Notes under the pieces: model-generated
Databases searched by the model: none
What the model was told of the DNA's origin: nothing
What the model saw: the letters and a program-made list of their open reading frames with translations, nothing else
Assembly: GCA_036252695.1 (NCBI GenBank)
Contig: GCA_036252695.1_4122.1
DNA from: a phage
DNA: 64,000 nucleotides
Strand: one strand, 5' to 3'
Translations under genes and position numbers: made by a program
Shown: one piece after another, positions 1-64,000 of the stretch
Layout of the letters: each line of letters starts with the position of its first letter
Numbering within the stretch: position 1 is the first letter of the stretch

Positions 1-46
1 ACTGTATCATGTACTGTACCTAGCTTTCGTGTACTAAGAGAACAAT

Positions 47-232
47 ATGCATAAAGAATTCTACTTAAGCCATCTGGAACTAAACTCCCAAATGCTTATA
101 CCACTAAAACCAATAGATATCAAGGATAAGAAAAATACCAAACAATTCCACTACCACACACTATGTGCTATCAACCCAGATTATAATACATATAAACTGT
201 ACTACATTCTCGCCCTAATATATAGGTACTGA
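47..232 (+). CDS. small Tyr-rich protein, KE(F/Y)Y...LIYR tandem paralog 1
   Basis: ORF track; N-term MHKEFY, C-term LIYRY; no clear RBS. Confidence 0.3.
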   Translation: MHKEFYLSHLELNSQMLIPLKPIDIKDKKNTKQFHYHTLCAINPDYNTYKLYYILALIYRY

Positions 233-233
233 T

Positions 234-419
234 ATGCATAGAGAATACTATATACAATTTGTTAAAGGGAACTACAAACACGCCGTCCCCGTAAACCCCT
301 TAAATTCTAATGACCCAAGTACTATATTCTTGTTCCATGACGCAATACGTACAGTACTCAATACTAAAGATGAACAGGTGCAGTACGTATTCTTACTATT
401 ACTTATATACAGACACTAA
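234..419 (+). CDS. small Tyr-rich protein, tandem paralog 2
   Basis: MHREYY...LIYRH; paralog of neighbours. Confidence 0.3.
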   Translation: MHREYYIQFVKGNYKHAVPVNPLNSNDPSTIFLFHDAIRTVLNTKDEQVQYVFLLLLIYRH

Positions 420-424
420 CTAAT

Positions 425-634
425 ATGAATAAAGAACATAAAGAATTCTACTCCAAACACCTCAGCCCCTCAGAACAAATGTTTCTAAGGACTACAGCAC
501 CTTTAAGTACTGATACATATTTCGGCAGAGTATGCTACAATAATTGTATTCAAATGACTTTAAACGCAAACGCCAATAATAACAGTACTAATATGTACTC
601 CGGCATCATAGGTATACTATTTCTATATGAATAA
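425..634 (+). CDS. small Tyr-rich protein, tandem paralog 3
   Basis: MNKEHKEFY...; paralog. Confidence 0.3.
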   Translation: MNKEHKEFYSKHLSPSEQMFLRTTAPLSTDTYFGRVCYNNCIQMTLNANANNNSTNMYSGIIGILFLYE

Positions 635-809
635 AGAACATAAAGACTTCTACATAAGAAAACTAACATTCGTCCCCGTAAAAATATATAAAGAATGCGA
701 CCCAAGATTATACCTATGGCACTTCAATGAGTGCATAAAAGATTCTATATACCCTAAGAACTATAAAGAACAATTGTGCTCAGTACTAACACTAGTACTA
801 TCATATTAA
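627..809 (+). CDS. small Tyr-rich protein, tandem paralog 4
   Basis: MNKEHKDFY...LVLSY. Confidence 0.3.
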   Translation: MNKEHKDFYIRKLTFVPVKIYKECDPRLYLWHFNECIKDSIYPKNYKEQLCSVLTLVLSY

Positions 810-822
810 TAGAGATAATACT

Positions 823-1014
823 ATGCATAAAGACTATAAAGAGTACTATATAAGTAAACTAAAAGAAAACGAACAAGCATGGATTAACAATTTAATCCCC
901 CTGGCAATGACTCAATACGAATTTAATATGTGTACAAAGATTGTTTTAACTAGTAATGATATCTCTAATACGTACTACTTCCTATTAAGAGTACTATATG
1001 GTACTTTGAAATAA
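823..1014 (+). CDS. small Tyr-rich protein, tandem paralog 5
   Basis: MHKDYKEYYISKL...; shares EQAWI with paralog 6. Confidence 0.3.
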   Translation: MHKDYKEYYISKLKENEQAWINNLIPLAMTQYEFNMCTKIVLTSNDISNTYYFLLRVLYGTLK

Positions 1015-1025
1015 TAAGGTATACT

Positions 1026-1232
1026 ATGCAGAACATAAAAAACTATAAAGAGTACTATATAAGTAAACTACCACCGACTGACCAAGCATGGATTAGATCT
1101 ATAATAGTACTGGCATTTAATAGATATGCATTTAACAGATGCACAGAGATTGCTATAGACCCTTGTCCTATTAAAGAGAAGGCACAGTACAATCAGTACT
1201 ACTATATGTTAATGCTTATATATAGGAAGTAA
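1026..1232 (+). CDS. small Tyr-rich protein, tandem paralog 6
   Basis: KEYYISKLPPTDQAWI...LIYRK. Confidence 0.3.
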   Translation: MQNIKNYKEYYISKLPPTDQAWIRSIIVLAFNRYAFNRCTEIAIDPCPIKEKAQYNQYYYMLMLIYRK

Positions 1233-1299
1233 TTCAACATATAGACAGGGGAAGCTCCGTAGGGAAAGCATTGGACAGGCTTTAACATATGTTATATAT

Positions 1300-1346
1300 G
1301 TTAAAATTCAGCCTGCTCGACGTCTGAATTGTTAAAATTCAGCCTG
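1300..1346. repeat. direct repeat gttaaaattcagcctg x2
   Basis: Identical 16-mers at 1300-1315 and 1331-1346. Confidence 0.8.
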
Positions 1347-2359
1347 GACAAATGCGATCACTAGGATTCTCCCCAGGCTAAACCCCGTAATCATATGTAG
1401 TCATAAGTAATCATATATAAACATTTATATTAGCACCGTAGAATCACAGAATGATTATATATGATTCAGTACTGATTAGTATAGACAAGATTGCTCAAGA
1501 TTGCTCAAGAATGCTAGGGAAGGATTCAGTACTGCCCCAAAAGTATTCAGTACTGAAGGTGTCGATATCCCACTAAGTAGGCAGAGGAAGTCTGCCGTAC
1601 TTTGTAGTTTCCAAGCTCCTTTTCCATTTTGCAAATTACATCAAATGTAATCAAAAGTAATCACGCAATGATTAGTACTGAATTATTACTTTCACCTTAA
1701 TTACAATTACCCTTTTACCAGTCGGGGTAAAATTCAATTACCCCTTGAGGCTCCAGCAAAAAGTTGGTTAGTACTCCATCCTAAATCTCGATCCTAAAAA
1801 TTTTGGAGTACCTATGAAATAAAAGTTGGATCTTCGAAAGTTGAAATTTACGTTGGGACGTTTATGATTTGTGGGATATAATGATGTTTGTAGTCGGGTA
1901 GTTCTCAAGAATATCAGTACTGAAAGATGAAAGAAAGTTATTGACTTTATGATTCAGTACTGTATAATGTTCTACATAGCTTCAAGGGGTGATGAGTTGC
2001 TGCGAACAATTCATTTACTCTACCTACTGTCGTGAGACAGTACAGAAAAGATAGTTCCTCCTATTGGTGGTACATCTTTTTGAACCTCATATGAAAATCG
2101 TAATAACAGTACTGATATTAACAGAATGGTATCAGTACTGATTTTAATCTAAAGCATTATGCCACCAGCACAAGCTGGTGGATTCCCTCTAACAGTATTC
2201 AGTACTACATGATAGTCTTCATCCTCCTAGGGTAACATAGTGAGGGCTATGATGGCAGTACTGAATACTCCCTTTCAAAAGATAGATCTATGGTATAGTA
2301 CTGACGGATTTTGGGTGTAGTTACCCTGGGTGGATTTTGGACGTAGATATGTCTAGCCC

Positions 2360-2490
2360 TCCAGAAGTCTGGAAGTAAAGATGGCTATCCATCTAGACGG
2401 CTAAACGGCTAGATTTCTGGATGGCTAGACGTTTGGACGGCTAAACGGCTAGATGGTTACACGTCTGGAAGTATAGACGGCTAAATCAAA
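2360..2490. repeat. iteron-like interleaved direct repeats
   Basis: gacggctaaacggctagat at 2396-2414 and 2436-2454; agacggctaaatc 2475-2487; gtctggaagta 2367 and 2463. Confidence 0.7.
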
Positions 2491-3188
2491 ATTTTATTTT
2501 GTTTTTTCCAATAGTTCCCCTACCGCGTGGGGATAGTTTCCCCGCAGTATCTGGAGTTAGATTTTTCTGAATCTGGAATCATTATCTTATAAACTGGGGG
2601 CAATGTCAACGGCCTGGACGGATATTTTTAAAAATTTTTTTCAGTACTGAATTTTGGGCGTAACTATGCACCCGGTGGGCTTGAGTCTTTCTCGACTTGA
2701 TGGAACTATTATACAGTACTGAAAAAAATAAAGCAATACCCTGGAAGCAAAAAAGTTTTAATTAATTTGCTTGCTATCCTGGGCCGGACTATGGTACTAT
2801 ATTTCAGTACTGAGAAAGTGCGTTTACCTGCTAGGGTGCGGGAGTGTATCCTTTTTTTATATCTTGAATTTTGGGCGTAATTCCGCACCCTCTGGGGTTT
2901 CCGCTTTCTCGCGTCTATGTAGTAATTATACGCTTTTTCAGGATCAAGTCAATACCTAAAAACAAAATAATTGAAAATAATTTAACGCGTTTAAACGGCC
3001 CGTAAAGCCCTGGAATGATTGGAATGGTGCAAATGTATAGCTTAGGTGTATTAATGCGTTAGAATGCGTCTGAGGCCGTTTTATGGGGTGTAGTAGTGAT
3101 TTGGTTGATTCAGTACTGAATGATAGTACTGAATAATAGTTCCCCTATATAGAAAGAAAACTATTTTAAAAGTACATGTAGAAAGTAC

Positions 3189-3247
3189 TTGCAAACTATG
3201 TTTAAAGGCGTATAATGTTTTACATCGAGAGCGGGAACACTTCCCGC
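3189..3247 (+). promoter_or_regulatory. sigma70 promoter + 5' stem-loop cassette
   Basis: -35 TTGCAA 3189-3194, -10 TATAAT 3211-3216, hairpin gcgggaacacttcccgc 3231-3247. Confidence 0.75.
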
Positions 3248-3271
3248 TACACTTTAAAAGAGATTAATACG

Positions 3272-3634
3272 ATGGCGACCCAAATCAATAAAATTATTGC
3301 TAACCTGGTCAACTTCCGTGAAGAGATGAAAGGTCTTCCGGCTGAAACGGTAAAAATTCACATTTCAGCTTATCGGGAACTTATTACAATGTTGCCGCTT
3401 AAGCGTGAACAATACGCCGCTACCGTGATGCTTGATGCGATGATCCATAAGATGATCGCCAGTGATTTAACGATGGTTTATCAGTATATGGGCGAAAATT
3501 TCGCGGTGTATAGTAAACCAGTACCAGGAATGGAAAGTACAGAAGTATTACACGGTTTAAATTTAAAACAAGATGCATGGGATAATATGCCTCGTTTCCT
3601 GGTATGGGCTGACAGTGGCAAAATTTACGAATAA
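3272..3634 (+). CDS. hypothetical early protein
   Basis: ATG at 3272 downstream of promoter/hairpin; ORF track frame of 3215..3634. Confidence 0.65.
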   Translation: MATQINKIIANLVNFREEMKGLPAETVKIHISAYRELITMLPLKREQYAATVMLDAMIHKMIASDLTMVYQYMGENFAVYSKPVPGMESTEVLHGLNLKQDAWDNMPRFLVWADSGKIYE

Positions 3635-3648
3635 GTTTAATAAAGTAC

Positions 3649-3707
3649 TTGCAAACTAAGTTTAAAAGCGTATAATGTTTTACATCAGGTGGGGAATAGT
3701 TCCCCAC
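3649..3707 (+). promoter_or_regulatory. sigma70 promoter + 5' stem-loop cassette
   Basis: -35 TTGCAA 3649-3654, -10 TATAAT 3671-3676, hairpin gtggggaatagttccccac 3689-3707. Confidence 0.75.
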
Positions 3708-3727
3708 TATATAAGAGGATTAAAAAA

Positions 3728-3967
3728 ATGGCTAAATCAAAAATGTTCTTAGGTCACAAAAACAAAACTCATTGGAATGTAAGCCTTTGGATTAATAACG
3801 ATGAGGCATTGTATCGGCTGGCCCAGGACTTTATTGCCGCCAATACTAATCGTAATGATGCGGCCCGTCATATGATGCTATTTTTAGAACAGACTGGGCA
3901 AGATAAAACTCCAGACGGCTTTAAGTATAGCACTACTGCGATCCGTGCGGCGATGGTTGGAATGTAA
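3728..3967 (+). CDS. hypothetical early protein (paralog of 5770..6009)
   Basis: RBS aagagga; shares GHKNKTHWNVSLWINN and TPDGFKYSTTAIRAAMVGM with 5770 gene. Confidence 0.7.
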   Translation: MAKSKMFLGHKNKTHWNVSLWINNDEALYRLAQDFIAANTNRNDAARHMMLFLEQTGQDKTPDGFKYSTTAIRAAMVGM

Positions 3968-4055
3968 TAGAATAGAATTTATTTAAAGTACTATTGCACG
4001 GTGATAGTACTTTATAATAGTGTTTTATTCATACACCAACGATAAGGGCAACAGC

Positions 4056-4322
4056 ATGAATATTAAGTATTTTGCGACGCGTGAACAAGCTCGGATCGCC
4101 GCACGCCAGGACGGGGCAACGTTTAAAGATATGGGCGTACAATCGGAACGTGGTAAACGTTGGGCCATTGTAAAGCGTAGTACCGCCAGATCATTACAGT
4201 ACTGGTTAGCGGCCTTAAAAAGTCCCGATAGTGTATCGCGACGAGTGGTAGAAATAAAGCTCGACCGAAAGGGCAACCGCGTGACCGTGTACCGTACTAA
4301 AAAGATTGCAGTACTTGAATAA
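4056..4322 (+). CDS. hypothetical early protein (paralog of 17098..17493)
   Basis: FATREQARI...RKGNRVTVY shared with 17098 gene; upstream promoter has a 13-nt spacer (weak). Confidence 0.6.
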   Translation: MNIKYFATREQARIAARQDGATFKDMGVQSERGKRWAIVKRSTARSLQYWLAALKSPDSVSRRVVEIKLDRKGNRVTVYRTKKIAVLE

Positions 4323-4329
4323 AAAGTAC

Positions 4330-4388
4330 TTGCAAACTATGTTTAATGGCGTATAATGTTTTACATCGAGAGCGGGAACACTTCCCGC
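4330..4388 (+). promoter_or_regulatory. sigma70 promoter + 5' stem-loop cassette
   Basis: -35 TTGCAA 4330-4335, -10 TATAAT 4352-4357, hairpin gcgggaacacttcccgc. Confidence 0.75.
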
Positions 4389-4409
4389 CTATAACCTGGA
4401 GTAATAAAA

Positions 4410-4640
4410 ATGACTAATATGTATATGACTGAAGTTAAAACTGTAAAAGATACTACCACGAATAAAACTACTTACTTACAGCGGATCTGCGGTGTATGGC
4501 AACGTATCAGCAAATCAAAGTACTATAAATTAACATCATATGCAAACCGTTCGGATTCATTCAGTACTGAAATAAAAGGTAATAAAGTACACCAATACGG
4601 CACTTATTATTATTATAGCCTGGACGCGATTGCAGTATAA
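4410..4640 (+). CDS. hypothetical early protein
   Basis: RBS ctggagt; ORF track. Confidence 0.6.
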   Translation: MTNMYMTEVKTVKDTTTNKTTYLQRICGVWQRISKSKYYKLTSYANRSDSFSTEIKGNKVHQYGTYYYYSLDAIAV

Positions 4641-4887
4641 GCAGTTTACAAATCTTTACAATTGCCGGTATTGACTTATTTTGTCAGTACTGGCATAATG
4701 TATTCATTGGCAGATAAGCCGTAGCCCATAGGGTGCGGGAGTGTATCTATAGAAAAAGTAGTTTAGTATAGTTACAATTGTGCACCCGGTGGGTTAGCTG
4801 TTGTCATGGGGTATATTATGCCAGTACTTGATAATGCTGTCAATACTTTTTTAATATTCAGTACTGAAAACTATTTTTAAAAAGTAC

Positions 4888-4915
4888 TTGCAAACTATGT
4901 TTAAAGGCGTATAAT
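4888..4915 (+). promoter_or_regulatory. sigma70 promoter (upstream of conserved 80-nt leader)
   Basis: -35 TTGCAA 4888-4893, -10 TATAAT 4910-4915. Confidence 0.65.
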
Positions 4916-4921
4916 GTTTTA

Positions 4922-5000
4922 CATCAGGACGGGGAACGAAATAAGTAACTTCCCGTTAAGTAGCCCAGGAGTAAGGCACACGAAAAACTCCCCTGATAAA
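4922..5000 (+). ncRNA. candidate small RNA / structured leader, copy 1
   Basis: ~80 nt between two tandem promoters; near-identical copy at 15897-15976; no ORF. Confidence 0.25.
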
Positions 5001-5005
5001 ATAGT

Positions 5006-5035
5006 TTGACAAATGTTTTTTTAAAAGCGTATAAT
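5006..5035 (+). promoter_or_regulatory. sigma70 promoter
   Basis: -35 TTGACA 5006-5011, -10 TATAAT 5030-5035. Confidence 0.65.
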
Positions 5036-5067
5036 ACTTACATCAACTACTGAATGAGGGTTACAAA

Positions 5068-5679
5068 ATGAAAACTATCACTACTACTACTTATGTTATG
5101 GATTTTTCTGAATTGAACGCAGAACAAAAAACGTCAGCTATCGAACTGGTTCGGGATCGTGAGCGTTCATGCGGTGATTATTTCTTTTCTGAGGGCGTAT
5201 ACGAATACTATAAAGAAACAATTTTGCCGGAGTATGGCATTGATGACGCTGATTTGCAATTCAGTGGTTTTTGGTCGCAAGGTGACGGTGCATCAATTAG
5301 TACTGACCACGTTGACGCAGTGAAGTTTTTACGTAAGGTAAGAGCATTAACTAAGTATCGCTCAATCCGGCACCTGCTGAATGAAGATGATTTGGCGATG
5401 AGTGTAAAGCGTTATCACTACCACTACTCGCATGAGAATACTGTAAGCGGGTACATTGAATCGGCTTACACTGATTTAACCGCAAAACAAGAAACGTTAG
5501 TTAATGAGCTTGAGGAACTACTCACTGACACTATTCGTGAATTGTCCCGCAAGTTGTACCGTGATTTAGAGAATGCATATGAGGATCAATTCACTACTGA
5601 AAACATTACGGCACTGATTGAGGGTAACGAATATCAATTCAATGTTATTGATGGCGTAGTAGAATCAATCGAATATTAA
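5068..5679 (+). CDS. hypothetical acidic protein (203 aa)
   Basis: RBS gaggg; ORF track. Confidence 0.7.
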   Translation: MKTITTTTYVMDFSELNAEQKTSAIELVRDRERSCGDYFFSEGVYEYYKETILPEYGIDDADLQFSGFWSQGDGASISTDHVDAVKFLRKVRALTKYRSIRHLLNEDDLAMSVKRYHYHYSHENTVSGYIESAYTDLTAKQETLVNELEELLTDTIRELSRKLYRDLENAYEDQFTTENITALIEGNEYQFNVIDGVVESIEY

Positions 5680-5691
5680 TTTAAAAAGTAC

Positions 5692-5751
5692 TTGCAAACT
5701 AAGTTTAAAAGCGTATAATACTTTATATCGAGGCGGGGAGTGGTTCCCCGC
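5692..5751 (+). promoter_or_regulatory. sigma70 promoter + 5' stem-loop cassette
   Basis: -35 TTGCAA 5692-5697, -10 TATAAT 5714-5719, hairpin gcggggagtggttccccgc 5733-5751. Confidence 0.75.
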
Positions 5752-5769
5752 TCAAACGAGGATTTAAAA

Positions 5770-6009
5770 ATGGCTAGTACTAAAACTTACAACGGACACA
5801 AAAACAAAACTCATTGGAATGTAAGCCTTTGGATTAATAACGGTGAGTCATTGTATCGGCTTGCTCAAAGTTGCATCGCACAAAGTAGAACTAAAGATAT
5901 TGCAGCGGAATGTATGTACCGCAGATTAAAAGCCAACGGTACTACTACAACGCCGGACGGCTTTAAGTATAGCACTACTGCGATCCGTGCTGCAATGGTT
6001 GGAATGTAA
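5770..6009 (+). CDS. hypothetical early protein (paralog of 3728..3967)
   Basis: RBS gagga; identical C-terminal 19 aa to 3728 gene. Confidence 0.7.
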   Translation: MASTKTYNGHKNKTHWNVSLWINNGESLYRLAQSCIAQSRTKDIAAECMYRRLKANGTTTTPDGFKYSTTAIRAAMVGM

Positions 6010-6067
6010 TATTCAGTACTGTAACAATGGCGGGGAATGGTTCCCGCCTTTATTGAGGGTTTATCTA

Positions 6068-6328
6068 ATGAGTAAAGTAATTAACTATACAGTACTAAGC
6101 AAGTCATTATCTATCAGTCATTGCACCGATGGTTATTGGCTATTTGATGAAACGCGTGGCATGAATTTAGCTATGCGTGCAAAAACTGCTGAGGCGGCGT
6201 ATATTCAAGCACTGGAATACTACCAGGAACGTTTAAAGGAAGTAGAAGAAGATTATAAAAGCCTCAAAGCGAAAGTAGATCATTTCGTCGGTCAATTCAT
6301 CGAGGAAGACGACGACAAACAATATTGA
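6068..6328 (+). CDS. hypothetical early protein
   Basis: RBS tgagggt before ATG 6068; hairpin ggcggggaatggttcccgcc 6029-6048 upstream. Confidence 0.55.
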   Translation: MSKVINYTVLSKSLSISHCTDGYWLFDETRGMNLAMRAKTAEAAYIQALEYYQERLKEVEEDYKSLKAKVDHFVGQFIEEDDDKQY

Positions 6329-6336
6329 AAAAGTAC

Positions 6337-6396
6337 TTGCAATTAGTTTCAAGTACTGTATAATGGTTTACATCAAAGGGGGAAATGGTTCTCCCT
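6337..6396 (+). promoter_or_regulatory. sigma70 promoter + 5' stem-loop cassette
   Basis: -35 TTGCAA 6337-6342, -10 TATAAT 6359-6364, hairpin agggggaaatggttctccct. Confidence 0.75.
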
Positions 6397-6414
6397 GGTA
6401 ATGAGGAAAATAAA

Positions 6415-6636
6415 ATGGCTAATATCACTACTCTTTCCCAACTGGAAGCACTGGTTAAATCTATGCGGGAACATGCCGACAAAATCGGCGTACAAGATCC
6501 AGCCGTTTGCTTCTGCGACGAATTGAATGATGATACACTGGTAATAGCAGAAGTCCAGGACGTTTCTAACTATTCCTCGCGTTACACTGGCGGCGTAGCA
6601 AATAAAGGTGACTTCTGTTTATACCTTACAAAATAA
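6415..6636 (+). CDS. hypothetical early protein
   Basis: RBS gagga; ORF track frame. Confidence 0.65.
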   Translation: MANITTLSQLEALVKSMREHADKIGVQDPAVCFCDELNDDTLVIAEVQDVSNYSSRYTGGVANKGDFCLYLTK

Positions 6637-6640
6637 CAAC

Positions 6641-6671
6641 GCGGGGAGATAATAACTCCCCGTTACTTTTT
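6641..6671 (+). terminator. intrinsic terminator
   Basis: cggggag...ctccccg stem followed by ttacttttt. Confidence 0.55.
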
Positions 6672-6804
6672 CAGTACTGAATCATTTAATAGACGGATCT
6701 ATGCACCCGGTGGGTTAGTGACTGTTTCGTCTTGATGTAGTAATTATGCCAGTACTGGATGCACTTGTCAACAATTATTTTTCAAATACTTTTTATTAAA
6801 ATAC

Positions 6805-6859
6805 TTGCAATTAGTTTTTAAACGCGTATAATGTTTTGCATAGGGGGAGCGGTTCCCCT
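6805..6859 (+). promoter_or_regulatory. sigma70 promoter + 5' stem-loop cassette
   Basis: -35 TTGCAA 6805-6810, -10 TATAAT 6827-6832, hairpin gggggagcggttcccc. Confidence 0.75.
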
Positions 6860-6879
6860 GGTAACTAAGGAATAATAAA

Positions 6880-7137
6880 ATGCTTGAACAAATCAAATCA
6901 ACGTCTGCGAATGTAACGGGAACGGTAGCACACTTTACTAGTGATGAATCGCGGGGCGTTCCCTATTGTGCTGTACATGTAAACACTGAGGGTAACTACT
7001 GGTTTACGGTTTACGGATCATATTCATTTGGACGGCCAGGGCATCAAAAAATTCTGGATAAAGTACAACCAACGGGTAAAAATATCACTGCCGAAATGTT
7101 TTATAAAAATCATAAAGTACTTGATAATAGTTTTTAG
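6880..7137 (+). CDS. hypothetical early protein
   Basis: RBS aaggaa; ORF track. Confidence 0.65.
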   Translation: MLEQIKSTSANVTGTVAHFTSDESRGVPYCAVHVNTEGNYWFTVYGSYSFGRPGHQKILDKVQPTGKNITAEMFYKNHKVLDNSF

Positions 7138-7180
7138 TACTGTATAATATTTTACATCGCAAGGGGGAGCGGTTCCCCCT
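7121..7180 (+). promoter_or_regulatory. sigma70 promoter + 5' stem-loop cassette
   Basis: -35 TTGATA 7121-7126, -10 TATAAT 7143-7148, hairpin agggggagcggttccccct. Confidence 0.7.
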
Positions 7181-7199
7181 GGTAACTAAGGATAATCAA

Positions 7200-7499
7200 A
7201 TGAAAATTGCAATCATCGCCCTGGCTTTATCTGTTTCCTCTTTCGCTGTTAATGCGTCATTAGATGTAAGTAGTGAAAAATTCATTCAGTGCACTGTTGC
7301 AATGACCGATGAAAGAACTGGCGAGATTGTATTAAAGGATTTAGAGATCCAGCCAGAAGCATTTAAAAACGGGCCGTTCCATGAAGAAGACGAAAAAGGT
7401 AGCACGACAATTTATTACGATGCAAGTACTAAACGCGGTTCGGTCACTGTTATGGATACTGAGAAAGTAACTCATACTGGCGTTATTAATTGCCGTTGA
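7200..7499 (+). CDS. putative secreted/periplasmic protein with N-terminal signal peptide
   Basis: N-term MKIAIIALALSVSSFAVNA is signal-peptide-like (hydrophobic core, AxA-type cleavage site). Confidence 0.65.
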   Translation: MKIAIIALALSVSSFAVNASLDVSSEKFIQCTVAMTDERTGEIVLKDLEIQPEAFKNGPFHEEDEKGSTTIYYDASTKRGSVTVMDTEKVTHTGVINCR

Positions 7500-7520
7500 T
7501 AGATACTACGGGGTAACATC

Positions 7521-7751
7521 ATGACTAAGCGAATTGTTTTACTTAACGAAAGCAGTACTACACAACTACTTAACGCCGTGCATTATGATATTGAAACGAG
7601 CGTTAATCTTATCAGTACTGTAGTACTATTGGACACTGGAAAGGTCGCCAATGATAAAGCGATTGCAGGTATATTAACGGATCTTGAGCCTGGTAGCAGT
7701 GCACCAATAACGTTAAATGGTAAAGTGTTTAATATTTTACTCACTGATTAA
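7521..7751 (+). CDS. hypothetical early protein
   Basis: RBS gggg; ORF track. Confidence 0.55.
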   Translation: MTKRIVLLNESSTTQLLNAVHYDIETSVNLISTVVLLDTGKVANDKAIAGILTDLEPGSSAPITLNGKVFNILLTD

Positions 7752-7757
7752 GTACAT

Positions 7758-7786
7758 AGCCCACCTGGTGGGCTTTTTTGTTTTTG
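7758..7786 (+). terminator. intrinsic terminator
   Basis: agcccacctggtgggc hairpin + ttttttgtttttg. Confidence 0.8.
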
Positions 7787-7833
7787 TAGTATCGTAGTAC
7801 TGAGATACTTTAAAAATAGTTTTAAAAAAGTAG

Positions 7834-7861
7834 TTGACATTACCACAAAAAGGCGTAGAAT
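7834..7861 (+). promoter_or_regulatory. sigma70 promoter with ~120-nt leader
   Basis: -35 TTGACA 7834-7839, -10 TAGAAT 7856-7861; leader resembles the 4922 leader family. Confidence 0.65.
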
Positions 7862-7984
7862 GTATTACATCAAGACGGGGAGCACTAAGTAGACCGCCAG
7901 TAAGTCGAACGAAAAACTGGACACGTCGAGAAAACTTTGATACACTAATAAACGTAAACTAAACTTTAATTGAGGATTTATAAA

Positions 7985-8467
7985 ATGGCTAATGTAAAAT
8001 CATTCATCAAAGCACTGGTAGCAAATGAAACTAACGTAGCGGCAGAGATCCTGGCTGAACTGGATAACGATACCATGAAAGCGGTACGCAATAATTTTAA
8101 CATCGCTTACAGTACTGCGAAAGAACTACAAGCAAATAAAGCGGCAGAAATTGAAGCGGCAAAGGCGGCCCGTGAAGCAGAACTACAAGCAACAATTGAA
8201 AGTATCCAGGCGGCAGTAGTTGGATTGGATCTGGAAGTAGTTACAGAGATGGCACAAAAAGCCCTGGCGGTTAAGTATGGGGAAGACAAGCCAGAAGTAA
8301 AAGCCAAAAAATGGATTCAGGAACGCGTAGCGGTAGTACTGGACAACGGGGAAGAATATCTGATTCCGGTGCGTGGTAACTGCATTGCGGTAGTACTGGA
8401 TGCGATTAACTCCAGTGGTATGACTCGCGAGGAATGGATCGAAGCTCATCGCAAAGTGGAAGCATAA
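7985..8467 (+). CDS. hypothetical Ala/Glu-rich protein (160 aa, coiled-coil-like)
   Basis: RBS gagga; KAAEIEAAKAAREAELQA segment. Confidence 0.7.
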   Translation: MANVKSFIKALVANETNVAAEILAELDNDTMKAVRNNFNIAYSTAKELQANKAAEIEAAKAAREAELQATIESIQAAVVGLDLEVVTEMAQKALAVKYGEDKPEVKAKKWIQERVAVVLDNGEEYLIPVRGNCIAVVLDAINSSGMTREEWIEAHRKVEA

Positions 8468-8488
8468 CAATTAAAGTACTGAATCACT

Positions 8489-8516
8489 AGCCCACTGCAT
8501 AAGTGGGCTTTTTTGT
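8489..8516 (+). terminator. intrinsic terminator
   Basis: gcccact...agtgggc hairpin + tttttt. Confidence 0.8.
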
Positions 8517-8668
8517 GTTTATCGTTTACCAGGCCACCAGCACCGCCTAGAATCGATTCTAACGCATTAAACTGATTATCTGATGCATCGCCCTAGCTGG
8601 TGGCGTTAAGGTCGTTAGAATGCGATTGAGAGCGTTTAAAGTATTTTGCAAAAAGTAATAAAAAGTAC

Positions 8669-8727
8669 TTGCACGATTAAGAGATTAGCGTATAATGTTT
8701 TACATCGAGAGGGGGAAACGGTTCTCC
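8669..8727 (+). promoter_or_regulatory. sigma70 promoter + 5' stem-loop cassette
   Basis: -35 TTGCAC 8669-8674, -10 TATAAT 8691-8696, GC hairpin. Confidence 0.7.
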
Positions 8728-8751
8728 TTCCAAATCAAAGGAATTAAAACA

Positions 8752-8979
8752 ATGGCTATCGTAATCACTCGCGTAACTGGTACTACTGGCAATTCTTCTA
8801 CTGTTGCTGTAATTACTAATAAGAAAGGTGCGGAACTACATTTTGCAATGTATAACTGGTCAGTTGATGAGTTTGGTCAGTACGCTAGTGTAGAATACAT
8901 TGAAACCTATCAAGTGCCGTCGATTAGTTTAACTGATTTGGGCGTTGAGCGTATCCTTTGCCTGGATGAATTAAATTAA
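8752..8979 (+). CDS. hypothetical early protein
   Basis: RBS aaagga; ORF track frame. Confidence 0.65.
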   Translation: MAIVITRVTGTTGNSSTVAVITNKKGAELHFAMYNWSVDEFGQYASVEYIETYQVPSISLTDLGVERILCLDELN

Positions 8980-8987
8980 AAAAGTAC

Positions 8988-9047
8988 TTGCAAAGTAAAT
9001 CGAATAAAGTATAATACATTACATCAAGGGGAGAAATGGTTCTCCCT
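8988..9047 (+). promoter_or_regulatory. sigma70 promoter + 5' stem-loop cassette
   Basis: -35 TTGCAA 8988-8993, -10 TATAAT 9010-9015, hairpin ggggagaaatggttctccc. Confidence 0.75.
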
Positions 9048-9065
9048 GATAATGAGGAAACTAAT

Positions 9066-9209
9066 ATGAAAACTTGTCAATGTGGTAAAAAATCTATTAC
9101 TGGTTTAAAGCGGGGCGTTGCTCTTTGTCAGTACCATTATAATTTACAAGTATGGGGTAAAGAATGGGCCGACCAGGTGGAAGCAGCAAAGAAAGCAAAA
9201 AGTAAGTAA
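9066..9209 (+). CDS. small Cys-rich protein (47 aa; not in ORF track)
   Basis: RBS gagga; MKTCQCGKK...LCQYHYN; own promoter cassette. Confidence 0.5.
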   Translation: MKTCQCGKKSITGLKRGVALCQYHYNLQVWGKEWADQVEAAKKAKSK

Positions 9210-9288
9210 AAATATTATCACAGTACTATTGACATAGTTTGATAGTACTGACATAATAGATTTTATCAAGACAACTGAGGAAAATAAA
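9208..9288 (+). repeat. duplicated ~80-bp promoter module (copies at 9502-9590 and 12580-12662)
   Basis: aaatattatcacagtactattgacatagtttgatagtactg(a/g)cataata in all three copies. Confidence 0.85.
9229..9257 (+). promoter_or_regulatory. sigma70 promoter
   Basis: -35 TTGACA 9229-9234, 17-nt spacer, -10 CATAAT 9252-9257. Confidence 0.7.
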
Positions 9289-9501
9289 ATGGCTATCATC
9301 ACTAAAATCAAAGTAAGTAAAACCCTGGTTAAACTTGAACAAGTGAAAGCAGGTTATAAAGTATCTTGGTGCGGTATGTATCGGATGTTCGCAGATATTG
9401 ATGAAGCAATCAATTATTACAGCGACACGGTTAAAAACTTTGTTCGTGCTGATGTGGTTATGGCAGTGGCAACGCACAAAGCAGCGAAAGAAAGTAAGTA
9501 A
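9289..9501 (+). CDS. hypothetical early protein (MAII family; paralog of 12663..12842)
   Basis: RBS gagga; ORF track. Confidence 0.65.
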   Translation: MAIITKIKVSKTLVKLEQVKAGYKVSWCGMYRMFADIDEAINYYSDTVKNFVRADVVMAVATHKAAKESK

Positions 9502-9520
9502 AAATATTATCACAGTACTA

Positions 9521-9549
9521 TTGACATAGTTTGATAGTACTGGCATAAT
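9521..9549 (+). promoter_or_regulatory. sigma70 promoter
   Basis: -35 TTGACA 9521-9526, -10 CATAAT 9544-9549. Confidence 0.7.
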
Positions 9550-9590
9550 AGATTTTATCAAGACAACATATTAATTTAAGGAATACAAAA

Positions 9591-9914
9591 ATGGCTAAAA
9601 CTATCATTAACACCGTTTCCCTGGCTGCAATCCGTGCAATCAATGTTGACGGTAAACGTTGGACTGATTCATATGGCAATACTTATCATTCTTGTCATGT
9701 AAGCGTCGAACTGGATAACGGTTTGAATGATCTGGCGGTTGAATCATTTACTTATGGCTATGAAGATGCATATCAACAAACGGCGTTAGATCTATTAAAG
9801 GAATCAGTAGACGGGCTTAATACTGATGAAACCTCCCTTACTCGTTTGTGCAATGATCTTAATATCCCGTTGCATTGTACTGTACAGAATGTTAAACGCA
9901 AAAAAGATCTTTAA
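9591..9914 (+). CDS. hypothetical early protein (paralog of 16675..16998)
   Basis: Shares RWTDSxGNTYHSC...ETFTYGY...KRKKD with 16675 gene. Confidence 0.7.
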   Translation: MAKTIINTVSLAAIRAINVDGKRWTDSYGNTYHSCHVSVELDNGLNDLAVESFTYGYEDAYQQTALDLLKESVDGLNTDETSLTRLCNDLNIPLHCTVQNVKRKKDL

Positions 9915-9994
9915 TTAGCTTTACTTTATGCAGATACTTTGATATAGTGTCTGCATAGGGGAAAGAAATTAAATTAACTTAAGAGGAACGTATA

Positions 9995-10264
9995 ATGAAA
10001 AATATCAGTACTTTAATCGATGCAGGTACTCATGTTCGTCGGTCTATGGTTGCAACCAGTACTACAAAACAAGTAGCGAGCGGTTATCTTGTATTTGTGC
10101 ACGATGGTAAACTCCTGGAACGTTCAATCAATTTTGATGTTAAAAACAATTGCCGTTTTATTATCTTTAAGCGTGAACAATATAAAATTGATTTACCAGC
10201 GAAGCCCATAAGCGGGGCGTACAACGTGCAATCATTGTTTGAACGTCAACCATACACCTATTAA
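9995..10264 (+). CDS. hypothetical early protein
   Basis: RBS aagagga; ORF track. Confidence 0.6.
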   Translation: MKNISTLIDAGTHVRRSMVATSTTKQVASGYLVFVHDGKLLERSINFDVKNNCRFIIFKREQYKIDLPAKPISGAYNVQSLFERQPYTY

Positions 10265-10315
10265 TCAAAACATCGTTAGCGGTCGATTTAGGCCGCTTGT
10301 ATTGGGGATTATACC

Positions 10316-10486
10316 ATGAACGTTAATCAAGTACTGAATGAGATCGAAAGCATCATTAAACCAATGAAACGCATTGATGCTATGTTAACACCGGAAGAAT
10401 GCCGCCTTTATGAGCGTTACAGTGTGGAACAAGCCCAGGAAATGGCCCGTATCCGTCCGGTTGCCAGTACTGATAAGGCGGCGTAA
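10316..10486 (+). CDS. small hypothetical protein (56 aa; not in ORF track)
   Basis: RBS tggggatt; stop overlaps next start (TAATATG). Confidence 0.45.
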   Translation: MNVNQVLNEIESIIKPMKRIDAMLTPEECRLYERYSVEQAQEMARIRPVASTDKAA

Positions 10487-10487
10487 T

Positions 10488-10697
10488 ATGCTTACTGTAC
10501 AGGATAAGATCGACATCTTAAAGGTTAATATGTATGTGATTGATGCCGTACCTGGTAAAGTATTTGCATACGATGATTCTAATCGCAGTCCGTTTTATTG
10601 CAGTCATGTAGTTGGATACGTGCCGTTGGCGTATGTTATAGAAAGAGTGGTTGATGCAGCATACAAACATTTTTTAGAAAATAATACTTGCAATTAG
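10488..10697 (+). CDS. hypothetical early protein
   Basis: In-frame ATG at 10488 within ORF 10410..10697; coupled to upstream ORF. Confidence 0.5.
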   Translation: MLTVQDKIDILKVNMYVIDAVPGKVFAYDDSNRSPFYCSHVVGYVPLAYVIERVVDAAYKHFLENNTCN

Positions 10698-10746
10698 TTT
10701 TCAGTACTGTATAATGATTTACATCGAGAGCGGGAATAGTTCCCGC
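10688..10746 (+). promoter_or_regulatory. sigma70 promoter + 5' stem-loop cassette
   Basis: -35 TTGCAA 10688-10693, -10 TATAAT 10710-10715, hairpin gcgggaatagttcccgc. Confidence 0.75.
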
Positions 10747-10767
10747 CTCACTTTTAAGGAATATGAA

Positions 10768-10914
10768 ATGAAAGCATCAAAAAAGAGTAATACTAAGAAA
10801 GCATGTTCACCTTTCGCTGGGGTATTCCCTTTACGTTTTGTTGATGAAGTAGTTTCCTACCCGCCGGGCCTTACTCCTGAGATGGTAGAAAGTTTGCGTA
10901 AATCTAAAAAATAG
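10768..10914 (+). CDS. small hypothetical protein
   Basis: RBS aagga; ATG 10768. Confidence 0.55.
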   Translation: MKASKKSNTKKACSPFAGVFPLRFVDEVVSYPPGLTPEMVESLRKSKK

Positions 10915-10917
10915 TAC

Positions 10918-10974
10918 TTGCAATTAGTTTTTAGTACTGTATAATAGTTTACATGAAGGGGAAAACGTTCCCCT
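10918..10974 (+). promoter_or_regulatory. sigma70 promoter + 5' stem-loop cassette
   Basis: -35 TTGCAA 10918-10923, -10 TATAAT 10940-10945, hairpin aggggaaaacgttcccct. Confidence 0.75.
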
Positions 10975-10996
10975 TACACCTAACGAGGAAAGTATA

Positions 10997-11248
10997 ATGG
11001 AAACAATTTTAATCAAAGACACTGCTACTACTGTAACTTATGATAATGATTGCATTATCCCAGGGACTGAGTACGGCGAACGTGTACCCGTTCAAGTAGA
11101 GATTGATACCACATACATCGACAAGGCTGACCAGTGTATCACTATTGTAATTGGTGAATATCGTTTTCTACCAGAAGAGATCCAAAAATGGCAGAATATG
11201 ATTGACCGTGCGAAATTAGTCGCACAAAGTTTAAAATACAAAGTTTAA
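10997..11248 (+). CDS. hypothetical early protein
   Basis: RBS gaggaa; ORF track. Confidence 0.65.
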   Translation: METILIKDTATTVTYDNDCIIPGTEYGERVPVQVEIDTTYIDKADQCITIVIGEYRFLPEEIQKWQNMIDRAKLVAQSLKYKV

Positions 11249-11256
11249 AATAATAC

Positions 11257-11316
11257 TTGCAATTAGTTTTTAAACGCGTATAATGTTTTACATGAAGGGG
11301 AGAAATGATTCTCCCC
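11257..11316 (+). promoter_or_regulatory. sigma70 promoter + 5' stem-loop cassette
   Basis: -35 TTGCAA 11257-11262, -10 TATAAT 11279-11284, hairpin ggggagaaatgattctcccc. Confidence 0.75.
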
Positions 11317-11334
11317 AATAACAGGAGAAACAAA

Positions 11335-11487
11335 ATGAAACAATACAACGCTCGGTTTGATGTTACTATCGGTAACGGCAAAGGTCAATTCTCTTTCAGT
11401 ACTCGCAAAAGTTATACAGAAAACTTCCTGCGTAATTGTGCACTGACCGCCGCACAAATTAAACATTACTTTCAGGCTAAAAAATGA
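11335..11487 (+). CDS. small hypothetical protein
   Basis: RBS caggag; ATG 11335. Confidence 0.55.
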   Translation: MKQYNARFDVTIGNGKGQFSFSTRKSYTENFLRNCALTAAQIKHYFQAKK

Positions 11488-11573
11488 AATCATTAGCTTA
11501 TTACAGTTCGGCCCTGGTCGGTGCATTGATCGCGGCGTTGTTAGTAACCTATCTATTCTTTATGGTGATTTAA
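11484..11573 (+). CDS. 29-aa hydrophobic micropeptide (putative single transmembrane helix)
   Basis: ATGA overlap with upstream stop; MKSLAYYSSALVGALIAALLVTYLFFMVI. Confidence 0.35.
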   Translation: MKSLAYYSSALVGALIAALLVTYLFFMVI

Positions 11574-11717
11574 ATGAATCCAACAGGTTTAAACTATAAA
11601 AGTTGTTCGGCGTTTACGAAAGCAAATAAAGCGAATGCACGTAAAGCGAAAGTAAAGGAGTACATCAAGCAAGGCATGACGCGAAAGGCGGCGATTCTAA
11701 AAGCTAAAAATAAATGA
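11574..11717 (+). CDS. 47-aa basic micropeptide
   Basis: Starts immediately after stop of preceding micropeptide; Lys-rich. Confidence 0.3.
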   Translation: MNPTGLNYKSCSAFTKANKANARKAKVKEYIKQGMTRKAAILKAKNK

Positions 11718-11910
11718 AAAAAGTGGTTGACTCCGGTCAGCCATTTTGCTATTATATATTCATTGAGAGATAGCTCACTAGCCCACAGGGTGCATAAGTG
11801 TATCTATTATATAAGTATTGAGTACTGAAAACTATTTTAAAAAAGTACTTGCAAACTATCTCAATAAGCGTATAATGTTTTACATCGAAAGGGGAAACGG
11901 TTTCCCCTGG
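11717..11910 (+). repeat. dispersed ~190-bp intergenic module (hairpin/promoter + AGCCCAC box + promoter cassette)
   Basis: Near-identical to 19012-19205; contains TTGACT 11727-11732 / TATTAT 11750-11755 inside a hairpin, and agcccacagggtgc. Confidence 0.85.
11849..11908 (+). promoter_or_regulatory. sigma70 promoter + 5' stem-loop cassette
   Basis: -35 TTGCAA 11849-11854, -10 TATAAT 11871-11876, hairpin aggggaaacggtttcccct. Confidence 0.75.
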
Positions 11911-11927
11911 TAATAAGGAAACAAATC

Positions 11928-12269
11928 ATGACTATCTCAATTGCTCAATCTAACTTTGAAAACGAAATCATCGCCCAGGCACTGCGTTTAAATGATGGTC
12001 GGGCCGAAATTAATTACGGTTTCAATTCAGGCGGTTGTGAAAAATATCAGTACTTTGTAACGGCTGATGGCGGTGTCCTGGGTATCAATACAGTTATTGT
12101 AAACATCCAAAAAATTAATTTCAATGATCCAGACGATAGCCAGTTTTACATCACTGGCGTAGACGTGAACTATGAGGATGACTCACTAACTGATGATCAC
12201 ACTGGCGAGCGGTTAGAAAGTGCATACGGTGAAGATGATTATCAGTCCGGTCCAGAAGATTTCGAATAA
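11928..12269 (+). CDS. hypothetical acidic protein
   Basis: RBS aaggaa; ORF track. Confidence 0.65.
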   Translation: MTISIAQSNFENEIIAQALRLNDGRAEINYGFNSGGCEKYQYFVTADGGVLGINTVIVNIQKINFNDPDDSQFYITGVDVNYEDDSLTDDHTGERLESAYGEDDYQSGPEDFE

Positions 12270-12284
12270 TATAAAAAAAATAGT

Positions 12285-12344
12285 TTGACAATAGATTATA
12301 GTACTGTATAATAGTTTACATCAAGGGGAGAAAAACTTCTCCCC
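12285..12344 (+). promoter_or_regulatory. sigma70 promoter + 5' stem-loop cassette
   Basis: -35 TTGACA 12285-12290, -10 TATAAT 12307-12312, hairpin ggggagaaaaacttctcccc. Confidence 0.75.
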
Positions 12345-12366
12345 ACTAACAGAGAGAGAAAACAAA

Positions 12367-12579
12367 ATGGCTAATATCCGGTCGAAATTAAAAAATGCAA
12401 AACAAGTTTTATTTTCAGATCATGAATACTTTAATAAAGATATTACAGGAGTTACAAGTATCAAGGAAGTAAAAGAAAAAACCGGCGTTTTGTGTGATGT
12501 GCGATTAGTTGGGACATTTGGGAATAACGTGCTATATCGCTGCGGTGATTACAATTTTACACTGACTATCATTAACTAA
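12367..12579 (+). CDS. hypothetical early protein
   Basis: RBS agagaga; ORF track. Confidence 0.6.
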   Translation: MANIRSKLKNAKQVLFSDHEYFNKDITGVTSIKEVKEKTGVLCDVRLVGTFGNNVLYRCGDYNFTLTIIN

Positions 12580-12598
12580 AAATATTATCACAGTACTA

Positions 12599-12627
12599 TT
12601 GACATAGTTTGATAGTACTGACATAAT
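12599..12627 (+). promoter_or_regulatory. sigma70 promoter
   Basis: -35 TTGACA 12599-12604, -10 CATAAT 12622-12627 (third copy of the 9208 module). Confidence 0.7.
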
Positions 12628-12662
12628 AACTTTTATCAACTACACTACTAAGGAATTAAAAA

Positions 12663-12842
12663 ATGGCTATCATCGCAAAAACTGAAATCGTTGGTCTGGA
12701 TTCTATCATCATGACGTTTGAAGATCAAAAAGGTATGTATGTAGTTTCCTATGGTGATTATGTTCGGGAGTATGAAACGGTAGACGAAGCCTTTGAAAGT
12801 TATATTCGCCAGGTGAATAAAGCATACGACGACTACCGCTAA
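12663..12842 (+). CDS. small protein (59 aa; MAII family; not in ORF track)
   Basis: RBS aaggaa; MAIIAKTEIV... resembles 9289 gene N-terminus. Confidence 0.5.
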   Translation: MAIIAKTEIVGLDSIIMTFEDQKGMYVVSYGDYVREYETVDEAFESYIRQVNKAYDDYR

Positions 12843-12869
12843 AATATATTACCAGTACTATTAAATCTA

Positions 12870-12897
12870 TTGACAACGTTTGATAGTACTGTATAAT
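12870..12897 (+). promoter_or_regulatory. sigma70 promoter
   Basis: -35 TTGACA 12870-12875, -10 TATAAT 12892-12897. Confidence 0.7.
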
Positions 12898-12941
12898 AAG
12901 TTTTATAAACAGTAGTTAACTTAACCTAAGAGAGAAATAAA

Positions 12942-13085
12942 ATGATCGCACTGGATTCATTCATCGACGCAGTACTGGCAAAAACTGGCGAGGATCTGAC
13001 CGCAGAACAATACGCGATGATCGAGCAATGTCAGCAAAACGGTAAATCGGTGAAAGATACTGTTAAGATTATCCGCAAGATGTAA
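12942..13085 (+). CDS. small hypothetical protein (47 aa; not in ORF track)
   Basis: RBS aagagaga; terminator-like hairpin follows. Confidence 0.45.
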   Translation: MIALDSFIDAVLAKTGEDLTAEQYAMIEQCQQNGKSVKDTVKIIRKM

Positions 13086-13091
13086 GATTAT

Positions 13092-13125
13092 AGCCCACTG
13101 GTTAACGCTGGTGGGCTTTAATCAT
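13092..13125 (+). terminator. possible intrinsic terminator
   Basis: agcccactgg...ctggtgggct hairpin; weak T tract. Confidence 0.4.
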
Positions 13126-13190
13126 TTACCCTATACAATGCCAGTACTAAACCGTTTATCTCGTTAGAATGCGTTACAGGACGTTTAACA

Positions 13191-13388
13191 ATGATTAGCA
13201 TGAAATCAGTACAAAAACAAATAGAAACATTATCAAAAATTAAACGTAAACAATACTCCTTAGAATATACAATCAATGGTAACTATCATCTAATGAAAGA
13301 AAATAATTTTATAGTCATTGATGAATCATTGCAAATTATTAGTATAGTACTGAAAGCATTAATCAATGACAGAAAAAAATTAAAATAA
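13191..13388 (+). CDS. hypothetical AT-rich small protein
   Basis: ORF track; weak RBS; composition differs from neighbours. Confidence 0.35.
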   Translation: MISMKSVQKQIETLSKIKRKQYSLEYTINGNYHLMKENNFIVIDESLQIISIVLKALINDRKKLK

Positions 13389-13392
13389 TCTA

Positions 13393-13421
13393 TTGACAAT
13401 ATCCTCCAGTACTGGCATAAT
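13393..13421 (+). promoter_or_regulatory. sigma70 promoter with ~300-nt leader
   Basis: -35 TTGACA 13393-13398, -10 CATAAT 13416-13421. Confidence 0.6.
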
Positions 13422-13481
13422 ACTTACATCAAGACGAGAACGTCACTAACCCATAGGGTGCACAAATGTAACTATATAATA

Positions 13482-13558
13482 TCGATCAATAAATGATCAA
13501 AAAAGTACTGGATCAATTTAGCATAAGGAGTATAATTCTGATCAATTCTTGATCAAAG
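13482..13558. repeat. cluster of five GATCAA motifs (Dam-site cluster)
   Basis: GATCAA at 13484, 13495, 13511, 13540, 13551. Confidence 0.7.
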
Positions 13559-13717
13559 GCAATAAACGCAGTTGAATTTATATAGACAATACGAAGGCGT
13601 TACTATCCGTGGTAATGCTGGTGGATATGTAGTATCATGTGGTTTGAATAAGATTAGCACTAGTAGTATTATTGTAGCATTACAGTACTATAGTATTTTT
13701 ATAATGAGGTTAAAATA

Positions 13718-13975
13718 ATGGCTGTAGGATTTGCGAAGGACGGGGCCGAACAAGACGAGATTAACGCAGTGATTCAGGCCGCCGTAAACCACGCTAGAAA
13801 GCAAATTAACGCACAAATAGAATCACTGATACATTGCCTCGACTGTGGCGATAAAATCCCTGAGAATCGCCGCCAGGCTGTTAAGGGATGTAAGTACTGC
13901 ATAACTTGCCAGGAGGATCATGATAGTACTTTTAAAAGAGATCCGCGTAATTGTTGGCATAGATCTATGAGATAA
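13718..13975 (+). CDS. DksA/TraR-family C4 zinc-finger protein
   Basis: CLDCGDKIPENRRQAVKGCKYCITCQ fits the C-x2-C-x17-C-x2-C TraR/DksA zinc-finger pattern. Confidence 0.6.
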   Translation: MAVGFAKDGAEQDEINAVIQAAVNHARKQINAQIESLIHCLDCGDKIPENRRQAVKGCKYCITCQEDHDSTFKRDPRNCWHRSMR

Positions 13976-13981
13976 AAAGTA

Positions 13982-14009
13982 TTGACAGTACTGAAAGATA
14001 GTGTATAAT
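13982..14009 (+). promoter_or_regulatory. sigma70 promoter
   Basis: -35 TTGACA 13982-13987, -10 TATAAT 14004-14009. Confidence 0.7.
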
Positions 14010-14038
14010 ATTTTATATCTTAACTGAGGATAGTAATC

Positions 14039-14395
14039 ATGGGAATACAACATATCACGCGTACTACTGACAATGGTGAGATCACTGGCTATCAAGTACA
14101 GGGCAAAGTAGCACAATTGCAGTACTGGTTTGAAAAACGTGGAATCATTGCACCGGATCTTGATTATGACCGTGTAGCGTTTATTGATTCTCTTTATGTT
14201 GATCCTGATAGTCGGGGCAATGGTGAAGGTAACGAATTAATGAATGCCTTTATCGATGCCGCCGATGATTCAGATTGTATCATCTTAGAATGCGATACGG
14301 GAGAAGATAACGCCTTTAATCTTAAAGAATGGTACGAAGGTTTTGGATTCGAGGTACTGATCGATAGTGAATATCCTATCATGATTTTATCATAG
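14039..14395 (+). CDS. putative small GNAT-family acetyltransferase
   Basis: RGNGEGNELM (motif A-like R-G-x-G-x-G) and NAFNLKEWYEGFGF (motif B-like); 118 aa. Confidence 0.45.
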   Translation: MGIQHITRTTDNGEITGYQVQGKVAQLQYWFEKRGIIAPDLDYDRVAFIDSLYVDPDSRGNGEGNELMNAFIDAADDSDCIILECDTGEDNAFNLKEWYEGFGFEVLIDSEYPIMILS

Positions 14396-14398
14396 TAC

Positions 14399-14466
14399 TT
14401 GCATTTAGTTTTCAGTACTGTTATAGTACTTACATCAAGGGGAAACGTCTTCCCCTACTAAGAGGA
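14399..14466 (+). promoter_or_regulatory. sigma70 promoter + 5' stem-loop cassette
   Basis: -35 TTGCAT 14399-14404, -10 TTATAG 14421-14426, hairpin aggggaaacgtcttcccct. Confidence 0.6.
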
Positions 14467-14473
14467 AATGAAA

Positions 14474-14662
14474 ATGGAAAACTTATCAAGTATTTTAGTA
14501 CAAGATGATTTCGGTAATCCTGGAAGTGCTATCATAGTTCGGGGCAATAAAGCAACGTTTGTTCTTGCTGGTGGGCCAGTACAGCGTAGCATTAAAAATA
14601 ATGCTGTTACCATTAATAATGTACGCTATCGCTTAGATAAAGAATTAATTAAAAATATGTAA
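14474..14662 (+). CDS. small hypothetical protein
   Basis: RBS aagagga 8 nt upstream of ATG 14474. Confidence 0.55.
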   Translation: MENLSSILVQDDFGNPGSAIIVRGNKATFVLAGGPVQRSIKNNAVTINNVRYRLDKELIKNM

Positions 14663-14687
14663 TATTAACTCAATAGGAAAACGATAA

Positions 14688-15011
14688 ATGTATATTCACA
14701 CTACTATCACAAAAGAAGTCCGTTGTCAATTCGAAAGTATCCCAGGTGTATGTTTCATTACAGGCACTTTCTCACCTGGTGACCGTGATAATCCAGTACT
14801 GTTACAATTACGCCATCCATCATGGGATAAAGCATTTGATCTACCGTTGAATGAATTCGCAACTACTGCTGAAAAGTACATTAAAAATATTCGCGAGAAT
14901 GATCGACTATTCATTAATGCTTTCAGTGATTCCGCGTTAAGCGAGATTCATGCGGTACTAGTTGCAATCATGGAATCAATGCAGAAAACTAAATTCAAAC
15001 AAGGTGAATAA
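14688..15011 (+). CDS. hypothetical early protein
   Basis: RBS aggaaaa; ORF track. Confidence 0.6.
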   Translation: MYIHTTITKEVRCQFESIPGVCFITGTFSPGDRDNPVLLQLRHPSWDKAFDLPLNEFATTAEKYIKNIRENDRLFINAFSDSALSEIHAVLVAIMESMQKTKFKQGE

Positions 15012-15017
15012 AAACTA

Positions 15018-15076
15018 TTGACAATGCAATCCAGTACTGTATAATAAGTTACATGAAGGGGAGAAATGATTCTCCC
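15018..15076 (+). promoter_or_regulatory. sigma70 promoter + 5' stem-loop cassette
   Basis: -35 TTGACA 15018-15023, -10 TATAAT 15040-15045, hairpin ggggagaaatgattctcccc. Confidence 0.75.
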
Positions 15077-15095
15077 CAGTACTGAGGAAAGAAAA

Positions 15096-15308
15096 ATGCA
15101 AGGTCAACTAATCGTTCGTAAATGGTCTGATACTAACGCTAAACCGTGGGATGTACAATACATCGCCCCCAATGGTGAATCCAGATATCAACCAGGTGTA
15201 ACGCATAGTACTGAGCAATTTGCCGCCGCTCACCGTGAACGACTGTTACAATCCATGCAGCAAGGCTTCGGTGAAAAATTCATTCAGGATCATTGGCTGA
15301 AAGATTAA
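15096..15308 (+). CDS. hypothetical early protein
   Basis: RBS gaggaaa; ATG 15096. Confidence 0.6.
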   Translation: MQGQLIVRKWSDTNAKPWDVQYIAPNGESRYQPGVTHSTEQFAAAHRERLLQSMQQGFGEKFIQDHWLKD

Positions 15309-15315
15309 AAAGTAC

Positions 15316-15374
15316 TTGCACAGTACTGAATAAAGTGTATAATGTTTTATATCGAGAGGGGAACTATTCCCCTC
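15316..15374 (+). promoter_or_regulatory. sigma70 promoter + 5' stem-loop cassette
   Basis: -35 TTGCAC 15316-15321, -10 TATAAT 15338-15343, hairpin gaggggaactattcccctc. Confidence 0.7.
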
Positions 15375-15394
15375 CTAACAAAAAGGAAAGTATA

Positions 15395-15568
15395 ATGATC
15401 CAAGTAGAATTATCAGTACTGAAAGATCTATTTTATCGGTTAGGTACTAATGGCGAGTATCCTAAAAGTGATACCGCAAAACTTTTTGTATCACTCGACT
15501 TATGGCAACGCGAACAATTAGTAATGTCGTGGCGTAAAGGTAAAGCAGATCGCGAGGTGAAAGCATGA
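15395..15568 (+). CDS. small hypothetical protein
   Basis: RBS aaggaaa; ATG 15395. Confidence 0.55.
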   Translation: MIQVELSVLKDLFYRLGTNGEYPKSDTAKLFVSLDLWQREQLVMSWRKGKADREVKA

Positions 15569-15714
15569 AAGAATTCTTATTCGAAGTAGTGTTTCAAGGT
15601 GTCGGTAGTAACCAACTGATTCGCTCAAGTGGTTATAATGTTAACCAGGCATGGAATAACATTAAACAAATGTACCCGAACGCTATCACATATCGCAACC
15701 CGAAAGAAGTTTAA
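15565..15714 (+). CDS. small hypothetical protein (49 aa; not in ORF track)
   Basis: ATGA overlap with upstream stop; MKEFLFEVVFQGV... Confidence 0.35.
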   Translation: MKEFLFEVVFQGVGSNQLIRSSGYNVNQAWNNIKQMYPNAITYRNPKEV

Positions 15715-15724
15715 AAATAATTGA

Positions 15725-15900
15725 AAAAGGGATTGACTCCGGTCAATCCCTTTGCTATTATATACGCATAGAAACAAATTAGCCCACCGGGTGCATAAAT
15801 GTATCTATTGTTTGCTGGTGGCTAGTACTATCAAGTACTGAAAACTATTTTTAAAAAAGTACTTGCATTGTACTTAGAATCAAGTATAATGTTTTACATC
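15725..15900 (+). repeat. dispersed ~175-bp intergenic module (copy similar to 20941-21105)
   Basis: Perfect hairpin gggattgactccggtcaatccc with embedded TTGACT/TATTAT; agcccaccgggtgc box. Confidence 0.85.
15864..15890 (+). promoter_or_regulatory. sigma70 promoter (upstream of conserved leader copy 2)
   Basis: -35 TTGCAT 15864-15869, -10 TATAAT 15885-15890. Confidence 0.65.
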
Positions 15901-15976
15901 AGGACGGGGAACGAAATAAGTAACTTCCCGTTAAGTAGTCCAGGAGTAAGACATACGAAAAACTCCCCTGATAAAA
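15897..15976 (+). ncRNA. candidate small RNA / structured leader, copy 2
   Basis: Near-identical to 4922-5000 with a few substitutions; between tandem promoters. Confidence 0.25.
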
Positions 15977-15980
15977 TAGT

Positions 15981-16008
15981 TTGACAATAGAAATTAAACG
16001 AGTATAAT
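15981..16008 (+). promoter_or_regulatory. sigma70 promoter
   Basis: -35 TTGACA 15981-15986, -10 TATAAT 16003-16008. Confidence 0.7.
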
Positions 16009-16040
16009 ACTTACATCAACCACTGATAAGGAAACATAAA

Positions 16041-16316
16041 ATGCGGATTCTACTGACAGCTAACGAAATCGAACAAGTACTGACTACTAACCTGGAAGAC
16101 TGGAAACGTGAAGCAGATATCCAGTCGGTTCAATGGCTTAACGATAAGTTAACGCCGGATGACTTAAGCAAGATTGTAGATCCTCAATTCTACGAAGATA
16201 TCCACGACACCGCGTTAAGCGTCGAGGATGTACTAGATAAGCACTTTATTGATACAGATTTGCAGGTTTACGGTCGTAAAAACTTTATCACTATTCACGA
16301 CATTTACAATACTTAA
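16041..16316 (+). CDS. hypothetical acidic protein
   Basis: RBS aaggaaa; ORF track. Confidence 0.65.
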   Translation: MRILLTANEIEQVLTTNLEDWKREADIQSVQWLNDKLTPDDLSKIVDPQFYEDIHDTALSVEDVLDKHFIDTDLQVYGRKNFITIHDIYNT

Positions 16317-16319
16317 GTA

Positions 16320-16382
16320 TTGACAAAGTATCTTAGTACTGTATAATAGTTTACATCAAGTGAGGGGAAACGGTTCCCCTCC
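16320..16382 (+). promoter_or_regulatory. sigma70 promoter + 5' stem-loop cassette
   Basis: -35 TTGACA 16320-16325, -10 TATAAT 16342-16347, hairpin gaggggaaacggttcccctc; duplicated at 16591. Confidence 0.75.
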
Positions 16383-16404
16383 TAACAAAGAGAGAGAAAT
16401 AAAA

Positions 16405-16587
16405 ATGGCTAAGTGCACTATCTGCAAGAAAGAAATAGTATTAGTTCCAAGTGCCCGTGAACGTGCCGCTCGGTTTGGTGGCAAAGCGTCAGACTATACA
16501 AAAATGTTTACTGCCCATACAGCTTGCCAGGTAGCAAAACGTTCACAAGAAAGCGTAGAATTAATGCGTAAACTTTCCAAAAAATAA
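16405..16587 (+). CDS. small Cys-containing protein (possible zinc ribbon)
   Basis: MAKCTICKKE...HTACQ; RBS agagagaga. Confidence 0.55.
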   Translation: MAKCTICKKEIVLVPSARERAARFGGKASDYTKMFTAHTACQVAKRSQESVELMRKLSKK

Positions 16588-16590
16588 GTA

Positions 16591-16652
16591 TTGACAAAGT
16601 ATCTTAGTACTGTATAATAGTTTACATCAAGTGAGGGGAATGGTTCCCCTCC
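16591..16652 (+). promoter_or_regulatory. sigma70 promoter + 5' stem-loop cassette
   Basis: -35 TTGACA 16591-16596, -10 TATAAT 16613-16618, hairpin gaggggaatggttcccctc. Confidence 0.75.
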
Positions 16653-16674
16653 TAACAAAAAGAGAGAAATTAAA

Positions 16675-16998
16675 ATGACTATGATCCTTACCCAGAAAGT
16701 AGAAATGAAAATTGTAACTTCCTTTGACATTAAAGTTAATCGGTGGACTGATAGCCACGGCAATACTTACCACTCATGCTACGTGTCTGCATTGATTGGT
16801 GACCGCTGGGAAGACCTGGGACATGAAACCTTTACTTACGGTTACGGTACACAAGGCGAATACACGGGCTTGGAGATCATTAAAGAAACCGTTATAGGTT
16901 TCAACCCGAAAGAAAAAGTTATTCACCGCATCGAGGAAGAGATCAACAAAGAAATTACAGTTCGTTACTACGATGTAAAACGTAAGAAAGACATGTAA
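16675..16998 (+). CDS. hypothetical early protein (paralog of 9591..9914)
   Basis: NRWTDSHGNTYHSC...ETFTYGYG...VKRKKDM. Confidence 0.7.
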   Translation: MTMILTQKVEMKIVTSFDIKVNRWTDSHGNTYHSCYVSALIGDRWEDLGHETFTYGYGTQGEYTGLEIIKETVIGFNPKEKVIHRIEEEINKEITVRYYDVKRKKDM

Positions 16999-17020
16999 TA
17001 GAATCCATTTAAAGTACTAT

Positions 17021-17049
17021 TTGACATTGCCCAGATAGTACTTTATAAT
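17021..17049 (+). promoter_or_regulatory. sigma70 promoter
   Basis: -35 TTGACA 17021-17026, 17-nt spacer, -10 TATAAT 17044-17049. Confidence 0.7.
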
Positions 17050-17097
17050 AGACTCTAACTTGTAGTACTAATTAACTTAACTAATAGGATGTACACC

Positions 17098-17493
17098 ATG
17101 ATTACTAAATTCTTCGCTACCCGTGAACAAGCTCGCATCGTTGCCCGTGAAGAAGGTGAAACATTTAAAGACATGGGCAAAGATGCACCGAAAGGACAAC
17201 GCTGGGCGGTACAGTTCAAAGAGATCTCTGATATTGTGAATTCACCTGAACCAGTACTTACTGAAGCAGAACTGAAGAAAGCTCAAGAACTGGCTGAAGT
17301 ACTGAACGCTCAAGATGACTTCTTGAAAGGTTCTGATATTCAAGTACAAGTGAATAGTAATGCATGGACTCACGCGGATCACCTGGCAAACCTTAAGCGT
17401 CCAAGTGAACTGATTCGTAACCAGAAAGAGATTCGTCATGACCGTAAAGGAAACCGTGTAACAGTATACAGTAAACGCCGCCAGGTTATCTAA
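17098..17493 (+). CDS. hypothetical early protein (paralog of 4056..4322)
   Basis: FATREQARIVAREEGETFKDMG...RKGNRVTVY. Confidence 0.65.
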   Translation: MITKFFATREQARIVAREEGETFKDMGKDAPKGQRWAVQFKEISDIVNSPEPVLTEAELKKAQELAEVLNAQDDFLKGSDIQVQVNSNAWTHADHLANLKRPSELIRNQKEIRHDRKGNRVTVYSKRRQVI

Positions 17494-17516
17494 TAACTTT
17501 GCAGTACTAACAACAC

Positions 17517-17542
17517 GGCGGGAACTATTCCCGCCTTTTTTA
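17517..17542 (+). terminator. intrinsic terminator
   Basis: ggcgggaactattcccgcc + ttttttat. Confidence 0.7.
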
Positions 17543-17555
17543 TAGGATAAACAAA

Positions 17556-17810
17556 ATGATTAAGGTTCAACTATCAAACGATAATGTATTACGGGTACAC
17601 TATAAAGCCCCACAGAGAATCATCACAAAGGCCGTACAGCTTGCTAATGAGTTTATTAATGGTAGTCTATTGCCTAGGAAGTTAAGCAACGGGAAACTAC
17701 GTGTTATCGATGTAGACACTAACAATAGAATAGTGATCGAGAGTACTGGAAAAATTAATCTATATGAACACCAACAATACAATAAAAAAATAAAACTAAT
17801 ATCACGTTGA
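17556..17810 (+). CDS. hypothetical protein
   Basis: RBS aggataa; ORF track. Confidence 0.55.
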   Translation: MIKVQLSNDNVLRVHYKAPQRIITKAVQLANEFINGSLLPRKLSNGKLRVIDVDTNNRIVIESTGKINLYEHQQYNKKIKLISR

Positions 17811-17835
17811 CAGTACTCAAATGTTTTAGTATTAT
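17807..17835 (+). promoter_or_regulatory. sigma70 promoter
   Basis: -35 TTGACA 17807-17812, -10 TATTAT 17830-17835; module duplicated at 18088. Confidence 0.65.
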
Positions 17836-17868
17836 GTATCTATACCAACACAGAGAGAGAGAAACAAA

Positions 17869-18087
17869 ATGAAATTATCTAAAATCGAAAAGAAAACTAT
17901 TGATGAAGCAGTGAAGCACGGTTATACCTTTCGTAATGATTCACACTTCACTAGTTTTCAACAGGGAAACCGTACCATCAAAAAACTCATTGATAAAGGT
18001 TTACTCACTAAGGTTGATAACGGGAACGGTGTAGAATATCAACCGACAGAAGACGCATTATCACTAAAGAAATATTCTATTATCTAA
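17869..18087 (+). CDS. hypothetical protein
   Basis: RBS agagagaga; ORF track. Confidence 0.6.
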   Translation: MKLSKIEKKTIDEAVKHGYTFRNDSHFTSFQQGNRTIKKLIDKGLLTKVDNGNGVEYQPTEDALSLKKYSII

Positions 18088-18116
18088 TTGACAGTACTCA
18101 AATGTTTTAGTACTAT
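18088..18116 (+). promoter_or_regulatory. sigma70 promoter
   Basis: -35 TTGACA 18088-18093, -10 TACTAT 18111-18116. Confidence 0.6.
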
Positions 18117-18144
18117 GTACGCATACCAACACGGGGAAAACAAA

Positions 18145-18387
18145 ATGATTACTTTAGAAAAACGTATCAAAGAGACTACAACGCTGGTGGAACTGTTAAC
18201 CGTTCTTAAATGCCGGGTAACTCCATTCAGTACACCGGACTTTATCAACATGGTGGACGTTAACGGTCGATATCGTATTGCGGTCGAACAAGGTACGGCA
18301 AAAGTATTCAGTACTAAAAATACGCGTGAAGTATTCCACGCAGTTCAAGTAAAAAAAGTAGTTGCCATTGATAGTAAAGTACTGTAA
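18145..18387 (+). CDS. hypothetical protein
   Basis: ATG 18145 after acggggaaaacaaa RBS region. Confidence 0.55.
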   Translation: MITLEKRIKETTTLVELLTVLKCRVTPFSTPDFINMVDVNGRYRIAVEQGTAKVFSTKNTREVFHAVQVKKVVAIDSKVL

Positions 18388-18418
18388 TATAGTTTCATTA
18401 ACTCAAGGAGTCAACACA

Positions 18419-19003
18419 ATGCGTAACTATACTAAATTCATCCGTTCACTTCATGCAATGGAAACCAACAAAGAGATCCTTTCAGCTTGTCGGTTAGCTG
18501 GACTGGAGATCGTCGGTGCGGGTTCTTCCCGTATTGTATTCGCTTTAAATGATCGGTTAGTGATTAAGGTCGCGAATTGTGATGCGGGTGTAGAACAAAA
18601 TGAAACTGAATGTAAGGTATGGAATTTTTTAGATTATGACCGTCCGCACCTTAAACAGTACTTTGCTAAAGTGCATATGCATTTATGCGATCCTGATAAT
18701 CTGTTTATTGTTATGGATCGTTTGAGTACTGCAAGCAAAGGCAGTGTAAAGCATGTAAACGCGTGCAATGAGTTAAAGTACAATATTAAACGTAATACGG
18801 TAGAACGCCATCACCATTTCGCTGATGCTCTCAATCACGTTGATGATACATTATCCACACTAACGATAAGAGATATCAGAAAACAGAATATCGGCCAGGA
18901 TCGCAACGGCTTGATTAAAGTACTTGATTACGGTTTAACCCGCAATATCTGGAATCAGTACTATAAAAAACGTGATGTTAACGCGATAACTATAACACGA
19001 TAA
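18419..19003 (+). CDS. putative minimal Ser/Thr protein-kinase-like protein
   Basis: Gly-rich loop GAGSSRIVF, VIKV lysine, catalytic-loop-like IRDIRKQNI, DFG-like LDYG; RBS aaggag. Confidence 0.45.
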   Translation: MRNYTKFIRSLHAMETNKEILSACRLAGLEIVGAGSSRIVFALNDRLVIKVANCDAGVEQNETECKVWNFLDYDRPHLKQYFAKVHMHLCDPDNLFIVMDRLSTASKGSVKHVNACNELKYNIKRNTVERHHHFADALNHVDDTLSTLTIRDIRKQNIGQDRNGLIKVLDYGLTRNIWNQYYKKRDVNAITITR

Positions 19004-19011
19004 AAAAGATT

Positions 19012-19205
19012 AAAAAAGGGATTGACTCCAGTCAGTCCCTTTGCTATTATATATTCATTGAGAGATAACTCACTGACCCATAGGGTGCGGAAGTGTATCT
19101 ATTATATAAGTATTCAGTACTGAAAACTATTTTATAAAAAGTACTTGCAAACTATCTCAATGAGCGTATAATGTTTTATATCGAGAGGGGGAAATGGTTC
19201 TCCCT
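19012..19205 (+). repeat. dispersed ~190-bp intergenic module (near-identical to 11717-11910)
   Basis: Same hairpin/promoter, acccatagggtgcgg box and promoter cassette. Confidence 0.85.
19145..19205 (+). promoter_or_regulatory. sigma70 promoter + 5' stem-loop cassette
   Basis: -35 TTGCAA 19145-19150, -10 TATAAT 19167-19172, hairpin agggggaaatggttctccct. Confidence 0.75.
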
Positions 19206-19227
19206 GGTACTAAAAGGAATCAAGACG

Positions 19228-19449
19228 ATGACTACTATGACATGCGTTCACGCTTCAAATCTTCTGAATGATGCAGCATTTAAAGCAGGTGAAGAATATC
19301 AATGCTATCGGGATGAAAATAAAAAAGTTTTCGTCGTTGATGCTAACGGTTTCCATATTGAATTACAATCCGGCTTCACTGGTGTTGATGGTAAATCAGT
19401 ATGGGGCGTACAGGATGATAACGGTACATATCATTTTAAACGTAATTAA
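19228..19449 (+). CDS. hypothetical early protein
   Basis: RBS aaaagga; ATG 19228. Confidence 0.6.
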   Translation: MTTMTCVHASNLLNDAAFKAGEEYQCYRDENKKVFVVDANGFHIELQSGFTGVDGKSVWGVQDDNGTYHFKRN

Positions 19450-19452
19450 GTA

Positions 19453-19511
19453 TTGACAAAGTATATCAGTACTGTATAATAGTTTACATCAAGGGGAGAA
19501 TAGCTCTCCCC
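19453..19511 (+). promoter_or_regulatory. sigma70 promoter + 5' stem-loop cassette
   Basis: -35 TTGACA 19453-19458, -10 TATAAT 19475-19480, hairpin ggggagaatagctctcccc. Confidence 0.75.
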
Positions 19512-19533
19512 ACCAATAAAAGGAAACAAAATT

Positions 19534-19806
19534 ATGTCCAGCTACTCCGCTACTATGATTATTAAAGATATGAACGGTAATCCTACTTCTGCTGGTGGAT
19601 CATTTGGTAACATTAATTTAGATGGGCGGTTATCAATTGAATCAGCCATCAATGCAGCGAAAGAAGTTTTTAAGAATGAATGTACTGTAAGCAAACTGGA
19701 TTATATGGGCTTCGCTATCGAGAAAACTAATCGTTTTGTGGACTACAAAAAACCACTGATGATTGATACTAACCTGAAAGCAAACGAAGTGGAATACTTA
19801 TTATGA
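19534..19806 (+). CDS. hypothetical early protein
   Basis: RBS aaaggaaa; ORF track. Confidence 0.65.
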   Translation: MSSYSATMIIKDMNGNPTSAGGSFGNINLDGRLSIESAINAAKEVFKNECTVSKLDYMGFAIEKTNRFVDYKKPLMIDTNLKANEVEYLL

Positions 19807-19994
19807 CAGTAGAAGAAGTTAAAAAAGTACTGGCAGTACTACGCTATCATAATCATTGTAAGGTGAAGAATGATCCTGATTATCTTGATTCATCGCTGGA
19901 AGAGGATACACTACAAGCAATAAGCCATATGCAAAAAATGCTTAAGCGTATGACCGAAAAGAACAGGCCGGACTATATCGGAAATAAAATTTAA
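19803..19994 (+). CDS. hypothetical protein
   Basis: ATGA start/stop overlap with upstream gene. Confidence 0.5.
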   Translation: MTVEEVKKVLAVLRYHNHCKVKNDPDYLDSSLEEDTLQAISHMQKMLKRMTEKNRPDYIGNKI

Positions 19995-20001
19995 AAAGTA
20001 C

Positions 20002-20058
20002 TTGCATTGTAAGTAAAACAAAGTATAATGTTTTACATAGGGGGAGATATCCTCCCCC
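20002..20058 (+). promoter_or_regulatory. sigma70 promoter + 5' stem-loop cassette
   Basis: -35 TTGCAT 20002-20007, -10 TATAAT 20024-20029, hairpin gggggagatatcctccccc. Confidence 0.75.
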
Positions 20059-20077
20059 ACTAATAAGGAGTACTAAA

Positions 20078-20302
20078 ATGGCTAACTTTGATGAACTGAT
20101 GCGGGAAGTAGCTACCCTGGCAGAAGAGAAGAAATCATTTGATTCTATCTATAACACCGCTTACAGTGATTCAGTACTGGCATGTACTCAGGATCAAAAA
20201 GATGAACTGATCGCCACCTATCATGAAGCATGGAAGTATTACCGCCAATGGGAGAAAGAAGAAAGCGAGTCTACCATCAACGGCATCAATAATCTAATCT
20301 AA
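20078..20302 (+). CDS. hypothetical acidic protein
   Basis: RBS aaggag; ORF track. Confidence 0.65.
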   Translation: MANFDELMREVATLAEEKKSFDSIYNTAYSDSVLACTQDQKDELIATYHEAWKYYRQWEKEESESTINGINNLI

Positions 20303-20320
20303 AGTTTTATTTCAGTACTA

Positions 20321-20349
20321 TTGACAATGCGTGATAGTACTGATGTAAT
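20321..20349 (+). promoter_or_regulatory. sigma70 promoter
   Basis: -35 TTGACA 20321-20326, -10 TGTAAT 20344-20349. Confidence 0.55.
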
Positions 20350-20377
20350 AACTTTACTAACTACAAGGGGAAACATA

Positions 20378-20635
20378 ATGGAACAGTTCACACAATATCG
20401 GGTAAATCCTCAAGCTATGGCCTACGTAGAAGACCATAAAACATTACCAGTACAGACACCAATCAAAGGCCGTATCTATCGTGCTATGCAGTGGAATAAC
20501 GCCTATAATGGCTATAAAGCGGTAGCGGCTGCAATGTACTTAGGGGATGGCGAATGGTTTGATCCAAATAATCCTGGTGCACTAGATAGTACTGAACAAA
20601 TGACATGGGCCGACTATATCGAAGATATTTCATAA
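20378..20635 (+). CDS. hypothetical protein
   Basis: RBS aagggga; ATG 20378. Confidence 0.6.
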   Translation: MEQFTQYRVNPQAMAYVEDHKTLPVQTPIKGRIYRAMQWNNAYNGYKAVAAAMYLGDGEWFDPNNPGALDSTEQMTWADYIEDIS

Positions 20636-20642
20636 AAACTAT

Positions 20643-20703
20643 TTGACAGTACTACAAGATAATGTATAATGTTTTACATAGAGCGGGGGAATAGTTCTCC
20701 CGC
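20643..20703 (+). promoter_or_regulatory. sigma70 promoter + 5' stem-loop cassette
   Basis: -35 TTGACA 20643-20648, -10 TATAAT 20665-20670, hairpin gcgggggaatagttctcccgc. Confidence 0.75.
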
Positions 20704-20723
20704 ACCTTTAGGAGTAAAACATT

Positions 20724-20924
20724 ATGTCAATCGCTAACGAATTGGTTGCAGTACTGAATGAAGCAAAAGCCAACTGCATCGATGTACAGATCAAAGAGCT
20801 TGGCAATGGCTTGATCGGCTGTACTTGTACAGTGCAAACGGCTACCGATTATCGGGAAGTGGAATCACTCGAATCACTGGTACGGTATATTAAAATCCTG
20901 GTAGAAGATTGGAGAATCATCTAA
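20724..20924 (+). CDS. hypothetical protein
   Basis: RBS taggagt; ORF track. Confidence 0.6.
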   Translation: MSIANELVAVLNEAKANCIDVQIKELGNGLIGCTCTVQTATDYREVESLESLVRYIKILVEDWRII

Positions 20925-20940
20925 CAAAAAAGAATAAAAA

Positions 20941-21105
20941 AAAGGGATTGACTCCGGTCAGTCCCTTTGCTATTATATACGCATAGACAAAAACTAGCCC
21001 ACAGGGTGCAGAGAAGTATCTATAAGATAGTTAATAACGGTGAGTAACTATCTGCTGGTGGATGTAATGCCAGTACTCAAAACTATTTCAAAAAAAGTAT
21101 TGACA
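20941..21105 (+). repeat. dispersed intergenic module (copy similar to 15725-15900)
   Basis: aaagggattgactccggtcagtccctttgctattatatacgcatag + agcccacagggtgc. Confidence 0.85.
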
Positions 21106-21127
21106 AAGTATATCAGTACTGAGATAA
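21100..21127 (+). promoter_or_regulatory. sigma70 promoter
   Basis: -35 TTGACA 21100-21105, -10 GATAAT 21122-21127; module duplicated at 21417. Confidence 0.65.
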
Positions 21128-21182
21128 TGTATCTCGTAGGGCGGCAATAGTGCAGCCCACCTCCAAAAGAGCGAGATATAAA

Positions 21183-21398
21183 ATGGCGTTAACCAAACAA
21201 GAAATTATCGACCGTATCAAAGAGTCAACTGGCTGGTATGTTGGGGACCGTTTAATTGTTAAAGTTCTCGATTATTCAAATAATCCTCTTGCACCGGAAC
21301 CAGTGGCATACAAATTATCCTGGATATCTGCGTTTAGCGGTAAGCGTGAAAGATGTGTGTACTATCCGAACACAGTCGGGCTACAGTTCTGTAAATAA
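21183..21398 (+). CDS. hypothetical protein
   Basis: ATG 21183; ORF track frame. Confidence 0.55.
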   Translation: MALTKQEIIDRIKESTGWYVGDRLIVKVLDYSNNPLAPEPVAYKLSWISAFSGKRERCVYYPNTVGLQFCK

Positions 21399-21416
21399 AT
21401 TTTAATAGAAAAAGTA

Positions 21417-21445
21417 TTGACAAAGTATATCAGTACTGCAATAAT
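21417..21445 (+). promoter_or_regulatory. sigma70 promoter
   Basis: -35 TTGACA 21417-21422, -10 AATAAT 21440-21445. Confidence 0.6.
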
Positions 21446-21498
21446 GTATCTCGTAGGGCGGCAATGGTGCGACGGCCCACAAAGTTAGGAGATTCACC

Positions 21499-21825
21499 AT
21501 GAGTACTTCAATCGCTATCGTTAAAGCTTTCATCCGTACCAATTTCGACCGCATTACTGTTGATGGTAATGATCGGGAAGTAGAATACTCTTTCATTGTT
21601 GCACAAACCGCAAACGGTGCACGCTATATCTTAAACGATAGTGAAGCTAACCACTACTTCTATAATAAAGGATTACACTACATCCCTAGCGAAGTAGTCT
21701 ACAGTAAGATGAATAAGCTGGTAGACAAGATTAACGCTAAAGGTACTATCGATTTACAGTACTGGACCGAAACCGATCCAGAATACGGATCACATCGTTA
21801 CCTGAATCCAGGAATTAAAATGTAA
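21499..21825 (+). CDS. hypothetical protein
   Basis: RBS taggaga; ORF track. Confidence 0.65.
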   Translation: MSTSIAIVKAFIRTNFDRITVDGNDREVEYSFIVAQTANGARYILNDSEANHYFYNKGLHYIPSEVVYSKMNKLVDKINAKGTIDLQYWTETDPEYGSHRYLNPGIKM

Positions 21826-21833
21826 AAAGTACT

Positions 21834-21894
21834 TGCATTGTACTTAGAATCAAGTATAATGTTTTACATAGAGAGGGGGAAATGGTTCTCCCTC
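21834..21894 (+). promoter_or_regulatory. sigma70 promoter + 5' stem-loop cassette
   Basis: -35 TTGCAT 21834-21839, -10 TATAAT 21855-21860, hairpin gagggggaaatggttctccctc; same promoter sequence as 15864. Confidence 0.75.
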
Positions 21895-21914
21895 CTAAAT
21901 TAAGGAGTTTTATC

Positions 21915-22316
21915 ATGACCTTCTCAATCACTTCCTTCGCTGACGTTTTAGTACTGGCTCGGACTTTTGGTAAAGATGCACTGGAGTACGCTGTAAGTAA
22001 TGGCACTCTCCAACCGGAACAATGCCGCATCATTGGAAACTGCAAACGTTGGGCGGTATCCAATACTATTGCACTAGAAAACTTCAACGATGGTAACAAT
22101 GAGTATTCAGTTGATGCAGTATTCGAAGCCGTTGATCTTGGCGGTATCTATAACACTAACCTAAATGATGTGCGTATCGTTCGCACGGGGTTCGGTGCTT
22201 ATGATGTATCTATCCGTGAAGCTATGAACACCGGATACATTAGTAAGGACTTACTTGCTCACATCATGCAGCTATGGACGGAACGTAACGAAGCACGCAC
22301 TATCTTAGGGCTGTAA
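21915..22316 (+). CDS. hypothetical protein (133 aa)
   Basis: RBS taaggag; ATG 21915. Confidence 0.65.
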   Translation: MTFSITSFADVLVLARTFGKDALEYAVSNGTLQPEQCRIIGNCKRWAVSNTIALENFNDGNNEYSVDAVFEAVDLGGIYNTNLNDVRIVRTGFGAYDVSIREAMNTGYISKDLLAHIMQLWTERNEARTILGL

Positions 22317-22340
22317 GCATTACACATCACCAAACATCAT

Positions 22341-22360
22341 AGGCCGCTCTCTAGCGGCCT
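22341..22360 (+). terminator. hairpin, possible weak terminator
   Basis: aggccgctctctagcggcct; no T tract. Confidence 0.3.
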
Positions 22361-22384
22361 TAACTATATCAGGAGGGCATACAT

Positions 22385-22594
22385 ATGTTCTATACAGTAT
22401 ACAGCGTTCTAGGTACTATTGCTGGCGTACATGATAACGTCAGTGATGCTATGCGTACAGTACTGCAACAGGTTCCACTAAAGCCTAAGACTGTTAAGCA
22501 GATGACAGCACGACTAACCAGGGCGACGGATGGCGTGGAAGTATGGCAGGACTACGGGGATACACAGATAATCGTTAGCGTAACGAAGGATTAA
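22385..22594 (+). CDS. hypothetical protein
   Basis: RBS aggaggg; ORF track. Confidence 0.6.
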   Translation: MFYTVYSVLGTIAGVHDNVSDAMRTVLQQVPLKPKTVKQMTARLTRATDGVEVWQDYGDTQIIVSVTKD

Positions 22595-22625
22595 TGCGTA
22601 AAGGGATCTAGTACTGATTCAGAAA

Positions 22626-22690
22626 AAAGTCAAGGCGTTTTTAAAATAATGCGTTAAAAAAATGCATAGGTAATCCCTTGACTTTTTTAA
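22626..22690. repeat. inverted repeat at the compositional boundary
   Basis: aaaaagtcaagg 22626.. and reverse complement ccttgacttttt ..22690, ~35-nt loop. Confidence 0.6.
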
Positions 22691-22785
22691 AATAAAAGGG
22701 ATTGGACTATGGCAAAATGCGTAGGGGGCTAAAGGGCGGGTAACCTTAGCGACTTCGATAAAGGGGTATTACGAATAAAATGTTA

Positions 22786-22813
22786 TTGACTTTTTATACA
22801 ATTCATATATTAT
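22786..22813 (+). promoter_or_regulatory. sigma70 promoter at head of the LGTNYQ-family array
   Basis: -35 TTGACT 22786-22791, -10 TATTAT 22808-22813. Confidence 0.55.
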
Positions 22814-22843
22814 ATGATTGATATTATTTTCAAGGGAGTCCCT

Positions 22844-23041
22844 ATGCGTATTTTAACTCAAGCAGAACACCACGAAAGACTTATCAATAACATGGCTATG
22901 ATAATGTATAAGTCACATGACCGTGGTATTGCCTATAAGCGTGAATTAATTATGGCACTATTCATTGGGACTAACTATCAGGAAAGGTATGTCAAGGATT
23001 GGATTTGGTATTTAATTGAAGATGTAACGAGTAAACTATGA
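22844..23041 (+). CDS. LGTNYQ-family small protein (A1)
   Basis: RBS caaggga; motif FIGTNYQERYV. Confidence 0.6.
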   Translation: MRILTQAEHHERLINNMAMIMYKSHDRGIAYKRELIMALFIGTNYQERYVKDWIWYLIEDVTSKL

Positions 23042-23238
23042 AAATGCGTAAATTAACCGAAAAAGAATATCAAGCACTGTTACGTAAAAACTTCACAAAG
23101 ATTTATAATACAGACTCACACGTAGAACGAATGGAGTTATACCTTTTGATTACATTGGGAACTAACTATCAGGATGCATGGGTAACGAAATATGTGGATA
23201 CATTGAAAAATGAAATTTTGTCCACGAGGAAACAATGA
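23038..23238 (+). CDS. LGTNYQ-family small protein (A2)
   Basis: ATGA coupling; TLGTNYQDAWV. Confidence 0.6.
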   Translation: MKMRKLTEKEYQALLRKNFTKIYNTDSHVERMELYLLITLGTNYQDAWVTKYVDTLKNEILSTRKQ

Positions 23239-23444
23239 AAACTATAACACGAACCCAATCATACGGTCTTATCTTGAAATACATGGACTTAATGGTGGAT
23301 ATCAGCAAAGACCTTCCTAAAACTGAAATTGAAGTTGCAAGAGCAGAGATCCGTATGTTGGCTGTACTGAACACAAACCATCAGGAAGAGTATGTTCAAG
23401 ATTGGATTCGATTTTTAATAGAAGATATTAAGAGTAAACTATGA
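23235..23444 (+). CDS. LGTNYQ-family small protein (A3)
   Basis: ATGA coupling; VLNTNHQEEYV. Confidence 0.6.
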   Translation: MKTITRTQSYGLILKYMDLMVDISKDLPKTEIEVARAEIRMLAVLNTNHQEEYVQDWIRFLIEDIKSKL

Positions 23445-23653
23445 TTATATTAACACCTGAAGAATATAAGAAACGTTTTAAATCTGTCCAGGCTGAAATA
23501 TTACTTATATACCTTTCAAATGCAGATCTTAACTTATCAAGGGTAATGGAGAAGGATTTACTTATGGGTGCATTTTTGGATACAGACTTTCAGGAGTATT
23601 ATGTAGGAGAATACTTTATTGCACTTCAGAACCACATTAAGAGTAAACTATGA
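23441..23653 (+). CDS. LGTNYQ-family small protein (A4)
   Basis: ATGA coupling; FLDTDFQEYYV. Confidence 0.6.
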   Translation: MIILTPEEYKKRFKSVQAEILLIYLSNADLNLSRVMEKDLLMGAFLDTDFQEYYVGEYFIALQNHIKSKL

Positions 23654-23865
23654 TTATTCTAGAAAAATCATATCAATATACTGAACGCATCGCTGCCAGA
23701 CAACTTGAAATCCTCATAATATACGAAGAGACTTCTGATTTAAACTTAGCCGAGGTATTGGAAAATGAAATACTTTTGGGTGCATTCTTGGGAACAGACT
23801 ATCAGGAGTATTATGAGGAAAAGTATTTGTCATCTCTTGAGAAATACGTCAGGAGCAAACTATGA
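23650..23865 (+). CDS. LGTNYQ-family small protein (A5)
   Basis: ATGA coupling; FLGTDYQEYYE. Confidence 0.6.
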   Translation: MIILEKSYQYTERIAARQLEILIIYEETSDLNLAEVLENEILLGAFLGTDYQEYYEEKYLSSLEKYVRSKL

Positions 23866-24089
23866 AACATTTAAGTAATATAGAGAAGAATAAAATTATC
23901 ATTGCTGTAATAAACAAATATTTTACACTTCCACAAAAAGAATGTTTATCTATAAGGGAACACAGGATAAACACCACCGAGATTCGCATGTTGGCTGTAC
24001 TGGGGACTAACTTCCAAGAAGGCTATGTTCATGAGCACATCGTTGCACTCACTAATTACATAATGGACAAATGTAATGAACATCATTAA
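23862..24089 (+). CDS. LGTNYQ-family small protein (A6)
   Basis: ATGA coupling; VLGTNFQEGYV. Confidence 0.6.
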   Translation: MKHLSNIEKNKIIIAVINKYFTLPQKECLSIREHRINTTEIRMLAVLGTNFQEGYVHEHIVALTNYIMDKCNEHH

Positions 24090-24300
24090 TAACTTTGAAT
24101 ACGAGGCCCGTGCTAAGAGTGCCAGAAAAAAAGAGAACACCATTTACTTCACTATGATGTACTTACAATGGACTGAAATTGAAGAAAAGGTTGCTGAAGT
24201 ATGGATGTTGGAATTCATGGGGACGCAGTATCAGAATAGGTTTGCGGGTGAGTATATCAATGTTCTTATGAAACAAATAGAAAGAAAGGAAAAGAACTAA
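24076..24300 (+). CDS. LGTNYQ-family small protein (A7)
   Basis: FMGTQYQNRFA. Confidence 0.55.
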   Translation: MNIINNFEYEARAKSARKKENTIYFTMMYLQWTEIEEKVAEVWMLEFMGTQYQNRFAGEYINVLMKQIERKEKN

Positions 24301-24458
24301 TGGTTTTCATTAACATATCTGACCAACTCGATACTAAACTAAAAGTCGAGCAGAGTGAGGGATGGATGCTGTACTTTCTTGGAACTTCTCATCAGAATTT
24401 TTATGTCCATGAACACATAGTTGCACTCACAAATCTAATAAGGGATAAATGTAAATGA
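24300..24458 (+). CDS. LGTNYQ-family small protein (A8, 52 aa; not in ORF track)
   Basis: TAATG overlap; FLGTSHQNFYVHEHIVALTNLI. Confidence 0.5.
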   Translation: MVFINISDQLDTKLKVEQSEGWMLYFLGTSHQNFYVHEHIVALTNLIRDKCK

Positions 24459-24712
24459 AACACTTGACGAACGATGAATATTCACTTAGAATTCGAAAGC
24501 TCACCCCAGAAGCAAGACTAATCTACGATGACGGTGAACTTTCATGGAACGAGATGAAAGTTAAAGTTCATGAGCTATGGTTGCTGTACTTTGTGGGAAC
24601 CCAATATCAAGAGAAATATTGTACCGATTATCTTGAACAACTAATGGATCTTATACAGATAAAACTAAATGAACGAATTGTGGAAAAATATGAAGACTTT
24701 ATCAAGCACTGA
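24455..24712 (+). CDS. LGTNYQ-family small protein (A9)
   Basis: ATGA coupling; FVGTQYQEKYC. Confidence 0.55.
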   Translation: MKHLTNDEYSLRIRKLTPEARLIYDDGELSWNEMKVKVHELWLLYFVGTQYQEKYCTDYLEQLMDLIQIKLNERIVEKYEDFIKH

Positions 24713-24941
24713 GTATCAGACTGCCCTCTTCTCTCTTCTTAACACCCTTAGAAAAAACTATGCATTACATGGTGCACCTGAATTGGATGTTATCAACGGT
24801 GATGTTTATCTTATGAAATTCATTGGAACAAACTATCAAGAACTGTTCACTCAACGATATATCTCTGCACTGAGAAACGAAATATCAGATAAAACCCGCC
24901 AAGCCCAAAGAGAATGGAAGAGACAATGCAACAAAGACTAA
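24690..24941 (+). CDS. LGTNYQ-family small protein (A10)
   Basis: FIGTNYQELFT; start uncertain (24669 or 24690). Confidence 0.5.
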   Translation: MKTLSSTEYQTALFSLLNTLRKNYALHGAPELDVINGDVYLMKFIGTNYQELFTQRYISALRNEISDKTRQAQREWKRQCNKD

Positions 24942-25177
24942 ATCACAAAATGTATTTTAAACTATTACAGAATCTAGGACAAAAACACTATGATACAGTA
25001 TCTGAAATATTACCCTATGATATCATGCGTTTAATTCATAGTGAGGCAGAGATGCTTGTACTGATGACAGGCACTGATAAAACAGCAATTACCAAATCTA
25101 TAGATATGTTCATCGATGCACACTGCCAACACATTAGAACCGAGATATGGAGACGTGAGAATGAAAATCCTGACTGA
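24926..25177 (+). CDS. divergent member of the small-protein array (A11)
   Basis: LMTGTDKTAIT degenerate motif; start uncertain. Confidence 0.4.
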   Translation: MQQRLNHKMYFKLLQNLGQKHYDTVSEILPYDIMRLIHSEAEMLVLMTGTDKTAITKSIDMFIDAHCQHIRTEIWRRENENPD

Positions 25178-25376
25178 GCATGAGTATTACAATAGGTTAA
25201 GAACTATACAAGGAAAAGTCTCGTGGACTTTTTTAGATAATTCTATTGCAGAAGCGGACCGATGTGTTATAATAGCTGAAATGAAGCTATTACTCTTCAT
25301 TGGGACAAACTATCAAAGTATCTACATAGACGCATGGTTAAGCAGCTTACGTCTGAAGTCGGTGAGTTTAAAATGA
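25161..25376 (+). CDS. LGTNYQ-family small protein (A12)
   Basis: RBS ggagacg; FIGTNYQSIYI. Confidence 0.55.
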   Translation: MKILTEHEYYNRLRTIQGKVSWTFLDNSIAEADRCVIIAEMKLLLFIGTNYQSIYIDAWLSSLRLKSVSLK

Positions 25377-25591
25377 GAAAATTAATAGGTTTCGAATATG
25401 TTAAGCTTCTACAAACCTGTGGAATCAGAAGGAGAATGATTCAAAAGGATAAAAGAATTGCCGAAGAACGAAAGTATATAATGATAACTGAACTTTATGT
25501 CTTAACACTCTTAGGCACAAACTATCAACACACTTATGTAGACCTATGGATCGATGCACTACAGAAAGAGGTTAAAAGTAAATGCAAATGA
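25373..25591 (+). CDS. LGTNYQ-family small protein (A13)
   Basis: ATGA coupling; LLGTNYQHTYV. Confidence 0.6.
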   Translation: MRKLIGFEYVKLLQTCGIRRRMIQKDKRIAEERKYIMITELYVLTLLGTNYQHTYVDLWIDALQKEVKSKCK

Positions 25592-25800
25592 TTAATTTAA
25601 GTAAAGACGAATTTTATGTTATACTGGCGAAAACTTATCCAGCACGTAAGGCCGTTTATGATAGTCACATTATTGAACCCTCAAAGAAGTTGATTTTAGT
25701 AAATGAGATAAAGATGCTTTCAGTCTTAGGAACAAACTATCAAGAGAATGCTGTACTGTTGTTAATTGATGCCCTCAAGAGAGAGATACAAAGTAAATGA
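25582..25800 (+). CDS. LGTNYQ-family small protein (A14)
   Basis: VLGTNYQENAV. Confidence 0.6.
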   Translation: MQMINLSKDEFYVILAKTYPARKAVYDSHIIEPSKKLILVNEIKMLSVLGTNYQENAVLLLIDALKREIQSK

Positions 25801-26021
25801 TTAATTTAACTTACCATGAATATCAAAAACGTTTAAATGCATCCAGAGATATAAGGATTCAAATATTCAATAACAAAAGATTGAAGCCTGATATCAGGAA
25901 AATCAAAATCATAGAAGCAGAGTTGTGCAACTTTCTAGGGACGAACTATCAGGCAGGTAAGGTAAAAAACTATCTTAAAGAACTCATGAATAGTATTGAA
26001 AATAAATGTAAGGGTAATTAA
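25797..26021 (+). CDS. LGTNYQ-family small protein (A15)
   Basis: ATGA coupling; FLGTNYQAGKV. Confidence 0.6.
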   Translation: MINLTYHEYQKRLNASRDIRIQIFNNKRLKPDIRKIKIIEAELCNFLGTNYQAGKVKNYLKELMNSIENKCKGN

Positions 26022-26022
26022 C

Positions 26023-26289
26023 ATGAAAATGATCAATTTAAGTAAAGATGAATATAACGAGCGACGTGCAAAAATCTCAACTAAACGCACCGAAATCTAT
26101 TACAGCGAAGAAATCAAACACGACAAGAAGATGATTATGATACGTGAGTTGATAATGGGTGCTATGCTAGGAACTAACTATCAAGAACAAGAGGTACAAC
26201 TCGTATTAAATGAATTACTAATGGAAATCAGAGGTAAGCTGTACTTTCATCAAATGACCCGCCCACTAAGGTGTACTAGGAATGATTAA
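26023..26289 (+). CDS. LGTNYQ-family small protein (A16)
   Basis: MLGTNYQEQEV. Confidence 0.55.
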   Translation: MKMINLSKDEYNERRAKISTKRTEIYYSEEIKHDKKMIMIRELIMGAMLGTNYQEQEVQLVLNELLMEIRGKLYFHQMTRPLRCTRND

Positions 26290-26497
26290 CATCACATTAC
26301 AAGAAAGGTTCATACGCATCAACTATGCAATTTCCAAATTAGATGCTACAATAGGATTTCAAAGTCTACCATACAAAACCAGATTGTTATTAGAGTGTGA
26401 AGCTAAGTTGGGTGTACTGTTAGGGACGCAACACCAACAACGATATGTGGAAATCTGGATTGACCTTTTAACCCAAAATATATATGAGAGAATGTAA
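26282..26497 (+). CDS. LGTNYQ-family small protein (A17)
   Basis: LLGTQHQQRYV. Confidence 0.55.
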   Translation: MINITLQERFIRINYAISKLDATIGFQSLPYKTRLLLECEAKLGVLLGTQHQQRYVEIWIDLLTQNIYERM

Positions 26498-26728
26498 ATG
26501 CAAAATGAAATGATATACATAACGAATGAAGAATTTCAAGAGAAGATGTTAAAAACAAAAAACATTAATCTTAAGTTCGTTCCAAATCAATCAATATATG
26601 AAGTATCTGCAAATGTATTGTTTCAGAAGTTACCATACGTTCTTGGAACTGATAAACAAGAATTTATGGTTCAAAATATGATTGAACATCTTATGATGAG
26701 TATTAAGGAAAAAGTAAATGCAAAATGA
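26498..26728 (+). CDS. LGT..Q-family small protein (A18)
   Basis: YVLGTDKQEFMV; N-term MQNEMIY shared with A19. Confidence 0.55.
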   Translation: MQNEMIYITNEEFQEKMLKTKNINLKFVPNQSIYEVSANVLFQKLPYVLGTDKQEFMVQNMIEHLMMSIKEKVNAK

Positions 26729-26963
26729 AATGATATACTTAACATATAATGAATACGTCGAGAGATTAGTTAGTGCCAAGAGATATACAAATCAACTTCC
26801 TCACAACCCAAACCAAACCCCAGAGGAAAAGAATGCGGAAGCTCTATTCCAAGCACTACCATACCTTCTTGGAACTGATAGGCAGGAGTATCACGTTGAA
26901 CGTATAATTAAATCTCTTAAAATCACTATTAAGGAAAAGATACATGAAACACTTGACAGATGA
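26718..26963 (+). CDS. LGT..Q-family small protein (A19)
   Basis: YLLGTDRQEYHV. Confidence 0.55.
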   Translation: MQNEMIYLTYNEYVERLVSAKRYTNQLPHNPNQTPEEKNAEALFQALPYLLGTDRQEYHVERIIKSLKITIKEKIHETLDR

Positions 26964-27174
26964 TGAACATGGGCTTATAGTAATGGATGTAATCAACATC
27001 GAATACAAAAAGTTGATACGCTATCGTTGTTATGAAGATAAGCAACTAGTTCTAGCAGAACAGAAGTTGTTTCGACTCTTAAACACAAACTACCAAGCAC
27101 AATACGAAGAATCGTATATGTACCTTTTGGCGAGGAAAGCAAAAAGAGATTATGAAAATTTTAAGCAAAGGTGA
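26944..27174 (+). CDS. LGTNYQ-family small protein (A20)
   Basis: LLNTNYQAQYE. Confidence 0.55.
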   Translation: MKHLTDDEHGLIVMDVINIEYKKLIRYRCYEDKQLVLAEQKLFRLLNTNYQAQYEESYMYLLARKAKRDYENFKQR

Positions 27175-27373
27175 TTCAGTAATATTACTTATAGAGAGTT
27201 CAAGTAAATTCTTAAACATAACACTGTCTGATATAGATGAAGATGATAAAGAAGTACTGAGAGCAGATTTAAGAGTACTGTTACATCTCGGAACAAACCT
27301 ACAAGAAGAATATGTAGAGTACTACATTGATGAACTTAAAGAATCAGTACTGAGAAGATGCAAATGCGAATGA
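27152..27373 (+). CDS. LGTNYQ-family small protein (A21)
   Basis: HLGTNLQEEYV. Confidence 0.55.
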   Translation: MKILSKGDSVILLIESSSKFLNITLSDIDEDDKEVLRADLRVLLHLGTNLQEEYVEYYIDELKESVLRRCKCE

Positions 27374-27585
27374 TTACCGACGAAGAATACCTAACAATTA
27401 TAAATGGATTGTTTTTGAAGTTGTTTGTTATTAACACATCAGATATACCAGATATGGATAAAATTATTAAGAGAAATGAAATCTATGTTCAAGCTACACT
27501 AGGGACTAACTATCAAGAATGCAATATTAATGATTATATTAATACACTTAAACGAGCGATTGAACTAAAATGCCAAAACCACTAG
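27358..27585 (+). CDS. LGTNYQ-family small protein (A22)
   Basis: TLGTNYQECNI. Confidence 0.55.
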   Translation: MQMRMITDEEYLTIINGLFLKLFVINTSDIPDMDKIIKRNEIYVQATLGTNYQECNINDYINTLKRAIELKCQNH

Positions 27586-27785
27586 GAACAGCAGAATACA
27601 TTGAACTCATGGGATTACACTTCTCATCCTTTCAGAAACTTATGCGAGAATCAAAGAATGATTTAGAATATACCATCAGAGGTTCAGAATTAAGAATGCT
27701 TCTCACCCTAGACACAGATTCCCAAGAGAGATTTGTCAATGAGCATATTAGAGCACTTTTAATGGAAATTCAAAGTAAACTATGA
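27570..27785 (+). CDS. LGTNYQ-family small protein (A23)
   Basis: TLDTDSQERFV. Confidence 0.55.
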   Translation: MPKPLGTAEYIELMGLHFSSFQKLMRESKNDLEYTIRGSELRMLLTLDTDSQERFVNEHIRALLMEIQSKL

Positions 27786-27997
27786 AGATAATATCAAATC
27801 AAGAGTACTTGGCACTATTCAGGAAGAATAATCACAAATATATGGCACTTGATTCAAGAACTGATATAAGTGAACTTGAAAAAAATCTTTTGCGTTCAGA
27901 GATGATAGTACTGACACTCTTAGGAACACAGCATCAAGAAAGAACTGTTAATTCACACATAGAAATACTTAAGAAGCTTATACAGGAAAAGTTATGA
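27782..27997 (+). CDS. LGTNYQ-family small protein (A24)
   Basis: ATGA coupling; LLGTQHQERTV. Confidence 0.6.
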   Translation: MKIISNQEYLALFRKNNHKYMALDSRTDISELEKNLLRSEMIVLTLLGTQHQERTVNSHIEILKKLIQEKL

Positions 27998-28215
27998 GAA
28001 TCATAACACAACAAGATATGTTTAAGTTCACAAGGGATTATGCATCTGAATTTGATGCTATATTATCAAAAAGTTACAACAACCCTTATACAGAAGATGT
28101 ACACTACAATGAATTATGGGTGTATATACTTTTAGGTACAGATCATCAAGAGCAAGCCGTACAGAGGTATTTGAGTGCTTTAAGTACTGCTACTGCTAAT
28201 GGAGTATGTGTTTAA
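27994..28215 (+). CDS. LGTNYQ-family small protein (A25)
   Basis: ATGA coupling; LLGTDHQEQAV. Confidence 0.6.
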   Translation: MRIITQQDMFKFTRDYASEFDAILSKSYNNPYTEDVHYNELWVYILLGTDHQEQAVQRYLSALSTATANGVCV

Positions 28216-28216
28216 T

Positions 28217-28459
28217 ATGAAAGTACTGACAGAATTAGAAATGTATCATAGATTTAATAAGTACTATCATTTACTTAAACCTATACAGAGGATTAAGTGT
28301 CCCTTTGTAGTGAAACAGGTATTAATTTATGAGCATAAGTTATTTGTATCATTAGGTACGAATGAACAAGATTATTATTTGAAGTTGTACTTAATTACTT
28401 TAATTGAATTGATTAATTCCAAAACTCAGAAAGCGAAGAAATATAAAAATGAAAACTAA
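28217..28459 (+). CDS. LGTNYQ-family small protein (A26)
   Basis: RBS ggag; SLGTNEQDYYL. Confidence 0.55.
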   Translation: MKVLTELEMYHRFNKYYHLLKPIQRIKCPFVVKQVLIYEHKLFVSLGTNEQDYYLKLYLITLIELINSKTQKAKKYKNEN

Positions 28460-28790
28460 AATTCAACTCAGGGTATACATATCGTATGAAAATATATACG
28501 TTAAAAGTAGTCTATGTAAAGATGTAATGGACTACAAAGGTAAACCATTCACAGTTACTTACAGTTTAACAGGAGGTTTATATATCTCTTTTGCTAATTA
28601 CGAAAATAATATGTACGAACACATTGACATTGAAGATTTAAGTACTTTATCACCAGAGGAATACTTCCAGGAATCATTAGTATGGGATTTAGAGTTCCCT
28701 ATGCCATTAGTACATAAGATGATAGTACTAATGAAAGAATCTAAACAGGAGCCTAATGGTGATTATGAAGAACACATTATTGAGTATTAA
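28449..28790 (+). CDS. FQ-motif family protein (B)
   Basis: motif PEEYFQESLVWD. Confidence 0.55.
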   Translation: MKTKIQLRVYISYENIYVKSSLCKDVMDYKGKPFTVTYSLTGGLYISFANYENNMYEHIDIEDLSTLSPEEYFQESLVWDLEFPMPLVHKMIVLMKESKQEPNGDYEEHIIEY

Positions 28791-28880
28791 GAGTTCTGAT
28801 AGTACTGAGAGTACAAATGTTCTTGACAGTACTTTTCATTACTGATATAGTGCACCAACGTTAATCATAGGGTACAGATT

Positions 28881-29126
28881 ATGTTGAATTTTTTAAATTT
28901 CCTTATCGTCTTGTGTATTGTTCTTGGGATTGCACCATTTGTATTGTATTTCATGGATTCAGATGAAATGCAGAAGATGAATTGCACAAGGACAGGACAG
29001 AGTAGAGTAGAGACGATTCTTATGCCTGTTACGGTTATTGTTAACAACATGCCAATTACGAACATGGTCCCTACCCTAACGACAACGTACCAGTACTCTT
29101 GTACAGACGGAGTGAGGTGGAGATAA
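28881..29126 (+). CDS. hypothetical hydrophobic protein (possible membrane protein)
   Basis: N-term MLNFLNFLIVLCIVLGIAPFVLYF; promoter-like TTGACA at ~28825. Confidence 0.4.
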   Translation: MLNFLNFLIVLCIVLGIAPFVLYFMDSDEMQKMNCTRTGQSRVETILMPVTVIVNNMPITNMVPTLTTTYQYSCTDGVRWR

Positions 29127-29449
29127 TGCGTAAATTCAATTGTATTGTACGTAAGAATTCATGTTACATTGTAGTAGCTGATTTTAATACGGGTTCTGGG
29201 TTGAAGATATTTGAGTACAGAAAATGTAATAATTCTTTTCATTGGAAATTAGGTGCAAGAAAAACAAATACAATTTCAGTACCGAATTTATGTTCTATCT
29301 CTGAAGAAGAAGAGTTTCAGTACATGTTAGTACACGATGATTCTTTAGGTTTTACATTAGAAGATATGAAGAAAGTGCAACAGCAGATGATTGCACATTG
29401 TCATCTTCCAAAGAATTTTGTTCAACACGTATGTGAATTCCACATATAA
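29126..29449 (+). CDS. FQ-motif family protein (B)
   Basis: RBS ggaggtggag; motif EEEEFQYMLVHD. Confidence 0.55.
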   Translation: MRKFNCIVRKNSCYIVVADFNTGSGLKIFEYRKCNNSFHWKLGARKTNTISVPNLCSISEEEEFQYMLVHDDSLGFTLEDMKKVQQQMIAHCHLPKNFVQHVCEFHI

Positions 29450-29557
29450 GAGAAGAATATGAAATTTAATATTCACAGAATGAAGATCAATGTTGACACT
29501 CCATTTGAATAGTGTTAACATGTTTACCTATTCAATTTTAAGATAAGGTACAATGAT

Positions 29558-30367
29558 ATGAAATTTTTAACAGAATCTGAAGCAACCAATTTGATTATGA
29601 AAAAATTTAGTTCTGGTGATTTAAAGAAATCAGCATCTTACAAAGGTTCAGTTGCCTTGAGTTTATATCTTGGTACAAATTATCAGGAAGCAGCACAAGA
29701 GCAATATATTAATGCATTAAAGGAAGAGATTCGAGAAAAAATTAAAATTAATAAAGATTGCAGTACTGATTTTTCAATTGAAAAGTTATTGAATATGTTT
29801 GTCAATACAACAGAGACACCAAGAAAAGAAGATGTTGGTTTAGGTCATGTAAGTGATTTTATGTACGCAGCATATGAATCTTTAGTACAGACTGGGATTG
29901 CTAAATCTGTAATTGAAGTGCATCGTAAATTTGAAGAAGGTGATGAAATTAGACAATTAGTTAAAGATAAAGAAAATAAGATTGGTCGTTTATTTGTTAT
30001 TAAGGACAATGATAGTTCTTCATATATTTTGATTAATACAGATAAGACATTCAATTATTACAAGGATTTACATTATTATATGATTACCAATTACGGAATA
30101 TCCTATTTAAGAAGTAATTGGGAAGTTGAATATGTATTTTATTTTAACAAACATTCGCATGGTTCAACAAGAACAAAAGATTTATATGAGCAAGCATTAA
30201 TGATTGCTACGCCTAATGAAAATGGCATTTTCAGTAAAGATTACGATAAGGTATTGGAACGTTTAAAACACAGAGCTTCGTGCGGGACAATGCCGTGTGA
30301 TTATAGTATTACACAATACAATAAAAATTATCATTGTGGTGTTTTTAAGGAACAATATAAATCATGA
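29558..30367 (+). CDS. two-domain protein: N-terminal LGTNYQ module + ~200-aa C-terminal domain
   Basis: SLYLGTNYQEAAQEQYINALKEEIREKIK at residues ~35-65; 269 aa. Confidence 0.65.
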   Translation: MKFLTESEATNLIMKKFSSGDLKKSASYKGSVALSLYLGTNYQEAAQEQYINALKEEIREKIKINKDCSTDFSIEKLLNMFVNTTETPRKEDVGLGHVSDFMYAAYESLVQTGIAKSVIEVHRKFEEGDEIRQLVKDKENKIGRLFVIKDNDSSSYILINTDKTFNYYKDLHYYMITNYGISYLRSNWEVEYVFYFNKHSHGSTRTKDLYEQALMIATPNENGIFSKDYDKVLERLKHRASCGTMPCDYSITQYNKNYHCGVFKEQYKS

Positions 30368-30684
30368 AATTTAATATAGCAAAAACATCTAATGTATGTA
30401 TATTTGGTTATGCTGATGAGTTAGGTGATCTTGACATTCTATTGTACAAAAAGGATGGTGTTATGCATTTCAAGTACCAGGATGAAGAGGCAGACAATTA
30501 TCCTTTACCTAATTTAGTACAAATGCAGGAAGATGAATTATTCCAGTACAGCTTAGTATATGACATTGATATTTGCACGATGCCAGTACTAATTAATATT
30601 CAAAAAGTGATGCTCGATGTGTTTGATAGGCTAATACAAGGCACACAAGGAAGAACCATATATGTCAATGTACAAGACAATTAA
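30364..30684 (+). CDS. FQ-motif family protein (B)
   Basis: ATGA coupling; EDELFQYSLVYD. Confidence 0.55.
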   Translation: MKFNIAKTSNVCIFGYADELGDLDILLYKKDGVMHFKYQDEEADNYPLPNLVQMQEDELFQYSLVYDIDICTMPVLINIQKVMLDVFDRLIQGTQGRTIYVNVQDN

Positions 30685-30877
30685 TCAAGAATGGAAGACC
30701 CAAAAGTACAGGGAATTCAGTACTAGTTTAACAAAAGATGCATTGAATTTAAAAAGAACAGAGTTTGATATGTTTATTTTTCTTGGAACACGTTCACAGG
30801 AACAATACATTCATTATTATATAAGTTCATTGCGAACGGAGATCGTATGCAAAACACAGGGTATTATAAAAAAGTAA
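30662..30877 (+). CDS. LGT..Q-family small protein (A-like)
   Basis: FLGTRSQEQYI. Confidence 0.5.
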   Translation: MSMYKTINQEWKTQKYREFSTSLTKDALNLKRTEFDMFIFLGTRSQEQYIHYYISSLRTEIVCKTQGIIKK

Positions 30878-31113
30878 ACCAATATTTGTACGCTACAAAG
30901 TACAGGGATTTTTGTTTAAAGGGTGGTGATGAAGATTTTTCTTTGCGATTATCAGAATTTAATCTGTTATTTTATCTTGGTACATCGGAACAAGAAGAAA
31001 TGGCACAGAAATTTATCAAGCACCTTGAACAAAAAATTCATATGCAAATTTTGATGCTTAAGGTACATAATGAGATAAACAAATATGAACCCAACAATAG
31101 TACAGGATCTTAA
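30847..31113 (+). CDS. LGT..Q-family small protein (A-like)
   Basis: YLGTSEQEEMA. Confidence 0.5.
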   Translation: MQNTGYYKKVNQYLYATKYRDFCLKGGDEDFSLRLSEFNLLFYLGTSEQEEMAQKFIKHLEQKIHMQILMLKVHNEINKYEPNNSTGS

Positions 31114-31471
31114 ACAAGTAATATTCCTTTTGAATACAAGAAGTGAAATGTATACAGAGTTTAAAGAGATTAATGCATTTTATCAGAATTTTGTAATTCA
31201 AGAGTTCAGTGATTTAATTACAGATGCATTATTTGAATTATCGGAAAAATACAAAGGATCAGAGTTCAGTGTTAAGAATGTTATTCGTCCAATTACAAGG
31301 AAAATTATATTATCACATTTTACATTTGACAATAAAGATTTATTCAGTCATAATCCAAGTACAGCTTTATATTTTATTCCTGATTCAGACAAAAATCATC
31401 CTATTCATTACGGATGGATTTTGTCGTACATAGTACAAGGAAAGGAGTATCCTATTAAATGGAACGATTAG
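31085..31471 (+). CDS. hypothetical protein
   Basis: ORF track; no family motif. Confidence 0.45.
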   Translation: MNPTIVQDLKQVIFLLNTRSEMYTEFKEINAFYQNFVIQEFSDLITDALFELSEKYKGSEFSVKNVIRPITRKIILSHFTFDNKDLFSHNPSTALYFIPDSDKNHPIHYGWILSYIVQGKEYPIKWND

Positions 31472-31819
31472 GGCGATTAGATTATTACACAATTAATACA
31501 AATTATTTGTTGCGTAATATAAAATCCGATTACAAAATATGGATAAAGAACAGAGATAGTATGTGTTATGAATTTTATTTAGATTATGCCATCAAACGCT
31601 TTTTAAGAGAAGAACATTAATGCACACACCGCACAAAGAGCACAAAAATACAAAAACGATAAATGTTTTAAATGATTCTTTATTGGTGAGTATAAATTTA
31701 TATTATAAAATTCATTTAAATGGTGGTATTGAAAATTTTAGTTATTATTTGAGTACAATATCGCAAGAGCATTTAATATACCAAGATCATTTATTGCACC
31801 CGAATCCATAAGGCGAATT

Positions 31820-32365
31820 ATGAATGAGATAGAATTATTAGCACACAAGATTAGTACAATAATGCTTATCCTAAATAACAACCATCCTATATCGCAGATA
31901 GATGGAATCCTGAGTCAGAGGACAGGTGGTAGTTTATATTTGACATTAACAGAGGTTATCGCAAGGAATTACATTGATATTGAAATCGAGAACAGTGATG
32001 CATCAGGAAAGGTTGATGTAGGTGCATTAATCAGTTCAAATCCAGTATCAGCATCCCCATTGACCAAAGGTGTTAGTACAGGATTCGAAGGGTATTTGTG
32101 GTACAATACCAATGATGATTATTTTATATATCAGCATTCCAATACAAATTATGATGAAGACAAATTTCAGTTCATAGACCCTTATGATGAAGCTGAAGTA
32201 TTTCAAAAATCATTAATCACAAAACCGCATGAGATGATGTATCTAATGTTATTCAGTACAATGCATTTGAATCCATTAATTAAAGGTTTAAAATTTTATA
32301 TTCAATTGAATTTAGTCCATGTAGTTTATGATTTATTAATGCAAGGATATAGTTATGAAGTATAA
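31820..32365 (+). CDS. FQ-motif family protein (B-like)
   Basis: EAEVFQKSLITK. Confidence 0.5.
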   Translation: MNEIELLAHKISTIMLILNNNHPISQIDGILSQRTGGSLYLTLTEVIARNYIDIEIENSDASGKVDVGALISSNPVSASPLTKGVSTGFEGYLWYNTNDDYFIYQHSNTNYDEDKFQFIDPYDEAEVFQKSLITKPHEMMYLMLFSTMHLNPLIKGLKFYIQLNLVHVVYDLLMQGYSYEV

Positions 32366-32672
32366 AATGCTTAATACAGTATCAGGGGTATATGTAGAAT
32401 TAGAATCCGATTATTCAGATGGATGGAATTTTATTAAACGACACGATAGAAATACATGGTACATGGCACATTTGGATAATGACGTAATAATAGATAATTT
32501 TGTCGATTTTAATACATTATCAGAAGAAGAATTTTTCCAAATGCAATTTGTGCTTGATACAAATGGATTTGATTTGCTATTATTAAGGAATATTCAGAAA
32601 GCGGTTAATGAATTCATAATCCAAAATAATTCAGGTAAAATGGGGATGTTCCATGATCTGGAAGTACAATGA
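32355..32672 (+). CDS. FQ-motif family protein (B)
   Basis: EEEFFQMQFVLD. Confidence 0.55.
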   Translation: MKYKMLNTVSGVYVELESDYSDGWNFIKRHDRNTWYMAHLDNDVIIDNFVDFNTLSEEEFFQMQFVLDTNGFDLLLLRNIQKAVNEFIIQNNSGKMGMFHDLEVQ

Positions 32673-33210
32673 AATTCAGTACACCTACGCTAATGCAATC
32701 CTTATGGGACAAAAGTTAGCTTGTATTGTTGCAGCCTTATATAATGCACAGAAAGATTACAAGCGTCATATTCACAAATATATTGGTATTATTCCATCGA
32801 AGTACAATACATATATTGCGTGCACGAGTCATTTTGATAAACGATTCAATACACCTGATACCCCAAATGCCAGTAGTGTTATTGGTCTTTTGGATTTCGC
32901 ACCTGGTGCTGTTATTGGAAAGAATGATTTAGAGTACACATGGTATAATAAAAATGCCCCGTTAGTAATGGTAAAATATGATACAGAAACGAATAAAACA
33001 ATAGAGTACAATACATATAAATCAGAGGAAGAATTTTTCCAAGGTTCATTGCTTGTGCCAGTGCGTTTGTTGTTTTATAATGTCCTTATTAGTACAGTAC
33101 ACAATAGTCCATTACACAAGAATCACAAAATTAATTTCAATTTTTGTGCTTATGCGATTGATGGTGTGTATGAGTGTTTAATGGAGGTATTGAGTTATGA
33201 AGCTGAATAA
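32653..33210 (+). CDS. FQ-motif family protein (B)
   Basis: EEEFFQGSLLVP. Confidence 0.55.
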   Translation: MIWKYNEIQYTYANAILMGQKLACIVAALYNAQKDYKRHIHKYIGIIPSKYNTYIACTSHFDKRFNTPDTPNASSVIGLLDFAPGAVIGKNDLEYTWYNKNAPLVMVKYDTETNKTIEYNTYKSEEEFFQGSLLVPVRLLFYNVLISTVHNSPLHKNHKINFNFCAYAIDGVYECLMEVLSYEAE

Positions 33211-33538
33211 TACATTTGATATTAATAAGTTAAGAGAATGGTTTTATAGTATTGAAATTGAAGCCATCCCATATCATAGATATGAACAATATAATTTAAC
33301 CAGTATTGATATCAGTGAGTTGTACGCGTATTATCAAAGTGCATTAGAGATGCATAAGTTATTTTTGAGTACAGATTTTGTTCTAAATTACAATTTTGAG
33401 GAATTTAATAATTATAATTTAGTACAGAAATATGTAGTAGCAAAGTATATGTACCTTCAAGGAATTACAAGTAATTTGGAATTCAATACAGTCCTTGCTT
33501 TAGTTGAGGTAATTTTATGCAGTACATGTATGATTTAG
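33197..33538 (+). CDS. hypothetical protein
   Basis: ORF track; no family motif. Confidence 0.45.
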   Translation: MKLNNTFDINKLREWFYSIEIEAIPYHRYEQYNLTSIDISELYAYYQSALEMHKLFLSTDFVLNYNFEEFNNYNLVQKYVVAKYMYLQGITSNLEFNTVLALVEVILCSTCMI

Positions 33539-34023
33539 AGTTCAGCTTAGATGCTGCCTTTAAATTTGTTCACAAGATAGAAACAATATACAGTACATTA
33601 TGTGCAATAAAATCAGTAACAGAAGAGCTTGATGTTGGTGAAAAATATCAGGTATGGAATAATACATTTCTAAACAAAGAACGTTGCTCTACGGGGTTTA
33701 ATATTTTAACATTTAATCCCAGCAATTGTTACCCAGAGAAGCATGAACGTTATCCGAATGACGACATGTGGTTTGATTACACAAAAGATGGTGATATGTC
33801 ATCCCTTGTAGTTCCTGATGATTTTAATGCCGAAGATTTAACGGAAGAGTGGTGGTTTCAACAGAATTTAGTCCATGATGATATTGATTTATTTTTTTAT
33901 GTAGTATTTAAAATGCTTTATCACAACAATATATTAAAAGATAGTGTGTTTTTTTCATGTCTATATATTGATGATTTGTACAATGAAATCCAAATCAACA
34001 TTCCCAGCACGCCTGTATCGTAA
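33517..34023 (+). CDS. FQ-motif family protein (B)
   Basis: EEWWFQQNLVHD. Confidence 0.55.
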   Translation: MQYMYDLEFSLDAAFKFVHKIETIYSTLCAIKSVTEELDVGEKYQVWNNTFLNKERCSTGFNILTFNPSNCYPEKHERYPNDDMWFDYTKDGDMSSLVVPDDFNAEDLTEEWWFQQNLVHDDIDLFFYVVFKMLYHNNILKDSVFFSCLYIDDLYNEIQINIPSTPVS

Positions 34024-34048
34024 GATATGGGCTTTTTTCGTTTTGGTA

Positions 34049-34077
34049 TTGACAAAGAAGTGCAAAGCTGTTATCAT
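34049..34077 (+). promoter_or_regulatory. sigma70 promoter internal to the array
   Basis: -35 TTGACA 34049-34054, 17-nt spacer, -10 TATCAT 34072-34077. Confidence 0.55.
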
Positions 34078-34105
34078 GTGTAATCATTTTAAAGGAGAAC
34101 ATATA

Positions 34106-34618
34106 GTGAGTTTCATAATCCCAAGTACATACGAAGATGCATCAAGTGCAGTTCATAAGATTCATTATATTTTTAATTTAATTATTAGATCTGCAAAAAA
34201 TAAAATGTATGCACCTCTTGTGGAATACGATAAAAATGAGGAAATTTTTGTTAGCACAGACCAAATTATTTTTCCATATTTCAATGAAGATAGATTGTGG
34301 TTCATGCATTTAGCTGCATTACAAAAATATAAAATGTCAATTCGTAATAATTTGGATATACCGTTATATCATCCTGATATTGGAGAGGATGAATATTTTC
34401 AGTACAGTACAGTACACCGCCATGAAGATATCTTTGTTGCTATGCTTATTGCTAAATTGAATACCGTTGATTTGGAGCAGTACAAATACAATAATAAATC
34501 ATGTAAGATCATAATCCCTGCATTCATAGCTCTTTATGATTATGTGGTGCATAACAAAAAAGATGATACATATGCTTTCAATGAAGAGTATTTGAATTTT
34601 TTTAAGGAGAACATATGA
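34106..34618 (+). CDS. FQ-motif family protein (B), GTG start
   Basis: RBS aaaggag 8 nt before GTG 34106; ORF-track ATG 33944 lies upstream of the promoter; EDEYFQYSTVHR. Confidence 0.5.
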   Translation: MSFIIPSTYEDASSAVHKIHYIFNLIIRSAKNKMYAPLVEYDKNEEIFVSTDQIIFPYFNEDRLWFMHLAALQKYKMSIRNNLDIPLYHPDIGEDEYFQYSTVHRHEDIFVAMLIAKLNTVDLEQYKYNNKSCKIIIPAFIALYDYVVHNKKDDTYAFNEEYLNFFKENI

Positions 34619-35142
34619 GCAGTGACGTGCAGAAATCAATGACATTCAATGAAATTGGTGCATTTAAAGATAAGATCATTGATTGTCTTGAATACATGAT
34701 TTGTAGTAATATCGAAAGTATCGAGATATTTAACAAGACAAATCGCTCTTACCATATGATGTACATTGCAAACAATAATGGTATCATTCCATTTATTTCG
34801 GATAGTACAATATGGTACGCATGTGATACGAAAAAAACCACAATAGGTTTACATTTATTTGAGACACATTATGATCTAATTATTCCTGAACATTGTATGC
34901 AAGAAGAAGAATATTTTCAAATGCAATGTATACATTCACCATTAGTGTTGTTTAGTTTATATATTATACCTTATATCACCAAATGTGTTCATGAGAATAA
35001 AGCTCCGTGGAATCATGAATTTGTATCGTTGAAGTTATTGTATAATGTATTAGTAGAATATTATGATTACAGGCACAATGGTACAATCAGTGATGTATGG
35101 GATTTTGAATCGCTAAGGGTGAAAACATACACAGGTGAATGA
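34615..35142 (+). CDS. FQ-motif family protein (B)
   Basis: ATGA coupling; EEEYFQMQCIHS. Confidence 0.55.
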   Translation: MSSDVQKSMTFNEIGAFKDKIIDCLEYMICSNIESIEIFNKTNRSYHMMYIANNNGIIPFISDSTIWYACDTKKTTIGLHLFETHYDLIIPEHCMQEEEYFQMQCIHSPLVLFSLYIIPYITKCVHENKAPWNHEFVSLKLLYNVLVEYYDYRHNGTISDVWDFESLRVKTYTGE

Positions 35143-35758
35143 TATGACCAGAATTAAAATGTATGATTTGATGCAGTACAGTAAAATTGCCATTCCGGTG
35201 CTTAATAAAGTGCTGGATGCATTCATTGCCAAATACCCTGAGAATTCAGTGTTATGTATTCCATTTAGTGTTCCAGATAAAGATGATATATTTCAAGTGA
35301 ATGTCAGTACACGTGGTATTACATTGCAGCAGAAATACATGGATACGGAATATTATGGAATAAAGTTGGATTCAGTACAGGGTTCTAAATCAGCCTATGA
35401 TTTTTTTGTTCCTAATAACATCGAGTCATGGGAAACAAACATTTCAAAGAAAGATGAAAATGATGTTCCTATTAGTGGTGTGTTCAACAATAAAGTTTTT
35501 TATTATTACGAAACCGACAAATTCCCTGAAGAGTTATATTACAATTCAGAAATGAATGAAGATGTAGATGCATTCATGTTTCAATTATCTTTAGTACATG
35601 ATATCATTGATGTTCAAGAGTTAAGAGCAGAAATCAATTTAGCTAAAGAGTTATCGGACATGCTCCCACCGTTTAGTATGCTTTTTTGTGAAGGAGGTTA
35701 TTTTTCAAAAGAAGTGTTTGAACATTTCGTAGATGTTGTAAAAGGGTTGGATATATAG
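35135..35758 (+). CDS. FQ-motif family protein (B)
   Basis: DAFMFQLSLVHD. Confidence 0.55.
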   Translation: MNDMTRIKMYDLMQYSKIAIPVLNKVLDAFIAKYPENSVLCIPFSVPDKDDIFQVNVSTRGITLQQKYMDTEYYGIKLDSVQGSKSAYDFFVPNNIESWETNISKKDENDVPISGVFNNKVFYYYETDKFPEELYYNSEMNEDVDAFMFQLSLVHDIIDVQELRAEINLAKELSDMLPPFSMLFCEGGYFSKEVFEHFVDVVKGLDI

Positions 35759-35759
35759 T

Positions 35760-35954
35760 ATGCTTATAATTGATATTAAACAAAAATACCGTAAGTTTGA
35801 TTGGTTCACCGATAGTTTCCAGCTTGAATTATTACATATGAATATCAGTGAAACATTATGTGCAGAAACACAAGATGAATTTGATGATAGAGTGATGAAC
35901 ATAGTAATGCTTTCTTGCTTTAAACATTTTGGTTATTTTTTCGGACAGAATTGA
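35760..35954 (+). CDS. hypothetical small protein
   Basis: ORF track. Confidence 0.4.
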   Translation: MLIIDIKQKYRKFDWFTDSFQLELLHMNISETLCAETQDEFDDRVMNIVMLSCFKHFGYFFGQN

Positions 35955-35962
35955 GGTAAAAA

Positions 35963-36478
35963 ATGCATCAACACAAGCATCATTCATATGATTTTGCAAT
36001 TAACATTATGAAGTTTATTCGAGCGTTGGAGGATGGGAAGCTTAGTCATAAGTACAGGAAAGAGGGTAACAATTGGTTCAGAAATGATTCCGAGTTCAGT
36101 TGTCATAAAATCGTGTATAGTAATCAGTACAGTGCCAATTACCTACAAGATGTAGTGATGTGTTTTGAATACGTGTTGCAGTTCAGGGGTTCAATCCAAG
36201 ATGAGTTGATGGAGAACATGTACATCCGATACCTTCCAATGCTCAAAGATGAAAATGTATTATTAAATTCAATATACCAACGAGTTCGTGAAATTGAGTG
36301 CAGGGATATATTAGATACAGAAGAATCGTATTTCCAGCAATCCCTGATTTATTCACCTGATTTATTACAGGTACATAATTTGTTTAATACATTACGTCAG
36401 AACATCAGTACAGACATATTTTTGTCATTATCGGATTATGATACATTTGTCAAAGATTTAGAGGAAATAGGTTTATGA
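35963..36478 (+). CDS. FQ-motif family protein (B)
   Basis: RBS gaggtaaaaa; EESYFQQSLIYS. Confidence 0.55.
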   Translation: MHQHKHHSYDFAINIMKFIRALEDGKLSHKYRKEGNNWFRNDSEFSCHKIVYSNQYSANYLQDVVMCFEYVLQFRGSIQDELMENMYIRYLPMLKDENVLLNSIYQRVREIECRDILDTEESYFQQSLIYSPDLLQVHNLFNTLRQNISTDIFLSLSDYDTFVKDLEEIGL

Positions 36479-36816
36479 GTCGATTTTCGGTTTGTGTGGT
36501 AAACATAAAAAGTGATGGTAGTTTAATTGAATTAGATGTATATGATGATGATAATGCATATGGTATTAAAGTACAGGACAATGATGTGCAGTTCAGTTCA
36601 AGAACAAATTTTGAAAATCCAGTCCAAGTTCCTAATTTCATAGAAGATGAAGCAGCACGTTTCCAATACGAAACGGCATATGACAATGTACATATGCATA
36701 TTATTATGCAACAAAGTTTAGTTCAATTAGTTCCTTTGTTCAGACAAAATATATATGTACATGAATTGTCGATCAATGACGTTCGCAGTTCCGTATTGTT
36801 CGATACAAATATGTAA
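36475..36816 (+). CDS. FQ-motif family protein (B-like)
   Basis: ATGA coupling; EAARFQYETAYD. Confidence 0.5.
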   Translation: MSRFSVCVVNIKSDGSLIELDVYDDDNAYGIKVQDNDVQFSSRTNFENPVQVPNFIEDEAARFQYETAYDNVHMHIIMQQSLVQLVPLFRQNIYVHELSINDVRSSVLFDTNM

Positions 36817-36826
36817 GGAAAGTACA

Positions 36827-37378
36827 ATGAGTTCAATGAGTTTATTAGATACATTAGAAAAAGACAGAAGTGCAATTAAGCGTTTAAAAGAGCAAGTACA
36901 AAAGATTGTATACAACGTTGATAAGTTTGAGGTTCCCGGAAGATTTGGTGATATTTCCCATACGGAGATCAAATCCCTTAAGTCAGATTTGTTGATTAAA
37001 AATAAAAATGGGTTGATTTTAGTTTTGAGTTCAGATATGATGGGGGCAACACATAGTTATAATGCAGTATCGGTGCGTTCCGAGTGTGAAGGTATATATC
37101 TATCACAGGGTTTCAATAGCGAGACACAGGTTTGTTTTTGTGATGCAGTACATGACCCTATGAAGTTCACGAGAAGTGAAGCCCAAGCGTTATTAGAGCT
37201 ATCAGACGAGAGTTTGTTTCAGTACAGTACAATGTATGACAATGATAAGCTTCGTTGTATGTACGCTGTAAAGCATTATACACAGGAGTTCTCTGGATTT
37301 GCATACCTTTTAGTTAGAACCAATACCAGATATATTGATATGTTAGAAGATTACATCGATAAAGTTGTTAATGTATGA
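36827..37378 (+). CDS. FQ-motif family protein (B)
   Basis: RBS aaggaaag; DESLFQYSTMYD. Confidence 0.55.
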   Translation: MSSMSLLDTLEKDRSAIKRLKEQVQKIVYNVDKFEVPGRFGDISHTEIKSLKSDLLIKNKNGLILVLSSDMMGATHSYNAVSVRSECEGIYLSQGFNSETQVCFCDAVHDPMKFTRSEAQALLELSDESLFQYSTMYDNDKLRCMYAVKHYTQEFSGFAYLLVRTNTRYIDMLEDYIDKVVNV

Positions 37379-37553
37379 TTTTGTGATGGGATGATGCTAA
37401 TGAAAGAGTTATTTGAAGATCAGTTCAATACATATGTGGATAATATTCTTTATTCCAGTCGTGCCAGTCAACGAGGAAATCGTGCTTACAATATTGATTA
37501 CCTATTGGTGGTGCTGAGTTCACAGTACACCAATGCGGTACAAAGGGTTTATT

Positions 37554-37763
37554 ATGAAAAGTGCAAGTAATAGTGATATTGCAAAGGAGAAGTTTAAGTG
37601 CAGTTTAGATTACGGTTTAAATGATTTTCTTACATGCACAATGTACAGGAATGATGATTATGAACAATCCGTAATTTCGTTGCATCGATATTTCGAAATA
37701 ATTTACGCAAGATATCTTAGAAGGTTAGAGGGAATAGGGGATTGGTATTATGATTACGTTTGA
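37554..37763 (+). CDS. hypothetical small protein
   Basis: ORF track frame; start uncertain. Confidence 0.3.
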   Translation: MKSASNSDIAKEKFKCSLDYGLNDFLTCTMYRNDDYEQSVISLHRYFEIIYARYLRRLEGIGDWYYDYV

Positions 37764-37986
37764 AGAACCAGAAACAATGAGTCCATATACGATGAAAGGT
37801 TTTGAATTCATGATGGATTCGATTTTGAAGAGTTCGTGTTTAGTACACAATCCTGAGCGTGCAACAGTGAGGGAATATCAGGACAATGCATTACAGCGTG
37901 TAATGAATATGTACAGGAATACGAGTCGCAAGCTTTGTGCGTTGAAAAGGATTGAAGAAATCAAGGTTTCTAGGCTGAATAAATAG
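37750..37986 (+). CDS. hypothetical small protein
   Basis: ORF track. Confidence 0.4.
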   Translation: MITFEEPETMSPYTMKGFEFMMDSILKSSCLVHNPERATVREYQDNALQRVMNMYRNTSRKLCALKRIEEIKVSRLNK

Positions 37987-38191
37987 AGACGTTTCATTTT
38001 GACAGGCCGCTGGAGGGGGTCAAAAAAATTTCCGCTGAAAAACATGCTAAGGTATATGTTTAATATAAAGTTTTATATTGTGTTTTTCAGAGTACAGTTC
38101 ATGTTTCCTTAAACAAAAAAATACCCCGCCACCGAACGTGCTCCTTATATTGGAGTTTACCTTATTAATTATAGTAGAGACTACAATTGAA

Positions 38192-38575
38192 ATGAAGATG
38201 CAAATAAAATATAATGAATTTTGTGCAAGGACATGGATGTACACTGGTGAGTTAGTTACGCACTCTAACTTATACAAGGGTGATTTAAACTACGCTAGGG
38301 ACAAGATTTTAAAGTACTGGAATGCTGACTTTTATTTGATGGATTTTAGTACTGGGTTTAGGGGTAAAGCAACCGAGATGTTGGACTATACAGTACTTGA
38401 TGATGCTGCACTGTTTCAGGAGGCATTAGTATTTGATAAGAAGTACATCTGTACATTAGAAGAGATGATTGAATTACAGCGTAGAATTAAATGTATTCAC
38501 AGGGAATGTATAGATATCTGGTGCAGTACTGGTGAAGATGATTTTTGTAATCATTTCAATCTAGGGGAAGTGTGA
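38192..38575 (+). CDS. FQ-motif family protein (subtype C, LFQEALVFDKKY)
   Basis: DYTVLDDAALFQEALVFDKKYICT. Confidence 0.55.
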   Translation: MKMQIKYNEFCARTWMYTGELVTHSNLYKGDLNYARDKILKYWNADFYLMDFSTGFRGKATEMLDYTVLDDAALFQEALVFDKKYICTLEEMIELQRRIKCIHRECIDIWCSTGEDDFCNHFNLGEV

Positions 38576-38799
38576 TGGAATTTGATTTTTTAATATCAGT
38601 ACATACGGTCAAGGGTGCACCTCAGTACCTTTGTAATTTAAACAAAGGTGATTTGATTATGGATACAGATACAGAAGTTGTATACAGTTCTAATGTTCTG
38701 TGCAAGGAATTTCAGAATTCGAAAATGCTTGAGTTATTGTGCATTGCTGATTGTAATATTCTGTACAAATTCAGTACTAATCTGAAGGAGATTTTATGA
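38572..38799 (+). CDS. truncated subtype-C paralog (N-terminal part only)
   Basis: MMEFDFLISVHTVKG...CNLNKGDL matches N-terminus of 39164 gene; no FQ motif. Confidence 0.45.
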   Translation: MMEFDFLISVHTVKGAPQYLCNLNKGDLIMDTDTEVVYSSNVLCKEFQNSKMLELLCIADCNILYKFSTNLKEIL

Positions 38800-39164
38800 A
38801 AAAAGAAATTAGAATCCAATTCGGTATGAGGAAAAAAGAGGTCATCTGTACACTGAATCATGCGGACGTGGAAATGGGTGGTGCATTACAAAAATTCTCA
38901 CATTTTGTTCTTGTACTATATGAAAATGGGTCTTTTAAAATCTTCACATATGATGATTCAAAAAATTACCGTAATGATTTTGTAAATCTTACAGTACTGT
39001 CAGAAGAGGAATTCTTTCAGGAAAGTACTGTCTGGAATTTACAAGGAGCACCAATTGAATACGTCCGTGCTACACAGGTAGAGATGATCAAAACAATGCA
39101 GAACTATCCAGAAGATTATATGACTAAGTTTCCTGAATCTTTTAATGTAGAGGTTGAGTACTGA
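38796..39164 (+). CDS. FQ-motif family protein (B)
   Basis: EEEFFQESTVWN. Confidence 0.55.
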   Translation: MKKEIRIQFGMRKKEVICTLNHADVEMGGALQKFSHFVLVLYENGSFKIFTYDDSKNYRNDFVNLTVLSEEEFFQESTVWNLQGAPIEYVRATQVEMIKTMQNYPEDYMTKFPESFNVEVEY

Positions 39165-39520
39165 TGGAATTTGATTTTTTAATATCAGTACATTCTTTTA
39201 AGCACAGTTTTCAGTACTTTTGTAATTTAAACAAAGGTGATTTAATGCACAGTGCGAATGAGTATATTCATTTTACTGATGGTAAATTCTCATTTATTGA
39301 TTACAGTTCATTAGATTTTCCATACACTGATATGCCGGACTATACATTGATGGATGCTGGTGAACTATTTCAAGCTGCATTAGTATTTGACAAGAAGTAC
39401 ATCTGTACATTTGAAGAAGTAATTACTATACAAAATGAAATGAAGGTGTATGCATCGTTGAATAAACCTAATGAATGTATTAATCAAGAATACAAATTCA
39501 ATATAGGAATTCCAAAATGA
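39164..39520 (+). CDS. FQ-motif family protein (subtype C)
   Basis: DYTLMDAGELFQAALVFDKKYICT. Confidence 0.55.
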   Translation: MEFDFLISVHSFKHSFQYFCNLNKGDLMHSANEYIHFTDGKFSFIDYSSLDFPYTDMPDYTLMDAGELFQAALVFDKKYICTFEEVITIQNEMKVYASLNKPNECINQEYKFNIGIPK

Positions 39521-39876
39521 CATATGATTATTCTATGTATTATTATAAGTTACCTAAAGGATGGGACTTGTGCTGTAATCTTATTAAGGGAGACTCGGAA
39601 CATGAGTTGAGTTTATATATGCACTACAAAGATTCTTGTTTTAAATTTATTCATGTATTACATGATGGCTATGACTATGAATCTGAGAGTCTTATAGATT
39701 ATACAGTACTGGACGATGGTGAACTATTTCAGGAAGCATTAGTGTTTGATAAGAATAAGTACTCCTGTACATTTGAAGAAATGGTTTCTTTGCAAAATGA
39801 AATGAAGAGATTTGAAAAAGAAAACGTATTTAATCCATCCCCATCAAGAACGAATAATTATTATTTCAATATATGA
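39517..39876 (+). CDS. FQ-motif family protein (subtype C)
   Basis: DYTVLDDGELFQEALVFDKNKYSCT. Confidence 0.55.
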   Translation: MTYDYSMYYYKLPKGWDLCCNLIKGDSEHELSLYMHYKDSCFKFIHVLHDGYDYESESLIDYTVLDDGELFQEALVFDKNKYSCTFEEMVSLQNEMKRFEKENVFNPSPSRTNNYYFNI

Positions 39877-39885
39877 GATTATAAA

Positions 39886-40356
39886 ATGACATTACAGAGT
39901 TCATTGGAAAAAGCAAAGAAGATTCATGAGTACATGAATATGGCAAAAGAAGGTTCAGTTTACGGTGTTTTCAAAGACACAAGTACTCAATATTATGTGC
40001 CGGATAACCTCCTTTATAATGACTGCTCAGATACAGAAACGTGCGTACTGGATACCGACCCTAATGATTATGAATGCTTCATTAATATGCATAATGAGTA
40101 CATGGTCTATATTAATGATACAGATACCATCTACAGTACTGATAGCGATTCCGATGACATTATAATTCCGAGTGAAGTACTGGAAGGTCCGTGGGATAGT
40201 GAAGAGTATTACTTCCAACAAAGTACTGTATACGATAATGAAGTACTTGATGTTATTATAATTATGTGGTACTTTAAAAGTATTGGTTCTGGGAACTTCT
40301 ATTTCGATTACAAATACGTAAAGAAAACTGTAGATAACGGTATTAACAGGGGTTAA
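39886..40356 (+). CDS. FQ-motif family protein (subtype D, EEYYFQ...WYFK)
   Basis: VLEGPWDSEEYYFQQSTVYD...IMWYFKS...FYFD. Confidence 0.6.
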   Translation: MTLQSSLEKAKKIHEYMNMAKEGSVYGVFKDTSTQYYVPDNLLYNDCSDTETCVLDTDPNDYECFINMHNEYMVYINDTDTIYSTDSDSDDIIIPSEVLEGPWDSEEYYFQQSTVYDNEVLDVIIIMWYFKSIGSGNFYFDYKYVKKTVDNGINRG

Positions 40357-40357
40357 A

Positions 40358-40828
40358 ATGAGTTTAGAAAGAGCATTAGAGATTGCGAAGTTAATTGATT
40401 TATGCAGCAAAGAAATTGTAGCAAATTGTCTCAATGGATATCTATTCAAGGAAGGTAAATCTTATTGTCGAATGAGATACGATGACAGTAGTGAGTACAT
40501 TCACATGTATGAAGAAAACTTAGATTCTTCTGAAACAACACTCAATGGGTGTGATGTTAATTTGGAAGATAATTACATGTACTTCTGTCGTGATGCTGAT
40601 ATTTTAATACAAGATTCTGACATTATATCTGGTGCAGCAGAGAAACATCTTCCGTATTCAGTACTGGATAATGACTGGGGAAGTGAAGAGTACTACTTCC
40701 AGCAGAATACGATCTACGCAGAAGATGTACTTGACAAGCTTGTCATTCTGTGGTACTTTAATAATACAGATTGTCCTAGCTTCTATTTGGACTTGGATCT
40801 ACTACGAGTTATTAAAGAGGATATATGA
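40358..40828 (+). CDS. FQ-motif family protein (subtype D)
   Basis: VLDNDWGSEEYYFQQNTIYA...LWYFNN. Confidence 0.6.
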   Translation: MSLERALEIAKLIDLCSKEIVANCLNGYLFKEGKSYCRMRYDDSSEYIHMYEENLDSSETTLNGCDVNLEDNYMYFCRDADILIQDSDIISGAAEKHLPYSVLDNDWGSEEYYFQQNTIYAEDVLDKLVILWYFNNTDCPSFYLDLDLLRVIKEDI

Positions 40829-41268
40829 GTTTAGCAAGTGCACTTGAACTAGCACACAGAATACATCACTTCCACGATAACATAAAAAGTGGGTTCTATG
40901 GTGATAAAGTAAGTGCATTTGGTGATGAGTATTATCTATCAGGTATAAAGACATACTCTGATGATATTTTACTTATGGGACAGGATAAAGACAATACTAT
41001 ACAGTACTCTTCATGTAGTCAATATACTAATTTTTTTGTATATATTCCAGGTACTAAGATTACTTTTGACACAACAAATACACCTGTTGACTTCGGGGTA
41101 CTTGATGGCCCGTGGGGTACTGAAGAGTATTACTTCCAACAGAGTCTCATTTTTAACCAAGAAATTCTTGATTCCTTGGTTGTGTTGTGGTACTTTAAGG
41201 AATTGAATTTTGAACCATTCTTTCTTGACTGGGGAGCATGTGAATATTTAAGTACAGGGGATTTGTAA
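40825..41268 (+). CDS. FQ-motif family protein (subtype D)
   Basis: VLDGPWGTEEYYFQQSLIFN...LWYFKE. Confidence 0.6.
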   Translation: MSLASALELAHRIHHFHDNIKSGFYGDKVSAFGDEYYLSGIKTYSDDILLMGQDKDNTIQYSSCSQYTNFFVYIPGTKITFDTTNTPVDFGVLDGPWGTEEYYFQQSLIFNQEILDSLVVLWYFKELNFEPFFLDWGACEYLSTGDL

Positions 41269-41756
41269 TGTCATTACAAAGTGCATTGAAAGAAGCAAAG
41301 AAGATTCATGAGTACATGATTATGGTACAGGAAGGTTCAGTACCAGGTGTATATAAAACATCTGATACTGAATTTTTTGTAAAAGACCGTGACGATTATG
41401 ACGAGTCCGAGATATGTGCAGAAACATTAGTACTGCACACTGATACTGGTGACAGTGATAACTGTGAATATCATATGTACAATCAGTACATTAGTTATTG
41501 TCGTAATGAAGATATTACCATCTACAACACAGATAGTGATGCTGATGACACTATCATTCCTTATTCAGTACTGGAAGGACCGTGGGATAGTGAAGAATAT
41601 TACTTCCAGAATAGTACGTTGTACAATGAAGAAGAATTAGATGTTATTGTAATTATGTGGTATTTCAAAAGTATTGACTCCAGTAGTTTCTATTTTGATT
41701 ATGAATATGTAGAGAATACTGTAGGAGAAGGTAATGTCATTACAAAGTGCTCTTGA
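41268..41756 (+). CDS. FQ-motif family protein (subtype D)
   Basis: VLEGPWDSEEYYFQNSTLYN...IMWYFKS. Confidence 0.6.
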   Translation: MSLQSALKEAKKIHEYMIMVQEGSVPGVYKTSDTEFFVKDRDDYDESEICAETLVLHTDTGDSDNCEYHMYNQYISYCRNEDITIYNTDSDADDTIIPYSVLEGPWDSEEYYFQNSTLYNEEELDVIVIMWYFKSIDSSSFYFDYEYVENTVGEGNVITKCS

Positions 41757-42186
41757 AAAAGCAAAAGAACTACATGGATACTTTGACGATATAAAGGCAG
41801 GAAAGTTCAAAGAAGTGTACAAAGCCGAGAACGGCAACTACTACAAGGATGAAATGTATAATAACTCCGTTGGTGTAAGGGTTATTCTTGGGTTGAATTC
41901 CAATAGTCCTATATCGTTTTCTGAATACAATAGAGATGCAGAATTTATTAGTTATGTTGAAAATGGTAGCATTCGTTTTATTAATCGCAAAAAACCATTA
42001 ATTTTGAATTATGAAGTACTGGAAGGTCCGTGGGATAGTGAAGAGTATTACTTCCAAAACAGTACTGTATACGATGATGAAGTACTTGAAGCATTAGTTA
42101 TTATGTGGTACTTCAAGAGTGTTAGCTGCCCTCGATTTTATTTGGATTTCGAAGAACTTCGTAAAGATCCAGAAGGTATAGAATGA
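41734..42186 (+). CDS. FQ-motif family protein (subtype D)
   Basis: VLEGPWDSEEYYFQNSTVYD...IMWYFKS. Confidence 0.6.
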   Translation: MSLQSALEKAKELHGYFDDIKAGKFKEVYKAENGNYYKDEMYNNSVGVRVILGLNSNSPISFSEYNRDAEFISYVENGSIRFINRKKPLILNYEVLEGPWDSEEYYFQNSTVYDDEVLEALVIMWYFKSVSCPRFYLDFEELRKDPEGIE

Positions 42187-42497
42187 AAAACTTATTCAGT
42201 GTTCAGTACGTTCCTGGTGAAATTGGTTTATTGTATCTATTTGACCATGATAATTCATTATTACTAGTAGTGAAGAAATGCCAAGCTAGTTCGTTTGTTG
42301 AATACATTCACGATAGTGAATACATTCCTGATTTCCTAGAGTGTGATTATCACGATGAACATGAATCATTTATTTTTCAGGAATCACTCGTATGGGATAA
42401 ATCGATCAACTTCTTTACGTTAATTGAATTACAAAAGCAGGTGAAGTATCATTGGGATTACTTAATTACACAGGATTACATTGAGATTGAAACATAA
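42183..42497 (+). CDS. FQ-motif family protein (B)
   Basis: HESFIFQESLVWD. Confidence 0.55.
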   Translation: MKNLFSVQYVPGEIGLLYLFDHDNSLLLVVKKCQASSFVEYIHDSEYIPDFLECDYHDEHESFIFQESLVWDKSINFFTLIELQKQVKYHWDYLITQDYIEIET

Positions 42498-42805
42498 TGA
42501 CAAAAAATGAATTTGATTCACTTTGTACGGTTTATAATTCATTGACAGAAATACCTGACTTTATTAATTACATTTCAGCTTTAAATCAAATTATGCATAG
42601 TTTTGAACAATCGTTTGAAGAGAAATATGCAGGTAGAAAAGTTCTATGTCATATGTCAATGTACTTAGGAGATGGTGAGCCTTACACTACCAGTACTACA
42701 TGTGAAATAAAAAAATATAATATATTATTGGGGACAATAGAATTCAAGGTATCCAATGGTGGTAGTTATATGTACTTTAGAGATGGAGTGGTTGAATTAT
42801 TATGA
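42497..42805 (+). CDS. hypothetical protein
   Basis: ORF track; no family motif. Confidence 0.45.
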   Translation: MTKNEFDSLCTVYNSLTEIPDFINYISALNQIMHSFEQSFEEKYAGRKVLCHMSMYLGDGEPYTTSTTCEIKKYNILLGTIEFKVSNGGSYMYFRDGVVELL

Positions 42806-43251
42806 GTTACGAAAGTGCAATCAAGAAAGCAAATGATATTCTAAAAGTTGTTCAGTTCTTCAAAGAAAATCCTGAATACCTAGATGATGAAAACCATGAT
42901 CACGATGAGAGATTGAGACGAAAAATTGTCGCTTTATTTGACACTAATGCGGATAATTATAGTCTAATTGAGTTAGCATACGATTATATTTCATTGAACC
43001 GAAACGGACATTTAGTTAATATAGAAAGACATGCGACTGAAGAATCTTTTAAAATTTCAGACATTTTATCCCTGAGTACTGAAGAAGGGTACTTCCAGGG
43101 TAGTACTGTTTATGAACAAGGAACGCTTGACAATCTATGCACATTTAGTGTAATATATCAGAAATCAGTACTGGATGTATTTTATCTTGACACTGCTGAA
43201 CTGGATACACTAATCAATTTTGTTACTACTGAAGAGGCCACATTTGAGTGA
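42802..43251 (+). CDS. FQ-motif family protein (D-like)
   Basis: TEEGYFQGSTVYE. Confidence 0.55.
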   Translation: MSYESAIKKANDILKVVQFFKENPEYLDDENHDHDERLRRKIVALFDTNADNYSLIELAYDYISLNRNGHLVNIERHATEESFKISDILSLSTEEGYFQGSTVYEQGTLDNLCTFSVIYQKSVLDVFYLDTAELDTLINFVTTEEATFE

Positions 43252-43784
43252 TGAAAGTTAACATCAATGACTTTGATGCATTACAAGATTTATCAAAAAA
43301 GATTCGTATCATCGTACCAGTACTCAAAAAATGCAGTACTGGTTTAATTGATCCTAGTACTGTTGTTAATGAGAAGTACAATTTTCATCGTGTATTACAG
43401 GGTACAGGTGCATTTCAGAAGTGTGATGTACGTGAGAAACACGTAATTGATACATCATTGTTTTCTATTGGTGCACCTGTGTCGAATAATTCTATTTTCC
43501 TGGATAACGCAGGAAATATTCAACAATTAACATTTAAGAAAAGGAAAAAGAACAATAACATTGGTGTGTACGCGATGAAGTGGGGGCAACCTGATTTGAA
43601 GCGTGAAATTCACATCCCTAAGTACAATTACAATGCATTCGACGAACAGTGTTTTCAACTATCGTGTACTGACCCTGACTATGCAATCATTCAGTTCTAT
43701 ATGGAATTGCAGATAGCATTTAACAGTAATTTGTATATTAACTTATTGGCAATGAACATCGATGAAGTATTCAAAAACATTTAA
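43248..43784 (+). CDS. FQ-motif family protein (B-like)
   Basis: DEQCFQLSCTDP. Confidence 0.45.
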   Translation: MMKVNINDFDALQDLSKKIRIIVPVLKKCSTGLIDPSTVVNEKYNFHRVLQGTGAFQKCDVREKHVIDTSLFSIGAPVSNNSIFLDNAGNIQQLTFKKRKKNNNIGVYAMKWGQPDLKREIHIPKYNYNAFDEQCFQLSCTDPDYAIIQFYMELQIAFNSNLYINLLAMNIDEVFKNI

Positions 43785-43980
43785 TCGAATTGAATACATG
43801 AGAACTGTGAGTGCAGTGTGGGACATATGGTTCACTACTAAACCAAAAATGGATTACCATGACTTTAAGCTCTTGTTCTTCGTTGGCTCTAACAAACAGG
43901 ATGTTGCAATGAAGGGTTATATTCAGCACTTACAGGAACTAATACAGAAGAGGGTTAATGAAAATAATAGACCAAGATGA
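43762..43980 (+). CDS. LGT..Q-family small protein (A-like)
   Basis: FVGSNKQDVAMKGYIQHLQELI. Confidence 0.45.
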   Translation: MKYSKTFNRIEYMRTVSAVWDIWFTTKPKMDYHDFKLLFFVGSNKQDVAMKGYIQHLQELIQKRVNENNRPR

Positions 43981-44149
43981 TATTGCTAAACTATTCAATA
44001 TATATTCTACTAGAATGATGCAAACAGACTCATATAGTACTGAATTCAAAGAGTTGAAAGTACTGATGTACTTGGGAACCCAATATCAGGAACAAGTTAT
44101 TTTGGAATATATTAATTCGTTGAAGAAGGATATCCGTTATGTACGATGA
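43958..44149 (+). CDS. LGTNYQ-family small protein (A)
   Basis: YLGTQYQEQVI. Confidence 0.5.
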   Translation: MKIIDQDDIAKLFNIYSTRMMQTDSYSTEFKELKVLMYLGTQYQEQVILEYINSLKKDIRYVR

Positions 44150-44699
44150 TTTAGATCTTGCGTTTGAACGTATGGTAATTTTAATGCAATGTGCAGAAAT
44201 GCATGAAACAATCCGTCGCACCAAAGGGATTGAATATACAAGTAAACTATTCTCATACGAAAGTCGTCGAGGGATGGATCATTTTTACTGCACTGATTGT
44301 TCAAAGTTTTCAGTACTGAAATATTATCATCCTACTGTTTCCAATAATAGTTTAATATCCACATATGACGGTGATCTGTTTAGTGTAATGTATGACACAT
44401 TACATCCATCAATTTCAATCTATAAAGATTGCGATAGTAGTTTATCGTATATAATTGAAGATTACTTATCTCCTAATACTGAAGAGAATATTTTTCAGAA
44501 CAGTGTGTTGCATGATGAATTAAGTATAAAATGCATCTATATGTTCAATAAGTTAAAACAGTACGCCGATAATAATTACTTAATTGATAAGTTAGCAGTA
44601 TTGTCTGTTTCCGTTTTTAATACAAATGACATTGATATGAAATACTATAATGAGATTTGTAAAGTACATCATATGTATAAGGAACTATTATGTCAATAA
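44139..44699 (+). CDS. FQ-motif family protein (B)
   Basis: EENIFQNSVLHD. Confidence 0.55.
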   Translation: MYDDLDLAFERMVILMQCAEMHETIRRTKGIEYTSKLFSYESRRGMDHFYCTDCSKFSVLKYYHPTVSNNSLISTYDGDLFSVMYDTLHPSISIYKDCDSSLSYIIEDYLSPNTEENIFQNSVLHDELSIKCIYMFNKLKQYADNNYLIDKLAVLSVSVFNTNDIDMKYYNEICKVHHMYKELLCQ

Positions 44700-45292
44700 A
44701 TGCAAATAAATGTTGTAGTGCAGATGTGCATTTGTTTTTTAAGAAATTAGCAAATGATATTATATATATGCAGGAAATGATTTATCACAAACGAGCGGAT
44801 TTAGAAAAAGCATTAGTACAGTTCTCATTTATGCTTGATGGTGATATATTTCTAGAGAGTGATGCATTGCGAATAGTATTAGACAAAAATGCTAAAAGAT
44901 TTTTATTTCATATAGATAATAAATTATGTTCCTCCGTATGTCGTACTTTTTATAATCGTGATTCGGACTTATATCAATTCCTTTATTCCAAAGGTGCAGT
45001 AGAAGCATCATATGGTGATGGTTATGCCCTAGGAAAGAGTATTCCATTTATGAAATCATTTAAAATAGAACACATCAGTACTGATGAAGATGCAATGTTC
45101 ACAAATGATATAACTATGGGACGTGAAGATGCAATGCGATATATTACAAATTCTATGCATACATTCTTTCAACGAACAGAATTTGATAATGTATATATAT
45201 CAAATGTAAATATTTTCAATGACCTGTGTCAGTACTTGAGAAGTGTTTGTGACTTCGATGAAAGTTATTGTAAGCTATACACTGAGGTATAA
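44690..45292 (+). CDS. hypothetical protein (200 aa)
   Basis: ORF track; no clear family motif. Confidence 0.45.
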   Translation: MSINANKCCSADVHLFFKKLANDIIYMQEMIYHKRADLEKALVQFSFMLDGDIFLESDALRIVLDKNAKRFLFHIDNKLCSSVCRTFYNRDSDLYQFLYSKGAVEASYGDGYALGKSIPFMKSFKIEHISTDEDAMFTNDITMGREDAMRYITNSMHTFFQRTEFDNVYISNVNIFNDLCQYLRSVCDFDESYCKLYTEV

Positions 45293-45297
45293 AACAA

Positions 45298-45660
45298 ATG
45301 AACACATTAAGTATTACATACTATACAACTAAAAAATTAGTTACTTGTTTAATATCTTTGAAGACAAACCATGATGATATGTTTGATATGGCTGCATATG
45401 AATTAGAATTATCAGAAGATGGCTTCAAGAGCTATGAAGTATATAGCTATGTCCGTGAAGATGTAATTGACACTACACTAATGCAAGAGGATGAGTTATT
45501 CCAAGAAAGTTTAGTATGGGATAATAAGTACGATTGTAACTTTGATTTCTTATGTTTAATCCAGAAAGAAATGAAAAGAATCTTTGATAATTATCCAATC
45601 AAACGTTTCAGTACTGCACCTGAGCAATATAAAAGGATTATATTCACCTATGAAGATTGA
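45298..45660 (+). CDS. FQ-motif family protein (B)
   Basis: EDELFQESLVWD. Confidence 0.55.
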   Translation: MNTLSITYYTTKKLVTCLISLKTNHDDMFDMAAYELELSEDGFKSYEVYSYVREDVIDTTLMQEDELFQESLVWDNKYDCNFDFLCLIQKEMKRIFDNYPIKRFSTAPEQYKRIIFTYED

Positions 45661-46027
45661 ATTTGAAGTTATTACATATAGTATAGGTGATGGTATCCGT
45701 TGCTATGTACAAGCAAGGCATATGGTTCCTGATGATAAACTGTCACCCAAAAGCTTCTGTATCACACAAGATCTCTTAGATATCAACGGAGAGTACAAGT
45801 ACATATATTATCTTACTAAGGGTTATTGTAGTACACGTGGTTTTAATATTGTAGCTGTTTCTAGAGATGAAATTGATGATTTAACTGAGTACGGGGAAGA
45901 AGAGATGTTCCAGTACAGTACTGTTTTTAATGAACTGGATGTGTTTCTGTTACGAAAAATACAACACATTATGCAAGAATGTTTGCATCATAAGAGAGGT
46001 ATTGTATGCGACGTGAATCTGAATTAG
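45650..46027 (+). CDS. FQ-motif family protein (B)
   Basis: EEEMFQYSTVFN; ATG 45650. Confidence 0.5.
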   Translation: MKIEFEVITYSIGDGIRCYVQARHMVPDDKLSPKSFCITQDLLDINGEYKYIYYLTKGYCSTRGFNIVAVSRDEIDDLTEYGEEEMFQYSTVFNELDVFLLRKIQHIMQECLHHKRGIVCDVNLN

Positions 46028-46347
46028 TTAAAGTAATGTACGCTACTCATATTAAACTACTACTTGTTAAATTTGATTATAATAAAAAACATAATGATTT
46101 CTATACTTTAATTCGTGATGAAAATACATTCTCCTTGCGATGCAACAATATACCCTTGAAGATAAATGATTTTACTTCACTTGACGAGGGGGAATTATTT
46201 CAAGAATCATTAGTTTTTAATAGTAATATAAAAATTGATATAGAAGTTATTAAAAAATACCAGATTCTATTGAACAAAATTATGAATTGTTATCCATGTG
46301 AAATAGGTGGTCATATGCAGTTCAAATCAAAAATGTATGAATTATGA
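46006..46347 (+). CDS. FQ-motif family protein (B)
   Basis: EGELFQESLVFN. Confidence 0.55.
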   Translation: MRRESELVKVMYATHIKLLLVKFDYNKKHNDFYTLIRDENTFSLRCNNIPLKINDFTSLDEGELFQESLVFNSNIKIDIEVIKKYQILLNKIMNCYPCEIGGHMQFKSKMYEL

Positions 46348-46354
46348 GGTTTAT

Positions 46355-46891
46355 ATGTTAGATAAAAAAATGAACTCTGGAACCCAATATAATCATCTTA
46401 AGTTGGATACATTCGAATCAGCTATCAGTACAGCACAAGATATAATTGATATTATCAAGTTCATTAAAGAAGATAAGTTCAAATGTGTGAAAATACTAAA
46501 TCGTTCAATGTACCGTGATAAAAATATTCATGTATCAGTACGTAGACCGAAAGATCAAGAAAGTGGGAGAGATTTCTATAACAACAGTGAGCAGTTCGAA
46601 TGTGAATATGATCCAGAATTTAGAGGTGGTTTCATGTGTTACAGTATGAAGGATACCTCACACATTGAGATACGTTCATCGAAAGGTGGCATACGTACAT
46701 TAGAGTTTATTGATATAGTTTTAAATCAGGAATACTACTTTCAACTATCATTATTGTTTCCTGCATACGATTTAGGAGTTCTATTCATGTATAAGTACTT
46801 TCATGAGCACTGGAATGAAGACTTCTATCTGGACTTAGAAGATTACCAATTAGTTTGGGAAGAAATGGTAGAACTTCGCAACCACTCTTGA
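46355..46891 (+). CDS. FQ-motif family protein (D-like)
   Basis: RBS tgaggt; NQEYYFQLSLLFP...FYLDLEDY. Confidence 0.55.
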   Translation: MLDKKMNSGTQYNHLKLDTFESAISTAQDIIDIIKFIKEDKFKCVKILNRSMYRDKNIHVSVRRPKDQESGRDFYNNSEQFECEYDPEFRGGFMCYSMKDTSHIEIRSSKGGIRTLEFIDIVLNQEYYFQLSLLFPAYDLGVLFMYKYFHEHWNEDFYLDLEDYQLVWEEMVELRNHS

Positions 46892-46917
46892 CACCCACCG
46901 ATTTTTTGTGATATAAT
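46888..46917 (+). promoter_or_regulatory. sigma70 promoter internal to the array
   Basis: -35 TTGACA 46888-46893, 18-nt spacer, -10 TATAAT 46912-46917. Confidence 0.6.
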
Positions 46918-46950
46918 CCCTTTATATTAATTGTAAAGGGTTATAACACA

Positions 46951-47427
46951 ATGTCCAAAGACCTATCATTTAGCAATGCACAAAAAATAGCAAAAGACAT
47001 TATCAGGGTTTATAAATTCCTTGCGAATGTTACTGAAGATTTTTTAATTGATAAAAATAAAGTTATTAAACGAAATGGATATCTTTCCTTTATGGATGGG
47101 TTACTCTATAGCTCAGATGAATCAACTTGTAGTATTAGAGTGCTTGATGAAGTACCAAGTGGTGATTTTATTTCATACCATTTCCCAAGTTCAGATAATT
47201 TCAAATACTACAATCATCTTCTTATAAATGAAGCATTTGATACGATTGTAATTAACACTGAAGAAGAGTTCTTCCAGTACAGTACTGTGTATCCAGAGAG
47301 GATTGTTTTCAGTTCAGTGATTTTAACAGCCCTTAAAAATGAACTAAATTCCGATAGTGATCATTTCTACTTGGACCTGAACAATGTCGATTGTATTATT
47401 GAGTACCTGGAGAAAAATGGTTTATGA
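46951..47427 (+). CDS. FQ-motif family protein (D-like)
   Basis: EEEFFQYSTVYP...FYLDLNNV. Confidence 0.55.
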   Translation: MSKDLSFSNAQKIAKDIIRVYKFLANVTEDFLIDKNKVIKRNGYLSFMDGLLYSSDESTCSIRVLDEVPSGDFISYHFPSSDNFKYYNHLLINEAFDTIVINTEEEFFQYSTVYPERIVFSSVILTALKNELNSDSDHFYLDLNNVDCIIEYLEKNGL

Positions 47428-47909
47428 TTACTACAGAATATGATTACTATGGTGTTTTAGAATTTACAGAAAATATCTATCGCATTGCAAAGGAGTTCAG
47501 AAGTCCTAAGCCTTTTGGTGGAATGCCTTTTGGTGGTATGTTTCAATACGATGAGTTCAGTTCATCTAAAGGAAGACTAGCATTTACTAATGGTAGAGGT
47601 AATCAAATCTACGCGGAGTACTTTGATGATAATGACTTTCATTACAAAGCCGAATACATTTCATATTGCCCTGGGTCTGATTTGAAGATTAATATTGATA
47701 CATTTAGAGAAGCAGTATTTGTTCCGTATAATGATTTAGTCTTCATGTCAGAGGAAATGTACTTTCAGGGTTCTTGTATTCATGATGTAAAAGTACTTAA
47801 TGCTATGTTATTTTATGGTGCACTACTTAATCATTACAAATACAATCAACGATTCTTTTTAGATTTAGCAGTCTACTATAAATGCGTGGATTATTTGAAT
47901 GCAAAATAA
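47424..47909 (+). CDS. FQ-motif family protein (D-like)
   Basis: ATGA coupling; EEMYFQGSCIHD. Confidence 0.55.
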   Translation: MITTEYDYYGVLEFTENIYRIAKEFRSPKPFGGMPFGGMFQYDEFSSSKGRLAFTNGRGNQIYAEYFDDNDFHYKAEYISYCPGSDLKINIDTFREAVFVPYNDLVFMSEEMYFQGSCIHDVKVLNAMLFYGALLNHYKYNQRFFLDLAVYYKCVDYLNAK

Positions 47910-48261
47910 GAAAACAATTCAGTACATGACTGATGGTTCTGAATACTTTGTTTCAAGATATGTAATCAACTACAACCATTATGTAACCTATATTCCAGAG
48001 TACAATCAATTTTATATTCAGATTTATCAAAATAATGGAAAGATAAATGATATATATTCAGAAATAAAAATCCCTGATTATAGTACTTTATCAGAAGAGG
48101 AATTGTTTCAGGAGAACACTATAAGTACTGAAGATGTGTACGAAATAATGGAATACCAAAAGGTACTTAAACATTTTCATGAAGCAAATGATATACAAAT
48201 AGATATTGTTAAACCGTGGTGTTACAATACATATGAGGTAAATTATGTTAGAAATGATTAA
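47899..48261 (+). CDS. FQ-motif family protein (B)
   Basis: EEELFQENTIST. Confidence 0.55.
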   Translation: MQNKKTIQYMTDGSEYFVSRYVINYNHYVTYIPEYNQFYIQIYQNNGKINDIYSEIKIPDYSTLSEEELFQENTISTEDVYEIMEYQKVLKHFHEANDIQIDIVKPWCYNTYEVNYVRND

Positions 48262-48658
48262 AATTATGCAACGCTGTCTTGTTGATCAACACGGGGTATA
48301 TGGATATCGTTTAAGTGCTCCTATTGACAAAAATAAAACAACCTATGTAAGCTATAATGCTGTACATGGATTTGATATATTCATTGATGCCAACAATAAA
48401 ATCAAACAAGCTAAGGATGTGTCTATAATGACCCCTGATGAGTTATTCCAGTACAGCTTAGTTCTTCCTACATGTATCGATTTACAACGTCTAGGAGCGA
48501 TACAGAAGGTTTTACGCGAACATAAAGTACAACCCAATAAAGTCACACACATTCCAGAAACAATCTTCAAAACCATAGAAGTAGAAACTCCTGATTATAT
48601 GTTAAGTGATGATGAGTACTACGAAAAACACTTCCCTGGTAAAGTTTGGAGAGACTAA
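48245..48658 (+). CDS. FQ-motif family protein (B)
   Basis: PDELFQYSLVLP. Confidence 0.55.
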   Translation: MLEMIKIMQRCLVDQHGVYGYRLSAPIDKNKTTYVSYNAVHGFDIFIDANNKIKQAKDVSIMTPDELFQYSLVLPTCIDLQRLGAIQKVLREHKVQPNKVTHIPETIFKTIEVETPDYMLSDDEYYEKHFPGKVWRD

Positions 48659-49149
48659 TGAACCGAAAGTACAGAGAAACTATGAAGTTCGCTAAGGAGT
48701 GTTTAGAAGTGTTTGAGTTCATCAATGCTCATAAAGATTTACTCCATAGATACATTGCAATCAGTGAGACAGATGACCATAGGTACATATGTTCTCGAAT
48801 TCAAGATAAGATATATAAGATTGTGTTCTCGGAAACATACACAGATACATCTAATTCACTATATGATTTTGCACGTACTGATTACGTTTCATACAAATCT
48901 TGGTCTGATAGTATTAAAATTGTGCACAAGCAAAATACATTTTATTCTTTTCTTACGGACATTTCCGAAGAAAGTTACTTTCAAAACAGTTTAATTTATA
49001 CAGAAAAAGAACTCAAAATGTTATATATTATGTCGTACTTTAAAAAGTACTGCAAATTTAATACATTATCTTTTGAGATTTCTGCAATGAAAGTATTCAT
49101 TAAAAATGTAAAAGAATTAAAGAGGGCTTTTAATGTACATAGAAAATGA
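48646..49149 (+). CDS. FQ-motif family protein (D-like)
   Basis: EESYFQNSLIYT. Confidence 0.55.
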   Translation: MERLMNRKYRETMKFAKECLEVFEFINAHKDLLHRYIAISETDDHRYICSRIQDKIYKIVFSETYTDTSNSLYDFARTDYVSYKSWSDSIKIVHKQNTFYSFLTDISEESYFQNSLIYTEKELKMLYIMSYFKKYCKFNTLSFEISAMKVFIKNVKELKRAFNVHRK

Positions 49150-49675
49150 GAATGTAAAATGCATTACTGAAATTTGTATAAAATTAATGAAAATTTTCAT
49201 TAACCCAAAATACAAAAAACGTTCATTACATCATAATATTGATGAGCATTGTACCATTAATATACTAGGTAGTATTCTTGATGTAAAATATGATGGTAGA
49301 ATGTTATTTGGCATAAGAGAAGAGAAAATAGATGATGCATTCTTTTCCTGTAAAGATAAATTTGAACCTTCTGATTATAAAGTAATTATTCGTGATGATA
49401 GCATCTACATTAGTAGTGATTATTCAAATTACTTCGATAAAATATACAATGAAAACGTTGACTACCATTATGAAATGATAGATTTACCAGTAACAGACAT
49501 TGATATGGAGAGAATCAAATTTTCATTATCAGATAATGAGTACTTAGGTATACAAACATATTATTCACTACAAGGAAAGATTCCACCTGCTATGTATATA
49601 AGGATTGAGATTGGTAATGTATTCAATGATAAGGTTATATCTATTGCTGATAAAATATTGAGGGTTGAATTATGA
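49133..49675 (+). CDS. hypothetical protein (180 aa)
   Basis: ORF track; no clear family motif. Confidence 0.45.
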   Translation: MYIENENVKCITEICIKLMKIFINPKYKKRSLHHNIDEHCTINILGSILDVKYDGRMLFGIREEKIDDAFFSCKDKFEPSDYKVIIRDDSIYISSDYSNYFDKIYNENVDYHYEMIDLPVTDIDMERIKFSLSDNEYLGIQTYYSLQGKIPPAMYIRIEIGNVFNDKVISIADKILRVEL

Positions 49676-50235
49676 ATATCAATGATTACCAATTTCATAG
49701 GCTTGAATTTCGTCATTGTGTTGCATTTGCAAAAACATTGATGTGCATCATTGACACTCTTTCATCCAAACAATTTCGTAAGGATAATGATTTATTTCTG
49801 AAAAAAGGTCGTGTAACATCAACCGATATCGGTATTGAACTATTTGTTGATATCAGTGTTGATACCGGAGACAGTACAAGGGTTGGTTGTATAGGTCATA
49901 TTGGTACACATTGCTTCACATGGAATCCAAATACAAGTCAAGTACGAATTGATTATAGAAATTCACGTTGGGTTGATCTTAGTACTGAATCAGATTTAGA
50001 ATCAGCTATGTTCCAGCTAAGTTTAATTCACAATCCTAATGAACTTCTTTACATTATTACTTTCAGTTATCTGTTACAAAACTACGATAATCCATCAGGA
50101 TTTTTCATAGAATCAGATATAGATGAAATTATGGAAGAGATTCCAAGTTTAAAGAATATTCTCGAAGAAAAAGATTTCTATGAAGACTTCAGAGATTTAT
50201 ACGACATGCACTTGGAGTTATTTAAGAATGGATAA
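49672..50235 (+). CDS. FQ-motif family protein
   Basis: ATGA coupling; ESAMFQLSLIHN. Confidence 0.55.
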   Translation: MNINDYQFHRLEFRHCVAFAKTLMCIIDTLSSKQFRKDNDLFLKKGRVTSTDIGIELFVDISVDTGDSTRVGCIGHIGTHCFTWNPNTSQVRIDYRNSRWVDLSTESDLESAMFQLSLIHNPNELLYIITFSYLLQNYDNPSGFFIESDIDEIMEEIPSLKNILEEKDFYEDFRDLYDMHLELFKNG

Positions 50236-50746
50236 AGATGATATTCTAATTAGACTAATTAATAGTTTAATAAAGTTCTCAAATAATGATGTCGATACAT
50301 ACAAAGTGGGGGATATTGAATTTAAATCATTTGGTATGTACGGTGAGGATAAAACATATTATGCGTCAATGAAATTTCAAGATTTTCACGAGATGTTAAT
50401 ATCGTTATCATATGAAGATGTTGATCCAAGATGGAGTTCCAGTATTTCACTATCGAGAATGGTAATTCGTAGTAAGCATCGTTATATTTCGTCAAAGAAT
50501 ACTCCTAACTTGATTAATATTGTGTTGAATGAAAATACAAATCCCCTATCTAAACATGATATCGTACCGTTAACCGATGAAGTTATTTTTCAATTGAGTA
50601 CCATTTGTGATGAAGATGTGATATCATGTATGAAAATTTATGAGAAGGTTGGGAGTGATATTCCCATGAACTATTACCTAACTATAGATGGAACGTACCT
50701 TCGAGATGAGGTTCTAGCGTACATCGACAGTGTTTTACCAAAATAA
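50228..50746 (+). CDS. FQ-motif family protein
   Basis: DEVIFQLSTICD; ATG 50228. Confidence 0.5.
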   Translation: MDKDDILIRLINSLIKFSNNDVDTYKVGDIEFKSFGMYGEDKTYYASMKFQDFHEMLISLSYEDVDPRWSSSISLSRMVIRSKHRYISSKNTPNLINIVLNENTNPLSKHDIVPLTDEVIFQLSTICDEDVISCMKIYEKVGSDIPMNYYLTIDGTYLRDEVLAYIDSVLPK

Positions 50747-50772
50747 AGACCCGTATGGGTCTTTTTGTGTTT
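50747..50772 (+). terminator. intrinsic terminator
   Basis: agacccgtatgggtct hairpin + ttttgtgttt. Confidence 0.8.
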
Positions 50773-50833
50773 ATGGCTTTACAAGAGCATTCAGGTGTGT
50801 TATACTTGATTTTAACTAGAGTTGGAGGAATCT

Positions 50834-51400
50834 ATGAGTACTGAATTAATTAAAGAAGTCACATTACTTCTGAAGCATTGTTTTAAGTTCATTCCTGATA
50901 CTGGCTCACGCCAGTACATTAAAGTTAATGAGAAATATAACATCAATATCCTTGTATCTGAAACTGCGAGCAGTTATGCAAACATTGAGTTGGATTCTGA
51001 AGAAAAATATACAGTATTACAAATCATAGCAGATGTACAACGTAAACAAGATTATCGTTCTTCATTTTACAACGATCATCTGTGTGTTTGCTCAAACTTC
51101 AGTGAGAATAAAATTGTGTATAAGAATTTATACACACATGAAGTGATTGATACATATAATTATAAAATTTCATCTGATGAATACAATGTTCTAATGTTCA
51201 ACGCAAACCTTTTGTATGATGCCAGTACTGTACGCTGTTTAGAGTTAGCATATAAAATTCCAAAGATCATGGAAAGAAAAGATTTGATTCACTTTAAAAC
51301 TATTTTAAAATACAGTACAAAAGAATTAGAGGATTTAGTACAGGCTCTTAAGAATTTCATTAATGAACATGTACCTGTTAAATTCGAGGATGCACAATGA
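50834..51400 (+). CDS. hypothetical protein (189 aa)
   Basis: RBS ggagga before ATG 50834. Confidence 0.55.
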   Translation: MSTELIKEVTLLLKHCFKFIPDTGSRQYIKVNEKYNINILVSETASSYANIELDSEEKYTVLQIIADVQRKQDYRSSFYNDHLCVCSNFSENKIVYKNLYTHEVIDTYNYKISSDEYNVLMFNANLLYDASTVRCLELAYKIPKIMERKDLIHFKTILKYSTKELEDLVQALKNFINEHVPVKFEDAQ

Positions 51401-51981
51401 ACCATATCAGAACTAAAATTTTGAGACTCATGCATGACATTGCAGAACTTTCAGAGATTCATGACATTACAGAAATTGTTGAATTTGATGATTATCGACT
51501 GAAAATTGAAAACAAATCCAAACATCGTTTTGGATCAGTTCAGTTGGATGTATATAAAACTTATGAATTTTCTAAAAAAATTAAAAGTTCATGGGATACG
51601 ATTACTATGTACATTCGCACATCCAGAAATCGTGAACGTATTGGTTCTATTTCTTCTAATATGGTATTTGCGAATGCATTACATGAAAAAATGAATAAAA
51701 TTGTAGAATCTAATTTCAGTGAAGATGATGGATTTATTGGGTTGGATGTTCCACCAGAATTAGACCAAAGTGAAGATATTCGAGATGCATTCATTTTCCA
51801 GAAATCCTTGTTGGACAATTACAAAGAATTCGAGTACTTAATGCTTTGTTACGATACTGCAAAAATTCTTGATTGTGGTGAACTAGTTATGTACAATGAT
51901 TTTATCAATTGCAAGACTGATGTTCTGAATACACTACTTCAAAATATAGAATCTGTTAAGGAAAAATATGAACGCTTATAG
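51397..51981 (+). CDS. FQ-motif family protein (B-like)
   Basis: ATGA coupling; RDAFIFQKSLLD. Confidence 0.5.
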   Translation: MNHIRTKILRLMHDIAELSEIHDITEIVEFDDYRLKIENKSKHRFGSVQLDVYKTYEFSKKIKSSWDTITMYIRTSRNRERIGSISSNMVFANALHEKMNKIVESNFSEDDGFIGLDVPPELDQSEDIRDAFIFQKSLLDNYKEFEYLMLCYDTAKILDCGELVMYNDFINCKTDVLNTLLQNIESVKEKYERL

Positions 51982-52546
51982 TTATATGACAGAACGCCAT
52001 CAGTTATTATATGATATCAGTAAAAAAATGCTATCAATTGTTGGTAGTGCGAAAGAAATTGAAAAACAATATCTCATCCGTGATGTATCAATTTCATCCA
52101 AATGTTGGTCAAATGAATATTACGACCACGGTATTCTTACTATTTCTGGGGCCAGAAATATTTGTATTGTAAAAAATAAAAGTAAAAGTAATGAAGAGTG
52201 TGAGATTAGAACCGATATACAAATTAAGGATGATGGAAGTTTTTCACACCACCCATTCCATATTAGTACTGTTGGTGTTTTATATAATATTAAAGTACTA
52301 TTCGGTGATGAAGAGTATGTGTTAAAATCTATCAATCCAGATTCAAGTACAGTTGAAGAAGAACTGTTCCAGATGAGCACTGTTATACCTGAAGAGGTTC
52401 TTAGTACTATTATTTTTTGTAGTTTAATTTATCATGAATACAAAAAGAACCAGTTCGATTTCCACATGTTAGGAACGTACATCTTCAATAATTTGAATGT
52501 AGATCGTTTAAAAGCATTAAATGCAGCAATGGATAAGGTTATATAA
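51968..52546 (+). CDS. FQ-motif family protein
   Basis: EEELFQMSTVIP. Confidence 0.55.
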   Translation: MNAYSYMTERHQLLYDISKKMLSIVGSAKEIEKQYLIRDVSISSKCWSNEYYDHGILTISGARNICIVKNKSKSNEECEIRTDIQIKDDGSFSHHPFHISTVGVLYNIKVLFGDEEYVLKSINPDSSTVEEELFQMSTVIPEEVLSTIIFCSLIYHEYKKNQFDFHMLGTYIFNNLNVDRLKALNAAMDKVI

Positions 52547-52974
52547 TGACAAGAGATGATTGTTTGTACATATGGGATATAATTGAAACTACACTTTCAA
52601 ATCCAGAAAATTATAAAACAAAAAAAAGACAACGACACAAAATATGGATAGATTTGTTCGTTGAGGGCATACACGCAGTGACTATTTGGGATTCACCGAG
52701 GGCATCAGCATCTACTCTATTGGACAATGAATGCATTGATTGTATTAATTCCACTTTTCATCTCTACGGTACTACATTTTTCGGTACATTTCTGGATATT
52801 GAAAGTAAAGATGATATTGATTCACTTGCGTTACAATACCAAGTACTGTATAATACTAAATTAATTTACGATTTAGTACTAGCTTCTTATGTGTATAAAT
52901 TAATGATGAAATATAATCATATTTCAGTTTCAGTTTATACTAAGGATATTCTTTCATTAAGAGACAAAACATGA
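52546..52974 (+). CDS. hypothetical protein
   Basis: ORF track; TAATG coupling. Confidence 0.45.
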   Translation: MTRDDCLYIWDIIETTLSNPENYKTKKRQRHKIWIDLFVEGIHAVTIWDSPRASASTLLDNECIDCINSTFHLYGTTFFGTFLDIESKDDIDSLALQYQVLYNTKLIYDLVLASYVYKLMMKYNHISVSVYTKDILSLRDKT

Positions 52975-53480
52975 GTTTATTAAATGCACGCGAATTAGTT
53001 GAGATGTATGAGATTTTGTCTTCATATAAAAATTCTCATGGAGATGTGATTCTCGACAAAAAGTTCCATGTCAGTGTTGAACATATATCAAATATAGATA
53101 TGATTTCTTTGGTGGAAAGTAATAAGTCAGGTCTTGAACGCGATATCATGCGTTTGATTTATATTCCCAAACCATCATATACTAATGATAGTTCAATTAG
53201 TAATGAGACATTCATGTATAGTCCTGGTACGGATTCTACTATAGTATCGCTGTCCAATAAATCAATGGGTACTTTCCAATTCATCTATACCAGTACTGAT
53301 AACATTGAAGAAATTGAATTTCAAAACAATACATTAAGTCCATGTAGTAGTGTTATAACCTTTATGTCATATCTATGGTCAACTAAAACAAGTGCTGTTG
53401 TATATAGTTCAAATTATACACAAGATAGTATTGTTGAATCATATAAAGTTCTAAAGGAATACTATGAAAATAACAAATGA
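52971..53480 (+). CDS. FQ-motif family protein (divergent)
   Basis: ATGA coupling; EEIEFQNNTLSP. Confidence 0.5.
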   Translation: MSLLNARELVEMYEILSSYKNSHGDVILDKKFHVSVEHISNIDMISLVESNKSGLERDIMRLIYIPKPSYTNDSSISNETFMYSPGTDSTIVSLSNKSMGTFQFIYTSTDNIEEIEFQNNTLSPCSSVITFMSYLWSTKTSAVVYSSNYTQDSIVESYKVLKEYYENNK

Positions 53481-54045
53481 TTTTATTAAAAGTGTAGTAC
53501 ACCCTATGCTTAGTATTATGAAAAAAATACAGAATCTACCGGAAGATAACGATTACAAGTTTAATCGTTTTGATTCAGATGTGTTTTGTATTGAAATTGA
53601 AATTAATAACAATCGCAATTTACATTTAAAATTCAAAGAATCGTCAAGTCCGTACTACAACTTTGATATGAATTTTAAAATAGATACTGACATTGAAGAA
53701 AACGTAATATCAAATCATACTAGCAAAAATGGTTTTATGCATAGAACTACTATGTACAATAATAAAAATAGTATTATATCTAAATGGAATCATCAATTCA
53801 CTAAAATTTGTGAAATTGAATATAGTGATTTTGGTGAAGAGCATTACTTTCAGTTAAGTACAATTCATGAACTTCCACCGTATGATTATGTTAAAACATG
53901 GTTTGATATTCATAATATAATTGATGATGCAATCAAACTTCCATTTGGTGTGTCAATATCATATACTGCTCCTAAAACATTTGTTTTTACTGAAGATATG
54001 ATTATGAAAAAGATATGGGCAATTATCCCACTTATGACGGATTAA
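53464..54045 (+). CDS. FQ-motif family protein
   Basis: EEHYFQLSTIHE. Confidence 0.55.
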   Translation: MKITNDFIKSVVHPMLSIMKKIQNLPEDNDYKFNRFDSDVFCIEIEINNNRNLHLKFKESSSPYYNFDMNFKIDTDIEENVISNHTSKNGFMHRTTMYNNKNSIISKWNHQFTKICEIEYSDFGEEHYFQLSTIHELPPYDYVKTWFDIHNIIDDAIKLPFGVSISYTAPKTFVFTEDMIMKKIWAIIPLMTD

Positions 54046-54050
54046 ATTCG

Positions 54051-54077
54051 TACCAGGGGTTGACTCTGGTATTTTTG
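54051..54077 (+). terminator. intrinsic terminator
   Basis: taccag...ctggta hairpin + tttttgt. Confidence 0.55.
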
Positions 54078-54106
54078 TATGATACATTGTCCTAAAGGAG
54101 AATTTT

Positions 54107-54658
54107 ATGAACTACAATCATGATCTTTTTACATTATGTGCATCCAAATGTGTTGATGGATGGACAGATAAAATCAATACCATAATTCATCGATATCTGG
54201 TCTTTAGTTCTCGTGCACGAAGTGAGGGGGCTATGGATTTCAAATATACACTATCTATTGATGGTGTAACTATCCATGCAGACGAAGAACGTCTGAGCAT
54301 TAATTTGTATGATTCCTGTGTATTTGCTATTCACCAAAAGATGGGGAAAGGATGGGGTTGTAATAACATTAACTCAAAAGCTATCTTTTGGGTTGGTCAC
54401 CACCAGACAGTACTTGATCCTTCAATCAAATCTAATCTTTTATCCGATAATATGGTTTATGATTTATTGTACTCCGAAGAACAACATTTTCAGTTAAGTA
54501 CATTACATGATCTGGCACAGTACGAGGATTGTTACAAAACATTAGAACTATGCCATTCCCTTGAACTTAAAGATAAATTGATACAAGTTTACCCTTCATT
54601 CTTTCATGAAGAAGTACAAAGTACACTAGATCATATTTTATATGGATACGATAAATGA
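54107..54658 (+). CDS. FQ-motif family protein
   Basis: RBS aaggagaa; EEQHFQLSTLHD. Confidence 0.55.
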   Translation: MNYNHDLFTLCASKCVDGWTDKINTIIHRYLVFSSRARSEGAMDFKYTLSIDGVTIHADEERLSINLYDSCVFAIHQKMGKGWGCNNINSKAIFWVGHHQTVLDPSIKSNLLSDNMVYDLLYSEEQHFQLSTLHDLAQYEDCYKTLELCHSLELKDKLIQVYPSFFHEEVQSTLDHILYGYDK

Positions 54659-55257
54659 GAAAAAGTTATCAAGAAGCTATTGACTTAATTCGTGAAGTTA
54701 TCAAGGTGGCTCCTGCTGCTATTGAGTTCAAGAAGTCCATATACAAGAAGTATGGTTCAATGTCGAGTATGTGCTTTCAAAAGAAACGTAGAGCATTCAC
54801 TACCCAGTACTGGAATGATTCTATCATCCTGAGCAATGAGACTCAGCGTATTTTAACACTAGAATCTGAACCTAATGAGTACGGGGAAGGGAACATTTGT
54901 GTACCTGATTATGATGAAATTAACTTCAACTGCGGTGATTTTGAAACAACATTATTACTTCATGAGGGTTATCCAGAAGGTGATGTATTAGCTGAGTACA
55001 ATCCAAAAACTAAAATTCTCAAAAGAGGAATCCAGTTCACTATTAATAACAAAGATGATGTTCAAGCAGCACTGATGCAACTGAGTACAAGTGAACCTAT
55101 CACTATTAGTGTAGAAGAGTTATGGGGAATTATTTCAGTACTCAATGAGTGCTACAAAGTAAAATCATTGCGTAAACACAGCATTATATTACATACCAAT
55201 ATGGCAAATATAAAATGTAAGCACATTCAAGAAATGGTGGTTCCAGATGGACTTTAA
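54655..55257 (+). CDS. FQ-motif family protein (divergent, MQ variant)
   Basis: ATGA coupling; QAALMQLSTSEP. Confidence 0.45.
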   Translation: MRKSYQEAIDLIREVIKVAPAAIEFKKSIYKKYGSMSSMCFQKKRRAFTTQYWNDSIILSNETQRILTLESEPNEYGEGNICVPDYDEINFNCGDFETTLLLHEGYPEGDVLAEYNPKTKILKRGIQFTINNKDDVQAALMQLSTSEPITISVEELWGIISVLNECYKVKSLRKHSIILHTNMANIKCKHIQEMVVPDGL

Positions 55258-55831
55258 AGAAATTGAAAGTAAATTAAAGTACTTCAAAGATATCAAACTT
55301 CTTTGGAAAAAGTATAAAGTTGATTACAATTTCAGTGATGATGAGACAATAAAATACATTGAGATTAATATCAAAATCAAGTTCAAGAATAATAATTATG
55401 GTGAAGTAAGCTTAAATCATACTGGTATATCACTCAAGGACTATGATGGTACAACACTCGCATATTTCGACTTCACACCAGAACCAGGTGAAACACTACT
55501 TAGTGAGATAAATTCCTATGACATGGAAGTGTTCGGCGGGAATCCGTTACTGTTCCGACTTTCTGAAGAGTGGAGTGAAGAGTACTACACTTACAAAGAT
55601 GGTGTAGTACTTGACATTCATGGAGAAGTTGTGAATGACTTGGAAGAACGTTTGTTCCAAGAATTGTGTGTTTCAAATACTTCATATGCATACAATCATA
55701 TCCTTGACATGTTTGATTTATATAATAAAATAGATGCTGAAATGAATGCACATGGTATTCATTACCTTACAATTAACGACTATGCTCAACTCGAAACCGC
55801 TGTGAAAGCATTGACTAAAGTACTGAAATAG
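55247..55831 (+). CDS. FQ-motif family protein (divergent)
   Basis: EERLFQELCVSN. Confidence 0.45.
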   Translation: MDFKEIESKLKYFKDIKLLWKKYKVDYNFSDDETIKYIEINIKIKFKNNNYGEVSLNHTGISLKDYDGTTLAYFDFTPEPGETLLSEINSYDMEVFGGNPLLFRLSEEWSEEYYTYKDGVVLDIHGEVVNDLEERLFQELCVSNTSYAYNHILDMFDLYNKIDAEMNAHGIHYLTINDYAQLETAVKALTKVLK

Positions 55832-55840
55832 GAATGAAAT

Positions 55841-56254
55841 ATGAAACTGTATCATGCGAGTACTGTAAAAATTGATAACTTTTATATCCCGTATGGTGGT
55901 CTTCATATGGGAGGTAAACACAGTGCTTTGGAAGCTGCATTACGCAAGCTGAGAAGCCCACTGAACGTAGTAGACGCATGTACAGTATACTTGCATACCT
56001 TAGAAGTTGATGTTGATAACGTGCTTCTGTGTGAAGATTTAGGTAGTGATGATGAGTGGCGTGCACTAATTGAACATTGTATTTCGAAAGGTTACGATGC
56101 TGTTCAGTACAAAAATGACTACGAGCCTGATAATGTTCCTAGTTATATGATTTGGGATGCATCTAAAGTTCGCATCATTGAAGTTGATGCTATGCATATG
56201 GATGAAGCTGAAATGATTATCGAAGATTTTCTTGATGAATATGAAGGTGTATAA
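55841..56254 (+). CDS. hypothetical protein (137 aa)
   Basis: RBS aggaatgaaat; ORF track. Confidence 0.5.
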   Translation: MKLYHASTVKIDNFYIPYGGLHMGGKHSALEAALRKLRSPLNVVDACTVYLHTLEVDVDNVLLCEDLGSDDEWRALIEHCISKGYDAVQYKNDYEPDNVPSYMIWDASKVRIIEVDAMHMDEAEMIIEDFLDEYEGV

Positions 56255-56790
56255 TGACTGACCCGATGGTAGCACTGGCACGTACAAAATTACTATTAAA
56301 GATTGGTGAGATTTTTACGGTTCTTCTGTCCAATAATATTGATATCACTGAGCTAGATATTAGGCAACCGTGGGAAGTGACTATGTTCTCGGCGTTCCAC
56401 CGATTGTCATATAAAGGTGAAAGTGTTCTTGATTTTAACCCTAAAGCAAAATTCATAGATTATGCTGCGTTGTACAGAGAGTTGCACCGAAATATTTATT
56501 CCGGTTGTATAACCAATAACTTTGACCGAATTCAAGTTCAAACTGCATCACATGAGTTCAATGATTTACTTTATCCAGAATTTAATCTAACTGAAGAATT
56601 ACTCTTTCAGTACTCGTTAATTCTCACAAATCTCGAAACGCTAGAGTACTACAAAGAGTTAGTAGATATTTTTATGAATACACGACTTTCAAAAGATATT
56701 GTGATATTCTGGTATACAGAGCATGTTACGGAGGAATTGCTTACTGAATTTCTTCTAAATATGACAGCTATAAAGGAGAAGTTATGTTAG
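56254..56790 (+). CDS. FQ-motif family protein
   Basis: TAATG coupling; EELLFQYSLILT. Confidence 0.55.
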   Translation: MTDPMVALARTKLLLKIGEIFTVLLSNNIDITELDIRQPWEVTMFSAFHRLSYKGESVLDFNPKAKFIDYAALYRELHRNIYSGCITNNFDRIQVQTASHEFNDLLYPEFNLTEELLFQYSLILTNLETLEYYKELVDIFMNTRLSKDIVIFWYTEHVTEELLTEFLLNMTAIKEKLC

Positions 56791-57257
56791 ATATTTTAGG
56801 AAACATCGATACTGCAAATTATTTTATCCAGGACGCACTGTTCAATACAGTTCAACAAGGATTAGAAGTTCGTCATAACGTTTACCAAGGTGATGGTTAT
56901 TTCGTTGATATTGTTGAGGCACGAAAGAATACGTTTAATGTTAACATTACAACACTGGGTAGACAGAACATTGCACGAATTTTAGTAAGTAAAGATGAAA
57001 TTGTATTGAGATACAGTGCTAAGTTTATGTTGACTTATAAGAAAAAAACTGATATGTTCAGTACTAATTTATTTGATGAACCATTTGACCTTGATGATAT
57101 TGAAGCTACTTTCTTTACTCAAAGTACTATGGTAAAATACACTGATGTTCAATTTTCTGCTGATGTAATGTCAGAAACATTACAAATGATCAAGGTATTA
57201 TTTTATGCATTTGAGCAATTTAGAGAAGAAAGAAACAAGGTTAACAACCACAGATGA
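56784..57257 (+). CDS. FQ-motif family protein (divergent)
   Basis: EATFFTQSTMVK. Confidence 0.45.
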   Translation: MLDILGNIDTANYFIQDALFNTVQQGLEVRHNVYQGDGYFVDIVEARKNTFNVNITTLGRQNIARILVSKDEIVLRYSAKFMLTYKKKTDMFSTNLFDEPFDLDDIEATFFTQSTMVKYTDVQFSADVMSETLQMIKVLFYAFEQFREERNKVNNHR

Positions 57258-57618
57258 ACTAATAGAGGCGATCACTAAGGAGTCAAAATACCACAAAGGG
57301 ATTCGTCTATATTTTATAGATATTGGTTCAATGGAAGGCATATACATTTATGGTTCACAATCTTTATCTTATGATGTAATGCCAAAAAAACACGTAAAAA
57401 TCTTTTTAGGTTCAGATAAAAAAACTTTCTTGACAATTAATGATAAAAACGTTATTATGAATTCGTTGGGTCATGATAAGGTGGAAATTGATCTAAACAC
57501 GCTTGAGGATATTGATTTTTTTCAATACGAGTGTTTAGGTGTTGACTTACATGGCATTAGTAGCGATAAGATAAAATCATTAATCAAATATTTCGAAGGT
57601 GTTCATAAATGTATCTAA
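57205..57618 (+). CDS. FQ-motif family protein (divergent)
   Basis: DIDFFQYECLGV; start uncertain. Confidence 0.4.
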   Translation: MHLSNLEKKETRLTTTDELIEAITKESKYHKGIRLYFIDIGSMEGIYIYGSQSLSYDVMPKKHVKIFLGSDKKTFLTINDKNVIMNSLGHDKVEIDLNTLEDIDFFQYECLGVDLHGISSDKIKSLIKYFEGVHKCI

Positions 57619-58106
57619 CTAAATCAATGAAAAATTCATTTGATAAAATCAAGAGTTGTCTTGATGGGGAAAATATTACAAGTGTTACACAAACTGCTGA
57701 CCAAATTCAAAGCAGTTCAAGTGATTGTACTGTTATTTTAGGTTTACATAGTCTACGTTTATCAATAGTAAATAATATTGACAACACTGCTATTGTAATC
57801 ACACCATGCAATATTCAAAATGAGAATGGTGTATATCTTCATCACATGGGAACAGTATTTCATATTTTCAATACAAACGAAAACATTGTTAAGGAATACA
57901 AATCTCTTAATATTGATTCAGGTGAATTATTTCAAATGAGTACTTTGTACTCATGTAATTTCACAGATACTTCATGCATTTTGCCATTTTTCTTGGAAAT
58001 TATTAAGAAAATGGAAAATTTAAAACGTGAATACAATAAAGAAATGGTTCCTGAAGCTATATTAAATATTACTAATGCTATAGAGAAGTATAATGCAGTG
58101 ACTTAA
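57609..58106 (+). CDS. FQ-motif family protein
   Basis: SGELFQMSTLYS. Confidence 0.55.
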   Translation: MYLTKSMKNSFDKIKSCLDGENITSVTQTADQIQSSSSDCTVILGLHSLRLSIVNNIDNTAIVITPCNIQNENGVYLHHMGTVFHIFNTNENIVKEYKSLNIDSGELFQMSTLYSCNFTDTSCILPFFLEIIKKMENLKREYNKEMVPEAILNITNAIEKYNAVT

Positions 58107-58148
58107 TAAAAACGCACATGGAGTGCATTAGAAGATCAAGGATAGATC

Positions 58149-58622
58149 ATGGAGATTAAAACTGTTGAAAATGGGAAAATTGATGACATTTTAGAGTTGG
58201 ACGCATTCAAAGTTCATGATATAATGTTTAATGTGAAGGACATTATTCAATGTCTATTTTTGTGTAGCAAGACAATGCATGATTTTTTTCACAACCCAAA
58301 TACTAACGTTTTTATACTAACAATCAGTACTGAAAACTCGTTTATCATGGGTATGCCTATGAGTACAAATGAACAATATATTGATTGTGTTATTCGTAAT
58401 AACGATAGTATTACGCCACAATCTGAAGTACGTAAAAAGAAAAACACCTACACAATCAAAGATGATAAAATTATGATGTGCTGTAGTAAAGGGTTTATAT
58501 TAGATAATTTTATCGTCAAAGACAGTTATCACGACTTTAAAGTGTCTGAAAATCAATCCAATGTAGTTCTTTATGCGAGTGACATAGAAAGTCTAACAGT
58601 TAAAGATCCCAGTTTGGAGTAA
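58149..58622 (+). CDS. hypothetical protein (157 aa)
   Basis: ORF track; RBS aaggatagatc. Confidence 0.5.
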   Translation: MEIKTVENGKIDDILELDAFKVHDIMFNVKDIIQCLFLCSKTMHDFFHNPNTNVFILTISTENSFIMGMPMSTNEQYIDCVIRNNDSITPQSEVRKKKNTYTIKDDKIMMCCSKGFILDNFIVKDSYHDFKVSENQSNVVLYASDIESLTVKDPSLE

Positions 58623-58624
58623 GT

Positions 58625-58756
58625 ATGGCTAAGAAAGTAAACAATTTCGTACAGAAACACATGAATGAGTTTAACAAGCCTCAGACACATGTGGATCGTA
58701 AAAAAGAAATGAAAAATGGTAAAGTAAAACACAAGTCGAGATTTATTCTCGACTAA
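58625..58756 (+). CDS. 43-aa basic micropeptide (not in ORF track)
   Basis: RBS ggagtaagt; MAKKVNNFVQKHMNEF... Confidence 0.3.
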   Translation: MAKKVNNFVQKHMNEFNKPQTHVDRKKEMKNGKVKHKSRFILD

Positions 58757-58785
58757 TTTTTTGTCTAAATTTATGAGGATTGTAT

Positions 58786-59634
58786 ATGTTAGATATTTCA
58801 GATTTTCTTAATTTTAAAAAGTATTCAGTACTTGAACATATCAACGAATTTCTGAATTCTACTACACCATTTGGTATCAGTACATCAGATGCATACGATG
58901 GATATACAATCTTCCCATACAATGACTTTCAAATTTCCGTCAAAAAAGGTTTTACAAAAGAAGTTGCAATTCGTGATGTAGTAATGTATAGCGATTCTTC
59001 TATTTCTTACTGTCATGACGTGAACAAGTTTGAATCTCTTTCAACACCTAATTGTTCATACTACAAATCCCATGACACGATGATGTATAAAGAACAACAT
59101 ATTAATGGTGTTTCGTTCTATAAAACTAGCAGTGATAAATCATATACATCTAGAGATGATTTTGGAAAATACACATGTACTATGCACACGGATAATGAAA
59201 AAACAAATTACACTCATTCATTCGAGTCCAAATTCCAAGAGAGTGAAGTTTCAAATATCACTATACAAGAACAGGTTTCAGAAGGCATTGTATATCGTAG
59301 TACTGCATTCTTTCGCATGAAAGATATTGCCACAGGCAGACCAATGATGTACAATATTGACATATACATGAAAGGTGATATATCCGAAGTAGTGATTAGT
59401 ACTGGTTATCGTGAAAAATATACAGTTACAATGGAATCACCAGATGCATCATTAGTTCACCTCTTTAACAATTTATATACATTCCAATTCGAACTTAGTT
59501 TCGATCCAAATGAATATCAAATATTTGATATATTAAAAAGTAATATTATTAATAAGTTAGAATATTACTACAAGTTAGGTGGTAAGATGTGCATAGTTAA
59601 TACTATGTTACATAACATAAAAGAAACATTATAA
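58786..59634 (+). CDS. hypothetical protein (282 aa)
   Basis: RBS gagga before ATG 58786. Confidence 0.6.
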   Translation: MLDISDFLNFKKYSVLEHINEFLNSTTPFGISTSDAYDGYTIFPYNDFQISVKKGFTKEVAIRDVVMYSDSSISYCHDVNKFESLSTPNCSYYKSHDTMMYKEQHINGVSFYKTSSDKSYTSRDDFGKYTCTMHTDNEKTNYTHSFESKFQESEVSNITIQEQVSEGIVYRSTAFFRMKDIATGRPMMYNIDIYMKGDISEVVISTGYREKYTVTMESPDASLVHLFNNLYTFQFELSFDPNEYQIFDILKSNIINKLEYYYKLGGKMCIVNTMLHNIKETL

Positions 59635-59650
59635 ATCTGGAGGATTTGGT

Positions 59651-59944
59651 ATGGATACTAAATTCAAAATTATTTTTAAAACTAAGCCGTATATTCCACA
59701 TACAGCAGAACGTTTTATACCACATGGTGCTGAGGAAATTATTCACCAAGATGGTACTAAGTTATACCTTGTTCCTTGTTCTTATGAACGTGCAGTAGAA
59801 ATGTTACTAATGAATGCTAGACTATGCAAAAACAAGTACATTAGTTACCTATACAATGAACATATTTTAGATTTCAATGATGAAAATATGTTCATTCTAG
59901 CAATTGAGGATTTTGATAACTGGTACAATATTATTAAAATCTAA
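59651..59944 (+). CDS. hypothetical protein
   Basis: RBS tggagga; ORF track. Confidence 0.6.
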   Translation: MDTKFKIIFKTKPYIPHTAERFIPHGAEEIIHQDGTKLYLVPCSYERAVEMLLMNARLCKNKYISYLYNEHILDFNDENMFILAIEDFDNWYNIIKI

Positions 59945-59953
59945 TGAAAATAA

Positions 59954-60000
59954 TGTGAACATATTAGATTCTTGTGATATAATGTTCACATCTTTTTTTT
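59954..60000 (+). terminator. terminator hairpin overlapping a -10-like element
   Basis: tgtgaacat...atgttcaca stem + tctttttttt; loop contains tgtgatataat. Confidence 0.55.
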
Positions 60001-60016
60001 GATAACGGAGATATAG

Positions 60017-60403
60017 ATGAATACAAGTTCAGTCCTAAAAGCAATTGGTGGTGTTTTACTCATTGAAGTAAAAGGTGAGCCAAAGCTATGCTGTTTAGAA
60101 GATATGAAGAATACAAAACACTTCAGTACTGGTCAGATTTTCAATGCCATTCGTATTCTAAATGACAAATCCATTGCTGATTATGGAAAAGTTTGGCCTG
60201 TATATCAAAATGCTGATGGTGATATCAGTACTGATTGGAAAACAATTGAGGCGGTACGACAAAGTTGTGAGAGTGATTGGGACTTCATTGTTGAAGTTTG
60301 TGATCAACTACAAGAAGATGTTCCAGAAATTGTTGAACGAAAAGAAGTTCTAGCACGACTTGAAAAATTCCGTCACGGAACACTACAGTATGACACAATC
60401 TAA
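60017..60403 (+). CDS. hypothetical protein (128 aa)
   Basis: RBS acggaga; ORF track. Confidence 0.6.
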   Translation: MNTSSVLKAIGGVLLIEVKGEPKLCCLEDMKNTKHFSTGQIFNAIRILNDKSIADYGKVWPVYQNADGDISTDWKTIEAVRQSCESDWDFIVEVCDQLQEDVPEIVERKEVLARLEKFRHGTLQYDTI

Positions 60404-60452
60404 TCTGCTTATTAAAAATATCTAATTAACATTATATAAAAGGAATTTAAAA

Positions 60453-60758
60453 ATGGAAGACAATGGAATGAAATTTGATATGTTTGAAGGTGTACCAGAG
60501 TTCGATTTCAACAAACTTGAAGAAGGTGAGGAATCAGAACTAGTTAGTGTTACACTTAAAGCAGATTCTAAAAAGAAATATTCATCATCAGTACGTTCAC
60601 GTTCACAAGAAGAATACGAAACATTTATTGAAAGTATTCATTATGAAACATTCCATCACGCAGATGGAACTCCATATGAAGTACGTGTAACAGTACTGAA
60701 GCCTGAAGTAAATCCAATGGAAAATCTACGTCCTGTTTACTGCTGGGCAAGTCACTAA
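60453..60758 (+). CDS. hypothetical acidic protein
   Basis: RBS aaaaggaa; ORF track. Confidence 0.6.
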   Translation: MEDNGMKFDMFEGVPEFDFNKLEEGEESELVSVTLKADSKKKYSSSVRSRSQEEYETFIESIHYETFHHADGTPYEVRVTVLKPEVNPMENLRPVYCWASH

Positions 60759-60766
60759 TAAACCAA

Positions 60767-60798
60767 AGGACGGGATTTGTTATCTCGTCCTTTTTTTT
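60767..60798 (+). terminator. intrinsic terminator
   Basis: aggacgggat...atctcgtcct hairpin + tttttttt. Confidence 0.8.
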
Positions 60799-60810
60799 GT
60801 CTGGAGATGT

Positions 60811-61665
60811 ATGAAACTTTATCTAATCGTTGACTACAATAAGGATTATGCTGGTAACTTCACCGAAGATTCGGATGGATATTGCACATCGACTAATGTC
60901 AATGTACGTAGCAGTAGTGCTCATGAACATGAATCTTGTAAAAATCTAAAAGATTTTATCGCATACCGAGCATTTGAAAAGAACTTCTGCCGCAGTAGAT
61001 ATTCGAAGTTTGAGTACCCGTTAATTGATGTTCCTGATGATTTAATGTTCCAGTTAATGCTGACTGGAGTTCAAGATTATGATTACATAGCGTATAATCA
61101 TATTACTAAGAAAATTTATATTGGTACATCATCACATGACACTTCTATGTATGCATCATGCCCAGATGATCGAATGAATGATAGAAAATCATACTATAGT
61201 GGGTCAGTTGGTTTAAATGATTCATTAAATAAAAATTCATTCTTTGAGTATGTTTATGATTACCATCATGAGAAAAAAGAACGTGAAGATTACTGTATAG
61301 CAATTGATAGTACTAATGGTTATGAAGACGTGAAAGAAGCACTTATGCCTTACATTATTGAAAAGTACTACAAAGATTTTCAGTACTGTAGTAATTTTCT
61401 AATCAGAAATTCTATTATAATCGGTCGCCAATCTAGTGCATACTCTCAGTACTACAACGATTCACCAGTAGCATCGGCAAATGAAATGTGTGATATTTTA
61501 CAAATTCCACGTGAAGATATGACATTTATTTTTACGTCTTTTATTGAAGATGATGAGTTGTATATTAAAAATAAACATCGTTTCATGCCAAGCAGGATTG
61601 AGGTTATTCGAAGTTTTAGTGTTGATATACTAACAAATTTCACAGAAAAAACCGAATATAACTGA
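60811..61665 (+). CDS. hypothetical protein (284 aa), possible distant FQ-family relative
   Basis: RBS tctggaga; contains PDDLMFQLMLTG. Confidence 0.6.
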   Translation: MKLYLIVDYNKDYAGNFTEDSDGYCTSTNVNVRSSSAHEHESCKNLKDFIAYRAFEKNFCRSRYSKFEYPLIDVPDDLMFQLMLTGVQDYDYIAYNHITKKIYIGTSSHDTSMYASCPDDRMNDRKSYYSGSVGLNDSLNKNSFFEYVYDYHHEKKEREDYCIAIDSTNGYEDVKEALMPYIIEKYYKDFQYCSNFLIRNSIIIGRQSSAYSQYYNDSPVASANEMCDILQIPREDMTFIFTSFIEDDELYIKNKHRFMPSRIEVIRSFSVDILTNFTEKTEYN

Positions 61666-61694
61666 GACAAATGATAAGTTAATGATATAATATA

Positions 61695-61729
61695 AGGTGA
61701 CAACATAATATGTTAGTCACCTTTTTTTA
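61695..61729 (+). terminator. intrinsic terminator
   Basis: aggtgac...gtcacct hairpin + ttttttt. Confidence 0.8.
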
Positions 61730-62270
61730 ATCCTGAAAGGTTCCCATAAGGAAATGATTAAAAGCCTAATCCACTCGAAAATGTAGAGGGTAGATGAGTA
61801 GTCCTTTCAGTACGAACAGCAGATGAAACCCGTTAGATGATGGCATAGTTTGAACCACTCACGGCAATGCGGCTGTATAAAGAACTCCAATAGGATAAAG
61901 AGAGTTCCTCGATAGACATATAAGGATCGCACCTTACCAATTATCTAAGGGAGATTTCATAAGAAATATGCGGTCGGAATTATACAATATAGTTGCGTCC
62001 AAATTTTGTGAAATCAAATACAAGTACTGGTCATATGGTATTTGTATTATGTGTCGGGATGTTTAAGACCGACGACCGTTGCTACAAGAACCGCGATAGA
62101 GAGAAACAGAGCAACCCGCTTTCGTCTCGTAAGAGAATTCGTGATATGAACTATGTGAAGGCCACCAGCGTCAAATTTTTTTGTTCTTTCCCCTGCGGGG
62201 GGATGAAATATGCTCAAGCAAACCCCGTCAATATTAATTAAAAGAAAATAGTACTTGTGTAGAATTAGAC
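61730..62270. other. GC-richer ORF-poor island with multiple hairpins (function unknown)
   Basis: No RBS-supported ORF; hairpins gtcgggatgtttaagaccgac, cccctgcgggggg, ctgaaagg...cctttcag; composition unlike flanks. Confidence 0.4.
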
Positions 62271-62345
62271 ATGCGTAGCATGATAATTCTACTGATGTTG
62301 ATGCAATCAACGTCACGTATATTCATTGATGTTTCCATAGGAATA

Positions 62346-62891
62346 ATGATGGCATTTATTAGAAAAGAAAAAACTGTTACTTATAAAACTTTGAATTTTG
62401 ATGATTGCATTAATCAATCACAAGACGAAGATATCTTTACTGGATATGTGGTTATTAAAGAAAAAGGATGCATTTCTTATATAAAGGAATTACAAAATGG
62501 AATTGAAGTAACTTCAGTTAAATTACTTCCTACTCAAAAACCAACAATATCAAAAGCCCAGTATGGTAATTATTTTGAAGAAAGATATAGTAATAATTCA
62601 ATAAGTGTTAAGGCTCATATTATTAAAGGAGAACTAGAAGGAGAATATAGAAAATACAACCCACAAGGAAAATGTGTTTGGGTTAAATACTTCAATTCAG
62701 GATATGATGTAACATCTGAAATTATAGAGTTCTTGGGTTTAAAATGTACCCCTGAGACTATTCATGATTACAAGTTCAATACTGAAGAAGAGTTTAATCT
62801 GATGATGCGTTACGGTTCACATTTTAAATTTTTATATGAATATAACATTGACAGTAGTACTTTTGATAAGATAGTACACAACTGTCTCTAA
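62346..62891 (+). CDS. hypothetical protein
   Basis: ORF-track ATG at 62271 lacks an RBS; ATG 62346 has agga upstream; start uncertain. Confidence 0.4.
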   Translation: MMAFIRKEKTVTYKTLNFDDCINQSQDEDIFTGYVVIKEKGCISYIKELQNGIEVTSVKLLPTQKPTISKAQYGNYFEERYSNNSISVKAHIIKGELEGEYRKYNPQGKCVWVKYFNSGYDVTSEIIEFLGLKCTPETIHDYKFNTEEEFNLMMRYGSHFKFLYEYNIDSSTFDKIVHNCL

Positions 62892-62907
62892 CAAAAGGAA
62901 TTATATA

Positions 62908-63429
62908 ATGTCGAAGAAGGATGCTTCGAAAAAACATTCAGTACATTTCAGTACTGGAAAAGATAACTGGACAACTCCCAAAGATTTCTTTGAAGATTTG
63001 GATGAGTTATGGGGATTTACACTTGATGCTGCTTGTGTTGATGAGACTGCATTGTGTGATAATTTTTTCACTCCAGAAGATGATTCACTATCACAGGATT
63101 GGGGAAATAATATAGTTTGGTTGAATCCACCATACAGTGACTTGAAAACTTGGTTATCTAAAGCAGTAGATGCATATAATAACGGGGCAACTGTAGTTAT
63201 TCTTGTACCCTCAAGAACCGACACAATTGCTTTTCAGGATTATGCTGCTAAAATATGTGATTGTATTTGTTTTATTAAGGGAAGATTACGATTTGGTATA
63301 CCAGAAGAACCCGATAAGAAAACAGATTCAGCACCATTTCCTTCGTGTCTGATAGTACTGGATAAGTACTTAACCACTGCTAAAATCAATTATCTTAAAT
63401 CTCTTGGGTTGGTGATGAAGAATTTATGA
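62908..63429 (+). CDS. DNA N6-adenine methyltransferase (small phage Dam-like, NPPY motif)
   Basis: WTTPKDFFEDL...WLNPPYS; (D/N)PPY is catalytic motif IV of amino-methyltransferases; 173 aa. Confidence 0.65.
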   Translation: MSKKDASKKHSVHFSTGKDNWTTPKDFFEDLDELWGFTLDAACVDETALCDNFFTPEDDSLSQDWGNNIVWLNPPYSDLKTWLSKAVDAYNNGATVVILVPSRTDTIAFQDYAAKICDCICFIKGRLRFGIPEEPDKKTDSAPFPSCLIVLDKYLTTAKINYLKSLGLVMKNL

Positions 63430-63959
63430 AAGAAACATGTGTATTAACGTTTGGTCGTATTAATCCTGTACATCGTGGACATGGTTTAGTTTTTGAAAAG
63501 GCCAAAACATTACAAGAACAGTACAATGCTGATTTAAAAATATATCTAAGCACCAGTACTGACAATATAAAAAACCCACTCCCACCTGAACTAAAAATGT
63601 ATTATACAGAGGGATTCTATCCTTCAGTGCAAGAGAACATCTACACAGAAGACAATCTATTTGATATAATGAGAGAACTGGATGGAAAGTACTTAGATGT
63701 TCTTTTCATTTGTGGTTCTGACCGTATTGATTCTTTTCAAAAAACTCTTGACATGTACAATGGTAAGTTGTATAATTTTTGTAGTATAAAAGCAATTCAG
63801 GCAGGTATTGACCGTAATGTAAGTCAATATAGCTCAACACAAATGCGTAACTTCGCAAAAAATGAAGATTTTGATAGTTTTCGTGAGTTTTTACCTGGAA
63901 ATGACGAGGACTTAAAAATACAATTATTTGAAGACGTTATAAAATACATGAGGAAATAA
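63426..63959 (+). CDS. HxGH-type nucleotidyltransferase (NMN adenylyltransferase-like)
   Basis: FGRINPVHRGH (GxxxPxHxGH) and YSSTQMR (SxTxxR); ATGA coupling to the methyltransferase. Confidence 0.6.
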   Translation: MKETCVLTFGRINPVHRGHGLVFEKAKTLQEQYNADLKIYLSTSTDNIKNPLPPELKMYYTEGFYPSVQENIYTEDNLFDIMRELDGKYLDVLFICGSDRIDSFQKTLDMYNGKLYNFCSIKAIQAGIDRNVSQYSSTQMRNFAKNEDFDSFREFLPGNDEDLKIQLFEDVIKYMRK

Positions 63960-63961
63960 TT

Positions 63962-64000
63962 ATGTCAGTACTGTTCAAAACCAATCCAGTACTTTGGGAT
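63962..64000 (+). CDS. hypothetical protein, 5' end only (runs off window)
   Basis: ATG 63962 directly after upstream stop; MSVLFKTNPVLWD... Confidence 0.3.
   Translation, partial: MSVLFKTNPVLWD

Follow-up and report, generated by a model that had tools for sequence, protein, structure and literature searches.

A YbiI-branch C4 zinc-finger protein of an Asteriusvirus-type jumbo coliphage as a candidate RNA polymerase secondary-channel effector

Introduction

Phage-encoded TraR/DksA-like proteins are an established route by which mobile elements redirect host RNA polymerase (RNAP) without ppGpp synthesis. TraR is made up of an N-terminal helix with a DxxDxA motif that reaches the active site, a Cys4 globular domain and a C-terminal helix, and it binds RNAP (PMC9239242, PMC6970531). 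The TraR-N helix runs down the RNAP secondary channel, with S2 at 4.3 Å from the catalytic Mg, and the TraR-C helix contacts the β-lobe/Si1 (PMC6970531). R48 binds the β′ rim helices, while E46, R49 and K50 touch β′ Si3 (PMC9239242, PMC6970531). The DxxDxA tip is needed for the activity of TraR and lambda Orf73; its aspartates are required for the activity of TraR, Orf73 and DksA, and are dispensable for DksA binding (PMC9239242). Five out of five phage TraR homologues tested (lambda Orf73, P2 Orf82, VP882 Orf61, VHML Orf8 and X. bovienii Gp34) bound RNAP at the DksA site, two of them with an imperfect DxxDxA, and all inhibited rrnB P1 (PMC9239242). Some zinc-finger 'DksA homologues' that lack DxxDxA are inactive.

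Published functional data for the YbiI branch of the superfamily consist solely of the rescue of dksA-null amino-acid auxotrophy by YbiI at high expression, reported as 'data not shown' (PMC2613031). A literature search on YbiI function returned nothing relevant beyond regulon lists, and one on 'DksA-like' phage proteins nothing outside papers of the Gourse laboratory. Here, a small zinc-finger gene was analysed in a stretch of 64,000 nucleotides (the window) that comes from an Asteriusvirus-type jumbo coliphage, in agreement with the phage origin that the original prediction had proposed for the protein.

Results

The gene and its family

A single ATG ORF encodes the protein of 85 residues, MAVGFAKDGAEQDEINAVIQAAVNHARKQINAQIESLIHCLDCGDKIPENRRQAVKGCKYCITCQEDHDSTFKRDPRNCWHRSMR (ORF list of the window; coordinates in Table 1). 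The cysteines are laid out as CxxC-17-CxxC, a spacing identical to that of F-plasmid TraR. The motif string on which the original prediction was based, CLDCGDKIPENRRQAVKGCKYCITCQ, was recovered at residues 40–65 (nt 13835–13912), and the match of this Cys4 motif to Pfam and PHROG profiles is far beyond chance. The start codon is fixed by the first 12 residues, which are kept in bacterial homologues.

Table 1. Features of the zinc-finger gene, its upstream region and its product, in positions of the window.
Feature	Coordinates	Strand	Basis
Candidate promoter, TTGACA-17-CATAAT, extended -10 TG, AGTACTG-type	13393..13421	+	Consensus match; kept in 4 relatives
Possible 48-codon upstream ORF, TTG start, TAA overlapping the zinc-finger ATG as TAATG	13572..13718	+	ORF list
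Alternative weak promoter-like site, TTGAAT-17-TATTAT (9/12), 46 nt 5′ of ATG	13644..13672	+	Consensus match only
Shine-Dalgarno GAGG, 8 nt 5′ of ATG	13706..13709	+	Read from sequence; invariant in 4 Asteriusvirus relatives
CDS, YbiI-type TraR/DksA-family C4 zinc-finger protein, 85 aa	13718..13975 (including stop codon)	+	ORF, Pfam, PHROG, NCBIfam, tblastn, dN/dS
Invariant N-terminal segment MAVGFAKDGAEQDE, residues 1–14	13718..13759	+	Alignment conservation
Predicted long N-terminal helix, residues 8–31, TraR-N counterpart	13739..13810	+	AF2 model, superposition on 6N57 chain M
C4 zinc-finger/globular region, residues 40–65 (C40, C43, C61, C64 and I47-P48-E49-x-R51-R52)	13835..13912	+	Alignment
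Predicted short C-terminal helix, residues 62–71, TraR-C counterpart	13901..13930	+	AF2 model
Phage-clade-specific C-terminal tail FKRDPRNCWHRSMR, residues 72–85	13931..13972	+	Alignment; low model confidence

Residues 39–68 matched positions 5–34 of the 36-position Pfam profile PF01258 (zf-dskA_traR) with 45 bits and E 1.1e-11. The family call had been staked on such a profile match, and the curated gathering threshold of 24.9 bits is clearly exceeded. PHROG 54 ('DksA-like zinc-finger protein') was matched with E 3.8e-19. The best NCBIfam model was NF008243 (YbiI family) with 82.2 bits over residues 1–73, below its equivalog cut-off of 96 bits. TIGR02419 (TraR) gave 52.8 bits (cut-off 59.7, not reached), the TraR equivalog NF010268 31.4 bits (cut-off 108) and NF033459 (DksA_like) 16.2 bits (cut-off 105). 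A weak Pfam match to 'Cystatin' (15 bits, below cut-off) was dismissed as noise. The nearest solved structure by sequence was E. coli YbiI (2KGO, E 2.7e-12, residues 1–69), followed by TraR in the RNAP complexes 6N57 and 5W1S (E about 9e-6). Membership of the protein in the YbiI branch of PF01258 is thus regarded as nearly certain and, by these scores, its closest relatives are E. coli YbiI (2KGO) and NF008243 rather than TraR.

Comparison with two Asteriusvirus orthologues gave a dN/dS of 0.11, and comparison with the orthologue of Salmonella phage 7t3 one of 0.17. Against the orthologue of T4-like phage 212 synonymous sites were saturated, and the proteins are still 66% identical. By this substitution pattern the gene is under strong purifying selection.

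Distribution and prior annotation

Megablast of positions 13000–15000 returned 42 phage records, the best being Escherichia phage vB_EcoM_JNE01 (95.9% identity). The best matches listed were all phages of 347–386 kb, and those for which the taxonomy was read belong to Asteriusvirus. Matches were found by tblastn in 675 phage records, one of them a 100% identical translated match in the unannotated record of phage ECO103 4-12-1, and full-length orthologues are present in hundreds of phage genomes. Many T4-like phages carry orthologues at 58–74% identity; in the one T4-like phage examined the gene lies in a region of small ORFs downstream of tk. The gene occurs in very different lytic myovirus lineages. 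Over the zinc-finger half, about 48% identity to Orf73-like proteins of Stx phages was also found by tblastn. A truncated chimera in Mosigvirus retains only the second CxxC and the C-terminal tail.

Several GenBank relatives label the orthologue 'DksA-like zinc-finger protein', 'TraR/DksA C4-type zinc finger protein' or 'C-4 type zinc finger protein'. Membership of the TraR/DksA superfamily is therefore already in the public annotation of sister phages and is not new. What the present alignments add is the recognition of a lytic-phage clade of the YbiI branch, with E11, E14 and RNCWHRSMR as its apparent clade-specific characters.

A lytic-phage clade of the YbiI branch

A search of 5.8 billion proteins yielded 58 relatives in two groups, and the same 58 sequences were used for alignment. 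The phage-type group comprises 45 sequences of 84–87 aa at 63–99% identity (the named ones are from Asteriusvirus-like and T4-like phages), and the bacterial YbiI-type group 13 sequences of 88–92 aa at 42–52% identity. An exhaustive profile search gave 2,574 cluster representatives at E ≤1e-3, the entire phage clade falling into one 50%-identity cluster. Both groups share the N-terminus M-A-x-G-(F/W)-A-K-D-G-A-x-Q, present in the phage protein as MAVGFAKDGAEQ, as well as R27, the four cysteines, I47-P48-E49-x-R51-R52, G57, Q65 and D69. Across phage and bacterial members M1, A2 and G4 never vary, and conservation of K7, D8, G9, A10 and Q12 reaches at least 90%.

The groups are told apart at two positions of the N-terminus and by their tails. 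Position 11 is E in 44 of the 45 phage sequences versus V in 13/13 bacterial YbiI sequences, and position 14 is E in all 45 versus Q in all 13. D8, E11 and E14 form an acidic stripe where the long helix begins; residues 1–7 are predicted to be non-helical. The phage proteins end in R-N-C-W-H-R-S-M-R, with seven of the nine positions (R77, N78, C79, W80, H81, R82 and M84) invariant in 45/45, versus R-R-G-S-K-D-S-Q-L-R in the bacterial proteins. The bacterial C-terminal signature YNRRGSKDSQLR is absent, and PRNCWHRSMR stands in its place in all 45 phage-clade sequences; this tail corresponds to phrog_25948. The metagenomic sequence P0136 ends in ...NRKVWHRSMR, which is intermediate between the two tails and so suggests that they are homologous. 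On the strength of these alignments the protein is best described as belonging to a lytic-phage clade of the YbiI branch.

Zinc finger, predicted fold and tip

C40, C43, C61 and C64 are invariant in 58/58 aligned homologues and align with the TraR cysteines, making them putative zinc ligands. The four cysteines, I47, R51, R52, G57 and Q65 are invariant across the phage, bacterial YbiI, TraR and Stx-phage Orf73-like sequences. R51 and R52 correspond to R48 and R49 of TraR, and E49, invariant or nearly so, to E46.

An AlphaFold2 (AF2) model was built from the 58-sequence alignment, with moderate confidence (mean pLDDT 74, pTM 0.42). Its helices span residues 8–31, 49–54 and 62–71, giving a helix, a zinc knuckle and a helix. 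Foldseek with this model ranked YbiI first (E 3e-5). Superposition on RNAP-bound TraR (6N57_M) gave a TM-score of 0.65 (target-normalised) and an rmsd of 3.1 Å over 67 columns, and the match to RNAP-bound DksA (7KHI_M) was weaker (TMq 0.54). The assignment to the TraR/DksA family made in the original prediction is thus upheld by both the PF01258 match and the predicted fold. In this moderate-confidence model (pLDDT 74) the C-terminal helix has about 10 residues versus 16 in TraR, and its sequence is unrelated.

The DxxDxA tip motif is absent: over residues 1–20, D..D.A occurs neither in this protein nor in any of the 150 best family representatives. As a control, the translation of Stx phage 86 orf48 (Orf73-like) was inspected, and D3-I-I-D6-S-A8 was present. 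TraR D3-E-A-D6-E-A8 aligns with V-G-F-A-K-D, and the nearest pattern in the phage protein is D8-G-A-E11-Q-D13. Counted to the first Cys, the N-terminus is about 3 residues longer than in TraR; D8 sits 32 residues before that Cys, and D3 and D6 of TraR 34 and 31 residues before it. By these counts an N-terminal pose identical to that of TraR is unlikely, since the N-terminus is longer and S2 of TraR already lies next to the catalytic Mg.

Genomic context and likely timing of expression

The orthologue in phage vB_Ec-M-J (12349–12606) lies inside an annotated direct terminal repeat of 21,525 bp. BLAST of the window against this locus placed the first base of the repeat at window position 1576, and collinearity extends beyond the repeat end near 22.7 kb. 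In relatives with mapped ends, the gene's place inside the direct terminal repeat puts it about 12 kb from the genome terminus and gives it two copies per virion DNA.

Around the gene, the window is made up of small + strand ORFs, and most of these have a promoter to themselves. Perfect TTGACA-N16-18-TATAAT sites number 13 in the window versus 0.23 expected, 11 of them between 5 and 21 kb. Most carry an AGTACTG element just 5′ of the -10 hexamer, all have AT-rich discriminators (e.g. ACTTACATCAA or AGTTTACATCAA), and often a GGGGAGAA...TTCTCCCC hairpin follows. This promoter architecture implies that the region would be transcribed by unmodified host sigma-70 RNAP, as early genes are. The zinc-finger gene, which sits within the terminal repeat and is surrounded by small genes whose sigma-70 promoters are strong, is for this reason probably expressed early. 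It differs from its neighbours in having an upstream region of its own, 300 bp long. The start region of the candidate promoter at 13393–13421 is ACTTACATCAAG, as in the perfect-consensus promoters, and the leader from it would be about 290 nt. No terminator was found 3′ of the gene, and the next consensus promoter begins 7 nt past the stop codon.

In SP27, where DNA identity is about 60%, the upstream 48-codon frame is open as well and begins with GTG (dN/dS 0.32); it is annotated as a CDS in phage CMSTMSU, and a Pfam search with it gave no match. Linkage of a GATC cluster or of this upstream small ORF to the zinc-finger gene was rejected as a conserved feature, Salmonella phage 7t3 having a different upstream gene. 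The 298-nt putative leader folds no more stably than shuffled sequences (z -0.5), so that a structured riboregulator is unsupported. Pfam searches with ten neighbouring small ORFs matched only GNAT (14039–14395) and DUF7247 (14688–15011), and a functional operon partner was therefore not found. PADLOC gave no match for the zinc-finger protein and the adjacent GNAT acetyltransferase, and hence no link to a known defence system. Rfam (at gathering thresholds) and ARAGORN found nothing over the whole window. A literature search on Asteriusvirus transcription returned nothing useful.

Discussion

Proposed mechanism

The explanation favoured here, with fair rather than high confidence, is that a YbiI-branch protein of the TraR/DksA superfamily is made early and acts as an effector at the RNAP secondary channel. 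The protein would be produced by host sigma-70 RNAP from the terminal-repeat region of the jumbo coliphage. Its globular Cys4 domain would dock on the β′ rim helices at the mouth of the secondary channel via the P-E-x-R-R segment, and its long N-terminal helix would lie along the channel, pointing to the active site. The site of DksA, GreA and GreB would thereby be occupied and initiation by host RNAP altered. The proposal starts from what was observed, namely family membership, a TraR-like predicted fold, purifying selection, two conserved arginines that contact RNAP in TraR and a setting of early-gene type. Binding in the secondary channel, as judged from homology, is somewhat probable; docking in the manner of TraR and DksA is the most conservative reading because the segment best conserved with TraR is the docking segment. 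The five phage homologues that bound the DksA site and the reported rescue by YbiI also speak for binding.

After binding, the protein could inhibit rRNA and r-protein promoters as TraR does and so release RNAP for phage consensus promoters with AT-rich discriminators. By the rules for DksA/ppGpp-sensitive promoters, consensus hexamers and AT-rich discriminators are expected to bring resistance to TraR-type inhibition, and the phage promoters, having both, should therefore resist it. Such resistance would fit the logic of diverting RNAP from rRNA to the phage that was proposed for lambda Orf73. Alternatively, the family-specific N-terminus may act in some other way.

The original prediction went on to describe a secondary-channel binder that could reprogram host transcription, for instance at stringent-control promoters. 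The family part of that statement stands; its mechanistic part is plausible, draws on homology and is weakened by the missing DxxDxA. Also against the mechanism are the scores below the TraR and YbiI NCBIfam cut-offs and the shorter C-terminal helix with an unrelated tail. For VHML Orf8, reduced activity has been put down tentatively to an N-terminal extension (PMC9239242).

Alternative readings

The protein may be a full TraR mimic that does the work of DksA and ppGpp together without needing ppGpp: rRNA and r-protein promoters would be inhibited and amino-acid promoters activated, with the phage-clade stripe D8-x-x-E11-x-x-E14 standing in for DxxDxA. This is possible but doubtful. The TraR-like predicted fold and the conserved RR segment are consistent with it, as is the exchange of bacterial V/Q for phage E11/E14, which gives D-x-x-E at the first helix turn, like the Gre DxxExA tip. 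The reported rescue of dksA-null auxotrophy by YbiI points the same way, and lambda Orf73 raises phage yield by such a route (PMC9239242). However, the strict motif is absent, the register differs, and D8 is preceded by seven additional residues that are invariant and predicted to be non-helical. Orf73 is crippled by D-to-N substitutions alone, so that even slight alterations of the tip geometry count (PMC9239242).

Binding could also occur at the DksA/Gre site without tip chemistry, so that DksA (with ppGpp site 2), GreA and GreB are excluded. Host RNAP would then escape the stringent response that infection provokes, or the longer N-terminus would plug the active site and turn RNAP off. We consider such a channel blocker unlikely. 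It would account for a conserved binding segment next to a tip that is not conserved, and for an N-terminus with three residues more than in TraR, where S2 already lies so near the Mg; a competitor for the secondary channel that has no activity of its own is already known in Rnk. An inert plug, however, leaves the extreme conservation of residues 1–14 unexplained, and the reported complementation of a dksA-null strain by YbiI argues for DksA-like activity, not antagonism.

That the zinc ribbon and invariant termini bind a partner other than RNAP (a metal or iron process, a protein or a nucleic acid), and that the resemblance to TraR is one of shared fold only, is quite unlikely. The ybiI gene lies in an iron-metabolism operon, and an iron-related role was favoured by Blankschien et al. 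Some PF01258 proteins without DxxDxA are not DksA-like in action, the invariant tail RNCWHRSMR has no TraR counterpart, the Mosigvirus chimera keeps this tail and one CxxC only, and the TraR of VP882 works in complex with a partner protein, QisA. Yet the segment best conserved with TraR, IPE-x-RR...PG(V/C)..C..CQ, is the one that contacts RNAP. The family is, moreover, concentrated in enterobacterial-type phages and hosts, whose RNAP has the Si1 and Si3 insertions, and the inactive examples without DxxDxA are longer and also lack the C-terminal helix.

A further, improbable reading is that the lytic-phage clade (Asteriusvirus jumbo phages and many T4-like phages), marked by the invariant AVGFAKDGAEQxE N-terminus and the invariant RNCWHRSMR tail, is a functionally distinct RNAP secondary-channel effector. 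The N-terminus would extend into the catalytic centre or beyond it, and the tail would grip a surface that TraR does not use. If true, this would be a host-transcription shut-off or anti-stringent-response factor, unlike TraR and DksA, and would give a first function to the widespread bacterial YbiI family.

That the ORF is spurious or decaying and resembles a zinc finger by chance could be argued only from its small size and from the truncated chimeric remnant in Mosigvirus. This reading is ruled out for practical purposes by conservation (dN/dS 0.11–0.17, hundreds of full-length orthologues), profile E-values of 1e-11 to 1e-23 and a good ribosome-binding site.

The modest value of these results lies in sub-classification. 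The copy in jumbo coliphages and many T4-like phages falls on a branch that retains the RNAP-docking residues and swaps the DxxDxA tip, important for catalysis, for a different, extremely conserved N-terminus. The 'DksA-like' labels carried by hundreds of lytic phage genomes and by E. coli ybiI may stand for TraR-like regulation, for blocking of the channel or for another activity.

Comparison with known systems

E. coli YbiI (2KGO; NF008243/PRK11019, 'DksA/TraR family C4-type zinc finger protein') is the best solved match and the best NCBIfam model. It shares with the phage protein the MAxG(F/W)AKDGAxQ N-terminus, the helix length, CxxC-17-CxxC, IPEARRQAV and D69. It differs in having V11/Q14 in place of E11/E14 and in ending with YNRRGSKDSQLR where the phage protein has (F)KRxPRNCWHRSMR. 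YbiI is chromosomal, whereas the phage protein is phage-borne and probably expressed early.

F-plasmid TraR (6N57, 5W1S; TIGR02419) gives the best structural superposition, with a three-element architecture that the moderate-confidence model of the phage protein may share, and has in common the Cys spacing and R27 (R24 in TraR), E49, R51, R52, G57 and Q65; it is likewise a small protein of a mobile element. Identity is 26%, and the phage protein lacks DxxDxA, has about 3 extra N-terminal residues that include a non-helical GFAK segment, and has a shorter C-terminal helix followed by a 14-residue tail.

Lambda Orf73, P2 Orf82, VP882 Orf61, VHML Orf8 and X. bovienii Gp34 are also phage-encoded PF01258 members. 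They come from temperate phages, have 60–82 aa and carry a complete or nearly complete DxxDxA, whereas the present protein lacks the motif and is encoded by jumbo and T4-like phages of strictly lytic type.

DksA (1TJL, 5VSW, 7KHI) has the zinc-finger Pfam domain in common and is a weak structural match (TMq 0.54). With 151 aa it has a two-helix coiled coil with a DxxDxA tip, ppGpp-contacting residues and a distinct C-terminal helix, whereas the phage protein, of 85 aa, has a single N-terminal helix.

Sequence surrounding the zinc-finger gene

The zinc-finger gene (a TraR/DksA-family C4 protein of the YbiI type) was bounded by a GATC cluster and a short open frame on its 5' side and by an acetyltransferase gene on its 3' side (see table). 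The only GATC cluster of the 64-kb window fell in the 300-bp gap that precedes the gene, and GATC was rarer than chance elsewhere (138 observed, 199 expected). It was built as two 27-nt direct repeats, TATAAT-N3-GATCAAT-N3-TGATCAAA, at 13475-13501 and 13531-13557. Its first part was kept in relatives, and the last two sites were absent from the relative SP27. This arrangement may represent a Dam/SeqA-sensitive or operator-like element.

The TAA stop of the 48-codon ORF shares bases with the ATG of the zinc-finger gene (TAATG). In SP27 the frame was still open at ~60% DNA identity, dN/dS was 0.32, and all changes in the YVVSCGL block were synonymous. The ORF was annotated as a CDS in phage CMSTMSU only, and a search against Pfam returned no match. 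It may be a real micro-gene, translationally coupled to the zinc-finger gene. The GNAT gene is the next one 3' of the zinc-finger gene and is preceded by a perfect promoter of its own (13982). The two genes were also neighbours in those Asteriusvirus records that were examined. Comparison of the GNAT protein with PADLOC gave no match.

Features located in the window and in the T4-like locus
Feature	Position	Strand	Description
Perfect-consensus promoters (putative early)	5006-20670; e.g. 12285, 12870, 13982, 15018, 15981, 16320, 16591, 19453, 20643		TTGACA-16-TATAAT
Repeated hairpin	11720-11755, 15726-15761		12-bp stem; AAAG(G/T)G(A/G)TTGACTCCGGTCA...TTT, then GCTATTATAT
GATC cluster	13484-13551		five GATCAA sites in 68 bp
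48-codon ORF	13572-13718		TTG start (GTG in phage SP27)
Small GNAT-family acetyltransferase	14039-14395		118 aa; Pfam PF00583, 37 bits
Overlapping, tightly packed ORFs	~24000-29000		~70-85 aa each
Long run of ~40 back-to-back ORFs	~39800-58600	+	140-200 aa; lower GC (~0.30-0.33)
54-aa chimera	L002 (vB_EcoM-RPN187 locus) 1417-1581		MLYDYTGKSEDGVLELLPESAEDDMVV-IYCVGCQSMHDEIFKREPRNCWHRSMR; Escherichia phage vB_EcoM-RPN187 (Mosigvirus), also phage JN02

Promoters and hairpins

Thirteen perfect-consensus sites were counted in the window, against 0.23 expected. The members of the promoter family had in common an upstream A-rich stretch and a start region of AGTTTACATCAA or ACTTACATCAA; most carried AGTACTG directly 5' of the -10 hexamer, and a 5'-UTR hairpin (GGGGAGAA-N4-TTCTCCCC) was frequent. 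The 5'-UTR hairpin DNA of this family accounts for the 'GENHFSPSC/GGEPFP' peptides that recur in spurious minus-strand ORFs. A separate repeated hairpin was terminator-like in form, and the promoter that follows it (TTGACT-17-TATTAT) has its -35 hexamer, TTGACT, inside the hairpin stem. As read from its sequence, this repeat is a predicted terminator and promoter in one module.

Genome terminus and gene layout

Window position 1576 corresponds to the left physical genome end of the relative vB_Ec-M-J, where its 21.5-kb direct terminal repeat starts. Over the window's first 2 kb, GC content was lower (0.34) and GC skew was negative, as nowhere else in the window. The assembly therefore seems to run through the genome terminus. 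Past the terminal-repeat region the gene layout shifted, to overlapping ORFs and then to the long run, which looks like arrays of paralogues.

A truncated form in T4-like phages

In vB_EcoM-RPN187, the 54-aa chimera was encoded downstream of tk, the syntenic position of the zinc-finger gene. It matched phrog_25948, the PHROG family formed by the C-terminal tail of the zinc-finger protein, and all that it retained of that protein was the second CxxC plus the invariant tail, behind an unrelated, acidic N-terminus. The chimera is either a decaying remnant or a sign that the tail works alone.

What the first reader, a model, noticed from the sequence alone, without database searches (positions are those of the whole stretch)
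18419..19003. Possible minimal protein kinase
The 194-aa protein contains, in order, a glycine-rich loop (GAGSSRIVF), a VIKV lysine, a catalytic-loop-like IRDIRKQNI and a DFG-like LDYG, then stops shortly afterwards, so it lacks a canonical activation segment. Phage-encoded kinases that modify host proteins are known, but the assignment rests on motif order alone.
Basis: inference. Interest (0 to 1): 0.6.

Follow-up and report, generated by a model that had tools for sequence, protein, structure and literature searches.

The report
Compact early-gene kinase of jumbo phage
This 194-residue jumbo-phage protein is a stripped-down kinase that keeps the whole ATP-using catalytic core but ends just after it; it resembles the phage T7 host-takeover kinase in design, has been predicted as a kinase before, and has never been tested.

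Summary
ORF 18419..19003 (+) encodes a 194-aa protein with GAGSSRIVF (33-41), K50, D152/N157 and D170-Y-G172, and stops 22 residues later. The window is an Asteriusvirus jumbo phage (98.6% to Escherichia phage 121Q; the gene is gp308).

The family is large (2,061 clusters at 50% identity). It is filed as PHROG 4301 "unknown function" and has no Pfam model. It is unrelated in sequence to T7 kinase but shares its motif spacing and short C-lobe.

The gene sits among perfect sigma-70 promoters, and in a relative it lies in the terminal repeat, so it is probably an early host-directed kinase. Substrate and activity are untested.

Several GenBank records and one paper already call it a putative protein kinase, so novelty is modest.

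The parts
18419..19003 (+). CDS of the 194-aa compact kinase-fold protein (ortholog of 121Q gp308 / Sharanji gp063; PHROG 4301)
   Evidence: ORF and annotation in relatives; PHROG 4301, E 2.6e-42; AF2 pLDDT 95.5; kinase-like fold.
18405..18410 (+). Shine-Dalgarno AAGGAG, 8 nt before the ATG
   Evidence: Read directly from the sequence.
18428..18496 (+). N-terminal extension of two helices (residues 4-12 and 17-26) before beta1; F7 and L29 are conserved across the family
   Evidence: Secondary structure of the model; conservation.
18515..18541 (+). Glycine-rich ATP-binding loop GAGSSRIVF (residues 33-41). The family signature is G-x-G-S-S-R-x-V-[FY], with invariant S36 and R38; R38 takes the place of the third Gly of canonical kinases
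   Evidence: beta1-turn-beta2 in the model.
18566..18568 (+). K50, invariant beta3 lysine (the VAIK-lysine equivalent) in V-[LI]-K-[IVL]-A
   Evidence: strand 47-52 in the model.
18587..18610 (+). Start of helix alphaC with the family-specific motif G57-x-x-Q60-N61-x-x-E64 (E64 invariant; the alphaC glutamate equivalent)
   Evidence: helix 55-73 in the model.
18872..18895 (+). Catalytic loop D152-I-R-K-Q-N157-I-G159. D152 is 98/99 and G159 is 99/99; position 157 is N in this subfamily and N/H/S/T/Q family-wide; there is no H-R before the Asp (non-RD)
   Evidence: aligned to the HRD...N loop of MKK4, MKK7 and PKC.
18926..18934 (+). D170-Y-G172, the equivalent of the metal-binding DFG motif (D and G 98/99)
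   Evidence: aligned to the DFG of MKK4, MKK7 and AKT.
18935..19000 (+). 22-residue C-terminal tail: one short helix (residues 175-182, family pattern [LF]-[TS]-x-x-[VI]-x-x-x-[YHF]-Y), then the end of the protein. It replaces the activation segment and subdomains VIII-XI
   Evidence: many relatives stop 11-12 residues after DxG.
17807..17835 (+). Sigma-70-type promoter-like site (TTGACA-17-TATTAT, 11/12); likely start of the transcription unit holding ORFs 17869-18087 and 18145-18387 and the kinase (inferred)
18088..18116 (+). Second promoter-like site upstream (TTGACA-17-TACTAT, 10/12)
19015..19042 (+). 12-bp hairpin starting 12 nt after the stop codon; terminator-like, but with a weak T-tract
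12285..20670 (+). Cluster of 10 perfect-consensus sigma-70 promoters (TTGACA-N16-17-TATAAT, most with an extended -10 TG and a shared AGTACTG spacer) that brackets the kinase gene; marks an early, host-RNA-polymerase-transcribed region
   Evidence: 13 perfect sites in the window, all on the + strand, versus 0.23 expected (0 of 100 shuffles reach 13).

Best explanation
The gene encodes a compact protein-kinase-like (PKL) phosphotransferase.

Architecture: it has a full ATP-binding N-lobe (Gly-rich loop, K50-E64 pair) and only the catalytic half of the C-lobe (alphaD, alphaE, catalytic loop D152...N157, DYG 170-172). One short helix then follows and the protein ends.

Regulation (inferred): it has no activation segment and no Arg before the catalytic Asp. 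It should therefore be constitutively active as soon as it is made, with an open active site of low specificity.

Expression (inferred): host sigma-70 RNA polymerase transcribes it very early, from DNA that is among the first to enter the cell.

Most likely role (inferred): it phosphorylates host proteins, and possibly phage proteins, on Ser/Thr during takeover or to blunt host defences. This is what the architecturally equivalent but sequence-unrelated T7 gp0.7 kinase does.

Shown here: fold, conserved catalytic residues, family-wide short architecture, promoter context. Inferred: catalysis, protein substrate, timing and biological role.
For: Fold:
- AF2 with 99 sequences gives pLDDT 95.5, pTM 0.91.
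- The Foldseek PDB top hits are likewise kinases.

Catalytic residues: S36, R38, K50, E64 and G159 are invariant, and D152, D170 and G172 are 98/99, down to about 20% identity.

Sequence: profile and single-sequence searches of PDB and Pfam hit protein kinases across N-lobe to DFG. One member nearly reaches the AceK kinase threshold.

Not a truncation:
- 2,061 cluster representatives match; the best 150 listed are mostly 180-280 aa and many end at the profile's C-terminus.
- The median tail after DxG is 20 residues.

T7K parallel:
- T7K has K93, D196 and D213, giving spacings of 103 and 17 against 102 and 18 here.
- The active T7K kinase domain is residues 1-242, with DPV at 213-215 (PMC13645617).
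- T7-like phage kinases are better structural matches (TMq 0.53-0.56) than cellular kinases (0.40-0.48).

Precedent for activity without subdomains VIII-XI: NleH/OspG (PMC12756638).

Early expression:
- 13 perfect sigma-70 promoters lie on the gene's strand against 0.23 expected, and 10 of them surround the gene.
- The Muenster ortholog lies in the 20,030-bp terminal repeat.

Delivery into the host: P0154, a 3,248-aa PhageMin_Tail protein, carries two such domains, the second read through with its catalytic residues in place.
Against: - No activity data exist for any member (searches found none).
- Pfam Pkinase scores 17.5 bits against a 31.7-bit threshold.
- There is no detectable sequence homology to T7K (hhalign probability 0.2%; no member hits PHROG 2828), so the functional analogy rests on architecture only.
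- The peptide-binding elements of canonical protein kinases (P+1 loop, alphaF, alphaG) are absent.
- Distant members sit near, or are fused to, RNA-repair enzymes.
- N157, the second metal ligand, is not conserved family-wide (45% N).
- I had no model coordinates, so the K50-E64 contact and the packing of the C-terminal helix were not checked.
Confidence: 0.55

Rival explanations
1. It is an active PKL-fold phosphotransferase, but the acceptor is not a protein. It could be RNA or tRNA (as for the archaeal tRNA kinase ArkI), or a small molecule such as a nucleotide signal, sugar or antibiotic (as for the APH enzymes).
For: - The elements that bind peptide substrates in canonical kinases are missing.
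- Distant family members lie within 5 kb of a CCA-adding enzyme, HD and NUDIX, of RtcB and a KTI12/AAA_33 P-loop kinase, and of Thg1.
- P0139 joins a complete domain to a GNAT, a 2H phosphoesterase and a CCA-adding enzyme.
Against: - The helical substrate-binding subdomain of the APH and choline-kinase enzymes is absent.
- The closest architectural analogue, T7K, and the subdomain VIII-XI-less OspG/NleH are protein kinases.
- The window has no tRNA gene or Rfam RNA, and no RNA-repair gene was detected among the eight neighbours scanned.
- The RNA-repair neighbours come from only three contexts of members at 20-26% identity, in large phages where such genes are common.
Confidence: 0.2
2. It is a pseudokinase or nucleotide-binding scaffold, or it carries out different chemistry such as AMPylation. 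It would act by binding a host target and not by phosphotransfer.
For: - Very small kinase-like proteins that lack regulatory and substrate-binding parts are sometimes non-catalytic.
- NleH has kinase-independent interactions (PMC12756638).
- N157 varies across the family.
- R38 replaces the third glycine of the G-loop.
Against: Every residue needed for phosphotransfer (G-loop, K50, E64, D152, D170) is invariant or nearly so over a very divergent family. Pseudokinases typically lose one or more of these. Position 157 stays polar and metal-competent (N/H/S/T/Q in 97 of 99).
Confidence: 0.07
3. It is a decayed fragment of a full-length kinase gene, or a chance run of kinase-like motifs in a small ORF.
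For: The Pfam kinase hits are below threshold. The protein ends where canonical kinases still have about 100 residues to go.
Against: - Length and end-point are conserved in 99 aligned homologs (189-282 aa) and in the best-scoring of 2,061 cluster representatives.
- The gene has a strong SD and a hairpin after the stop.
- Orthologs are intact in more than 50 phage genomes.
- The model is compact and confident to the last residues.
- No kinase C-lobe remnant follows: the next ORF is unrelated.
Confidence: 0.01

Closest known systems
Phage T7 gp0.7 protein kinase (T7K; PHROG 2828)
   Same: - A phage-encoded early gene near the genome end that enters first.
- A compact kinase domain with an N-terminal helical extension.
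- Nearly identical motif spacing: Lys to catalytic Asp is 103 in T7K and 102 here; catalytic Asp to metal Asp is 17 and 18.
- The domain ends about 27 residues (T7K) or 22 residues (here) after the DFG-equivalent.
- T7-like phage kinases are the best annotated structural neighbours in the viral library (TMq 0.53-0.56).
   Different: - No detectable sequence relationship (hhalign probability 0.2%; PHROG 4301 and not 2828).
- DYG in place of DPV.
- GxGSSR and QNxxE signatures that T7K lacks.
- No C-terminal DNA-binding shut-off domain.
- Asteriusvirus phages are reported to carry a separate T7K homolog as well (PMC11895373, PMC13645617).
- T7K activity is proven; this protein's is not.
[quoted passage not shown]
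   Same: About 200-residue kinase domains that stop after the DFG region and lack the activation segment and substrate-binding helices, yet are active Ser/Thr kinases (PMC12756638). NleH2 is found by Foldseek (E 3.7e-3, TMq 0.39, TMt 0.45).
   Different: - No sequence-level hit in PDB searches.
- The structural score is no better than for ordinary kinases.
- They are bacterial effectors that act in eukaryotic cells and are activated by ubiquitin or E2~Ub, which has no counterpart in a phage-bacterium setting.
Bud32/PRPK and RIO atypical kinases; archaeal tRNA kinase ArkI
   Different: From established knowledge, those keep alphaF and further C-terminal helices or tails and work inside KEOPS, pre-ribosome or tRNA complexes. 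Here only one 8-residue helix follows DYG. There is no sequence-level relationship.
Aminoglycoside 2''-phosphotransferases (APH(2''))
   Different: APH enzymes are about 300 aa with a helical substrate-binding subdomain that this protein lacks. Identity is 18%. The margin over Ser/Thr kinases is small (9.0 against 8.0-8.6).

Membership tests
Protein-kinase-like (PKL) fold superfamily | Bilobal fold: N-lobe five-stranded sheet plus alphaC; C-lobe alphaE, catalytic loop and beta7-beta8 hairpin | tested here: met
Protein-kinase-like (PKL) fold superfamily | Nucleotide-binding and catalytic residues: Gly-rich loop, beta3 Lys, alphaC Glu, catalytic Asp, metal-binding Asp (DFG) | tested here: met
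   K50, E64, S36 and R38 are invariant; D152, D170 and G172 are 98/99; G35 is 94/99.
Protein-kinase-like (PKL) fold superfamily | ATP-dependent phosphotransfer activity | not testable with these tools
   Needs biochemistry. No published assay was found.
Canonical eukaryotic-type protein kinase domain (Pfam PF00069 / PF07714; Hanks subdomains I-XI) | Score at or above Pfam's gathering threshold | tested here: not met
   Pkinase scores 17.5 bits against 31.7; PK_Tyr_Ser-Thr scores 18.3 against 23.1. Only 8 of 14 close members give even weak hits, and 10 distant members give none.
Canonical eukaryotic-type protein kinase domain (Pfam PF00069 / PF07714; Hanks subdomains I-XI) | Activation segment ending in APE, then alphaF-alphaI (subdomains VIII-XI) | tested here: not met
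   Only 22 residues follow DYG, forming one short helix. The family median is 20 and the commonest values are 11-12.
Canonical eukaryotic-type protein kinase domain (Pfam PF00069 / PF07714; Hanks subdomains I-XI) | HRD motif (Arg before the catalytic Asp, which links activity to activation-loop phosphorylation) | tested here: not met
   This protein has I-R-D, but position 151 is G/A/N/S in most members and no His precedes it. It is a non-RD kinase.
T7 gp0.7 kinase family (PHROG 2828) | Sequence homology to the T7K kinase domain | tested here: not met
   hhalign of the family profile against T7K gives probability 0.2%. BLASTP finds nothing. No member of A4 matches PHROG 2828 at E <= 0.01.
T7 gp0.7 kinase family (PHROG 2828) | DPV motif in place of DFG; C-terminal shut-off / DNA-binding domain | tested here: not met
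   The motif is DYG (Y or F in 85 of 99). The protein ends at residue 194 with no extra domain.
T7 gp0.7 kinase family (PHROG 2828) | Compact architecture: kinase core ending about 25 residues after the DFG-equivalent, with the same motif spacing | tested here: met
   Spacings are 103 and 17 in T7K against 102 and 18 here. The T7K PK domain is residues 1-242 with DPV at 213-215. T7-like kinases give TMq 0.53-0.56.
PHROG 4301 (phage protein family, 'unknown function') | Significant match to the family profile over its full length | tested here: met
   E 2.6e-42, residues 1-190. All 99 members of A4 match it.
OspG/NleH minimal effector kinases | [quoted passage not shown] | tested here: met
   the family definition comes from PMC12756638.
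OspG/NleH minimal effector kinases | Sequence homology to OspG/NleH | tested here: not met
   Neither appears among the 60 best-scoring PDB sequence matches shown in each search (79, 251 and 206 matches at E <= 10 or <= 1). NleH2 appears only at Foldseek rank 50.
OspG/NleH minimal effector kinases | Activation by ubiquitin / E2~Ub binding | not testable with these tools
   Biochemical property; there is no ubiquitin system in the bacterial host.
Aminoglycoside / small-molecule PKL kinases (APH) | C-terminal helical substrate-binding subdomain | tested here: not met

The most novel reading that the evidence does not exclude
PHROG 4301 is a very large, uncurated superfamily (about 2,000 clusters at 50% identity) of the shortest kinase-fold enzymes known, ending 11-25 residues after the DFG-equivalent. 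Its real substrates may be RNA, tRNA or nucleotide signals and not proteins. That would make it a phage counterpart of the archaeal tRNA kinase ArkI, working with phage RNA-repair enzymes (CCA-adding enzyme, RtcB, Thg1, 2H phosphoesterase) in conflicts over host tRNA cleavage. The domain would also be deployed in tandem arrays and inside ejected tail proteins.
Probability: 0.12. Interest if true: 0.75.

Novelty: new member of a known kind. Interest (0 to 1): 0.42.

Why it matters
Phage T7's kinase was recently shown to disarm many bacterial defence systems by phosphorylating most proteins of the infected cell (PMC13645617). This gene represents a second compact phage kinase family with no sequence relationship to T7K. 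It is far more widespread in metagenomes than in cultured phages, has no curated model in Pfam, and is labelled 'unknown function' in PHROGs.

If it is active, RaK2/121Q-type jumbo phages would carry two independent early kinases. The family would also define how little of the C-lobe a working kinase needs.

It is cheap to test: the protein is 194 aa, the point mutants are obvious, and the host is E. coli. The result would improve annotation for thousands of phage genes.

Tried and rejected
- The first AF2 run, with only 14 close homologs, gave an unusable model (pLDDT 50). A 99-sequence alignment fixed this.
- The AFDB50 fold library was not available, so annotated cellular relatives could not be sought by structure.
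- No paralog of the gene exists in the window.
- A weak tblastn hit of T7K at window 34864-34989 (E 0.85) falls in ORF 34615-35142, which has no kinase motifs. I treat it as chance. The separate T7K-like kinase reported for Asteriusvirus phages was not found in this window.
- The 80-aa ORF directly upstream (18145-18387) is not a conserved partner: it has no similarity to the gene upstream of the kinase in L004 and no Pfam hit.
- NCBIfam gave nothing useful.
- The T7K paper's supplementary table was not held, so I could not check whether its 'Munch' and 'G17' jumbo-phage hits are this family or the other kinase.
- The run of 180-200-aa ORFs at 49-56 kb is not a BLAST-detectable paralog array.
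- There are no tRNA genes or Rfam families in the window.
- The truncated-pseudogene and chance-motif readings were rejected on conservation grounds.

Full report
**1. What is there**

The window is a jumbo myovirus of the genus Asteriusvirus. Bases 17500-20000 are 98.6% identical to Escherichia phage 121Q and about 90% identical to some thirty other E. coli and Salmonella jumbo phages.

The flagged ORF is real. It has an AAGGAG ribosome-binding site at 18405-18410, an ATG at 18419 and a stop codon ending at 19003, and encodes 194 aa. It corresponds to 121Q gp308 and Sharanji gp063.
- GAGSSRIVF at residues 33-41
- VIKV with K50
- IRDIRKQNI at 150-158, with D152 and N157
- LDYG at 169-172
- then 22 residues to the stop.

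There is no second copy in the window.

**2. Is it more than a motif coincidence?**

Single-sequence scans give only sub-threshold kinase hits. Pfam Pkinase scores 17.5 bits against a cut-off of 31.7. In the PDB the best hit is MKK4 at E = 0.0018, and the great majority of the listed matches are protein kinases aligned over the catalytic loop and DFG. By contrast the protein matches PHROG 4301, labelled 'unknown function', at E = 2.6e-42.

Homolog searches give the following:
- The word-indexed searches returned 13, then 38, then 92 proteins.
- The exhaustive profile search found 2,061 cluster representatives at E <= 1e-3, of which 244 are at E <= 1e-10.
- Ten distant members have no Pfam hit at all.
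- All 99 aligned members fall in PHROG 4301.

In the 99-sequence alignment A4, which reaches about 20% identity to the query, the signature is:
- L29
- G35-S36-S37-R38-x-V40
- V48-x-K50-x-A52
- G57-x-x-Q60-N61-x-x-E64
- D152-x4-[NHSTQ]-phi-G159
- D170-[YF]-G172
- an aromatic pair at 181-182.

S36, R38, K50, E64 and G159 are invariant, and D152, D170 and G172 are 98/99. These are exactly the positions needed for ATP binding and phosphotransfer in kinases. Two family-specific additions are R38 in the glycine loop and QN before the alphaC glutamate.

**3. Fold**

A 14-sequence alignment gave a useless model (pLDDT 50). The 99-sequence alignment gave mean pLDDT 95.5 and pTM 0.91. The elements in order are:
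- two N-terminal helices
- beta1 (30-35), beta2 (38-42), beta3 (47-52, carrying K50)
- a long alphaC (55-73, carrying E64), then beta4 and beta5
- alphaD (109-120) and alphaE (130-145)
- the catalytic loop, then beta7 (158-160) and beta8 (166-168)
- DYG, one short helix (175-182), and the end of the protein.

The N-lobe and the catalytic half of the C-lobe of a kinase are both present.

**4. The short C-terminus is the family's design**

The aligned homologs are 189-282 aa long. The tail after DxG has a median of 20 residues, and 11-12 is the commonest value. Three members stop 1-4 residues after the motif.

In Hanks' terms the family has subdomains I-VII and lacks VIII-XI: no activation segment, no APE, and no alphaF-alphaI. 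The Arg of HRD is also not conserved. The usual regulatory link between an activation loop and the catalytic loop therefore cannot exist. I infer from this that the enzyme is constitutively in its active geometry.

**5. Precedents**

More relevant is phage T7's gp0.7 kinase.
- It is active as residues 1-242 with its DFG-equivalent (DPV) at 213-215 (PMC13645617).
- Reading its sequence gives K93, D196 and D213. The spacings are 103 and 17 residues, against 102 and 18 here.
- In the viral structure library the RaK2 ortholog superposes at TM 0.85.
- Annotated kinases of T7-like phages (Ralstonia RSB1, Pantoea SK1, Yersinia fPS-53, Pectobacterium Q19) score TMq 0.53-0.56, better than any cellular kinase.
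- Yet there is no detectable sequence relationship: hhalign gives probability 0.2% and the PHROG is different.

Asteriusvirus phages are reported to carry a true T7K homolog in addition to this gene (PMC11895373; PMC13645617). I did not find that other gene in this window.

**6. Context**

All ORFs of 170 aa or more in the window lie on the + strand, and the short genes around the kinase are also on that strand.

There are 13 perfect TTGACA-N16-18-TATAAT promoters, all on the + strand, against 0.23 expected by chance. Ten of them lie between 12.2 and 20.7 kb, around the kinase gene. Most carry an extended -10 TG and a shared AGTACTG spacer. Promoter-like sites at 17807 (11/12) and 18088 (10/12) precede the gene, and a 12-bp hairpin follows it at 19015-19042. 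This is the signature of genes read by host RNA polymerase right after injection.

In Klebsiella phage Muenster the ortholog lies at 17.3 kb inside the PhageTerm-defined 20,030-bp terminal repeat. Other records also place it in their direct terminal repeats.

Among cultured phages the family is nearly confined to RaK2/121Q-type jumbo phages of enterobacteria, Xanthomonas, Erwinia and Yersinia, plus Alishewanella phages and Rhodothermus phage RM378. Metagenomic members sit on contigs of up to 310 kb with phage genes nearby.

**7. Hints from other architectures**

- Some proteins carry three or four complete tandem domains (P0044, P0046), and L008 has two adjacent family genes.
- P0154, a 3,248-aa protein with a PhageMin_Tail domain, holds two domains. 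The second reads AGSSR...LKVA...QNQLE...DMRVGN...IDLG, so its catalytic residues are in place. This suggests that some phages deliver the enzyme with the virion.
- P0193 is a GNAT-kinase fusion.
- P0139 (2,130 aa) joins a complete domain to a weak GNAT match, a 2H phosphoesterase and a CCA-adding enzyme.
- Three distant loci have RNA-repair genes within 5 kb: a CCA-adding enzyme with HD and NUDIX; RtcB with a KTI12-like P-loop kinase; and Thg1.

These last points keep an RNA- or nucleotide-directed activity alive as a rival. The sample is small, however, and nothing of the kind was detected among this window's immediate neighbours or in its tRNA and Rfam scans.

**8. Mechanism I commit to**

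The protein is an ATP-dependent phosphotransferase with a complete catalytic core and an open, unregulated active site. It is made in the first minutes of infection and most likely phosphorylates host proteins, and perhaps phage proteins, on Ser/Thr to aid takeover or blunt defences. It works like T7K without being a member of that family.

My confidence estimates are:
- kinase-like fold with an intact ATP site: about 0.9
- catalytically active phosphotransferase: about 0.75
- protein substrate and an early host-directed role: about 0.55.

The rivals are a non-protein substrate (0.2), a pseudokinase, binder or other chemistry (0.07), and a remnant or chance match (0.01).

**9. Novelty**

The prediction itself is not new.
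- Muenster's annotators recorded an HHpred hit at 99.9% and named the gene 'putative protein kinase'.
- K64-1 RefSeq, Munch, fENko-Kae01, ph0011, Turkey3/5 and fEgEco12 carry kinase names.
- UniProt labels the PBECO4 protein 'Protein kinase domain-containing'.
- The Sharanji paper mentions the ortholog as a second kinase of unknown function.

No experimental study was found.

What this analysis adds:
- the size of the family and its uniform truncated design
- its specific sequence signature
- its independence from T7K in sequence alongside the shared architecture
- the early-promoter and terminal-repeat context
- the tail-protein, tandem and RNA-repair fusions.

I rate it a new member of a known kind, namely compact phage or effector kinases that lack subdomains VIII-XI. 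Interest is moderate.

Noticed in passing
window 17556..17810 (+): An 84-aa ORF with a ParE-like toxin domain (Pfam PF24732, E 3e-10, above threshold) and no obvious antitoxin partner. It is 79% identical to the gene directly upstream of the kinase in L004 and 65% identical to Muenster's 'YafQ-like ribonuclease toxin'. It is more conserved than the kinase itself (51% and 36%). The three genes w17089, ParE-like and kinase are collinear in three jumbo-phage lineages, with variable genes inserted between them.
   Followed up: partly
window 5006..63776 (+), mainly 12285..20670: Thirteen perfect-consensus sigma-70 promoters (TTGACA-N16-18-TATAAT), all on the + strand, against 0.23 expected. Most share the spacer element AGTACTG and an extended -10 TG. 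The sites at 16320 and 16591 have identical sequences.
   Followed up: partly
P0044, P0046, P0050, P0053 (metagenomic proteins); L008 5001..6583: Family members occur as proteins with 2-4 complete tandem kinase domains, with the Lys, QNxxE and DxG motifs found in every copy and the strict G-loop pattern in most, and as adjacent paralogous genes. It is unclear whether the multi-domain proteins are true fusions or read-through gene calls.
   Followed up: partly
P0154 (3,248 aa), residues 125-315 and 664-1049: A phage minor-tail (tape-measure-type, PF10145) protein carries two embedded domains of this kinase family; the second was read through and has its catalytic residues in place. This suggests virion delivery of the enzyme in some phages.
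   Followed up: partly
P0139 (2,130 aa); L006 6556..8679; L007 6348..6827 and 10135..10765; L008 580..1356: Distant family members are fused to, or lie within 5 kb of, RNA-repair and tRNA enzymes: 2H phosphoesterase, CCA-adding enzyme, HD, NUDIX, RtcB, a KTI12/AAA_33 P-loop kinase and Thg1. There are too few cases to call this an association.
   Followed up: no
P0193 (330 aa); BFVD A0A6J5LUL6 (412 aa): Fusions of a GNAT acetyltransferase with this kinase domain recur. In 121Q and Turkey5 an acetyltransferase gene lies about 4 kb upstream of the kinase ortholog.
   Followed up: no
window 17869..18087 (+): A 72-aa ORF two genes upstream of the kinase is annotated 'transcriptional regulator' in phage Turkey5, but has no significant Pfam hit here.
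   Followed up: no
window 31820..32365 and 32653..33210 (+): These are the only BLAST-detectable paralog pair among the window's ORFs of 170 aa or more (30.5% identity). The long run of 180-200-aa same-strand ORFs at 49-56 kb shows no detectable mutual similarity.
   Followed up: partly
window 19015..19050 (+): The hairpin after the kinase stop codon (AAAGGGATTGACTCCAGTCAGTCCCTTT) overlaps a promoter-like site (TTGACT-17-TATTAT with TG). The same short stretch may therefore end one transcript and start the next.
   Followed up: no

Follow-up and report, generated by a model that had tools for sequence, protein, structure and literature searches.

In T7, sequence-specific cutting of the concatemer junction by terminase gives exact direct terminal repeats (DTRs) with a repeat length of 160 bp, and the Bacillus phage SPO1 carries a terminal redundancy of ~13 kb with a host-takeover module. 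In T5, a conserved untranslated region rich in repeats and palindromes straddles the inner end of the 10.1-kb (10,139 bp) terminal repeat, holds the injection stop signal and is better conserved than the genes that flank it (10.1101/866236). Closest to the locus described here are the long DTRs of the Asteriusvirus and other Rak2-like jumbo phages, whose large terminase has been described as T4-like (PMC5259590). The DTR measures 20,993 bp in fEgEco12, from PhageTerm with restriction digests in agreement (PMC13070987), 20,668 bp in Sharanji (PMC11895373), 22,456 bp in Pectobacterium phage CBB, from read depth and PFGE (PMC5259590), and 19,736 bp in Klebsiella phage fENko-Kae01 (hereafter Kae01; 1..19736 by PhageTerm; PMC11218385), and a redundancy of ~20 kb was read from coverage in G17 (PMC6563267). 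For these five phages, twofold read depth over the repeat or read-start peaks at its ends have been published. UE-S1 was reported to have an 8.3-kb DTR, an assignment that the authors of the fEgEco12 study regard as mistaken (PMC13070987). The papers searched (PMC13070987, PMC11895373, PMC5259590, PMC6563267 and PMC11218385) give the length of the repeat only, with no cut-site motif, and describe no GC island or GC step at the repeat end, no contrast in promoters or gene spacing, and no three-copy cluster of TTGACTTTTT.

We compared with these systems a non-coding gap of 249 nt (22595..22843) in the window, by which we mean the whole 64,000-nt stretch of phage DNA that was analyzed. By megablast the window belongs to an Asteriusvirus (121Q/PBECO4-like, Rak2-like) jumbo coliphage, with 96–98% identity to 121Q and 86–91% to ~40 Asteriusvirus genomes. 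From alignments to these relatives, the gap is very probably the conserved non-coding junction at the inner (right-hand) end of a 21.2-kb DTR, predicted to occupy 1576..22746 (21,171 bp, + strand). Positions 1–1575 match the fEgEco12 sequence that precedes its right-hand repeat copy, and the order in the window is thus the end of the unique region, the DTR (1576–22746) as a single copy, and the start of the unique region. As the DTR is present once, the source assembly must be either collapsed or in concatemer form. In this respect, and in that its ends carry no annotation, the locus differs from the published Asteriusvirus and Rak2-like DTRs; it otherwise appears to be the same element, with both ends (base for base), the terminal gene, the 152-nt spacing and the cut-site sequence in common. 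The feature is therefore largely ordinary in kind, already known in this phage group and representing a long-DTR boundary like those of T5 and SPO1.

The right terminus is supported by the ends of linear records for related phages in which the region is present twice. Those for CRJP21, G17 (reverse complement), E9.1, BF17, WPEC5 (reverse complement) and fEgEco12 all stop at ...GGGCGGGTAACCT, which corresponds to window position 22746. In fEgEco12, both base 20,993 and the last base of the record align to 22746, and the GenBank feature 'Direct Terminal Repeats' of vB_Ec-M-J (1..21525) ends within the homologous intergenic gap, also in alignment with 22746. The last DTR gene (22385..22594, + strand; 69 aa, phrog_17833) has its stop codon 152 nt before the terminus, and the same distance from the stop of this gene to the end of the record, 152 nt, is found in CRJP21, G17, E9.1, BF17, WPEC5 and fEgEco12, with 145 nt in Kae01; one record, BAU.Micro_ELP-22, disagrees, as it ends 24 nt after the last gene rather than 152 nt. 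The genes on either side of the junction have Pfam and PHROGs matches only to families of unknown function, and no Rfam families or tRNAs were found anywhere in the 64-kb window. Taken by alignment, the step between 22746 and 22747 (...AAGGGCGGGTAACCT^TAGCGAC..., with the caret marking the cut) is homologous, base for base, to the right physical chromosome end mapped in relatives; the termini of this genome are placed by homology, and some of the GenBank records were perhaps themselves oriented by homology to G17 or fEgEco12.

The left terminus was placed in the same way. The junction GATATCCCACTA^AGTAGGCAGAGGAAGTCTGCC (1564..1596, + strand) puts the predicted cut between 1575 and 1576, and the left end aligns to base 1 of fEgEco12, CRJP21, vB_Ec-M-J and G17 (reverse complement), all of which start with AGTAGGCAGAGGAAGTCTGCC (AGTAGGCAGAGG), equivalent to window position 1576. 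A 6-bp hairpin (GGCAGA..TCTGCC) lies at the very left terminus, and three copies of CAGTACTG lie just upstream of the left cut, at 1467, 1527 and 1548; a literature search on CAGTACTG in phages found nothing relevant. Left junctions are related across genera, with ...TTCAGTACTG-N14-CCCACTA^AGTAGG in the window and ...TTCAGTACT..CCTTCCGCTA^TATC (CCGCTA^TATC) in Kae01 and CBB. When a terminase recognition motif common to both termini was sought, the sole word of 10 nt or more found in the left and right neighborhoods alike was AGTACTGATT, a sequence that recurs throughout the DTR; beyond this, the two resemble each other only in a short ..CT(A)^TA.. core. As candidate terminus-specific motifs, GTAATCA iterons and AATGCGT repeats were also considered and were rejected, their enrichment being weak or local only. 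Homology to the relatives indicates that the sequence to the left of the right-hand cut would lie at both ends of the virion DNA and that the repeat would stop at a defined base.

The cut, as placed by homology, sits within an element of ~200 nt that is kept across several Rak2-like genera and consists, at its core, of TTGGACTATG, then 35 nt, then CT^TAGC. In the window, the right junction reads ...GATTGGACTATG-(35 nt ending AAGGGCGGGTAACCT)^TAGCGAC; in Kae01 it reads ...GATTGGACTATG-(35 nt ending AAGGCCAGTCATGCCT)^TAGCCAC, and in CBB ...TTGCACTATG-(35 nt ending AAGGCCAGTAACGCT)^TAGCGAG. All three have ACTATG 35 nt upstream of the cut, with Kae01 ending ...CCT^TAGC and CBB ...GCT^TAGC; the ends of the three phages are reported as mapped independently, with that of the window itself placed by homology. 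The near-invariant block GATTGGACTATG (22700..22711, + strand) occurs once in the window, and in Asteriusvirus, Kae01 and CBB alike exactly 35 nt separate its 3′ end from the cut. Upstream of it, the block AAATGCATAGGTAATCCCTT (22660..22679, + strand) is identical in CBB and nearly so in other Rak2-like contigs. Scanning IMG/VR with the pattern TTGSACTATG-N20-AAGG-N8-SCTTAGC returned eight contigs, five of them near full length (354–378 kb) and representing jumbo-phage genomes, CBB among them, and the conserved junction region is common to all eight. In an alignment of ten sequences, conservation extends from approximately −175 to approximately +27 relative to the cut; TTGGACTATG is nearly invariant, and CTTAGC, within the cut-site core AAGGGCGGGTAACCT^TAGC (22732..22750, + strand) with the predicted right physical terminus after 22746, is invariant in 10/10. 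The divergent Asteriusviruses JNE01 and Turkey5 (~70–73% identity here) retain four blocks, AGGGATTGGACTATG, ATGCGTrGGGGG, GGGTAACCTTAGC and the −35 block TATTGACTTTTTATA. We infer that the conserved blocks may constitute a terminase recognition site.

The same boundary is marked by a sharp change in base composition, with the DTR forming a GC-richer island. The GC content is 0.383 over 1576–22746 and 0.323 over 22747–38000, with values of 0.32–0.335 outside the DTR, and in 250-nt bins it drops from 0.428 to 0.328 across 22750. The maximum-likelihood single GC change-point of the whole window falls at 22766, and the largest GC step in the 64 kb, for flanks of 1, 2 and 3 kb, lies at 22766–22767. 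This agrees with the original prediction, which had placed an abrupt switch in composition at ~22.6 kb and named a gradual change in a sliding-window plot as the observation that would contradict it; the change is abrupt. By codon position (first, second and third), the GC content is 0.48, 0.34 and 0.37 over 1576–22746 versus 0.40, 0.27 and 0.31 over 22747–38000, so the excess in the DTR spans all three positions, is largest at the first and second, and is partly a matter of protein composition. In Kae01 the GC content is 0.373 in the DTR versus 0.334 past its end, and the change-point lies 159 nt from where the DTR stops; a DTR side that is GC-richer by 3–7 points is likewise seen in CBB and in every other related contig with a DTR-side flank of 2.7 kb or more. 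The step would reflect two functionally different modules that meet precisely at the edge of the repeat.

Gene and promoter architecture changes across the boundary as well. Perfect (12/12) sigma-70 sites on the + strand number 11 in 1576–22746 and none in 22747–38000, and sites matching at least 11/12 number 21 versus four; by this count of perfect and near-perfect sites, the locus resembles the T5 type in having a long DTR under host-polymerase promoters. The median intergenic gap is 83 nt over 1576–22746 versus −4 nt over 22747–38000, and the coding fraction 0.66 versus 0.95. The DTR holds ~53 small, spaced genes that are predicted to be early, its longest ORF being 203 aa; among ten DTR-encoded proteins tested against Pfam, the only matches were a DksA/TraR zinc finger, a GNAT domain and a weak kinase-like match, and the Kae01 counterpart of the kinase-like protein is annotated as a putative protein kinase. 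In the first module of the unique region, by comparison, 27 paralogous genes of ~70 aa (22844..28459, + strand; phrog_4148, motif LGTNYQE) form a tandem array, mostly with 4-nt overlaps and with a single predicted promoter ahead of it. The predicted contrast between a promoter-rich side and tightly coupled arrays with few promoters is therefore upheld by the promoter counts, gaps and coding fractions. The broader proposal of a modular or transcriptional boundary was right insofar as the two compartments do differ in GC content, promoters, spacing and divergence, and missed that the boundary is, by homology, the inner end of a DTR.

Between the terminus and the array, 40 nt outside the DTR, lies a TTGACT-16-nt spacer-TATTAT element (22786..22813, + strand; score 10/12), followed by the ribosome-binding site AAGGGAG and an ATG at 22844; its presence after the junction had been predicted and is confirmed at these coordinates. 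Its hexamers, spacing, downstream gene and conservation all fit a predicted promoter of the sigma-70 type. JNE01 and Turkey5 retain the −35 block, and their alignment can be read as placing TAAAAT 16 nt after the −35; Kae01 carries TTGACA-17-TATACT after its cut; the promoter is deleted in Salmonella phage SD-15_S21. The possibility that the junction is a diverged copy of the two-promoter cassette found in the DTR at ~11700, 15700, 19000 and 20920 was rejected, since the two align poorly and have no more than short motifs in common.

A clear GC step could also be produced by a mosaic or horizontal-transfer junction, at which compartments of different origin meet and the step records an amelioration boundary unrelated to the DTR. 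The array side does diverge faster, with identities to vB_Ec-M-J of 88–94% on the DTR side and 77–83% in the paralogue array, and to 121Q of 98% and 92–94%, respectively. Indels also cluster in the junction, as an insertion in PBECO4 and BF17 and a deletion in the Salmonella SD phages, and phage A4 has homology breakpoints here. However, both sides are syntenic in all Asteriusviruses, the layout of DTR followed by array recurs, together with the GC step at the DTR end, in Kae01 (a different genus) and in other Rak2-like contigs, and the GC content also rises at the left end, on entry into the DTR. We consider a mosaic origin of the boundary extremely unlikely and retain its assignment as a DTR end.

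The inverted repeat that had been noticed at the junction is real, although its position had been given ~3 nt off. Its left arm, AAAAAAGTCAAGG (22623..22635, + strand), is an inverted copy of TTGACTTTTT and its right arm, CCTTGACTTTTTT (22676..22688, + strand), a direct copy; the arms are 13 nt long, 100% complementary and separated by 40 nt. Perfect repeats of this type (arms of at least 13 nt, loop of 3–60 nt) occur three times in the window, compared with ~0.17 expected from first-order Markov simulations, which exceeds chance, although the arms are rich in A/T runs. As a marker of the boundary, the role first proposed for it, the repeat is not essential: it lies 58–123 nt inside the DTR and is absent in the divergent Asteriusviruses, in which the cut site is nonetheless retained. 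In JNE01 and Turkey5, another inverted repeat of similar geometry is formed by ACGCAAAAAAAC and GTTTTTATGCGT with a 41-nt loop, a finding that is suggestive but could be due to chance in A/T-rich DNA.

The repeat occupies the stretch 29–94 nt past the point where the last DTR gene stops, and its GTCAAGG/CCTTGAC core has an A-tract before and a T-tract after it. The minimum-free-energy folds of RNA and DNA alike contain the repeat, and a well-matched predicted promoter follows it. These observations fit an explanation in terms of transcriptional punctuation only, in which the repeat is a (bidirectional) intrinsic terminator, the promoter opens the next operon and the boundary has nothing to do with the genome ends. 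Intrinsic terminators are, however, recognized by a G+C-rich stem, a loop of 3–8 nt and a U-tract directly on the 3′ side, whereas this repeat has a 40-nt loop and a G+C core of only 7 bp, was not called by the terminator scan and has an RNA fold z-score of only −2.3. Its arms are invariant among close relatives, so that there is no covariation, and JNE01 and Turkey5 have lost the arms but kept the cut-site blocks; in other genera, furthermore, the two TTGAC copies are direct instead of inverted. Lastly, seven records place the physical DNA end 58 nt downstream of the repeat, with which a terminator role could coexist. Punctuation as the whole explanation is unlikely. Divergent promoters within the repeat were rejected as well, as the TTGACT of neither strand has an acceptable −10 at 16–18 nt (ATTGGA on the + strand, TAGATC on the − strand) and the promoter scan lists none. 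Most likely, the repeat is an accessory element, for protein binding or as a weak terminator, and does not define the boundary.

The 10-mer TTGACTTTTT clusters around the cut. The 64 kb contain exactly three copies, at 22624 (− strand), 22678 (+ strand) and 22786 (+ strand), compared with an expected count of 0.55, and the three copies span 172 nt around the cut, at −122, −68 and +40; the chance of three random sites falling within 175 nt is ~1e-5. The two copies in the inverted repeat, together with the third, are candidate sites for a terminus-recognizing protein, such as the small terminase subunit or some other DNA-binding factor, that would position cleavage at 22746. Kae01, CBB and other Rak2-like contigs have one or two copies of TTGACTTTT at corresponding positions, and since they may be direct or inverted, it is the motif that is conserved, not the potential to form a hairpin. 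Against such a role, JNE01 and Turkey5 keep the downstream copy only, and the left terminus has no equivalent cluster, the nearest sequence, TTGACTTTAT, being at +366. In addition, TTGAC is also the −35 consensus, the third copy forms the −35 of the promoter at 22786, and the copies could be promoter relics. On balance, recognition through these sites is possible but doubtful.

We propose that terminase, as the presumed cutter, would cleave replicating concatemers sequence-specifically between 1575 and 1576 and between 22746 and 22747, so that 1576–22746 would be present at both ends of every virion DNA as exact 21-kb repeats. Following injection, host sigma-70 RNA polymerase would transcribe the DTR first, from ~20–40 near-consensus promoters at about one per small gene, and the DTR would act as a host-takeover or early module that includes the DksA/TraR-type zinc-finger protein, the GNAT acetyltransferase and the weak kinase-like protein. 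Transcripts of the last DTR gene would terminate within the junction or continue to the right-hand end of the DNA and run off it, and the promoter at 22786, which would be present only beside the left DTR copy, would restart transcription into the translationally coupled array of 27 phrog_4148 genes.

In this scheme the ends resemble those of the T7 type in being exact and sequence-defined rather than headful-permuted, and in having conserved sequence on both sides of the cut, as is expected if the enzyme reads a concatemer; the repeat, at 21 kb, is unlike the 160 bp of T7. With SPO1 it has in common a long redundancy with many small genes of unknown function and strong early promoters for the main sigma factor of the host, although host and lineage are different. 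The absence of any ORF above 203 aa also sets the DTR apart from that of T5, as T5 A1 is a large protein. In other respects T5 provides a close parallel: its long DTR carries the first-expressed genes (a property that would apply here by extension) and is read by the host sigma-70 polymerase, as described in PMC7472727 and 10.1101/866236, and in both phages a conserved, repeat-rich non-coding element lies across the inner DTR end (10.1101/866236). The two differ in that the junction here is 250 nt instead of ~1.6 kb, the DTR has twice the length of that in T5 and the phage has a myovirus virion.

These parallels raise the alternative of a T5-like injection-stop signal, whereby DNA entry pauses at the inner DTR end, the repeat is expressed first and the junction is a cis-acting stop. 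The conserved, repeat-bearing non-coding element that straddles the DTR end, as in T5 (10.1101/866236), and a DTR packed with sigma-70 promoters would both suit such a signal. As a class, however, the T5-type injection-stop region, which is recognized by paired DnaA boxes inside large inverted repeats within ~1.2–1.6 kb of non-coding DNA at the inner DTR end, was rejected: no DnaA boxes (TTWTNCACA) were found at either DTR end (22400–23000 and 1200–3300), the non-coding stretch is much shorter than 1.6 kb, and there is no large gene in the DTR. Nor has two-step injection ever been reported for Rak2-like phages. We regard this explanation as very unlikely, and we judge no better the related idea that the junction, with its TTGACTTTTT copies, GATTGGACTATG and CCT^TAGC, could serve in addition as a T5-like entry checkpoint, through which the 21-kb repeat and its ~50 sigma-70-driven genes would be internalized and expressed before the remaining 330 kb.

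Relative to the published descriptions, the additions made here are modest: a cut-site motif with fixed spacing that extends across genera, the placement of the sharpest GC step at the end of the repeat, and the three-copy TTGACTTTTT cluster. They suggest that a compositional reading of raw sequence can find a physical genome end, the largest GC step lying within ~20 nt of the inner end of the repeat. Like many Asteriusvirus records, those of 121Q, PBECO4, slurp01 and the present genome were deposited collapsed or permuted without ends, and the motif TTGGACTATG-N35-CT^TAGC, combined with the left junction ...CCCACTA^AGTAGGCAG, would permit such records to be re-oriented without new sequencing. 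For the biology of the Rak2-like jumbo phages, the result supports exact, sequence-specific formation of the ends and a terminal repeat that is a distinct early module driven by the host polymerase. It also points to a cis element of ~200 nt at the inner end of the repeat, kept more widely than the surrounding genes, as a target for studies of packaging and injection.

The palindrome CAGTACTG occurs 68 times in the window against an expectation of 0.85, and the hexamer AGTACT 255 times against about 21. The density is 6.3 per kb in the direct terminal repeat (DTR, 1576-22746), reaching 11.8 per kb in its non-coding DNA, as compared with 1.1 per kb in 22747-38000 and 3.5 per kb past 38 kb, so that motif frequency, too, switches at the DTR end. 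Copies of CAGTACTG are found, for example, at 1467, 1527, 1548, 1955, 10702, 15032, 19467, 21114 and 21431. Within the DTR promoters, CAGTACTG lies immediately 5' of the −10 element, in the arrangement TTGACA-N8-CAGTACTG-TATAAT; the motif also overlaps the −35 element (AGTACTTGCA) and recurs at about −60. Such positions would be compatible with a role as an operator or activator site. Enrichment of the motif is also seen in Klebsiella phage fENko-Kae01, which belongs to another genus, and a literature search for CAGTACTG found nothing relevant.

An intergenic cassette carrying two promoters is repeated within the DTR (approximately 11690-11935, 15696-15925, 18990-19180 and 20910-21190). The −35 element (TTGACT) of its first promoter is contained in a 12-bp hairpin, AAAGGGATTGACTCCGGTCAGTCCCTTT, which is followed by GCTATTATAT, and downstream of this promoter some 50 conserved nucleotides (including AGCCCACAGGGTGCATAAGTGTATCT) lack an ORF and could specify a small transcript; the cassette has no match in Rfam. 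In many DTR promoters, short G+C hairpins of the forms GCGGGAA..TTCCCGC and GGGGAGA..TCTCCCC directly follow the −10 element and predicted start, 5' of the ribosome-binding site (for example at 3225-3245, 10735-10755, 15050-15075 and 19495-19515), and these may act as leader stabilizers or regulator sites.

The left terminus (1575|1576) falls inside a non-coding region of about 2 kb (1233-3214) that contains the iterons GTAATCATAA (three copies, at 1387), CAAGATTGCT (three copies, at 1486) and ATCAAAAGTA (2.4 copies, at 1640), together with a 16/40-nt repeat array at 2394-2485. The first bases of the DTR form a 6-bp hairpin, and fENko-Kae01 likewise starts with a hairpin, of 8 bp. The region could serve as an origin or packaging region. 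Shortly before the left DTR end, the final module of the unique region consists of six tandem paralogues of 60-69 aa (47-1232; N-termini MHKEYY/MNKEHK..), which hold all 14 copies of AGTACT in 1-1575 (10.9 per kb of coding sequence).

Beyond the right DTR end, 27 paralogous phrog_4148 genes of about 70 aa each stand in a row (22844-28459), sharing the motif LGTNYQE and overlapping by 4 nt between nearly all neighbors, with further family members at 29558, 30662 and 30847. Among relatives, sequence divergence is faster in the array than in the DTR: identity to vB_Ec-M-J is 77-83% for the former and 88-94% for the latter. The intervening junction varies in three records of relatives (L009, the end of OR699282.2; L013, OR699188.1; L012, KC295538.1): the BAU.Micro_ELP-22 record ends 24 nt, not 152 nt, past the last DTR gene; in the Salmonella SD phages a deletion removes the predicted promoter at 22786 and leaves the first gene of the array fused to the junction; and in PBECO4 and BF17 the cut site is separated from the array by an additional, inserted ORF of 366 nt. 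Another paralogous family, with a common motif of the type EE-x-FFQ-x-STVY, occupies approximately 38500-48000, and its codons (..CAG TAC TGT..) account for many coding-region copies of CAGTACTG.

The products of three DTR ORFs (13718-13975, 14039-14395 and 18419-19003) match Pfam domains: one is a C4 zinc-finger protein of the DksA/TraR type (E = 1e-11), another an acetyltransferase of the GNAT family (E = 4e-9), and the third is weakly protein-kinase-like (E = 1.5e-3, under the Pfam cut-off), its equivalent in fENko-Kae01 bearing the annotation putative protein kinase. These proteins are consistent with a role in host takeover.
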